A DNA stretch of 64,000 nt from Mizuhopecten yessoensis (taxonomy: Eukaryota). Under the pieces are notes generated by a model. It was not told where the DNA came from. It saw only the letters and a program-made list of their open reading frames with translations, and searched no databases. This document shows positions 1-64,000 of this stretch, piece by piece. The stretch spans positions 1,512,732 to 1,576,731 of the forward strand of contig NW_018405113.1 in the NCBI RefSeq assembly GCF_002113885.1, given 5' to 3'. The position numbers were made by a program, and so were the translations under genes. Position 1 is the stretch's first letter, and the number at the start of each line of letters is the position of its first letter.

Positions 1-505
1 TTCTTCTCACGATCCAGATATGGTAGAATCAAATACTCTTCATAGATGGAAGGGTTTTAAGGTGCGCTACCAAAATTGTGAATTTTTAACCCCATGGTCT
101 CACGTTTACCCCTGGGGAAGGGGGGGGGGTGGCAAAATTTATTATGGTATATATTGGCAAATGATACTTTAGATATTACATGTTGATAACTTGATTGGAA
201 TTATAACCCTGAGTTGACAATTTGATACTTTGAACATTTTGAACCAGCCCTACCCCCAAGGGCTGTAGGGCGGGGCCCAAAGGAGTCAGTGTGCTAAAAT
301 TTTTCATTTTCTTTGTTTAGAATCAGAGGTACTAGTTTCAAATACTTTTCAGTCTTAAATCTGTATGATAGATATTGAATAAGGTGGTTTTATTGTTTTT
401 TTGTCACTTTGAATAATAATTCTGTTCATGTTTTAAACCAAAATCAACCCCCTGTATAAACATATCAGAAATCAGGTGACCGTTAAGGCCCATGGGCTTC
501 TTGTT
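1..505 (+). mobile_element. 3' part of a non-autonomous Helentron/HINE-like element
   Basis: Ends with caggtgaccgttaaggcccatgggcttcttgtt (short hairpin then cttgtt). The same type of terminus occurs at ~55015-55050 and ~56655-56690. Confidence 0.6.
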
Positions 506-765
506 TTAAATTGAAATAGTCCGTTGGTGATATTTGAAACAGTATCAGATTGTTTTTCATAATGATGGAGGTACAATGTATCAGATTGATGTTTCGATAA
601 GTTGATGAAGCTGTTGAACTGTTTTCTACTGCACATGTATTGTGACCCAGTTATATTAAGATTTGTTAGCTTAATGAAGAGTTCTGCAAACGTTTCGTGA
701 AGGGTCAATACTTTGTATTAAAATACTTGATAATTTACTCTAGATAGTCCTCGGTTAAATTGTAG

Positions 766-1455
766 AAGGATGCAGAGGTCGACAAGCAATGATCTGCAAG
801 TATGTGGTAGACATTCAACGTTACCGAGGGGTAGCTAACCTGCTTCTAACCCATATCTGTCACGGGTATGTCCGTTCCGAGCCAGTGTGCGCATGGTTTC
901 AGAGCGTTCAAGCTAACAACAGATATATGATTGACCAGCTGTATAACTTCTTCCGGGGACTTACGGCCATCTTAGAGGGCAGTAATGAAATAGACACATT
1001 GACGAAGGAACAACTTTTTCAGTATCTCGGATCACAATCATCGACAAAGTTGCCATTTTTCTTGTATATTGATATATTAATGCAGCCCCTTGAATACAAA
1101 CTGTCCACTATTAACGCTTTTGTTAAGGAAGGTCATTCCGAACGAATGTCATTCATGGAACGAGTAGATATTCAGGAAATTAGAGTGTTGTCTATTGAAA
1201 ATTTAATCCAGGTTTTGTCGGAGTTGGATACAAATTTTAACATTTCATTCAATGAGATACACGAAGAGAGAAATATGGCGTAGTTTTCAGTTTTCAGCCA
1301 ACGTATCATTGTCCGATATTGATTATAACCCACCCCACTCTGAATACGCCGAAACGTATCCTGGTTATCTACATATCCGAGAAGTACCCACGGACATAGG
1401 AGATAATGATGCGAAAGATAAACGATGCCCCGCGCGGAATGACACCAAGTGGCTA
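766..1455 (+). pseudogene. Truncated pseudogene copy of the gene C terminal exon (psi-C)
   Basis: Reverse complement of ~37720-38424. ORF 789-1283 closely matches gene C (YMID..GLTAILE..EIHEERNMA). There is a premature TAG at 1281-1283 (TTG in C), then a frameshift. Homology ends at ~1455, where the sequence jumps to the equivalent of ~33240. Confidence 0.9.
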
Positions 1456-2323
1456 CCATATAGAGACAGGGGGTCGTAATCAAACAAATTTCGAGGAAGT
1501 GAGCAATCGAAAACGAAACATAACAAAACTATAGTTATCAATGTACGTATAAACACACTCATGCCCATCGGCTGTTAGAATGACTCTATAGCATTGTACT
1601 CGGGCACAATACACATGAAATGACTGTTGAACTATTATAAACTACTTTGTCCGTACACATCCAAAAATATCGTGTGGCAGATTAGTGCAGTCTTTTTTAA
1701 TAAACCGGTGGTGATTATTTGAATGATATAAGGACGTTTTTTTATCAGATTAATGAACTGTTTTCTAAATCGCCTGTATTATGACCCAGTTTTATCAAGA
1801 TAAATAATTCTGTAAAAGGTTCGTGCATCAAATTATATTGATAACAAAACAATTAAATCTAACTTTAAACAAAACTGTAATAATTTGTATTATAGTCTGT
1901 CATGATTGACACGGATTCTCAGTTTGATGACGTCATTGTTAGGAGTTAATCTTGATTTACATAGCGGATGGATACCGCAAGGTATATTTCTTTGTAAATT
2001 TGAAAATACTTCAGGTTTTATTTTTGTTGCTCGCTTTAATATCTCAATGTACTTAAAGGCAAGATAGCGTGGTATACACTTACTTTTTTTTTTAACCGAC
2101 TTGCTCAATTTGTATAAAATCTATTTTATTCTTATACGTTGTAGTAGGTTTTTCAGCATGTATGACTAATGTACACATACCTACCGAACAGAGGAACTGA
2201 CGATATCATATAAGTCAAGGAGAATGGTAATTAAATATTTCCACCGATATGATGACCTTGTTACACAAAAGCCAAAAATAAAACGAATACACATGAGTTA
2301 TTTTTGAATCCAATTAACATGAT

Positions 2324-2458
2324 TTCCGAGAAATCATGGCGGCCTGTCTGCAGATCGGTTTTTCAAGAAATGCTGACGTATAAAAGGCGATCTCCATAGG
2401 TTTATGTTTATATTTCTCGTCTAGGGTGTTTAAACACCAGTTCAGAACTGAAGCCAAG
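2324..2458 (+). promoter_or_regulatory. Putative promoter and non-coding exon 1 of gene A
   Basis: TATAAAA at 2379-2385, donor AAG|GTAAGT at 2458/2459, TTCCGAGAA at 2324-2332. All are conserved in the gene B copy (32339-32474, minus). Confidence 0.6.
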
Positions 2459-2689
2459 GTAAGTAGGGCTTTATTTCATATAAAATGTTTCATGATTGTG
2501 AAACTGTTATATAACAAAATAGATTGATGACATCTAAAATGTTTAGATAACTTTGACAGTTATCAATTTTTACTAATATATAAGAATAGACAAAGTAACT
2601 GTTAGCATGTGCTCTTCTCAAAATTTTACAAAAAATAAATTTTATAATTAACTTAAAAAGAGGCATTTTGGCTGGTTTTGTTTCTTTTG

Positions 2690-5030
2690 GAACAGTTTTT
2701 TATTTGCATTTACAAGATACAATACACATTACAAGGACACAACTTACACTCACACTACCTTACTTCTTGGAATGAAGATTCTTTATATAAATGAACAAGT
2801 GGTTCTCTGTTATGTAATACAAGATAATATAGTATTCAGCTGCACCTCACCATCTCAAAATCGAACGATTCACTCGCAGAAAGGTTTTCATGCCTGAACA
2901 TTTAGAATAGTTAGACAACAAAATGAGCCTTAACTTTTAGTTTAGAATTATTTTAAGTCGTCCGAGATAAAAAAATAAATAAATTGAGGTCTGACTAACA
3001 TTTATGCGGGAATTTAGACAACGTTAGCATGAACTGATTAAGTATACAGGTTACTAGATTTCTATCACTAAAATTGATAGTAGTCTCCATCTTTGATGGA
3101 ATGCCACCAGTTTACCATTGCATGTAGATATATATTTTTCAGTATTATAGTAATTCCTAATATCTTTCTTAACACTTTCTATACATGACATGTCACCTTT
3201 CACACGCTGTTTGTAAATGTAATGCTTAACGATCAACACAATTAGATTTTGGCCTTGATATTGTTTACCATGTTTACCAAAAATAATCTCTTGTTTCGTA
3301 AAGTTAATAAACCACCTGTTTTGGTTTAAACAATATTTTATTTACAAGTATGCTGTACATAATATATAATTTTACATAATGTAATATTAGGGATCTGGCA
3401 ACAAGAGTAGGCTCTTATATTAAGCCATCTCCCAACAATGAGAAGATTGCAGTATAACACAGGTTAATTAACATCAATAATTATATAAATTCAACTGATT
3501 TAGCTAATTTAACAATCAAGGTCGACCATTTGAAATAATAGGTAATAAGATTGGCAGTAGAGAATAATGTTAATATTTACTTTAGAGTATAGGGACTAGA
3601 GATGTAGGGTAATAGTTGGAAAGGGGGGGGGAGGGGGGAGAGCGGGGATTTGATGATGATGAAGTGAAATGGAATTGAAACCTATGCAGTCACCCAAATC
3701 TACCTGTTCCAATGATATACCTATGCACCTGATTAAAAATTTCTGTATCATCATTGCAAGACAAGTTTGGATCACCATGTAATAACTTTCCGATGTCCAC
3801 GATTACCCCTAACTTAGCTATGGTTTCGGCCCGAATTGTGTTCCTACAGTCAATGAGAAAGTGAGAAGTGGTTTTAATGCAACCATGGTTTCTGAAACAT
3901 GATTAATATATAAATGATGGGTTAATGAGCTGCATTCGAGTCGAAGCCTTGTATGAAGTACCTGGACACGCCGTTTGCCGAAGTAGTAGTAATCGGGTAT
4001 CTTAGACGTATTCCTACTAAGGTAACGGAGAAAAGAAGATTTAATTGGGTTGTTCCTAACATGTTCAGGTATCAAATTTTTATTCACGGATGGCTGAAGG
4101 AAAGAAAGAAGACATATAAATATTGGTTCTGCTATATGGAGGGTGCATATTCAAATTTGATCTTAAATTGTAACCTTTAGTGGAGCCGGTGGATGGGGGT
4201 AGGTGATTTCGTAAGTAAGAGGGAGCAAGTCCATTGACTATATTGTACATAGCTTGCATCCTATGTTTATATTTCCTGTAGGACAATGATTCCCATTGGG
4301 TTTCATTAACAAGGGATTGTGAAGATGCGGACTTGGTTGCACCTGTCACAGTACGAGCTGCTTCAGTTTGTATCTTTTCTAGATCAAGAATCTGCTGTTG
4401 GTTGCAGTCCCCCAGACAATATCCGCATATTCTAGGATAGGCCTAATATAAGAAAAGAACATAGTTTCTAAAGATTTCCGATCTAGTTGGAATTTCAATG
4501 ATCTCAATATATCAATTCTTTTCCATGCTTTCCTAAGTATGTTGTCAATATGTAAATTCCAAGAGCAGCTCTCTTCAATGGTTAACCCAAGATGTATGTG
4601 ACTACTGACTTGTACTATTTGTGTATTATTCATTATTAATGGAGGATGATCGACTTTGACACGTTTCCTAGATAGAATCATACTTTTAGTTTTATTTTAA
4701 CCACATGTTTTCAAAAATATCTAATTTTCAAGGAGGTTCCATAATCTTTCAACAAGTTCACATTCACAAAAACATATGTAAAATAGTTTCCTCTGTATGA
4801 TTACAGAAAGTACAGAGGGAATTGTCCAAAGCATTGATTTTTGTTAATAAACTATTAGTTGCCAGTATCCTATGTGTAATTCTGTAACATCTTTTGTTCT
4901 GTAAAGAACAACATTTTGTAACTTTTTCAAGTCTATAACGTCTAAGTTGAGTATGTTTGACCATTTGTCAATATCTAGTTGTATAGCTAATGTTTGAAAT
5001 AAAAATTTCATACATGTCTCTACAACCTCT
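2690..5030 (-). mobile_element. Tx1/L1-like LINE 3' fragment (zf-RVT-like region), interrupted by a nested CR1-like insertion
   Basis: ORF 4764-4964 YRITHRILATNSLL..CTFCNHTEETILHMF and ORF 3054-3239 KHYIYK..EKYI....FHQRW are typical Tx1/L1 ORF2 C-terminal motifs. Absent from the gene B arm. Confidence 0.75.
3341..4699 (-). mobile_element. 5'-truncated CR1/L2-clade LINE with 7-bp TSD (tatttta 3334-3340 / 4693-4699)
   Basis: Frameshifted RT C-terminus: HLGLTI..SWNLHID..IRPILEYADIVW, SFFPSAIRE, HTRLRLECSSL. Removing the insert restores the host Tx1 reading frame. Confidence 0.85.
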
Positions 5031-5085
5031 AATATATATATGCTTTCAGCTGTGGACTTGAACGTATGCATCGTGCCTTGCGCCT

Positions 5086-8000
5086 ATGAAGATGAAGTTT
5101 GTTTACTCATTGCTGCTGCTTATGCTAGTTGCAGTGTGGGCTCATCCTGGTAAGTGTTAGTAGGAGGTATGTCAGGGTCGTAACGATTAAGAGTTAGCAC
5201 TGTTATGGTCCTTGTATCATCTATGGACAAGTCGTCTACAGTGCCAACATAATAAACGATATCAAACGAGTTAATGTCACGGTAATCAATTACCCTTCTC
5301 ACTAAAGGAATATACCAGGCTTCCCTTTAATTGTGATGATTTGAAATAGTTGGGTCGCTACTACAGAACTCTTCCTTTAAATCACAAAAGTTGTCCTGTT
5401 GACGAATAAGTTAAGTAGTCATGGTCTTCTACCAGATCAGTTTCAATCTACACTTCAATATTTACGATCGTAGTCATGATTTGATATTCTGTTTTGAAAT
5501 ATTACTGTCAATCATACATAAAAAGACGTATTCATTATGTCTCGGATATTTCATGACCGATATATACATACTCCCCAACATTATACTGGTAATTTATCAT
5601 GATGAGAGCATGGCATTTTGCCCTCCCGGAGCACTTTGCTTCGCCTCCATTTTATTCTGGGACTTCATGATGACATTCCGGGGCCGTTTCTTTTCATGTC
5701 TCGTTCGTTCCTATTTTGACCTTTTATATCGAGTTTGCATTCCATTCTTGTTTCTTTGTGTTTCAATCGTTAATCATATTAATTAAAAGTAGCACTGTAA
5801 ATACTTGCACTTTACATCAGAAAGCGAGCAAACTTGAGAATAAGGAACTTTTTCATAAACTTCTTAATTGAATAAGTTGTTTGGATAAGTGTTTCATACA
5901 AATACTTTGATCAACAAGTTTTCCTCTTTTATTGTTATAGATTACAGCGAGTCTGATGATGATGACGGTAGAAGTGTCACAACGGTTCAGAAAGCAAGAT
6001 TAATGACAGGAGACATATCACGAAGTAAGCATGCTTCTTTTGCTTTGAATATTTGCTATTGAATAAACCATAGCTATAAACAGTTGGTAATAAGGAAATT
6101 AAGAAAGGTGAGTAACAGTGGGGTATAAAAAGAAGATATCCTTAAAAAATCAGAAATGTGAGTAAAAGTGAAATTTACTTTCTGTTAGGTTTAATCAATA
6201 ACAATAATAGTAAGATCTCTGGAAAGTATCTCTCAGCGGAATTCTGGATAAGTAAGTAGGCAAAAATGGAGTCTAATAGAAATAGGTTTGGTCAGGGCTA
6301 CTCAAAGTGAGTAAATAGTGTGAAGTCTAAGAATAGTAATTTGTGATGAAGACATTTTTATTTTTAGAAGAGTTAATATTTTATAACCTTTAAAACATGT
6401 ACATGGGAATACAGTTTTATGACTATTAGACAAATTTTCACGCTTTTACAATCCCATTTACATTGGCAAAAATATGTAACCGACTTCCCAGTATCGTTAA
6501 CAGTGAGCAATATTGATCTTCAGTGGTGCTAGAATGGCAAGCAAGGATAGCCTAAGCCTATAACATTAAAAACTTTCCGTCACTTGTTGCCGTAAAGTGT
6601 CAACCAGGTGTTGGCCAAACCGTGTTCTATATAGGTTAACCATTGAAACATATTTGTATTATCTTTCTTATTGAATACACCTTTTCAAAAGAAATTCTGC
6701 ATGCCCTTCCCTTTATACACTTGTACGTTAGTTATATTTCTTTATAGTTAGCCTATTGCTGAGGACAATGATAAGTAGTACTAAAGTACATTCCTGCGTT
6801 TATATGGTTTATCATAGGATCGGCCTGTTGACAAGGACACATTATATATGCACGGGTATTCCGGTTTATTGTAAATTTATGTCTTATCAAATACAGGAAC
6901 ATTATCTAATGCTTAAAAATGATAAAAACGTTCTTCTTTTTTTAGATAACAGCAATGAGAATCGAAAGGTCACAAAAGTTCGAAGAAAGAGAGGAATTTT
7001 CGGTGTGGCGTTCCGCGCAACAGCAACAGCAGCGAAAACATGTAAGCGACAGTTGTAATACCATTTTATAATCAAAATAGATACATACTGAAACGTCTCA
7101 TATTGATATTTTGAACATCAAATAGTCTAAAGGTGTTTGTACTGAACATTGATTTGTCATGGTAAGAATAATCTAAAAAAGAAGTATTCGCGGCAAATGT
7201 TTACAATGTATCTATATATTACTGAAAAATTTGACCTATCTAAGGGATTGATAATTTTCTATAATGACAATATTCAGGATTGAGTATATGATTGGTTAAC
7301 TATCTCATGGATTGTTCATCCCACGGATCACATATAACTTGGGTTAACTGATCTAATAGAATGAATTTTCTGATGGTATAACAAATTGATTAATAGCTTT
7401 ATGAATACACATTTTGAATTTTTGATTTCCTCAGGTATTGATCAAATCTTAAAATGCAAAAAAATAGATCATAATAGAACGTTTTATTCGTTATCACCAT
7501 CGTCTGTTATTTATTACCAGGATTACTCTTTGAAAGGAACTTTCATGCGTCCACAAAATTATTTTGTTATCATTATGAAAAATAATGCCTCATTAAAATA
7601 CACACTAAAATATCTGCGGCATTTTTATTAGGTTTTTATTATGATTATTTCCAAAGTCTTATTTCTGGTGTGTATTTGACCAGATAGGTTTATTCGTGTG
7701 TATCTGTCTATAAAATAATTAATCTTACTCTGAAATGAACAGTAAGCACATAGGTTAATAACTTTAAATGTACACAATCGAATGAAACCAACATATATTA
7801 TTAGATATCATCATGACAATTATCTGAAAATACCGTTTATCGTTTTATATCAGTTTGACTATGATATTTTAGGGGTAATTTCACCAATATTAAACATCTT
7901 TGATAATGAAAATAATGATTTTACTTCTACTTACAATTGTGAAATATTGCTGAACGTCAGCGGAAATCATATTGAAAAATGATATGTAAAGACACAAGAA

Positions 8001-11000
8001 GGAAATGTAGCTGACGAAAATATAACACTCTTATCAGAAATATTTGTACTTTATTCAGTTTGCTTTATTTGTAATAGCTATTTTATGAACTCTTTTAAAC
8101 AGTCATTAAAGCACTCATAAAGAACGTGCCGAGAGCTGTGTCTTCATTTTCGAAGATCGTCGGGAAGGTTGGGAAAGCAATGGAGTATGTAGAGGTGGGA
8201 ATCACAGTTGTTCAAGCTATATCAGGTATGTCAATAGCAGAGTGAACATGTAGTATAAGGTTAAAATGTATACTGTTTACCATTGATTCTAGTTTTATTA
8301 TTTCACAATGTTGCATCTAAAGGTATTTCACGATTAATTATTTTCATTACATCAGAAGTAACATACAATATTCCCTGATCGTGCCGAAATGACTAGCATG
8401 ATCTTATGCAATACTCTAAATTATGTTCTTAAGTGTCATGGTATTCTGGATAAATATACTTATACCTCTGGCGCTGTGTTCACATACACTAAAGTTACGT
8501 GACGTTATAATGCCCTGTTTTCAATTGTTCACAGTCTCTCATATTGATTGTGAGCTAAATCTCTCCTATATGAGAGTGAAAAATAATGATGATATAATAA
8601 AAGAAACTAAATAAATTTTTCTCCCCAATAACATTAGGGCATTGATTTGAATACGTTATAGTTATAGCCCATTCACTTCTTCATACATTCTTTACTTTCG
8701 GTCCTCTTAAATACAAAATGTATGTAAATATGTTGTTAATATTTGGTAATAATTAAAACACTTAAGGATGTACTCTTCTGAGAAGAAAACAATTTTACGC
8801 AATTTTTGAAAAATGAGTTAGTGGCATAGTAGAAAAAAACAAAACGAATTGCATGTCCGTGTTGATAAACAACTCCTGTTAACGGGGGAGGGGGCAAGAT
8901 CTACACCCTGCCTGTAACCTATTCGGTAAAGTGTATACGCTCTCTATCGATAGGCGAAACGTCCCGGGTCGAGTGCCATAAATAACATACAATTTCATCA
9001 CATCGTATACAAATCGCTCACTCAGTCATAGCTTGACAAAAGTAACCAGTCGGTTTTGAAACGTTGCGACACGTTTAATACATACCAAGTAAAACTTTGA
9101 TATAAAATGTCCAAAGGGATCTAATTGAAAATATAAGAAACACACATTTTCAAAATGGAGGCCGAATTGGTCATTTGTTTTTAATTCATAGTTTTTTTTC
9201 CAGATGGGTGGTTGATCATAACTTGTTATATATTACAAAAACACGTTTCACAAGAACAAAACGAGACTTGAACGTGATTTAAAACTCAGAAGAGTACATC
9301 CTTAAAACTAGTAATACTTACAGTATTGGTGACCTGCATAATCTACTGAATTCGATAGGAGACATTATGACGGTTGCCCACATATGGTACAGGAAACTCT
9401 TGCGTTTTTGCTTTCTGCAAATTTTGTTTCAGCACTTTACTCTGTTTATTTTCCGCTCTTTGAGAATTTTGTTTCTCGATATGGCATGATGATAAATCAT
9501 TTCTAAAAGAAAACCAATCAAAATATTTAAAAAAATAAATGCAACAATGTTCAATGTATACAATTGCAATAAGACCAGAATTCGAACCATTGACTTCAGA
9601 TCATTATAAATTTACTATCGCTCTTACCACCTGAGCTACCTATAGCTAGTCAAAGGAAACACATTAGCTACATGTACGTCGTGCTACTGTTATATCCAAA
9701 ATGAAATTAATGAAAGATTCCTATAAGTAAAACTATATAGAAATTCTTTAGTATTTTGCCTGCAGTAGTACAGGTATTCTTAAAATCAAAGATTCATACA
9801 TTCAGGCGGAATAAACGTTTTATTATTTTGCCTCTTAATTCACAGAATGTCCAGCGGTGAATATTTGCCCATTGAAAGAAGAGCTAAAGACAATCCAGGA
9901 CCACATATATGAAGCATTGAAGACACTGAACCAGACTCACACTAGACTTAGGAAGTGCACTGTTAAGGCGAACCGAGTGTATCATTCAACACAGTTGATA
10001 CTTTCACACATCAAGCATATTACTCAATCGCTTGTCTATATCACCGAAATTTCAGAACTGCGTTATTTGGAAAGCATGGATTTTGTATGCGCTAAAGAAA
10101 ATGATACAATGATCAAGGAATGCTTAGAGGAAAAAATCAATGACATTGAGTTTGTTTACTCACGAATGGCAAAACGTTTAAATGACATTAAACATAACAA
10201 TATGATGCAAGCAGTAATTTCATTTGTTGTCCAAAAGACGATATCAGTGATAATAGGAAATATTGGTAATTTATCCAAGAAAAAGTATGATTTTCTTGTT
10301 TATAAATTTGGCAAGCCGAAAAGCAAATTCAAGAAATTTAAAATGATTACCAAAGCTATCATTTCCGGTCAAAAAGGGAGAGGCAAAAAGGCATTGACTT
10401 CGGTACAAAATGCTGTGTTATACCCCGTTAAAACACTAAAAAACAAGTTAGGAAGAGTATCCCATAAAATGAGATCGCTAAAACGTAGAGTAGTTAACAA
10501 ATTTGTTCATCCGAGACAGGGATACAAACGTCTTTGGAATAACATAAACCCAAGAAAGTTTTCTGTTAGTTCGGTAATCGGAGGATTCGCAAAAGGCTCA
10601 TTTTCTAGTATTATATCTGCAGTCTCGATTTATTTGGAGCAAAAGAAATATGTAGAGCTAGAGGATGATTTGAGAGTGTTTATTCATGACTATCAGAATA
10701 ATTTAAAACAATTAAATGAAACTATTGCTGAGGGAATCGAATCAGAAACAAACTGTACACAATACTTTGATTATTCTATCGGCCTGTTTATAAACGAATC
10801 AAGAACTGTTGTTGAAACACTTGAGTTGTTTGACCACATGATACCCAACACAACGGCATTAGAAGAAATAGATCTCACACAATTTGAAATCAAAACAGCA
10901 TTATACCGAAATGTTTCTGCTATCTTACTTGGTAACGTTGACAAGGGTAACATACATCTAAAACAAAATGAACTATTACATATCTTAGAAAACGACTTTT

Positions 11001-12397
11001 TTAACATGACTGAAATGAAGTCTTGGGTTCATACAGAAAATACTTTATTTGACGTTGTACAGGAAGGAATCCACGACAGCAGTGTCAGCATATTGCGCAT
11101 GTGCTATAAGCTCAAGTATGTAGGTTTACACACCACTGGAAGAGGAGTTAACTGGCCAATACAGGACGTTCTCTGTCATCTGGCTCTATTCCATCCCAGC
11201 CACAAGGAGTTTGATTACTACAATATGGAAAACATCAGTGACTACTGCAGACGAACGCCAGACAGTTTTCCTCTGAACACTGTTCTGTTAGACAGAAAAA
11301 ATACTTTGGTGCAAGAAACAATACGACGTAATGTTGAAAGCAGCGAGGACGAGGATACGGCAAAACTATCTGACGAAATATCCCGAGATCTCGGATTTGA
11401 CGAATACATGAAACTCCTGGGTAAATTTCCAGACGAGAAAGAGGTGTTGTGTAACATTGCCGAGATGTTTCCCCAAAGGTTCAAGTACGCTTTCTATGAC
11501 TTGGCAGACTTCAGACCAAGATCGACTTGTAGTCTTTTAACAACCGAAAAATTCGAACAACTCCAACTCGATGCAATAGAGACGAGGAATGAAATGAAAA
11601 GATATCAAATACTTCTGAGTCCAGATATTTTCAATACATATCTTAATAAAACAATACGCAAAGGCTTAAAGGATAACGTTCCCATCAGTTCCATCTTCCA
11701 AGATATCCGTCGGTCCTTAACTGTAGCCGATGTTAGGAGAAATGACAACTGGCCATTTAAGGAGATCCTCTGTGCTCTTGGATCTGTAGCCCCTTTGGAA
11801 ATGTACGTGTATGATCATTACCCTGTTGACGTCATAAGAAACCAGTGCCAGTCAGGTACGCTACTAACCTCTCAGCTTCAGGACATACTTTTAAAAAGGA
11901 AAGAGAATTTACTTGAACTCAATATAAGACGTTATGTAGACTTTGAGGAAGAAGAAAACCCAGAAGCAATGGTTAAAGAATTTTCTAATCTGCTGATGTC
12001 AGATTTGATTATGGAGTCCCTGGATATCAGCCCTACGGAACACGAGATGATATGCATGGTGGCCGATCTGTATCCTGGCAAGAAGGAGTACGGGATGTAC
12101 AGGCTTAACCAGTTCAGACCGATGGAGGTTTGTGAACAGATAACTGAACAGGGATTTCAAATTCTGACAGATGAAAGGGAGAGACGCAAATGGGAGGCAA
12201 TGCTTTCCAAGTATTGTTCCGATTCTGATGAACCTTGCTTTCCAATGACCCGCAAAACATCAGAAGATGGACCCCCCGCACAGCACTATTTTTCTCAGTC
12301 AGGGACATGGTCCTGCCATGCGACAAGGAATGTGTTCATCGTCATGGCCTTGTTCGCTTTGCAGTGTATAATGGAATGGATAAGCGTACATTTCTGA
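5086..12397 (+). CDS. Gene A: uncharacterised ~972-aa secreted/membrane-anchored precursor (signal peptide, acidic pro-piece, furin site, amphipathic peptide, coiled coils, 2 Cys-repeat domains, hydrophobic tail)
   Basis: Coding exons 5086-5149, 5941-6024, 6946-7041, 8103-8225, 9846-12397, all GT-AG, all phase 1, in frame (2919 nt). N-terminus MKMKFVYSLLLLMLVAVWAHP-DYSESDDDDG...KVRRKR/GIFGVAFRATATAAKTFIKALIKNVPRAVSSFSKIVGKVGKAM...ECPAVNICPLKEE. Exon positions are conserved in paralogue B. Confidence 0.88.
8762..9305. mobile_element. MITE with TTAA ends (Kolobok/piggyBac-type) in gene A intron
   Basis: ttaa-ggatgtactcttctgag ... ctcagaagagtacatcc-ttaa. A decayed copy at ~26768-27343 shows it predates the duplication. 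Confidence 0.75.
9570..9650 (-). mobile_element. tRNA-derived SINE head remnant
   Basis: Minus strand gtagctcaggtggtaagagc (A box) ... ggttcgaattc (B box). Mirror copy at ~26352-26425. Confidence 0.5.
9846..12397 (+). CDS. Large terminal coding exon of gene A (ORF-track 846 aa)
   Basis: Uninterrupted ORF. The acceptor cacag at 9841-9845 precedes the ORF-track GTG start at 9857. Confidence 0.93.
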
Positions 12398-13254
12398 GGT
12401 TTTTGTGATTGGTTTTGCATTAGCTAACTGCGTCTTTCAAACATGGCCTGCATACAATGGGTGTAATACAACTTGAGCATGTTGAAGTGTAAATATAGTG
12501 TTGTATTCTGTTTATTTCTACCTAAATATCTGGGTTATTAAATATGCCTGGAAATATTTGGGATAAATATTAATAAAGAGTGTGAGCAAACCAATAATGT
12601 TTTATTGGTTTTTAATGGCAGGGAGAATACAGTGTGTAAAGCATTTTTACGTCATCATTGGTAGAATTACTATAAATATCTTGGAGATTGTTATCAATGA
12701 AATATATCAACATTTGTTAATCAATTAATTAACATTGGATTAAATGGAGGGACATTGTTACGATTTGTCCATTTAATGAATAACACAGATATTTTTATAC
12801 GATAGAGAGGGTGTCTCCGAGGATAAGGATAATGATGCTTCTCATACCAACCCTTTCCTCGGAACTCTCACTAGATTTAACAAGGTTTAATCTTACATTT
12901 TTTCATCATTGCCTCTTTGTTTAAATAACAATAAATATGTACGTATCTTGTATCTAATATGTTTGCTGATTTTTGTATTAATTATTCAACAGACTTTATT
13001 AACACTTATAAATTAGGGCTATTCAATACTGTCAGTGCCTGGAAATATTTGGGATAATATTAATAAAGTGTGTGAGCAAACCAATGATGTTTTATTGGTT
13101 TTTAATGGCAGGGAGAATACAGTGTTTAAAGCATTTTTACGTCATCATTGGTAGAATTACTATATGTATTTATCCACTGACAAGATATCATTTGGAACAG
13201 CAACTTTATGAGATACATCATTTTTTAATAAGATATGTGATTGAGTTCTAAGTT

Positions 13255-13410
13255 CAAAGTCATTAATCAGTCAATCATTTATAAGTCAATCTTTCTCAGT
13301 GAATCATTTATCAGTCAATCATTTATTAGTCAATCTTTATCAGGGAATCATATATCAGTCAAACATTAAATTACCAACATTAATTATCGAACATTAATCA
13401 ATCAATCATT
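13255..13410. repeat. Degenerate ~15-bp minisatellite (cagtcaatcatttat)
   Basis: Visible periodicity. Mirror copy with more units at ~22750-22925. Confidence 0.7.
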
Positions 13411-15299
13411 TAACAAAGTGAAGATAATGAGGCATGACAAGCTGACTTTGCATAAAAAGAACCAATCATTTTTTTTTCAAAGAGATCTTATATTGAGACA
13501 TCCCCTGTCCAAAGTATATACTTGCTGAGTAAGAATTGAAGACTGATGACGCACAAACATTGTATGATTGACCTTCTGTTAACAAGGGTAAAGAAAGAAC
13601 ATTTTTCTTGCAGTGATTGATGGTTCTTTACTTGTAGTCAACTTGAAGATAATATGAAAGTAAAGAAAGTAAATGTATAGGGTAACAGTTGTCATTGTTT
13701 AATTTTTTTTAAAACATTTGTTACCCAGTGTGTAATGTTTGTTTTTATCTATGTATATATTTGTAGTAGATATCAATAATTGAACTCATTTCCTATGAAA
13801 GTTCGGGGAAAGAACAACCTTGATAACATGATTATATCACATTACTGCATGTATGTATTTTATTTACTGTACTTATCATCATATTAAAATTTCATATTTT
13901 TTTCAAATGTTGTCCATATTATTCCTAAACAGCTTTATAAGCCAACCAAAATATTACTCTTTTGTCAGCTCAAAGTGACAGGTGAGCTTAGTACAAATAT
14001 TAGTCAACATGAACACTGACAGATCCTCCCCCTACCACACCTACCTCCACCCCTTGTACCGTTTTAGTGCCAGTTCCCTTGACATTGACCTTCAAATATT
14101 TTAAACCCGGTTGCACATCGACGTATCACAGTTCATCACCATGTCAAAATTCAAAAGGATTAGTCTTTTAGAATTTCAGATAAATTATCCGAAAACAAAA
14201 GTGTGGCTGGCCTCCATGTGGGGCCCCTTAAATAAAAAAATGATTGGGAAGCAGGCAATGTCTATGTAAGCCGTCTCCGAGTAACACATAGTGCTATCAA
14301 ATTGCTTTGACCACCTCTCAATGTCATTTGGATCAAATGGTTTAAATTGATGTTGAAAGTGAGTCAAGATTAGTTATCTAAATTTCTTAGAAATTATCAA
14401 TTTAAATACATTTCAATAAATTTGATGATAGAAATTTGATACAACTGAAACCACATAAGGGAGACCTACCTCAAAAATGACACAACTGACAGGGATAGAA
14501 TTTAAAATAAAACGTTGCACAGATCCCACTAAATTGTTTAATTAAACATAGATAGATATCACACACACTTATACATAATTACGTACTTAAGGCTGTATGC
14601 TATCTTAGTGTGACAGTCATATACTTTACAAAAGAGTTCCGGACAGGACACATTTAAAAGACAAACAATAATGTAGGCAATGATGATTTTTCTAATTACA
14701 AAATTAAAGGAATACAATTCTAATACAAATCAGAGGTAGAATCTAGAAGGTAGCATATGTCCTTAATTCGTACACAAACGACTAATTACAAGTATAAGAT
14801 GTAATATAACATGTATCCTTAACTCTTACACATATCACAGGTATATTGTGTTCGATAGCATTATATCTTAACTCTAACAGAAAATGAGGACTTCTTTGTG
14901 GAAACCAAAGTGTCAAAAGGGAATGTTTGAGTTTTGGTGAACCCGACGCCGGCTGTTGGTCTTTTTACAATTTATTGGTAGTTTTGCTTCTGACATCCGT
15001 CCGCCATTACGCGCATGTGCACTTTCCCCACCTTACTTTAAGGGCTTAAAGGGGCAGATCCAGACATTTTCAGAGGGATGTCACCATTCCAGATTTCCGG
15101 TTTATTTTGCGACGAATGCGATCTGAACGATATTTAATGTTGCGCAAAATTAAGTTATATACCGGTCTCTGCCCTAACCTTTTCAAGGTTCTATATTTTA
15201 ATCTTTCTTGATTTGTTTTCTTCTTTTGTTTATTAGTTAAATGCCCGAGTGGAATGAATAATTAATATATATATATTAATTTTGATAATTTATTTATCT

Positions 15300-17830
15300 A
15301 AATTTTCTTAAGAAAATACTTTTCCCTTCATCCTAGACAATATTATTATATCTGAACAAGACATTAACGATCAACTGTTTCTACTTAATGATGAAAAAAA
15401 CCTCCTGGCCCAGATGGCATGATACCCAAGATAATAAAGAAATTAGCACCTTCTCTAATATGTCCTCTAACCTTACTTTGTGATAAGACCATTGAATTTG
15501 GTATTATACCTCTTTCTAGGAAAACAGCTAATAGTAATGCAATATACAAAGGTAAGGGTGCTCAAAATGATGTCTCTAACTATAGGCCAACTATTATATC
15601 ATATCAATTTATAGCATCATAGGTTAGCATAATTGTTGAAAACTTTTAAATATATGTTTAAATATATGTAAGAATGTGATATCATAACGAAACACCAATC
15701 AGACATTTTACCAAGAGACTCAACAGTAAACCAGTTATTATATCTATATATGACACTATTGTAAATAACTTGGATCAAAATAATGAAATCAGATTTGTAT
15801 TTTGGGTTGTTAGTAAGGCGTTTGATAGATTTTGGCAGGAGGGTGTACTTTTTAAATTGGACTCCTATGACATAAAAGGGATAACATTGCAATGGTTTAG
15901 TAATTATCTTTCTGATAGAAAACACAGAGTATCAACAGAGGGGTTTTATTCAACTTTTAAGCAAGTCAAAGCCGATGTACTTCAAGGCTCGGTCCTCGAT
16001 CCGTTTCTTTTTTTAATCTATATTAATGATATAACAGAGTGTGTAACAAGTAAAATAAAACTTTTTTCGGATGCTACTTCTCCCTATGAAGTAATAGACA
16101 ACAATTAAAATGAAATTGCAGTGAACTTAACCAATGATATAGGTTCTATTAATGCATGGGCAAAAAAATGGGATATCAAATTTAATTCACTGAAAACTGA
16201 ATCTGTAATTTTCTCAAGGAAAAGGGGACCAAATCATCAAGATATTTTATTTGGTAATGAAACTGTAACTAAAATGGACATATCATATTAACAATATTTA
16301 TGAGCTAGCCTATACAAGAATGAATATATCGAGAATGTTAAAACAGTGGATAGAAAATGTCTTACAACAATATATACCTCTTTTACGAAACCAATACTTG
16401 AATATGGGGATGTAGTATGTGACACCTGTAGTAACCAAAATAAAAATATTCTAGAATCAATCCAGCTAGAGGCACATGAATGCATAGAGGAACCTCACAT
16501 AGTAAGTTCTATGCAGAAACTGGACTGAAGCACTTTCTTGTAGGCGAAAAAGTCATTAACTTGTACTTATGTTCTAAATTTTAAATAATAAATCGCCTAA
16601 GTACTTAGAAGACATCATTGAACCATACCATTATAACAATATAAATATAAGATATCCACTAAGAAATAGCCGTATTTTTAATCCCCCATTTTGTAGAACT
16701 GAGAATTGTTTCAATAGTTTTTTTTCTCATTGTGTAGTGAATTTAACCGTCTATCTGCTTAAACTTTTAAATGCTACCTCCATACAACAATTTAATCATC
16801 AAGTCTGATAATGTAAACAACAAAAAAGAAATTGCTAGCACATTAAATATTATGGGACGAGAACATTTAATATCATAACTTGTCAGCTTAGAATTCATGC
16901 TAGCAACCTAAATAGTGACTTGTATATGGATCATCTGAATGACACACCAGCATGTCGATGTGGACATGAACATGAACATGCATTTCATTTTATATTTGAA
17001 TGCCCACTTTATAATAACATTAGAATGCGATAAGTACAAAACATTTCTTAATTTGGTATAACTGATAACCATGATCATTTTAATCTGAAAACTCTATTAA
17101 ATGGGTGCATAATATGCTGCACTGATACCAACAAAATACATTTACAAAACATATCTGACTATAGACTTGATATGTAATCTCAATCACAATCACACTTTAC
17201 ATTGAAGTGATGCTAATATGTATAGTGTCACTCTGCTGATAGATATTGATACTGGTGTATATCTATCTTCACAACATCTCTGATATTTGACTTGACCGGA
17301 TGTAATTTATAATTACTACTGTTAACCCTGTTCTAGTCATTTTATAGTTACATTATAATTATATAGTGATTTGTTAGCTAACTTACAGAATCAACTCCAA
17401 TAATAGATAATGATAACTACATTTCCCATATGAAACCATATCATATTCTCAATTTTTTTTACAAAATGTGTATTTCTTGGTAACTTATCCTATATGTCCA
17501 GTTGGTGGATGGCCAATGTGTTTATATATACACAGGGACTTTTGGGCCAGTATCCCTTGGATTTTATGTAGGATGGGTTGTCAACAAATATACTGGATTG
17601 ATTTTAGTTGTTAATTTCCAAAACATAAACAGGAATGGATTTAATAATAATTGATTTTTTTTTTAAGTTTATAAGCTAAATTGTAGTTAGCTCCCCTACA
17701 CTGTTTATTTGGATTGTTATGACAGAATAAATGTAATGTTTGTAAATAAGTTTGGAAAGGACTTAAATAGGTCTAGCCTGATGTCCAATCCAATTGACAT
17801 ATATAAAGTTAATAAAATCTGTTGAAATTG
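15300..17830 (+). mobile_element. Decayed CR1/L2-clade LINE (RT remnant) in the spacer
   Basis: PGPDG, NYRP, SKAFDRFW, LQGSVLDPFLFLIYINDI..KLFSDATS (degenerate F/YADD), KPILEYGDVV, and a terminal CxCG..H...C motif near 16950-17010. Many stops and frameshifts. Confidence 0.88.
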
Positions 17831-17969
17831 AATATAAAGCAAATTATTCAAAGTATTTTCTGTTGTACATTAAATCACTTATTCTAAGTTAACCTCGTGT
17901 ATGGCTGGTGTACTGTAATTAAATCTGTATGATGATGAACGTTAGACCAATAGATGTTCCCTCCACTAC

Positions 17970-18700
17970 CCTGTTTATGTAATGTTAAATCAGAAATCAT
18001 ATCATTCGTATACGATTGACTGGAATATAAATAAAGTAAATGTATTTATAAAAAAGTTCATTGAAAGTATGGCATGCCTATCTTTTTGTTTCTGCAACAA
18101 ACTGAAAGCTACGACCTGAATACGTGTCGTTGATATACAATAAGCACGACCTCAGATAATGAGAGTCGTACTGAAATCAAATCAGCAGGGTTTTGGTAAG
18201 ACTAATTACTTAAATCATAGCAGCTCAATTCCCCAAATCATACACATGTCAATTTCCGTTATTGGGAAAACCAATGGCTGCGTTACCTAGATTGAAGAGT
18301 AATTGTTAGATAATGTGTGATTCCACAGATTGGTAGTTAACAGAAATGTGTACAATTCGTGATACAACAGTATATTATACAGCATTAAAGTAATTTTTTA
18401 CAGTAGAGAAATATATACAGTTGTTTTTGAACCAGAAAGTATAAAAGACAAAACAAGATTATGGGAACAGATTGTGGGTGGCCATTACAAATGTTTCTAT
18501 CTTCTGATCTTTTTCTCTTTCTGTAAATTACATAATGTCATATTTTTTAGGTAAATCGGTCACTTCCAGGCGCTTATCTCATTTCTATTGTACAATTCCG
18601 TGATTTATAAATATTAGCTATGTCATTTCCTAAAAGTTATAAATAGTATTTTCATTCATGAGAAAGATACGTCAAGACATCATTTCCCATAACTTTTTTT
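17970..18700 (+). repeat. Direct-orientation homologue of gene C intron sequence
   Basis: Collinear blocks match 38707-38790, 39477-39570, ~39920-39940, 40100-40170 and 40862-41190. Confidence 0.85.
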
Positions 18701-19569
18701 TTTCTTTTTTTAAGCACTGAGAAAAAAATGTGACACGTGATTTCATCATAACAAAAACCAAAACAGGACTTTATGTACGATGTTAGACGAATTATATGTC
18801 TTATCATCTCTTAATGAATCTAAACAATATATTTTACATGTTTGTAGCAATAACCATCTTATGTTGTCGTATTTGAAATAAAAAAAAAAATATTGTTAGA
18901 GCATTATTATTTATACCCAATATTTACACTAATAAAAAATTGACATTAAACAATTATTAATGATAATAACCAAGAATATACAATATGAAAACAAAAACCA
19001 AGTAAAACAAACCGAATATTATATTTTACAGAATTAGAAAATTAACAATAATTTAAATAATATTGTACTTTGCTTCTGTGATTCTGATAGCATAGCTTTA
19101 ACACAAAATATAACTGCGCCGGTTCTGTGATGATTAATATTTCTTTCTCTTTCATCATGGTGCTTTTAATTTGTTTGATTTCTTTTTCTTTTTTGAAGAT
19201 ATCAGACAATTTGGTGCTAGGTTTAAAGGTCTCATATGTCTTTTTCTTTAATAAATCAATGAATCAACCAGGAAAACCGATCAGTTATATTTAACTCATT
19301 CATTCTTTCTTTCTGTCATATTTACTCATTCATCCTTTCATACCCTCATGTTCACTAATACATTCTTTCATGAACTCATATTCAATAATTCATTCATTCT
19401 ATCATTCATTCAGTCACTTATTTATTTACTTTTTTGCTCAATTATTTAATGTCATTCAATGTATACATCCTTAATTGTTTTTAATTGTTTTTCATGTACA
19501 TTTGTTTGTTCGCTTGTACACGTACATATACGAGCGACAAGGAAAATTCACTAAAGAAAGGAGGAGTCA

Positions 19570-20560
19570 TGGACATGTAATCATTAACATGTAGATATTT
19601 GGTAACAAGGTCATTGACATGTAAGTGATGAGTAACAGAATCATTTACATGTATCAGGGTCATTGACATGTATGGGTAATAGGGTCATTGACATGCAAGT
19701 AATGGATAATAGAGTCATGCAATTGCATGTTATGGGTAACGGGGTTATTGACATGTAAGTTATGGGTAACAGGGTTATTGACATGTAAGTTAGGGGTAAT
19801 AGGGTCATAGACATGCATGTTATAGGTTACAGGGTTATTGACATGTATATTATGAGTTAGAGTCATTGACATTTAAGTTATTTGTAACAAGGTCAATGAA
19901 ATGTTAGCTTTTGGTGTAAGGGTCATTAAAATGTAAGTTGTAGGTAACTGGGTCATTCACATGTAAGTTTTGGTAACAGGGTTATAAACATTTAAATAGT
20001 TGGTAACATGTCATTCACATGTATGTTGTGGATAACTGGGTCATTCACACGTAAGCAATTGGTAATATGATCATTGACATGTAAGTTTTTGGGAAATATG
20101 AACATGGCCATGTAAGTTTTTGGGTAACAGGGTTATGGACCTGTAAGTGAAAGGTAACAGGTTTATGGACATCTAAGTTATGGGTAACAAGGTTATTGAC
20201 ATGCAAGTTATTAGAAACAGGGTCATTGCCATTGTGAGTTATGGGTAATGCGTCATTTACATGTAAGTTAAGGATAACAGGGATATTGACATGTAAGTTA
20301 TCATTAATATGGCCATTACCATGTAAGTTATGAATAACAAGGTTATTGACATGTAAGCGATTAATAACAAGGTTATGGACATATAAGTTATGTGTAACAG
20401 GGTTATTGACAGGTAAGTTACGGGTAACAGGGTTATTGACATGTAAGTTACGGGTAACAGTCATTGCCATATAAGTTATTGGCAACTGAGTCATTGACAT
20501 ATAAGTTATGGTTAATAGTGTGATTGATATGAACCTTAAGGGAAACAGGATGACATGACA
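19570..20560. repeat. 30-bp minisatellite (gggtaacagggttattgacatgtaagttat), ~33 degenerate units
   Basis: Direct periodicity. Produces spurious 10-aa-period ORFs (NNPVTHNLHV). Confidence 0.92.
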
Positions 20561-23500
20561 TGAAGTTATTCCATTGTAAAATATGATCAATAATGTTGTT
20601 TGATAGGTTGTGTAATCACCTTTTTTTTGTTGTGACAAGGAACGTAACAGTGCAGTCATGTGCAAATCAAATGAGAAGAGTTTTAACGTATGTATTAAAT
20701 GTCTGACATATGTCGTTGCTGTAGAGATGTAGCCAGTGTGTTCAAGCTAGGCAGTAGCTATGAAGTGGAACCCCCACCAGTCAATAAAGAAGACCAACTC
20801 CTGTTTCATAAATACGTCATGTGTGGAAAGAAAGGCGCAACTAACCCTTCAAAGGACCAAATCAGAAATTTACGATGAATTCTTCACCAAGAAAACTTTC
20901 GTAATGACACTTCTACTGCTTTCAATGAGTAATTGGATTATCTCTATTTCAAGTAGAAGGTTATCCTTTCCCTCCCATGGAAAAAAAATAGGAAAGGAAG
21001 CATTTGTATCAGACACATTTTTTCAAAGTGTAACAGAAACCTAAAATCAGTGCAGGAGGAAACAATACAAAGTGGTGGATCCAGTTCGGCAATGTGGGAG
21101 TATCTTTTAGATTATAAAAAATGATTTTGAGGTATCTTAACCTCATGCATAAAGTCGTTCTTTGTTAGAAATTCTGTATTTACATGTCAGTATTCATTAA
21201 CCCACCTACCCACCCCGTTTAGAGATCCTAGGCCTTCCAGATTATAGAAAAAATGTGGATTGAGCTCAGTATCCACGCTTGACCATGGGTAAAAATCATT
21301 CCACAAAGAAGTCCACATGTTCTGTTTTACACCTGTTAGGGTTCAGATTTAATGCTATCGAACACAATATACCTGTGATATGTGTAAGAGTAAAGGACAT
21401 ATGCTACCTTCTAGATTCTACCTCTGATTTGTATTAGAATTGTATTCCTTTATTTTTGTAATTGGCCTACATTATTGTTTGTCTTTTAAATGTGTCCTGA
21501 CCGGAACTCTTTTGTAAAGTGTATGACTGTCACAGTAAGATAGCATACAGCCTTAAGTACGTAAGTATGTATAAGTGTATGTGATATTTATCTATGTTTA
21601 ATTTTAAACAATTTAGTTGGATCTGCGCAACGTTTTTTTCTTTAAATTCTCTATTCCTGTCAGCTGTGTCACTTTTGAGGTAGGTCTCCCTTATGTGGTT
21701 TCAGTTGTATCAAATTGATTGAAATGTATTTAAATTGATAATTTCTAAGAAATTTAGATAAATAATCTTGACTCACTTTCAACGTCAATTTTAAACATTT
21801 GATCCAAATGACATTGAGAGGTGGTCAAAGTAATTTGATAGCACTATGTGTTACTTGGAGACGGCTTACATAGACATTGCCTGCTTCCCAATCATTTTCT
21901 TATATAAGGGGCCCACATGGAGGCCAGCCACACTTTTGTTTCCGGATAATTTATCTGAAAATCTAAAAGACTAATCCTTTTGATTTTTGACATGGTGATG
22001 AACTGTGATATGTCGATGTGCAACCGGGTTTTAAATATTTGAAGGTCAATGTCAAGGGAACTGGCACTAAAACAGTCCAAGGGTGGGTGTGGGGGGAGTA
22101 GGTGTGGTTGGGGAGGATCTGTCAGTGTTCATGTTGACTAATATTCGTATTCAGCCCACTTGGCACTTTGACAAAAGAGTAATATTTAGTTGGCTTATAA
22201 AGCTGTATAGGAATAATATTGACAACATTGAAAAAATATAAAATTTTAATATGATGATAAGTACAGTAAATAAAATACATACATGCAGTAATGTGATATA
22301 ATCATGTTACCAAGATTGTTCTTTCCCCGAACTTTCATAGGAAATGAGTTCAATTATTTAAAGCTACTACAAATATCTACATAGATAAAAGAAAAAGAAA
22401 AAAAAAGTGTGTATACAATAACACACTGGGAAACATATGTTTTTAAACAGTTTAAACATTGACAACTGTTACCCTATATATTAATTTTCTTTGCTTTCAT
22501 ATTATCTTCAAGTTGACTACAAGTAAAGAACCATCAATCACTGCAAGAAAAATGTTCTTTCTTTACCCTTGTTAACAGAAGGTCATTCATACAATGTTTG
22601 TGCGTCATCCGTCTTCAATTCTTACTCGGCTATTATATACTTTTGACAGGGGATGTCTCAATATAAGATCTATTTAAACAAAGGTTTAGTTGGTTCTTTT
22701 TATGCAAAGTCAGCTTGTCATTCCTCATTAGCTTCACTTTGTTAAATGATAAGATTAATGTTCGATAATTAATGTTCGGTTACTTAATGATTGACTGATA
22801 AATGATTCCTTGATAAAAATTGACTGATAAATGATTGACTGATAAATGATTGACTGATTAATGATTGACTGATTAATGATTCACTGAGAAAGATTGACTT
22901 ATAAATGATTGACTGATTAATGACTTTGAACTTAGAACTCAATCACATGTCTTATTAAAAAGTTAAATATCTCATAAAGTTGCTGTTCCAAATGATATCT
23001 TGTCAGTGGATAAATACATATAGTAATTCTACCATTGATGATGTAAAAATGCTTTAAACACTGTATTCTCCCTGCCATTAAAAACCAATAAAACATCATT
23101 GGTTTGCTCACACTTTATTAATATTTATCCCAAATATTTCTAGGCACTGACAATATTGTATAGCCCTAATTTATAAGTGTTAATAAAGTCTGTTGAATAA
23201 TTAATACAAAAATCAGCAAACATATTAGATACAAGATACGTACATATTTATTGTTATTTAAACAAAGAAGCAATGATAAAAAAATGTAAGATTATACCGT
23301 GTTAAATCTAGTGAGAGTTCCGAGGAAAGGGTTGGAATGAGAAGCATCATTATCCTTATCCTCGTCAGTGCTCATAATAACACCCTAGACACCCTCTCTA
23401 TCGTCACAAGGCTATCGTATAACAATATCCGTGTTATTCATTACATGGAAAGATCGTAACAATGTCCCTCCATTTAATCCAATGTTAATTAATTGATTAA

Positions 23501-23690
23501 CAAATGTTAATATCTTTAATTGATAACAATCTCCAAGATATTTAGGTAGAAATAAACAGAATAAAACACTATATTTACACTTCAACATGCTCAAGTTGTA
23601 TTACACCCATGATAAGCAGGCCATGTTTGAAAAACGCAGTTAGCTAATGCAAAACTATTCACAAAAACCTCAGAAATGTACGTTTATCCA

Positions 23691-26152
23691 TTACATTATA
23701 CACTGCAAAGCGAACAAGGCCATGACGATGAACACATTCCTTGTCGCATGACAGGACCATGTCCCTGACTGAGAGCAAGGTTCATCAGAATCGGAGCAGT
23801 ACTTGGAAAGCATTGCCTCCCATTTGCGTCTCTCCCTTTCATCTGTCAGAACTTGAAATCCCTGTTCAGTTATCTGTTCACAAACCTCCATCGGTCTGAA
23901 CTGGTTAAGCCTGTACATCCCGAACTCCTCCTTGCCAGGATAAAGATCGGCCACCATGCATATCATCTCGTGTTCCGTAGGGCTGATATCCAGGGACTCC
24001 ATAATCGAATCTGACATCAGCAGATCAGCAAATTCTTTAACCATTGCTTCTGGGTTTTCTTCTTCCTCAAAGCCTATATAACGTCTTATATTGAGTTCAA
24101 GTAAATTCTCTTTCCTTTTTAAAAGTATGTCCTGAAGCTGAGAGGTTAGTAGCGTACCTGACTGGCACTGGTTTCTTATGACGTCAACAGGGTAATGATC
24201 ATACACGTACATTTCCAAAGGGGCTACAGATCCAAGAACACAGAGGATCTCCTTAAATGGCCAGTTGTCATTTCTCTTAACATCGGCTGCAGTTAAGGAC
24301 CGTCGGATATCTTGGAAGATGGAACTGATGGGAACGTTCTCCTTTAAGCCTTTGCGTATTGTTTTATTAAGATATGTATTGAAAAAATCTGGACAAGGAT
24401 GTATTTGATATCTTTTCATTTCATTCCTCGTCTCTATTGCATCGAGTTGGAGTTGTTCGAATTTTTCGGTTGTTAAAAGACTACAAGTCGATCTTGGTCT
24501 GAAGTCTGCCAAGTCATAGAAAGCGTACTTGAACCTTTGGGGAAACATCTCGGCAATGTTACACAACACCTCTTTCTCGTCTGGAAATTTACCCAGGGGT
24601 TGCATGTATTCATCAAATCCGAGAGCTCGGGATATTTCGTCAGATAGTTTCGCCGAATCCTCGTCCTCGCTGCTTTCAACATTACGTCGTATTGTTTCTT
24701 GCACCAAAGTATTTTGTCTGTGTAACAGAACAGTGTTCAGAGGAAAACTGTCTGGCGTTCGTCTGCAGTAGTCTCTGATGTTTTCCATATTGTAGTAATC
24801 AAATTCCTTGTGGCTGGGATGGAAGAGAGCCAGATGACAGAGAACGTCCTGTATTGGCCAGTTAACTCCTCTGCCAGTGGTGTGTAAACCTACATCCTTG
24901 AGCTTATAACACATGCGTAATATGTTGACACTGCTGTCGTTGATTCCTTCCTGTACAACGTCAAATAAAGCATTTTCTGTATGAACCCAAGACTCCATTT
25001 CAGTCATGTTAAAAAAGTCGTTTTCTAAGATATGTAATAGTTCATTTTGTTTTAGATGTATGTTACCCTTGTCAACGTTACCAAGTAAGATAGCAGATAC
25101 ATTGCGGTATAATGCTGTTTTGATTTCAAATTGTGTGAGATCTATTTCTTGAGATCTCATGTGGTCAAACAACTCAAGTGTTTCAACAACAGTTCTTGTT
25201 ACGTTTATAAACAGGCCGATAGAATAATCTAAGTATTGTGTACAGTTTGTTTCTGATTCGTTTCCCTCAGCAATTATTTCATTTAATTGTTTTAAATCAT
25301 TCTGATACTTATGAATGAACTCTCTCAATTTATCCTCAAGCTTTACATATTGCTTTTGCTGCAAATAAATTGAGACTGCAGATGCAATACCAGACAGTGA
25401 GCCCTTTGCGAATCCTCCGATTACCGAACTAACAGAAAACTTTCTTGGGTTTATGTTATTCCAAAGACGTTTGATTCCCTGTCTCGGATGAACAAATTTG
25501 TTTACTACTCTATGTTTTAGCGATCTCATTTTATGGGATACTCTTCCTAACTTGTGTTTTAGTGTTTTTACGGGGGATACCACAGCATTTTGTGCCGAAG
25601 TGAATGCCTCTTTTGCTCTCCCTTTTTGACCGGAAAGGATAGCGTTGGTTATCATTTTAAATTTCTTGAAATAACCTTTCGGCTTGCCATATTTTGAAAC
25701 AAGAAAATCATACTTTTTCTTGGATAAATTACCAATATTTCCTATTATCACTGATATCGTCTTTGGGACAACAAATGAAATTGCTGCATCCATCATATTG
25801 TTATGTTTAATGTCATTCAAACGTTTTTCCATTCGTGAGTAAACAAACTCAATGTCATTGATTTTTTCCTCTAAGCAGTCCTTGATCATTGTATCATTTT
25901 CTTTAGCGCAGACAAAATCCATGCTTTCCAAATAACGCAGTTCTGCAATATTGGTGATATAGACAAGCGATTGAGTAATATGCTTGATGTGTGAAAGTAT
26001 CGAATTTGTTGACTGATACACTCGGTTCGCCTTAGCAGTGCACTTCCTAAGTCTAGTGTGAGTCTGGCTCAGTGTCTTCAATGCTTCATATATGTGGTCC
26101 TGGATTGTCTTTAGCTCTTCTTTCAATGGGCAAATATTCACGGCTGGACATT
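23691..26152 (-). CDS. Large terminal coding exon of gene B (ORF-track 816 aa)
   Basis: Intact ORF. It is 30 aa shorter than in A because of a 5-aa indel, an 18-aa deletion and a stop 7 codons earlier. Confidence 0.93.
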
Positions 26153-29100
26153 CTGTGAATTAAGAGGCAAACTAATAAAAAAAATCGCCTGAATATATGA
26201 ATCTTTGGTTTTAAGAATACCTGTACCGCTGCAGGCAAAATACCAAAAATATTCTGTATGGTTTTTCGTACTTATAGTAATCTTTCATTAATATCATTTT
26301 GGATATAACAGTAGCACGACGTAGCTAATGTGTTTCCTTTGACTAGCTATATGTAGCTCATGGTCAGGTGGTAAGAGCGATAGTACATGTATAATGATCT
26401 GAAGTCAACGGTTCGAATTCTGGTCTTTTTGCAATTATACACATTGAACATTGTTGCATATAAAAAAAAAAAACATTTTTAATTGTTTTCTTTTAAGAAA
26501 TGATTTATCATCATGCCATATCGAGAAACAAGTTTCCAATGTAAATTTACAGTTGTTAGCAGCGGCACAGCGATTCTTAAGATAAAGTCCATTTGTATCA
26601 CAATATTAACAAATAGCGGAAAGTAAACAGAGCAAGGTGCTGAAACAAAATTTGCAGAAAACAAAAACGCTAGAGTTTCCTAAACCATATGAGGGCAACC
26701 GTCATAATGTCTCCTACCGAATTCAGTAGACTATGCAGGTCACCAATACTGTAAGTATTCTTAGTTTTGAGGATGTACTCTTCTGAGTTTTAAATCACGT
26801 TCAAGTCTCGTTTTGATCTTGTGAAACGTGATTTTTGGAATATATAACAAGTTATGATCAATTTTAAAAGCACACACCCATCGGGAAAAAAAACCCTAGA
26901 AATTATAAAAAAAATGACCAATTCGGCCTCCATTTTGAAAATGTGTGTTTCTTACATTTTCAATTAGATCACTTTAGAATTTTTTATATCAAAGGTTTAC
27001 TTGATACACAAACAATGTATGTATTAAACGTGTCGCAACATTTCAAGACCGACTGGTTCCTTCTGTCAAGCTATGCCAGAGTGAGCGATTTGTATACGAT
27101 TTGACGAAATTGTACGTTATTTATGGCACTAGACCCGGGACGTTTCGCCTATCGGTAGAGAGCGTATACACTTTACCGAATAGGTTACAGGCAGGGTGTA
27201 GATCTAGCCCCCTCCCCCGTTAACAGGAGTTGTTTATCAACACGGTCATGCAATTCGTTTTGTCTTTTCTACTATGCCACTAACTCATTTTTCAAAACTT
27301 GTGCAAAGAAAAATATTAAAATGGGATTTTTTTTACATCCTTAAGTGTTTTAATTATTACCAAATATCAACAACATATTTACATATTTGAGACCACCGAA
27401 AGTAAAGAATGCATGAAGAAGTGAATGGGCTATACCTATAATATATTCAACGAACTGCCGTAAGGTTATTGGGAAGCAAAATTTATATAGTTTCTTTTAT
27501 TATATCATCATTATTTTTCTCTCTGATATAGGAGATATTTAGCTCACAATCAATATGAGAGACAGTGAACAATTGAAAACAGGGCATTATAACGTCACGT
27601 AACTTTAGTGTTTGTGAACACAACGCCAGAGGTATAAGTATATTTATCCAGAAAACCATGGCCCACTTGTATAAAACTGTTAAGGAAAATCTCAAGCAAT
27701 GTATTGTCTATGGAAAATCTTAGACTTGAGGAAATCTCAAGAGTTGAGATGTTTTATACAAGTGGGCCCATGACACTTAAGAATATAATTTAGAGTAGTG
27801 CATAAGATCATGCTAGTCATTACGCACGGTCAGGGAATATTGTATGTCACTTCTGAGGTAATGAAAATAATTCATCGTGAAATTCCTTTAGATACAACAT
27901 TGTGAAATAATCAAACTGGAATCGATGGTAAACAGTATAAATTTTAACCTAATACCAAATTTTCACTCTGCTCTTGACATACCTGATAAAGCTTGAACAA
28001 CTACGATTCCCACCTCTACATACTCCGTTGCTTCCCCAACGTGTCCGACGATCTTCGAAAATGAAGACACAGCTCTCGGCACGTTCTTTATGAGTGCTTT
28101 AATGATTGTTTAAAAGAGTTCATAAAATAGCTATTAGAAATAAAGCAAACTGAATAAAGTACGAATATTTCTGATAAGAGTGTTATATTTTCGTCAGCTA
28201 CATTTCCTCCTTGTGTCTTTACATATTACTTTTCAATATGATTTCCGCCGACGTTCAGCAATACTTCACAATTGTAAGTAGAAGTAAAATCATTGTTTTC
28301 ATTATCAAATATGTTTAATATTGGTGAAATTACCCCTAAAATATCATAGCCAAACTGATATAAAACGATAAACGGTATTTTCAGATAATTGTCATCATGA
28401 TATCTAATAATATATGTTGGTTTCATTCGATTGTGTACATTTAAAGTTATTAACCTATGTGCTTACTGTTCATTTCAGAGTAAGATTAATTATTTTGTAG
28501 ACAGATACACATGAGTACACCTATCTGGTCAAATACACACCAGAAATAAGACTTTGAAAATAATCATAATAAAAACCTAATAAAAATGCCGCAGATATTT
28601 AATTGTGTATTTTAATGAGGCATTATTTTTCATAATGATAACAAAATAATTTTGTGGACGCATGAAAGTTCCTTTCAAAGATTAATCCTGGAAATAAATA
28701 ACAGACGATGGTGATAACGAATAAAACGTTCTATTATGATTTTTTTTTTTTTACATTTTAAGAGATGATCAATACCTGGGGAAATCAAAAATTCAAAATG
28801 TGTATTCATAAAGCTATTAATAAATTAAATTGTTGAACCATCAGAAAATTCAATCTATTAGATCAGTTAACCCAAGTTATATGTGATCCGTGGGATGAAC
28901 AATCCATGTGATAGTCAACCAATCATATACTCAATCCTGAATATTGTCATTATAGAAAATGATCAATCCCTTAGATAGGTCAAATTTTTCATGAATATAT
29001 AGATACATTGTAAACATTTGCCGCGAATACTTCTTTTTTAGATTATTCTTACCATGACAAATCAATGTTCAGTACAAACACCTTTAGACTATTTGATGTT

Positions 29101-31123
29101 CAAAATATCAATATGAGACGTTTCAGTATGTATCTATTTTGATTATAAAATGGTATTACAACTGTCGCTTACATGTTTTCGCTGCTATTGCTGCTGTGCG
29201 GAACACAACACCGAAAAGTCCTCTCTTTCTTCGAACCTTTGTGACCTTTCGATTCTCATCGCTGTTATCTAAAAAAAGAAGAACGTTTTTATCATTTTTA
29301 AGCATTAGATAATGTTCCTGTATTTGATAAGACATAAATTTACAATAAACCGGAATACCCGTGCATATATAATTTGTCCTTGTCAACAGGCCGATCCTAT
29401 GATAAACCATATAAACGCAGGAATGTACTTTAGTACTACTTATCATTGTCCTCAGCAATAGGCTAACTATAAAGAAATATAACTAACGTACAAGTGTATA
29501 AAGGGAAGGGCATGCAGAATTTCTTTTGAAAATGTGTATTCAATAAGAAAGATAATACATATATGTTTCAATGGTTAACCTATATAGAACACGGTTTGGC
29601 CAACACCTGGATGACACTTTACGGCAACAAGTGACGGAAAGTTTTTAATGTTATAGGCTTAGGCTATCCTTGCTTGCCGTTGCAGCACCACTGAAGATCA
29701 ATATTGCTCACTGTTTACGATACTGGGAAGTCGGTTACATATTTTTGCCAATGTTAATGGGATTGTAAAAGCGTGTTTGTCTAATAATCATAAAACTGTA
29801 TTCCCATGTGCATGTTTTAAAGGTTATAAAATATTAACTTTTCTAAAAATAAAAATGTCTTCATCACAAATTACTATTCTTAGACTTCACACTATTTACT
29901 CACTTTGAGTAGCCCCGACCAAACCTATTTCTATTAGACTCCATTTTTGCCTACTTACTTATCCAGAATTCCGCTGAGAATCACTTTTCAGAGATCTTAC
30001 TATTAGTGTTATTGATTAAACCTAACACAAAGTAAATTTCACTTTTACTCACATTTCTGATTTTTTAAGGATATCTTCTTTTTATACCCCACTGTTACTC
30101 ACCTTTCTTAATTTCCTTATTATCAACTATTTATAGCTATTGTTTATTCAATAGCAAATATTCAAAGCAAAAGAAGCATGCTTACTTCGTGATATGTCTC
30201 CTGTCATTAATCTTGCTTTCTGAACCGTTGTGACACTTCTACCGTCATCATCATCAGACTCGCTGTAATCTATAACAATAAAAGAGTAACACTTGTTGAT
30301 CAAAGTATTTGTATGAAACACTTATCCAAACAACTTATTCAATTAAGAAGTTTATGAAAAAGTTCCTTATTCTCAAGTTTGCTCGCTTTCTGATGTAAAG
30401 TGCAAGTATTTACAGTGCTACTTTCAATTAATATGATTAACGATTGAAACACAAAGAAACAAGAATGGAACGCAAACTCGATATAAAAAGTCAAAATAGG
30501 AACCAACGAGACATGAAAAGAAACGGCCCCGGAATGTCATCATGAAGTCCCATAATAAAATGGAGGCGAAGCAAAGTGCTCGGGAGGGCAAATTGTCATG
30601 CTCTCATCATGATAAATTACCAGTATAATGTTGGGGAGTATGTATATATCGGTCATGAAATATCCGAGACATAATGAATACGTCTTTTTATGTATGATTG
30701 ATAGTGATATTTCAAAACCGAATATCAAATCATGACTACGACCGTAAATATTGAAGTGTAGATTGAAACTGATCTGGTAGAAAATCATGACTACGTAACT
30801 TATTCGTCAACAGGACAACTTTTGTGATTTAAAGGAAGAGTTCTGTAGCAGCAAATCAACTGTTTCAATTCATCACAATTACAGGGAAGCCCGGTATATT
30901 ACTTTTGTGAGAAGGGTAATTGATTATCGTGACATTAAATCGTTTGATATCTTTTATTATGTTGGCATTGTAGACGACTTGTTCATAGATGATACAAGGA
31001 CTATAACAGTGCTAACTCTTAATCGTTACCACCCTGACATACCCCCTACTAACACTTACCAGGATGAGCCCACACAGCAACTAGCATAAACAGCAGCAAT
31101 GCGTAAACAAACTTCATCTTCAT
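23691..31123 (-). CDS. Gene B: paralogue of gene A, ~942 aa
   Basis: Exons 31123-31060, 30269-30186, 29268-29173, 28105-27983 (acceptor is AA, not AG) and 26152-23691. N-terminus MKMKFVYALLLFMLVAVWAHP...KVRRKR/GLFGVVFRTAAIAAKT. Confidence 0.85.
27660..27768. mobile_element. 109-bp MITE, 18-bp TIR ggcccacttgtataaaac, 3-bp TSD cat (PIF/Harbinger-like)
   Basis: Perfect TIRs. The empty site is present in the gene A arm at ~8437-8440. Confidence 0.85.
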
Positions 31124-31374
31124 AGGCGCAAGGCAGAATGCATACGTTCAAGTTCACAGCTGAAAGCATATAGATATTAGAGCATGCTTTACCGTATCAT
31201 ATAATCTATTTTAAATACATATTTTAAGCTATTTTTGTTTCCTAAAATATTCTATGGGTAATCCTTCAAGGTTTGCTTTAAATGTGTAACATATACTAAT
31301 TACATTTCCATTTATACCATACGGACTCATTATATTCAGAACAAATGTGGTCCAATATAAATTACAAGTGAATC

Positions 31375-31857
31375 TCATAATACAAATACAAATACAAATA
31401 TACAGCATTTGATATAGCGCCCTATCTAGATAACATAGGCCTTTACAGTACATAGATATACAGTTAATATAATTAGAATATACATTTTTAAGGAATTCGC
31501 AGGAGCTGCCTTATAAGGCGCTAACTACTAATCCTATGCCACCTTGCTAAGGTCTCCCTATGTGTGTATGCCTGCGTGTGTGCTGGAGATGTAATGTGTT
31601 CTGTTTGTAGTTGGACCCTGTTTGTAGTGGGACCGTGCTTTCAACGGCATCCTTTATAGTGCCACCTCACTTGAATGCTACATCACAGAACCGCAACATC
31701 CACCCCAGACCATTTTATACTCCACCTGGGTTGTTGGAGTTGTGTGGGCAGAAAAAAACACTTTCTCTGATATTCCATGCGTGCGACGACTTCGGGGATA
31801 GAACCCCGGCCGCCTGCGTGGAAGGCCGAAGTGTTAACCACTCGAGCAATCCGCCCA
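31375..31857 (-). mobile_element. tRNA-derived SINE in gene B intron 1
   Basis: Minus-strand head gggcggattgctcgagtggttaacac...ggttctatcccc and a (tttgta)n tail. The body is shared with ~45100-45360. Confidence 0.75.
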
Positions 31858-32338
31858 TAATGTGTTTTTAAATAACAAGTTTATCCAATAGAAACTGAAC
31901 AATACATAGAGGTGTCCTTTTGTAAATACACCAGAGTCAATACAAAACGATAAAAAAGAATTTCTGTTTTCTTTTTTTGTTTTGTTTTTGTTTTTGTTTT
32001 GGTTATGGGTTTGTTTAGTTTTTTGGTAAAACATGAGCAAGTTATCATAGACCTTTTTCATTACTCACGTTTTTGTAATGTAATTTCACTACACATTCAT
32101 TATTTTTTAATTTAATTTAATTCTTTAATTGTTTAACAGGGATTACCAACAGCCAAAATGCCTCTTTTTAAGTTTATTTAAAAAAACAAATTGTGAAATT
32201 TTGATAACAGCACTTATATATTAGTAAACATTGATAACTGTCAAAGTTATCTAAACATTTCAGATGTCATCAATCTATTTTGTTATATAACAGTTTCACA
32301 ATCATGAAACATTTTATATGAAATAAAGCCCTACTTAC

Positions 32339-32474
32339 CTTGGCTTCAGCTCTTGCTTTCGCGTTTAAACACCCTAGACGAAAAATATAAACATAAACCT
32401 ATGGAAATCGCCTTTTATATTTCAGCATTTCTTGAAAAACCGATTTGCAGACAAGCCGCCATGATTTCTCGGAA
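32339..32474 (-). promoter_or_regulatory. Putative promoter and non-coding exon 1 of gene B
   Basis: TATAAAA at 32419-32413, donor at 32339/32338; mirror of 2324-2458. Confidence 0.6.
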
Positions 32475-33899
32475 TGTTAATTGGATTCAAAAATAACTCA
32501 TGTGTATTTGTTTTATTTTTGGGTCTTGTGTAACAAGGTCATCATATCGGTGGAAATATTTTGTTTACCTTCCTCCTTGACCTATGATATCGTCAGTTCC
32601 TCTGTTCGGTAGGTATGTGTACATTAGTCATACATGCTGCAAAAACCTACTACAACGTATAAGAATCAAAAAAGATTTGAAACATTTATGACATTTCTTT
32701 ATCTTGGGAAATCTCTACAAATACAAAATAAGGATGCACAAACATACAAATTGAGCAAGTCGGTTAAAAAAACCCAACAAAGTAAGTATATACCACGCTA
32801 TCTTGCCTTTTAGTACATTAAGATACTAAACCTGATGTATTTTCAAATTTACAAAGAAATATACCATGCGTTGGTATACATCCGCTATGTAAATCAAGAT
32901 ATAATCCTAATAACGACGTCCTCAAAGTGAGAATCCGTGTTCAATAATGTCAGACTAAAATACAAATTATTACAATTTTGTTTAAAGTTTGATTTAATTA
33001 TTTTGTTATCAATATAATTTGATAGTTTTAGGTAATGTACGGACAAAGTAACTTAGAATAGTTCAACAGTCATTTCTTGTGTATTGTGTTCGAGTACAAT
33101 GCTGAAGAGTCATTTGATATTCTAACAGGCGATTAACAGGAGTGGGTTTATACGTACGTTGATGTTATAGTTTCATTTTCGTTTTCGATTGCTCACTTCC
33201 TCGTATGTTTTTTACTTATGACCTTCTACCTGTACGGGGTTTCCCCTAACACGACTATCAGGTAGCCAATTGGAAGTGCCATGTCACATATCAAAACGAA
33301 AGCAGCACCATTTGTACACAGAAAATAAATCATATTTAAGCAATCTTTACTTAAGTTCAATTAGTCCATAAATTCTTCGGTGCCGTATTATGGATTTCAA
33401 GCCCTGTAATTCTGGAACCCAGATCAACAATGTTATAATATAAGAATCGACTTTAATCCAGATCAATATTAAGTCTACAATTTCAAAACCAATCTCCGAT
33501 ATTTAAGTGTTCAAAACCATAATAGCTAAAGTACTACATGTACTTAATATGTACCACAAAAATAATGCAGCACACAGTGTTTTGGTAAATTTGCTTTATT
33601 TGTTTTATAAACAATGAAACTATAATACATAACACAATAGATTATCGTTAAAAAATCTTATAAATTGGGTTATATATTTTTTTTTAATTAGGAAAATGAT
33701 GAAATTCTAAAAACGGACAACGCTTCATTAATTGCTCTTTTTACGTGAAAACTAACAATGAACTATTTTACAAGGCTCATGATAAATCAAAACTAAACTA
33801 AATTGCCTGAATGACATTTTCGATATATTTTGTAAATGCACAGTGTTGAAACCATTCAGCAAATGGTCAATGGAAATACAATGATTTAATCCTTCTTTA

Positions 33900-34257
33900 A
33901 TCCATCAAGTCAATGGACTAGTCTATCAAGTCAATGGACTAGTCCATCAAGTCATGGACTAGTCCATCAAGTCCATGGACTAGTCCATCAAGTCCATGGA
34001 CTAGTCCATCAAGTCCATAGACTAGTCCATCAATACCATGGACTAGTCCATCAAGTCAATGGACTAGTCCATCAAGTCAATAGACTAGTCCATCAAGTCC
34101 ATGGACTAGTCCATCAAGTCCATGGACTAGTTCATCAAGTCCATGGACTAGTCCATCAAGTCAATGGACTAGTCCATCAAGTCAATGGACTAGTCCATCA
34201 AGTCCATGGACTAGTCCATCAATAACATGGACTAGTCCATCAAGTCAATGGACTAGT
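33900..34257. repeat. 21-bp minisatellite (tccatcaagtccatggactag) x ~17
   Basis: Direct periodicity. The units contain palindromes agtccatggact and ggactagtcc. Confidence 0.95.
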
Positions 34258-34704
34258 AAACACAGTTGGCCTTGAAGCAAATCAGCACATTCAATCAGTC
34301 TCCAGACCAACTCACCAATACTTAAAATGTAATTTTGTTACACTAGTAAATGCAATTGTATATGTGGAATGTTGAAATACTTCCTGTGTGTGACTTGTGA
34401 TGAAAGGTATGTAATACGATTTCCGGTTTCCAGAACAAAACCTACTCATATTTTATTTTTACCTAACAAGGTGCATGATATAAGCACACGGCACCATTAT
34501 TTCAAGTTTAACATTCCAAGGTGATTATAAAGTTTGCACACAACACTTAATACCCTATTACAAAGTTGACACGAGCCAACAATCACATTCTATATAAACT
34601 ACATGATGCCATCATTATAGATATGATTAACATATTTTTTTGACAAATTTGTTAGACAAGTCTTTAACACAAAAATTTATTTCTTGTATCATACACTAAA
34701 TAAC

Positions 34705-35990
34705 AGATATTGTTATATCCCAGTACTGTCAATCTGTGTATTGTTATATCTGAGTACTGTCAATCTGTGTATTGTTATATCCGAGTACTGTCAATCTGTG
34801 TATTGTTATATCCGAGTACTGTCAATCTGTGTATTGCTATATTCGAGTACTATCAATCTGTGTATTGTTATATCTGAGTACTGTCAATCTGTGTATTGTT
34901 ATATCCGAGTACTGTCAATATGTGTATTGTTATATCCGAGTACTATCAATCTGTGTTTTGTTATATCCGAGTACTGTCAATCTGTGTATTGTTATATCCG
35001 AGTACTGTCAATCTGTGTATTGCTATATATCAGTACTGTCAATCTGTTTATTGCTATATCTGAGTACTGTCAATCTGTTTATTGTTATATCTGAGTACTA
35101 TCAATCTGTGTATTATTATATCTGAGTACTGTCAATCTGTGTATTGCTATATATCAGTACTGTCAATCTGTTTATTGCTATATCTGAGTACTGTCAATCT
35201 GTTTATTGTTATATCTGAGTACTATCAATCTGTGTATTATTATATCTGAGTACTGTCAATCTGTGAATTGTTATATATGAGTACTATCAATCTGTGTATT
35301 GTTATATCTGAGTACTATCAATCTTTGTATTGTTATATCAGAGTACTATTAATCTGTGTATTGCTATATCTGAATACTATCAATCTGTGTATTGCTATAT
35401 CTGAGTACTGTCAATCTGTGTATTGTTATATCCGAGTACTATCAATCTGTGTATTCTTTTATCTTAGTACTATCAATCTGTGTATTATTATATCTGAGTA
35501 CTATCAATCTGTGTATTGCTATATCCTAGTACTATCAATCTGTGTATTCTTTTATCTGAGTACTATTAATCTGTGTATTGTTATATCTGAGTACTATATC
35601 AATCTGTGTATTGCTATATCTGAGTACTGTCAATCTGTGTATTGTTATATCTGAGTACTATATCAATCTGTGTATTGTTATATCCGAGTACTATCAATCT
35701 GTGTATTCTTTTATCTGAGTACTATATCAATATGTGTATTATTATATCTGAGTACTATATCAATCTGTGTATTATTATATCTGAGTACTATCAATATGTG
35801 TATTATTATATCTGAGTACTATCAATCTGTGTATTATTATATCTGAGTACTGTCAATCTGTGTATTATTATATCTGAGTACTGTCAATCTGTGTATTATT
35901 ATATCTGAGTACTATCATTCTATGAATTGCTATTTCTAATGATCTGAGTACTGTCGATCTGTGTATTGCTATATCTGAGTACTGTCAATA
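34705..35990. repeat. 31-bp minisatellite (aatctgtgtattgttatatctgagtactgtc) x ~41
   Basis: Direct periodicity. Explains the 31-aa-period ORFs at 34684, 34772 and 35268. Confidence 0.95.
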
Positions 35991-36286
35991 GACCCAGCTG
36001 GTTTTTTAAACTTCTTTCCTAGTACTGTTTATGTCAATATGCAAATTTATAGTGATCGAGTCCTGGCAATCGGTATATTCCGATCGTTCTAGATACGGTC
36101 AGTCAGTTAATTTTGATACTTCTTTATCTTCGCGATTATTTTCCTGACGATTCGAGAGGATTGGATTTAAGGATATACACAACTACGAATTACATTATAT
36201 CTCTGATTTATTCTCGAGTCACTTCACATTCTACCTTGAAATTAACCTATGAAGATATATAAATAGTTCTGGAAGTAAAAGAACCT

Positions 36287-38424
36287 TTACTGTACTCCTT
36301 GCTTTAAGAAGTGACAAACCAGCAAGGCGAGTACAGTGAGCGTTTTAACGTGAGATAATTGTGTTATAGAGACCTGGTCGTTTTTTCGGGCAGGAATTAA
36401 TGGCGTGAAGTGTTCCTCAAGTGCAACATAAGCTTTTTCATAAACTTGTTTACTTGTGAAGTTGAGTACAGGTGTTTGATGTTCAACACAGAAACCATGG
36501 TCCTCGCAAAAATGTTTTCGAAAGATTCGCTCCATTTCAGCATTCCTTTGGTGGATTGCGTAGGAGGAAATTATCTCAACGACGCCTTCAGTGAAAAATT
36601 GGTGATGCTGACGGAAGAAAGACAATTGGTAGAAACCGAACTGCTTTTTTTCGGGATACAGTCGAGCAACGGCGAGTAGTATGTCCGTCTGCGAGACAGA
36701 CAGTCCATATTTTCTAGACATAACATCATGTTCTATTTTATTGAAAATACTATCATAGATAGAACCGGGATCTTCGACTCCTTGCCTTCTTACGGCTGAA
36801 CGGACTTCCTGTTCAAGAAGCATTTCTTTACGTCGGGTTACCATCTGGTTGAGAAGTGAAAATGAGGACCCGCATTTTTCTCGTAATGTGTGAAGAGGAT
36901 ACGAATCATATTCCAGACAATCTAGTCGTATGATGGCCAATGTACATAGCATATCTTCTGGTGATACAATCGTATCCAAAGTAAGCAATGTGCCGCCATC
37001 TTGGCAAGTTTTCATTTCAATCGATTTCATGATATTACTGACGGACTGTTTTTCATTTGAAGACGTATGTATTTCCTTGTATAAAAGTAGTCGGGATTTC
37101 ATCCAAACCTCTAGTCGCTGAAGACTAAACTCAAACTTTATCCATGGGAGTAATTTTTGTTCTTGATTTATAAATATATTTTGATTTTGAAAGCCATTGG
37201 TTTGAGTGTGAATATCTTGTAGTTCGCCCAACGTTAATGTGCCATATCGGTTAGTAATATGTGGACCTTTTGTGGAATGCGAAAGAAGAATATCAAGGAT
37301 ATCTCGAAATCCACTCGTACAATTTTCAGAAAACTTCTCCAAAGACGTTTGGCTTATGTTCTTTTCCGCAAGCAACCCTGCACGGACATCACTAAGCTTT
37401 TCCACGAATTTAGAATATGTCTTTATAAGAACATACATTTGGAACTGAACTTCAAGCCAGTCTTTCTCTTTCGCTAATTCATTAATTTTCATTTCCTTTT
37501 GTTCTATCACTTTACTAGTGCTTTTGATCTGATGAATTCCAATTAAAGTAAAAGGAAAGATTGACTGTAGTTCGAATAGGAAGTAATCTGGATCAGGATA
37601 TTTGTCTAGTGTAGAATGTAGTTTAGACAGAACTGTCCTGTACATATCCACTACGTCGACCGGACGCCAAGTATATTTCCTCTGCAGTATCGAACGTTCG
37701 TTAGGTATCCAGATAGTACCGATGGTGTTGATATCATTGCGCAGGGCATCGTGTATCTTTCGCATCACGGTCTCCCATGTCCTTGGGTACTTCTCGGCTC
37801 TACGTAGATAACCAGGATACGTTGCGGCGTATTCAGAGTGGGATGGGTTATTCAGGACACCAATGTCGAACAATGATGCGTTGGCCGAAAACATTTTCAG
37901 ATAGAACAATGCCATGTTTCTCTCTTCGTGTATCTCATTGAATGAAATGTTAAAATTTGTATCCAACTCCGACAAAACCTGGATTAAATTTTCAATAGAC
38001 AACACAATGATTTCCTGAATACCTGCTCGTTCCATGAATGGCATTCGTTCGGAATGACCTTCATTAACAAAAGCGTTAATGGTGGACAGTTTGTATTCAA
38101 GGGGCTGCATTAATATATCCATAAACGAGAAAAATGGCAACTTTGTCGATGATTGTGATCCGAGATACTGAAAAAGTAGTTCCTTCGCCATTGTGTCTAT
38201 TTCAATACTGTCCTCTAAGATGGCCGTAAGTCCCCGGAAGGAGTTATAAAGATGGTCAATCATATATCTATTGTTAGCTTGAACGCTCTGGAGCCATGCG
38301 CACTTTGGCTCGGAACGGACATAATCGTGACAGATATGGGTTAGAAGACGGGTAGCTTCCCCTCGATAACGCTGAATGGCTACCAGGTACTTGCAGATTA
38401 TTGTTTGCCGACCTCTGCATCCTT
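36287..38424 (-). CDS. Large terminal coding exon of gene C, a distant paralogue of A/B
   Basis: The 658-aa ORF extends in frame 53 codons upstream (GCRGRQTIICKYLVAIQRY...) to the acceptor ttgcag at 38425. It shares the Cys-repeat domain and hydrophobic tail with A/B. Confidence 0.92.
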
Positions 38425-52664: not shown

Positions 52665-52905
52665 TGGTGGTCGGGTGGTGCAGTGGATAGCGCACTTGCT
52701 TTTCACCAAGCCGGCCGGGGTTCGATTCCCCGATCTGACGTGAAAAGGTTGCGGGTCACCTGCCTGAATACGTGGGTTTTCTCCAGGTACTCCGATTTCC
52801 TCCCACACTAAGACCCCCCGCGCGCTAACATCCGGGCCAACAAGAGTGATTAATATAAGTTAAAATAACTTGTTTCATAATTGTTGTAAAATAAATAAAG
52901 TTTAT
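52665..52905 (+). mobile_element. tRNA-derived SINE with V-domain-like core
   Basis: A box ggtggtgcagtgg, B box ggttcgattcc, core gtgggttttctccaggtactccgatttcctcccaca, and an aataaataaa tail. Confidence 0.8.
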
Positions 52906-54239
52906 TATAATTGAGTTTGAACGTTGAGACGGATTTAAGATTACGGGCCAAGTTCTATGACAATATGATACATTGTAAGCTACTCAATGTATGTTTATAC
53001 TTACTTGCTAACGGCATGGATTGAAGCTAGTCATGATATAATAACATTGATACCTCGTTAGTGTAGACCTCCATATCGGGACATCTCTATTTCCGGACAA
53101 AACTGATTTACTAATATATAAATTTCATTATTGTGGAGTTCACAGGAAACTGATATGATGCCCGTTAACAGGAAGGAAACACTACTGATATATCACCGAG
53201 TTGTAGTCAGGGAACCAGCAGTGTTGTATACACTGTTTTATTGAAAATGTGTTTTATTGATTGTGATTATTTAAACGAATAACATGTATCCGCATTCTGT
53301 TACCCTATTCTTATTTTTATAAAAAGTAATAATGTGTTCGTGTCCAAACTATTTAAATAAATTTACTTTATACCTCTCCCTGTTCGTTGTAAACACAACA
53401 TTATCTTAATCTGATATGAAATTTAAAAAAAAAAACAACAATTTATTGTGGATATTATGCACCGGTCAAATTGATGGTTTTCCTGTATTTCTAGACGACA
53501 TTTTTTTGCGCAAAATGGCAATATTCTGGCTTATTATATATTCAATAATGGTCAGTTTTTCATTCTTTTCAAAGGACACCGCCTTCTTAAAATCCAGTAG
53601 ATAGTAAAGTAAAAAAAAAATGTGTACATCCATAATGACCAAGATCTGCTGGGCTGTTTCATACTGAATCTCTGAATTACATAACGCTAACTAAGAGTTA
53701 GGAATGTATTGTATTACGGTCATGTTTATAAATGTCACGTGTGATTAAATGTCTGTGATTATTTTACCTGTGAAGAATAACATTTTGCTACTTTCATATT
53801 CGTATCACAAGGTGATGGGTAAAATCAAAAATAAGCATTTGCGATATAATTTTAACAGTGTCAAATTTGTTAATTTTGATTATTAAATTGAGATGGCGTT
53901 AATTTATATTGCGTTTGGTTTGTAATTTATTAGCTGTAGTGTTTGCTGGGGTTTCGTTTTATTTCTCCAAGGAAGTGATGTGAAAGGGGAAAACCCGTCT
54001 TTTTCTTGTGGACTCCGTAGCTGGTCATGCTATTATAATCTTCATCAGCGTCATCAAAAGTAAAAAAAAATCAGTTTTTATTGTTTCCATGGATAACTTA
54101 TTGGCAAGGGGTTTAATCCATTGACCCTTTCTGTGCTACAGCAATACTGTTCATTGCACTATGTTATACTACTTCAGTGTATTTCATTTTGATTTCATAC
54201 TTTGTTTATCATAACCTATAACGTACATTGTAGTATTTT

Positions 54240-55050
54240 ATTTAACGCTGAGGGGCGGATCCCAATAGGGGAAATATAGCAAATTCTTTAAAATCCTTCT
54301 TCTTCTGTAGGAATAAAAGGATTTTTTCCACATTTGGTCTGAAGCATTCTTGGGTGAAGGGGAACCAATTTTGTATACACCGTGGATCTGGCCCCCCAGG
54401 TGCCTGAGCTGTGGGGCCCAATAGGGGAAACATAGCAAATTATTCTTTAAAATCCTTCTTCTTCTGTAGGAATGAAAGGATTTGGTCCATATTTGGTGTG
54501 GAGCATCATTGGGTAGTGGGGAACCAATTTTGTATAAACGGTGGGTGTGGCCGCCCTGGGACCTGAGGGGTGGGGCCTAATAGGGGAAATAGACATAAAT
54601 TTTCAAAATCCTTCTTCTTCGGTAGGAATGGCAGGATTTTGTCCATGTTTGATCTGAAGCATTCTTGGGTGAAGGGGAACCAAGTTTGTATAAACGGTGT
54701 GTCTGACCCCGCTGTAGGCATAGAGGTGGGGCCCAATAGCGAAAATAGAGGTAAAATCTTAAAAGTCCTTATTCTACCATAGGGATTAAGGGATTTTATC
54801 CTTTTTTAGTGTGGAGCATCCTTCGGTGACGGTGACTCAATTTTGTATAATTGGTGGGTATGACCCCCGTAGGGGCATAGGGATGGGGCTCTGTTTGAAG
54901 TTTGTTCTCTATATCTCAAGTACTGGATGGATCTTTCTGAAATTTCATATGTACTAACAGCACCTACCATGGAGTGCTATATCTTTACTTCATGCCAATT
55001 ACTTACATTATATTCAGGTGAGCGGTACAGGCCCTCTGGGCCTCTTGTTG
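54240..55050 (+). mobile_element. HINE/Helentron-like element with internal tandem ~155-165-bp units
   Basis: Repeated ggggcccaataggggaaa..aaatccttcttc..gagcat units; terminus caggtgagcggtacaggccctctgggcctcttgtt. Confidence 0.75.
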
Positions 55051-55687
55051 TGTTATGGCTACATAACATAAAAAATATATTCAAGTCAATCCTTATAATT
55101 TAATCTACTATACACAATCCCTGTGGAAATCCACTTTTATCGATGGACTCTTTTCTCTTAGAAAGTATTACGCCGCTGTATCAGCCAATCAAAAGCGACG
55201 TTACAAACGGCGACGTCATTTTTTTTTACGTTATGGGCTGATAACATGAATTGTTAAGCCAATGACAATGCTTGTTACAAGCAAGATTAAATTATATGGA
55301 TATATTATTATAATGCATGGCATTGTATCATTCCGTATTGTCAACTCTCCGATGTGTCTTAAGGCACTAAGAAATAAAGAAACTTAAAGTGTGATTGAAC
55401 GTATCTAAGTGCTCCCTTTATCTATTACTTCATTATATCATACACAATTGGTTATTTACGTTCTTTCATTCATTCAGGCTTACTTATCACTTCCTTGTAA
55501 TTTTTTGCAAATATGATAAAAAAATGTACACATAGCAATATTTCATAGAACTTCATTTCTTTAAAAAGTGTTAGTAAGAATCTAAGGGGAGATAACTTTG
55601 TTATGTTACTTTGTAACAACTGACGGAAAATACCTCCTCCTGCATTTTCGTACTGTAGCTTGTTGGCATAACTACATACCTTTCAAT

Positions 55688-55780
55688 ATGGCTGCCCTTG
55701 AAAAATCATGTACTTTGCTTCTGTTTACGTTGGAGAGTTACCTTACGGCTACTCATGTCATGGTGATAACAAGAACATGC
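55688..55780 (+). pseudogene. Truncated paralogue of gene D first coding exon
   Basis: MAALEKSCTLLLFTLESYLTATHVMVITRT vs MAVFENMCALLLFSMESYHVTSHIMVITRT. Stops at 55795 next to a repeat; no downstream part was found. Confidence 0.75.
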
Positions 55781-55829
55781 AAGAACAAAAACTAAAGATA
55801 AACAAGAAGGCGTCTGCTCTACTGCACCT

Positions 55830-56690
55830 ATATTTGGCTATTTTGCTTTAAGTGACTACTTCTCTGGAACTAAGCGATGGGTATCAACTATACGTTGTTG
55901 GAAGCATCCCTAGATGGTGTGGATTAACAAGTGTACAACTGGACAGACTGGGCCCCCGGGCTAAGGGGTGGGGCCAAAAATAGTTTATTACTTGGAAATG
56001 GTTGAGATCCCCATCCTATAACCATATATACAATTGCTGAGTATGAGAGATGAATGCACATTTGCTTCCAGGATGGCCCTTGGGTCTGGCCCAACCCTTG
56101 GAGACGTAGTCCTTTGGTCATAACTTTGAAACGGTTAAGATTCCTAACCCAAAACTAAATATGCAATTGCTGGGAAAAAATAGGCGAACACAATCATGAT
56201 AGCATTGACCCTGGGGTCTTGCCGTACCCCTAGGGACCTAGTTTCTTAGTCACAATTTGAAAACAATTGAGATCCCCAACCTATAACCATACATGCAATT
56301 GCTGAATATAAGGAGACGAATGTATATATACTTCCAGGATGGCCCCGGGGTCTTTACCCTTAGGTCATAACTTCGAAACGGTTGAGATCGCCACCCCAAA
56401 CCGATATAAACAAGTAATGGGCATGACGAATGCAGTGATGATATTATAATTGACCCTGGGGTTTGGCCACAACCCTAGGGACATACTTTCTGAGTTACAA
56501 CTTAGAAACAGTTCAGATCCCCACCCAAAGACCATACATACCATTGCTGGGCATGACAAATCTTATGCAGATATGCTACAAGGATTGGCCTTGGGGTCTG
56601 GCCATACCTCTGGGATCTGATTTGAAGAACATTTTGCTATGATTGCTTAGATATCCAGGTGAGCGATACAGGCTCTCTAGGCCTCTTGTT
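55830..56690 (+). mobile_element. HINE/Helentron-like element with internal tandem units
   Basis: Repeated gttgagatcccc..aaccat..caattgctg units; terminus caggtgagcgatacaggctctctaggcctcttgtt. Confidence 0.7.
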
Positions 56691-56719
56691 ATAAATGCAG
56701 TACCATAGTGTTTTGTAAA

Positions 56720-56903
56720 AGATATATAGATCCCTATGAAAATGCATGCGTGGGTGCACGTGAGAAGATATATAGATCCGTATGAAAATGCATGCGTGGG
56801 TGCATGTAAGAAGATATATAGATCCCTATGAAAATGCATGCGTGGGTGCATGTAAGAAGATATATAGATCCCTATGAAAATGCATGCGTGGGTGCACGTG
56901 AGA
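56720..56903. repeat. 46-bp tandem repeat x4 (agatatatagatccctatgaaaatgcatgcgtgggtgcatgtaaga)
   Basis: Direct periodicity. Confidence 0.92.
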
Positions 56904-56912
56904 AATGCCGGC

Positions 56913-57249
56913 ATACCATGCGATAGCCTCTGGTTACATATGTATCTGACATGTCAATATATCATGCGATAAACTCTGGTTACATATGTACCTGACATGT
57001 CAATATACCATGCGATAACCTCTGGCTACATATGTACCTGACATGGCAATATACCATGCGATAAACTCTGGTTACATATGTACCTGACATGTCAATATAC
57101 CATGCGATAACCTCTGGTTACATATGTACCCGACATGTTAATATACCATGCGATAAACTCTGGTTACATATGTACCTGACATGTTAATATACCATGCGAT
57201 AACCTCTGGTTACATATGTACCTGACATGTCAATATACCATGCGATAAC
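56913..57249. repeat. 46-bp tandem repeat x ~7 (accatgcgataacctctggttacatatgtacctgacatgtcaatat)
   Basis: Direct periodicity. Confidence 0.92.
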
Positions 57250-57699
57250 TAGTAATTAAATATGCATTATCTTGTAAACAATCATGAATTTTGCTAATAA
57301 CATATAAGTACCTAACTTTTCCACCTAAAACTCAGCCGTGCTTTCAGAGCGCGCACGACAGGGACTTATGGATATTTGGACCTAAACAATGGTGTTCAGA
57401 GTAATTTAACACGTTTTAGGCGTTTGATCAATTTAATGTCCCAATTTAGCTGTAACAAATTCTTAAGTCCAAGTGGTTTGCACGACATAATTAGCTCGTG
57501 TGCACAGCATATGAAATAGCTGTAAGGCAATAGAGTTGTAACGGTAAGTTCTCACGAGTTACTTCCCCTCTGACAACATTGACTAACGAAGTCTGTATAA
57601 TTTAATCGAACCGATATTTTTTGCATATAGTAAGGTAATGACATAAAGTGTAAAATTAAGAAGAAGAAAAAACTAAATTAACGAATTACCGTCAGATAA

Positions 57700-58095
57700 T
57701 TCAGCACTCTGGAAGGACGCGAAAAACAAACACGAAGCGTTATGAAAACTATGAAACATCAGCAACATTAAACAGGAACATTATCAATTCTAGGCCATTA
57801 ATCATCCCAGGATACAAACAGGAAGCATGCAAGAACTCCTTCTTCATCAAAACATCGCTTGAGTGGAACCAACTGGATGATACAGTACTGTGCGCAGAAA
57901 GCGTAGAGGGATTAAGATCAGCCCTTTCAAACAACAGCCAAGATAATTAGTAATTAGTAATTAGTATCACGGACTAATTAGATAACTAATTTCGTGGTAA
58001 CATATTCTCTCTCTCCCGTCGTGTCATGCCATTATTGGTAACTACGACGTATACAATGTAAATACAATGTAAATACAATGTAAATACAGTGTAAA
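57700..58095 (+). mobile_element. CR1/L2-like LINE 3' end
   Basis: Translates KNSFFIKTSLEWNQLDDTVLCAESVEGLRSAL; tail (aatacaatgta)n at ~58050-58093. Confidence 0.7.
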
Positions 58096-59877
58096 CGAAA
58101 TGCTGGGGCACTCATTCATCCAGATACAATTAAAATAGGTATGCGTAATTTAATGTAATTGCAACATGTACGTTCCACTCCATTAGTTAGTGATAGCATC
58201 TAACCTAATTCCGTGGCAGGTGGCGGGGGACCCAGGAATTATTTTGGGTGTTGCCCAAAATTTCAAACTCAGAAAAAGACTCAAAAAAATTAATAAATTA
58301 TAATTGTCATGTCGATTGTACATGTTAACTACTTTCTGGCACCAAATAATATATAGAATTTCATTATTTCTGAGATTGTGACAATTATAATTTCCCTGCC
58401 GAGTAGAGCGAGGCGATTTTTTTTTCTGAAGATGTAATACTAAACTTGTTCAAGCACTGCCAAGCGTAGACAGCTAGAATTTATCGGACATTATTACCAT
58501 TGTCAAACAGATCGAATAAGGCATAGAATAGTTTTCTGAGTTTGCGGTATTATTCCAGGTTATATTTTATAACATAGAGTATTCATATATTATGATGGCC
58601 AAGCGGAGCGAGTGTTAACAAATTCTCTGAAACAATGGTAAAAATCTAGGTTTTTGGTTAAAATGTTGATGTTTGTGTCATGCCGCCTTTCATGTGCATG
58701 TAGTTTAGGCGAGCATTTTGGCAATTAAATATTGATTTATTTTGTCATAAATAGGAATTATGATTTGACTGAAAGTGTATGCATGCATATGTACAAGGAC
58801 AACACCTGTTAAAACGAATATATATATACATGCCAGGCTTTTATGCTAACTGGTTATTATTCACCTGATGACGTGATGCTAAGGTGGATGCTTTATTGTC
58901 ATTGAAATTTTTGAAATTTACATTTTTTAACAGGTATAATAAATCACTCCTGGTGATCATCATGTGTACATGAAACCACAGGTGAAAATACAGGTTTATC
59001 GATCATGAAATGGACTCTACCTTTGAAATAACAATTAACATCTTTGATTCCAACAGATGGTGTTATCCTCTCTCAACAGACAGGGTACCGGCGATCATGC
59101 ATGCCAACACACCGTGACATTAGAACAATACGATTAGGTAGACAGTCCGTTGAGCCTTCACCACTGACCTGACTGGAGACCCTATATATCCCCTATTGTT
59201 TAGAGTATAAGAAGTGGACTCCTTGTTTGGGCAACTGCACCCGGCATATATAGATATTCAAACTGCCATAGAAAATTATAGTTCACAGGATGGTTGATAT
59301 CAGAAGAAAATCCCATATGAAAAAGATGAAAATCTTCAAAACCCTTAGTCCAGATTATTTTTGGACACAGACAAAAAGGGTGTTGCCCGGGCAACACCCC
59401 TGGGTCCGCCACTGCGTGGCGTTATCATTACTGTGTAAATCAGAAAAAAATGCTTGGACAGGTTTTGTCACAAAATCTACCGAAAAGCCCCCTTAATTTG
59501 TCTTCTATAAAAATGTCTGATTAACAATGATAATTGATTATAAAAAACACATCGAACCCCGGGCCTCCAAAATACACCCCAAAATGTCAGGCTGGCTACT
59601 AGCATTAGCTTTGCTCAAGTCCGAGAGAGAAGCTCTAGGACTCATTGCTTTCCTTAGTCTTTCTAGACGTCTCATCCATAAGCGTTTCCGGTGATCTGGT
59701 TTGAAGGTAAAGTGAACAGTTTAATACAGTAGAACAACATTAAGCAATTATTTAGTAACGAAGACAAAGATTGATTGATCGACCTGTCAAACGACATAAA
59801 CAAATCCACGTGCTTCAAAAACCGGAAACAGAGCACTTTCCATCCGGGCATTTTCCAATGTTGTGTAGGAAAACAAC

Positions 59878-62800
59878 ATGGCGGCCGGAGACGACTCTGA
59901 CATTCCAGGTAAGTCTGTGCATGTCGCATTTACCCAGTTAATTACATTAGTGTGCCATTTGGTCATGTTTATCACGTCAGTGGATATACACTTTTTATAT
60001 GAAAAAGATATTTAGAATGAAATTTGCAAAAACTATTGAGAACGGTGCACTAATGTCATTTTCTTCTGCAAAAATTGACATTGGTCAATATTGTGTTTGG
60101 AAAACCGCGGTAACTGATACAAAACAAGCAGTGTCCCCTTCTTCCAGATATGCATCTTGTCAATTACAAGTTTTGAAAAACAAAATATTTAAAGAATTTG
60201 ATGAACTTGATTTTAACATCCCCACATAACCCGAATAGAAAAAAACACTAATTACTTACACCTAGATACTATCCTGTATAGCATAGCTATTTGTACTTCC
60301 ATTTACATCTACATCGTTCGTCGACTCAGCCACACTTGACCATTACGCGATCGCTGACGGCTGTCAATGCGAATATTTTAGATTAATAATAACAACACAT
60401 AGAAACTTGAATGAAGAGTCAACATACTTGTAACCGTCAACCGACAATCATATCATGTTTTACCAATTATTTTCATCTGACAAGTATTTTCTGTCTACTC
60501 TTATCGTATAACCGAGCTCAATACCACATTTGATGGAGCAAGAGGTCAAAAACAGTGGTATATAGTGTCATTCACAAAAACTCAGGTTTACAGAAACTCA
60601 TTCTTTCTGGGCTCGATAGTTAAGGCTGATGAACTGTCTGGTGGAGATTATTGACTACCCGCATCCTTAATAATACATGTATACCAGCAGAATTAAGACG
60701 CAGCAGTTCTAACTATGCTACTGTAATCCCAGAACGCTTGCATTTGAGTACAATTCTACCATGGAAAGACATTCTCTTTTGCTAATTTATTGCTATGCTG
60801 TATTTGTTTATGATTTTTTATTTCTTTATTTCATGATTATTGTTGTTGCCATAGATATATTTGTAACAGGAAGACCATATAGTGTGTCTCCTCTGGTAAT
60901 AAAACCAGTGACCCCAACCTTCCCAATCAATCAATGGTGATCCCAAAATCACTCCCAAAAACTGTTACTATGCATAGAAAACTAGCTTTTCTGGCATGAT
61001 CAAACATATCTGGGAAAAAACCCATACCTTGTGGGACAATTTTGAAAAATAATAGAGATGAAATCGACAACATTTCTTTGAGTGTAAAAAAATCAGTGTA
61101 GCCAGACTAACATTCAAACCCTATATATACCATAATGATATACTGTTGCTTAAACCGACTTAGCTACGCAAATATACCTGGTCAGCGGAAGTGTACTGGC
61201 CCAACTGTGCTACATTCATCTTCAAAATGAAATTAAAGGAAGGTTTAATTTTGCTGTATATTTTGCAAATTTAATTGTACATAGGATTACGGTTGCCTTC
61301 TATAGCTTAATTTGCATTAGAGGGAATTTCCCTTTAGATCAGTGGTAGCTAGCATCCTATACTGGGATAGCTGGTTCCATCCCTGGTGGAAGCACACTTA
61401 CTCTCTTTCCTGTTAGGTACACTAGCTAGAGTGACTACATGAAGGAAGAGCTGGGATCCTTAAAAATAATTTCTTTCAGCTGGTATATACTTACAATGTA
61501 TGTAGCTAGAAGTTAAGGCAACTGTAAAGAAAAAGCAAGAAAAATATGCCCCACTAACCCCTAGCTTTCCCCCATTTTTATGCCCACCGCCATCAAATGG
61601 GGGGGGGGGGCATATATTGTTGCCCTTATCCGTCCCGTCCCATGATCAAAGTGGGATGGGGGCATTCATGTCTTACAGACCTTTTCTAGGTTTTTTTCTA
61701 ACTCCCTGTCACCACAGAGAGGGCAATGGATATAGAAAGAGTATAATGTGCTTCGGATGGAAAATGAACCAGCTTGCAAGTTTGCCACTCTACCGAGTAC
61801 CGGTACCATTCTCAGGGAATTTCCCCATAGGTTGAGGCTTGAATCACTTTGACTGTAATCCTAAATGTACATCCAAAATCTGCCACACATTTAAAGTTTC
61901 ATCATATATATATCTACTCGAAGTGTCTCACACTAAACGAAACACACATCAGTTCAAATATATACTCCAAATGAAGGTTGGAACTTGAATAGATAAAGAA
62001 GACTGTAGCCTATAGCTAAATATGTGCATTCTACTGTCAGGCAGTAAGCCTCTGATACATGTACTGTTAAAATCTGGCTTTTGCACTGGAACATTCTGCT
62101 ACAAAAGAACACAAATTTGAGATTATGTTTTGTTGCTTTTCATAAATGAATAACAAAATTCTGATGGAAAAAATTAAGGTTGGAAGTGGCCAATATACAT
62201 GTATATCTATATGTATTTATAGAAAAAATAAGATTTAAGACCGACTAAAAGACTAGCTGCTTTCACCCTTCACAGGGCTCTTCAGGTTTATTCAAAAGAA
62301 CGACGTCGTGACGCCACAATTACATGTCATCACACTACAATAGTAACGTGACGTCACAAAGTACACAAGATTGGTGGACAATTTAGCGTAAATTTTCATT
62401 GTCAATTGAGGCCAACTTACTTGTTATGCCGTTGTCCAATTCCATCTTGTTGTACCGTAATCAGCGGTCCTTTTGATAGTCAACGTTACCTCGACATGTG
62501 CGTTGTATGATAAAAAGGGATTTATGTATTTATATATAAATAAAACAAAACACGAAGACTAGTATAATCGGCTAGCACTTTCGCCCAAACTTGGGGCTCT
62601 TCAGACGATTTCCTGTATTTATATATATTGGTAATGACGACTTATTTTCGACTTTTGACAGAAATATGTCCAGACACAAAACTGTTGAAGTGGGTTGTAA
62701 AAAAAGAGATACAGTCTTATTTAATTTCTAAAAATACTTTTCGGTCAAAACATTGATTTTCATGATCAAATTTACTTTCAATTAATGTTAAATACAATGT

Positions 62801-64000
62801 AAAATAAAATACTGGGTAAAGAGTTGTTCGAAAGATACCTTAAGCTGTTCTTAAAATAATACAACTGAGCATGAGCAAAAATGAGATTTCCTTTAATTTG
62901 ATATAAGAAAAAGTTTCTTTTCCCCCTAACCTATTCTCCATTTTTGTAGCCCAATAAAGGATACACAGCTATATCTTTGTTTGGCCTCAGAGAAATGTTT
63001 ACTGATAATATCAATGGAAAGCTGATTATATGTAATAGAAGAACATTCGTAATTGTTTGTAATTAAATATAGAAAACAGTAGATTTGGTTTGTATGTATC
63101 GATCATACACACATATATATTGTCTTGGTTAAAATAGATATTAGAGTATAGATGTATTAGATACTGATCATCCGCCTGCTAAGTACAGCAAAACTCAACT
63201 GTTACACTGTATACATAGTACGTAATGTAGAGTATTGATCAGGTAAATAATTCATAGCCACAACATCCATTCTATGTAATTAACAGAAAGTCCATCATTA
63301 TATCAGCAATTTACAGGGCATACCGTCGGTCTATAGTGACCACTTAATTTAAAAAATTCATCAGCATGAAAAATCAATACCTACCAATTGTAGGCAATTC
63401 GCTGGTTATAATATTGATTCAAAAGTAAATTTGTTAAAATTTTATGACGTTTTGACGCATTATGTTACTGTATCATGCAGAATTTCATGATTTTGTTGAC
63501 TTTTATTTAATTTAAGTGGAAGAAACCTATATGTTAATGTTACAAATTACACTGTATGCATATCTGTAAAAATAAACAACATTATTTTCTGTGTTTTTAA
63601 TATCTTTGTAACATTTTTGTACTTTATAGCTTCTCAAAGTACAAAAAATGTATTTCTTTATCAAAACTAATTCTTGTTTTCTTCAGAGACCGGTGCCGTG
63701 TTTACTTTCGGTAAAAGTAGATTTGCAGAAAACAATCCGAGTAAATTCTGGGTGAAAAATGACAAGGTCTTACAAGTGGCATGTGGAGACGAGCATACAG
63801 TTCTTGTTGCAGGTAATGTTGTTGTGGAATTTTTGATGTCATATTTTTTTTTTTATTATTGATCCTAATTGATGAAGACTTTTGGCATGTTGTACATCAA
63901 TAATCACAGCATGTGTCTATGTGTTTTCGTTTTGACAGAGAGTGGACGGGTTTTTACCTTTGGGGTCAATGACTGGGGTCAGTTGGGCATCGGTAACAAC
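59878..64000 (+). CDS. RPGR: X-linked retinitis pigmentosa GTPase regulator homologue (RCC1-like), 5' exons; runs off the window
   Basis: Exons 59878-59908, 63687-63812 and 63939->64000 give [71 protein letters not shown]. This matches the RPGR N-terminus ([29 protein letters not shown]). Confidence 0.92.

Follow-up and report, generated by a model that had tools for sequence, protein, structure and literature searches.

What does a protein do that joins a furin-type cleavage site, a cationic amphipathic segment and a large scaffold ending in a membrane-anchor-like tail? The question is raised by gene A, which lies in the window analyzed here, a stretch of 64,000 nucleotides from Mizuhopecten yessoensis (GCF_002113885.1, contig NW_018405113.1). 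An initial annotation proposed that it encodes a protease-armed, membrane-active protein of an undescribed family.

Gene structure and transcript support

Gene A (LOC110447737) consists of five forward-strand exons with GT-AG ends and phase-1 joins, which together encode a 972-aa protein without an internal stop. Exon 1 (5086..5149) provides the start codon and the signal peptide, residues 1-21, and exon 2 (5941..6024) is an in-frame cassette for residues 22-49 of the pro-piece, including a D-rich run. The end of the pro-piece, a furin-type RRKR, G66 and the first amphipathic helix are found in exon 3 (6946..7041). Exon 4 (8103..8225) encodes residues 82-122, with a second, strongly amphipathic cationic helix and a hydrophobic helix. 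The large, family-defining exon 5 (9846..12397) encodes residues 124-972 and the stop codon. The product is identical to the RefSeq protein XP_021349304.1 (P0001 in our protein set). The single large exon was recognized correctly at the outset, but it holds 849 whole residues and not 846. Similarly, exon 1 does contain the 21 codons first described, but the signal peptide is probably cut after Ala19.

Splicing was checked in transcript contigs from runs X1, X2 and X14 and in raw reads from run X24. All four junctions are present in the contigs. Those of introns 2 and 4 occur in all three contig runs, while intron 1 is joined in X1 and X14 and shows loose ends in X2. The junction of intron 3 with position 8103 is present in X2 and X14, and also in X1 with five differing letters at the end of exon 3. 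None of the contigs covers the whole of gene A, and those of A and its duplicate B, at 93% likeness, are partly pooled. In the approximately 19% of run X24 that was examined, no raw reads fell on the gene A exons. The short exons are thus spliced to the long reading frame as originally supposed, given the RefSeq protein and the four junctions in transcripts. These junctions also rule out a pseudogene or mis-splicing, and the four introns and the lack of a viral match rule out an endogenous viral envelope gene.

The furin-type site and the amphipathic segment

RRKR occupies residues 62-65 (6981-6992), and G66 begins at 6993. The predicted site reads RRKR-G in both A and B and RKKR-G in the ortholog from Argopecten (bay scallop), which, at 44-45% identity, retains the signal peptide, the cationic amphipathic segment and the GPI-like tail. 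The furin-type site followed by glycine, and the amphipathic segment downstream of it, therefore hold up as conserved features, the site as a sequence motif. RxKR-Gly with a cationic amphipathic stretch is found in four of the six distinct family genes with a known N-terminus (A, B, Argopecten P0006 and P0015), and also in mini-gene E; it is missing in the C-types P0019 and P0020.

In gene A, residues 66-108 carry a net charge of +8, and the 18-residue helical hydrophobic moment peaks there at 0.71, above every other part of the protein and against a mean of 0.39 in shuffles. The amphipathicity of this region exceeds that of 2000 shuffles in A (p = 0.003), B (p = 0.002) and Argopecten (p = 0.0005). 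It is kept even though the segment is just 46% identical across species; the rest of the protein, about 850 residues, is 31-51% identical. Between A and B, residues 66-123 differ by 13 non-synonymous and 2 synonymous changes, a rate above that of the repeats (p = 2e-4).

Two embellishments of the original proposal did not survive comparison. The GIFG/GLFG motif is not conserved, as the residues after the site are GIFG in A, GIVS in Argopecten, GLGS in P0015 and GFIR in paralog E; the likeness to haemagglutinin fails because the Argopecten ortholog reads GIVS. The pro-piece was thought to be acidic and inhibitory, but residues 20-65 of A contain 8 D/E and 11 K/R, a net charge of +3. The idea fails because the Argopecten pro-piece is also basic, at +7, and RefSeq isoform X2 of gene B omits the counterpart of exon 2 altogether.

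Helical rod, repeats and tail

The AlphaFold model places a helical rod core with a Cys pair at residues 124-454 (9848..10840, forward strand, as are all features of A). Its predicted helices are 130-192 and 391-454, both long, and 209-236. Along some stretches of the two long ones pLDDT is 80-90; the model of a relative, P0014, has pLDDT 81. Within the core, a moderately hydrophobic helix, H1 (residues 241-265, 10199..10273; KD19 1.57 in A, family median 1.2), is followed by a very basic insert (266-360, 10274..10558), with a net charge of +25 over 84 scored residues in A. A Gly/Ala/Ser-rich hydrophobic helix, H2 (361-388, 10559..10642; KD19 1.39, family median 1.28), comes next. The basic insert has a charge density of at least 0.15, and lies between the two hydrophobic helices, in 31 of 35 aligned sequences, many of which are close paralogs.

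The core is followed by four repeats of about 95 aa (residues 506-895, 10994..12163), which the repeat HMM matches at 506-610, 644-705, 720-812 and 853-895, bearing out the repeat domains first noticed in the sequence. Each has two Cys and a D-x-x-C / Y-D-x-Y-x-L pattern. The protein also carries 12 N-glycosylation motifs. Its end (12299..12397) resembles a GPI signal, with small residues, a short spacer and a hydrophobic run (KD13 2.7). Inspection and hydropathy thus agree with the membrane-anchor-like tail proposed earlier, which the Argopecten ortholog shares. The tail of A is seven residues longer than those of B, E and Argopecten, which end directly at the hydrophobic run, a layout that, with the N-terminal signal peptide and no cytosolic tail, looks like that of a GPI-anchored protein. 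Overall, the predicted product of gene A starts with a long rod of three helices, to which the repeats and then the anchor are attached. The aligned ranges, rather than coordinates, suggest that one end of this rod would bring together the N-terminus exposed by cleavage, the basic insert and helices H1 and H2.

Duplicates and relatives

Gene A forms a small cluster with B, C, D and E. Gene B (LOC110447738, 939 aa; 23691..31123, reverse strand) is an inverted duplicate of A, and its protein is about 91% identical. Its exon-4 acceptor is lost (AG to AA), and an AG 9 nt downstream is used instead. Both exon-4 junction types occur in runs X2 and X14, the two genes lie inverted on one scaffold, and their synonymous divergence is 6%; we therefore reject the view that A and B are mere alleles. 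In principle, divergent haplotypes could still have been mis-assembled here. Gene C (LOC110447685, 770 aa; 36287..42973, reverse strand) belongs to the same family and has two repeats and a hydrophobic tail, but it is without the furin/amphipathic exons and has lost the basic insert and H2. Locus D (727..1448, forward strand) is a shortened, stop-interrupted copy of the large exon of C and is part of the same inverted duplication. Mini-gene E is spliced and encodes 131 aa; the entire core is missing, and RRKR-G with a short basic amphipathic start is retained. Searches of the M. yessoensis genome recovered at least these four genes, A, B, C and E, together with one C-like fragment on C74092.

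Family members are present in other scallops, in the pearl oyster and in further assemblies. Their modeled layout is a helical rod, one to four two-Cys repeats, and then a GPI-like tail or, more often, a Cys cap; an anchor is missing from 37 of 50 long family proteins, and P0015 is a soluble-type member with RxKR-Gly. The initial annotation overlooked two points: most relatives are of the soluble type, and a basic-plus-hydrophobic module is conserved within the family core itself. C-type paralogs, which lack both the furin exons and this module, are found in three scallop species. In a tree of 24 of 56 proteins, the A-types and C-types form separate long branches, and the tree is compatible with one or with several origins of the GPI-like tail.

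The family matches no named family in our sequence, fold or literature searches, in line with its first description as new. Nothing passed the Pfam cut-off for 4 window ORFs, 15 proteins and 37 alignment members, and neither a defensin nor a MACPF match was found in family proteins. In PDB sequence searches, the best E was 0.5 for exon 5 and 0.039 for the family profile (to coiled-coil constructs), and residues 62-123 had no matches. Foldseek gave no match at E<=1e-3 against BFVD and PDB. In the VIA structure searches, run with whole-protein models (972 and 693 aa), the matches listed were only generic helical bundles: IncA (10.6), Rx-CC (10.2), a sporozoite traversal protein (10.1), I-BAR (9.8) and MLKL (7.9). 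ClyA, Hbl, Nhe, YaxAB and Cry6 chains are absent among the 50 matches listed in each VIA search and the Foldseek lists, which does not exclude the ClyA family. The ESM Atlas yielded no usable match for P0001 and only sub-0.9 leads for P0014, and metagenome scans for loci with the upstream exons found none. Literature searches by accession and by topic turned up no paper on the family, although expression tables in supplements may include its genes.

Proposed function and competing explanations

We tentatively favor the view that gene A encodes a furin-matured, tethered host-defence protein that binds or damages membranes, at a confidence somewhat short of even. The 972-aa precursor, of an all-helical family, would be secreted, GPI-anchored and cut by furin, and the predicted cleavage would free G66. 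Basic surfaces would then capture the anionic lipid of microbial membranes, and the amphipathic and hydrophobic helices would insert, disturbing or perforating the bilayer. The protein could attack in trans while held at the cell surface, or once it has been shed, with the repeats as spacer or recognition modules, and Cys-capped relatives would act likewise in solution. We prefer this reading because RxKR-Gly with a cationic amphipathic stretch recurs in four of six genes and in E, because amphipathicity beats shuffles in three genes despite the low identity across species, and because the basic insert is flanked by hydrophobic helices in most aligned sequences. The non-synonymous excess in residues 66-123 argues in the same direction, as does the C-type, in which the furin/amphipathic exons and the basic/H2 module are lost together, one correlated loss. 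Local duplication, decay and changing repeat number (1-4) also fit a defence family. Bivalve big defensins follow the same logic of signal peptide, prodomain and basic site, with cleavage attributed to a furin-like peptidase and a hydrophobic or amphipathic N-terminus exposed, in the same animal group (PMC7203481). They are small and soluble with a six-Cys beta-defensin end, whereas the mature chain of A would be about 900 aa, all-helical and without sequence match to them, and its rod, its four repeats and its GPI-like tail set it further apart. ClyA-like alpha-pore-forming proteins are likewise elongated all-helical bundles with hydrophobic segments between long helices (PMC6162564); in the model of A, hydrophobicity is only moderate, the rod has three helices and a basic insert, and a furin site, repeats and an anchor come on top. 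An effector that is tethered to one membrane and acts against an apposed microbial one has a forerunner in Perforin-2/MPEG1. MPEG1 has a beta-barrel MACPF domain and a transmembrane anchor, and A has no MACPF match.

A close rival, possible although doubtful, is a glycoprotein of mucus or the cell surface with a structural, adhesive or recognition role. Furin would then just trim the pro-piece, the amphipathic helices would fold on the rod and the basic insert would serve to bind polyanions, for example sulfated glycans. The GPI-like tail, the glycosylation motifs and the tandem disulfide repeats suit this role, helix 107-120 falls inside the four-helix-bundle matches, C-types persist in three species without the furin exons or basic module, and there is no pore-former among the structure matches listed. 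However, it leaves unexplained both the conserved cationic amphipathic N-terminus amid sequence drift and the RRKR-G and basic amphipathic start of the core-less E, and most long family proteins lack an anchor. An apolipoprotein-like or BAR-like protein that binds lipid surfaces without lysis, as a carrier or membrane-shaper, is unlikely, as all structure scores are in the range the tools call generic; the BAR and I-BAR superpositions have rmsd 5-10 and identity 5-10%. BAR proteins are cytosolic and have no signal peptide, whereas the product of A is predicted to enter the secretory pathway. Less probable again is an antimicrobial-peptide precursor, from which residues ~66-123 would be released as a free peptide, with the remainder as carrier. 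The charge and moment of residues 66-108 are typical of helical antimicrobial peptides, the segment has its own small exons, and, judging by E, a short peptide can be borne on this chassis. Against it, residues 66-899 contain no further RxK/RR site, the pro-piece lacks the acidic character, and the remainder is as well conserved as the peptide.

The poorest prospect is a cell-cell or gamete fusogen in the style of class I viral proteins, in which furin frees a fusion peptide before a heptad helix of an ectodomain anchored in the membrane. Site, N-terminal Gly, long helix 130-192 and anchor are in the correct order, transcripts are missing from some samples, and RxKR-G[IL]FG is uncommon by composition (~0.04 expected per 10 million residues, a rough estimate for a motif chosen post hoc). 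Influenza HA2 likewise has a polybasic site right before an N-terminal Gly, a hydrophobic-Phe-Gly (shared in M. yessoensis only) and a long helix next (PMC4908596). Of the fusion-peptide positions G1, G4, G8, G12, G13, W14, G16 and G20, A matches only G1 and G4, and Argopecten only G1 and G13; the segment of A is K/R-rich (4 K/R in the first 23 residues), and its gene has four spliceosomal introns. In class I fusion proteins, the second heptad helix adjoins the bilayer-spanning anchor. In A, helix 391-454 is separated from the GPI-like tail by about 490 residues, mostly repeats; a fusogen geometry is not supported.

Biological implications

The mollusc pore-formers found in our literature searches are aerolysin- and actinoporin-like. 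More speculatively than the host-defence role itself, A may be the tethered branch of an unrecognized family of animal proteins that are alpha-helical, armed by furin and directed against membranes, with its own modeled fold (a rod of three helices, a basic insert, a pair of hidden hydrophobic helices and variable disulfide repeats). Molluscs would then have soluble Cys-capped and GPI-anchored spike forms, with the disarmed C and the core-less E as partners or decoys. The cluster offers natural controls in the armed A and B, the disarmed C and the core-less E. Were the protein merely structural, there would still be no Pfam model or solved structure for the family and its two-Cys repeat. If the host-defence reading is true, a separate helical family that is armed by a protease and comes in soluble and anchored forms would be a new arm of invertebrate immunity in farmed shellfish and a new helical membrane-attack fold.

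Gene structure and transcription

The initial annotation had spliced four short exons onto a long open reading frame to give gene A (LOC110447737; window 5086-5149, 5941-6024, 6946-7041, 8103-8225 and 9846-12397, + strand). This model is borne out: the five exons have GT-AG ends and join into an open 972-aa frame, the protein is identical at every residue to RefSeq XP_021349304.1 ('uncharacterized protein LOC110447737', Mizuhopecten yessoensis), and all four junctions are visible in contigs of sequencing runs X1, X2 and X14 aligned to the gene, with low intron cover. The transcript contigs partly pool A with its duplicate B, and none covers the whole gene. In 18 of the 24 runs listed, half or more of the words sampled from exon 5 occur. 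Fourteen of these 18 are RNA runs (13 by guess, 1 recorded as such) and come from 7 studies; five rows of the same studies contain next to no exon-5 words. Raw reads of run X24 aligned to A gave nothing on its exons. From the run distribution and the junction contigs, expression of A is real and probably restricted. A repeat element in intron 4 (window 8930-9310), where contig depth is very high and loose ends are numerous, is probably a transcribed interspersed repeat.

Protein architecture and family

Protein A begins with a predicted signal peptide (residues about 1-19) and a pro-piece ending at RRKR (62-65). Two cationic amphipathic helices follow (66-108), with a net charge of +8 and a helical moment of 0.71 versus 0.39 in shuffles (p=0.003), and a hydrophobic helix then extends to residue 122, before the large exon. 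The large exon encodes a pair of Cys residues, two long helices (130-192 and 391-454), a helix of moderate hydrophobicity (H1, 241-265), a highly basic insert (266-360), the Gly/Ala/Ser-rich helix H2 (361-388) and four repeats with two Cys each (506-895). The chain closes with a hydrophobic tail. In B, in the mini-gene product E and in the Argopecten irradians ortholog P0006 it ends directly after the hydrophobic run, A being longer by 7 residues, which points to a putative GPI signal rather than a transmembrane helix.

Fourteen representatives of the family came from an exhaustive HMMER search and 24 proteins from a profile search; the named sources are Mizuhopecten, Argopecten, Ylistrum and Pinctada. 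A profile of 29 sequences from outside the named scallop genes found A at E 1e-35 with the core aligned in order, and the core alone scored 21.5 bits (reversed, -3). Judged from these alignments, the homology extends over the whole length, but most of it comes from the repeats, which number 1-4 per member. Among 50 proteins of at least 500 aa, many of them near-copies, 37 lack an anchor and close with a six-Cys cap; 11 carry a hydrophobic tail, and the ending of the remaining 2 is ambiguous. The basic insert reaches a charge density of at least 0.15 in 31 of the 35 sequences aligned. Median KD19 values for H1 (1.2) and H2 (1.28) are both under transmembrane level. Most relatives are single-exon gene calls beginning at the large exon, and the N-terminal comparison rests on six distinct genes. 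RxKR-G is present in four (A, B, P0006 and the Cys-capped P0015) and absent from the two C-types. The C-types lost the basic insert and H2 together with the furin exons; P0015 is an exception, combining a furin site with a near-neutral insert.

Conservation of the N-terminal region

P0006 is 44-45% identical to A and keeps the signal peptide, basic insert, four repeats and tail. The furin-type site followed by Gly of the initial annotation (RRKR-G in A, RKKR-G in P0006; cleavage predicted) is conserved, and so is the cationic amphipathic segment behind it (amphipathicity in P0006, p=0.0005). Gly after the site and cationic amphipathic character are the conserved traits. Two other claims fail. 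The pro-piece, described as acidic, has a net charge of +3 in A and +7 in P0006. The GIFG start had been likened to the influenza haemagglutinin (HA) fusion peptide; the mature P0006 begins GIVS, and of the HA positions named important in PMC4908596, A matches only G1 and G4 and P0006 only G1 and G13. On this comparison the HA likeness is a coincidence limited to one lineage. The exact string RxKR-G[IL]FG is uncommon by composition, at roughly 0.04 per 10 million residues.

Residues 66-123 of A and B differ by 13 non-synonymous and 2 synonymous changes. The rate of change here exceeds that of the repeats (p=2e-4) and of introns 2-3 (p=8e-5), but its elevation relative to synonymous sites does not reach significance (p=0.36). 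Divergence in intron 4 itself is 9-14%.

Neighbouring copies and the locus

An inverted segmental duplication (window 727-14776 versus 21381-38463, 88-96% identity) spans D plus A and B plus C. A (+) and B (LOC110447738; 23691..31123, -) face each other. The exon-4 acceptor of B is lost (AA; 28096-28107, - strand) and an AG 9 nt downstream serves instead, shortening the amphipathic segment by three residues and keeping the frame. The shifted junction is observed in X2 and X14, where it is deeper than the A-type junction, contig depth being a poor measure of expression. C (LOC110447685; 36287..42973, -; 770 aa) is a distant member of the family that lacks the furin and amphipathic exons; its broken twin is D (727..1448, +). 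A second C-like stretch, scoring equal to C, lies on a short contig (C74092:1-1438) and is probably an unmerged haplotype or duplicate.

About 20 kb upstream, mini-gene E (contig C1786, about 1493560-1489690; L019:5060-1190, -) has exons 1-3 homologous to those of A, then one short exon ending in an A-like tail. Its 131-aa product lacks the helical core and comprises a signal peptide, pro-piece, RRKR, a short peptide basic then acidic, and a GPI-like tail. All three junctions are present in one of four runs examined (X5) and were not seen in X1, X14 or X24. E probably arose from an A-type gene through internal deletion. No further armed copies, with furin-type site and cationic amphipathic segment, were found in the same genome (lower bounds).

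The window also holds a MITE-like inverted repeat of ~300 bp in a C intron (39127-39422, 85% self-complementary) and tandem arrays at 19671-20569 (30 bp), 33901-34257 (21 bp), 34708-35989 (31 bp), 54248-54889 (156-bp unit) and 56715-57249 (46-bp unit). The 30- and 31-bp arrays explain long ORFs at 20045-20746 and 34627-35094. An ORF fragment at 57660-57950 (-) is reminiscent of the C-terminus of a LINE-type reverse transcriptase. Located 10-40 kb downstream of the window are a low-complexity ORF rich in Lys/Glu/Asp (L016) and two long ORFs (L017, L018) that we take to resemble type II membrane glycosyltransferase-like proteins.

Proposed function

Our tentative reading, held with less than even confidence, is that A, once matured by furin and tethered through a GPI anchor, binds anionic membranes and damages them as part of host defence. 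Furin would cleave at the predicted site, basic surfaces would capture an anionic membrane, the amphipathic and hydrophobic helices would then insert, and membrane attack would occur in trans or following shedding. The main rival, somewhat less probable, sees A as a surface glycoprotein with a structural or adhesive role, in which the amphipathic helices would merely pack on the bundle. A lipid binder that is non-lytic seems improbable. A released peptide is slightly more doubtful again, and a second furin-type site is absent before residue 900 of A, which argues against it. Least likely of all is a fusogen.

Perforin-2 is tethered, as is proposed for A. Bivalve big-defensin precursors (PMC7203481) resemble A in the proposed mode of arming and ClyA-type proteins (PMC6162564) in helical build. 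A does not fit, or cannot be placed in, the big-defensin, ClyA-type or perforin-2 families. Literature searches by accession returned no paper on A's family, and topic searches of titles and abstract openings returned nothing on it. In summary, the HA-like feature does not hold up. Gene A is real and conserved; it encodes a candidate protease-armed, membrane-active precursor, of known type and putative function, on a scaffold undescribed so far.
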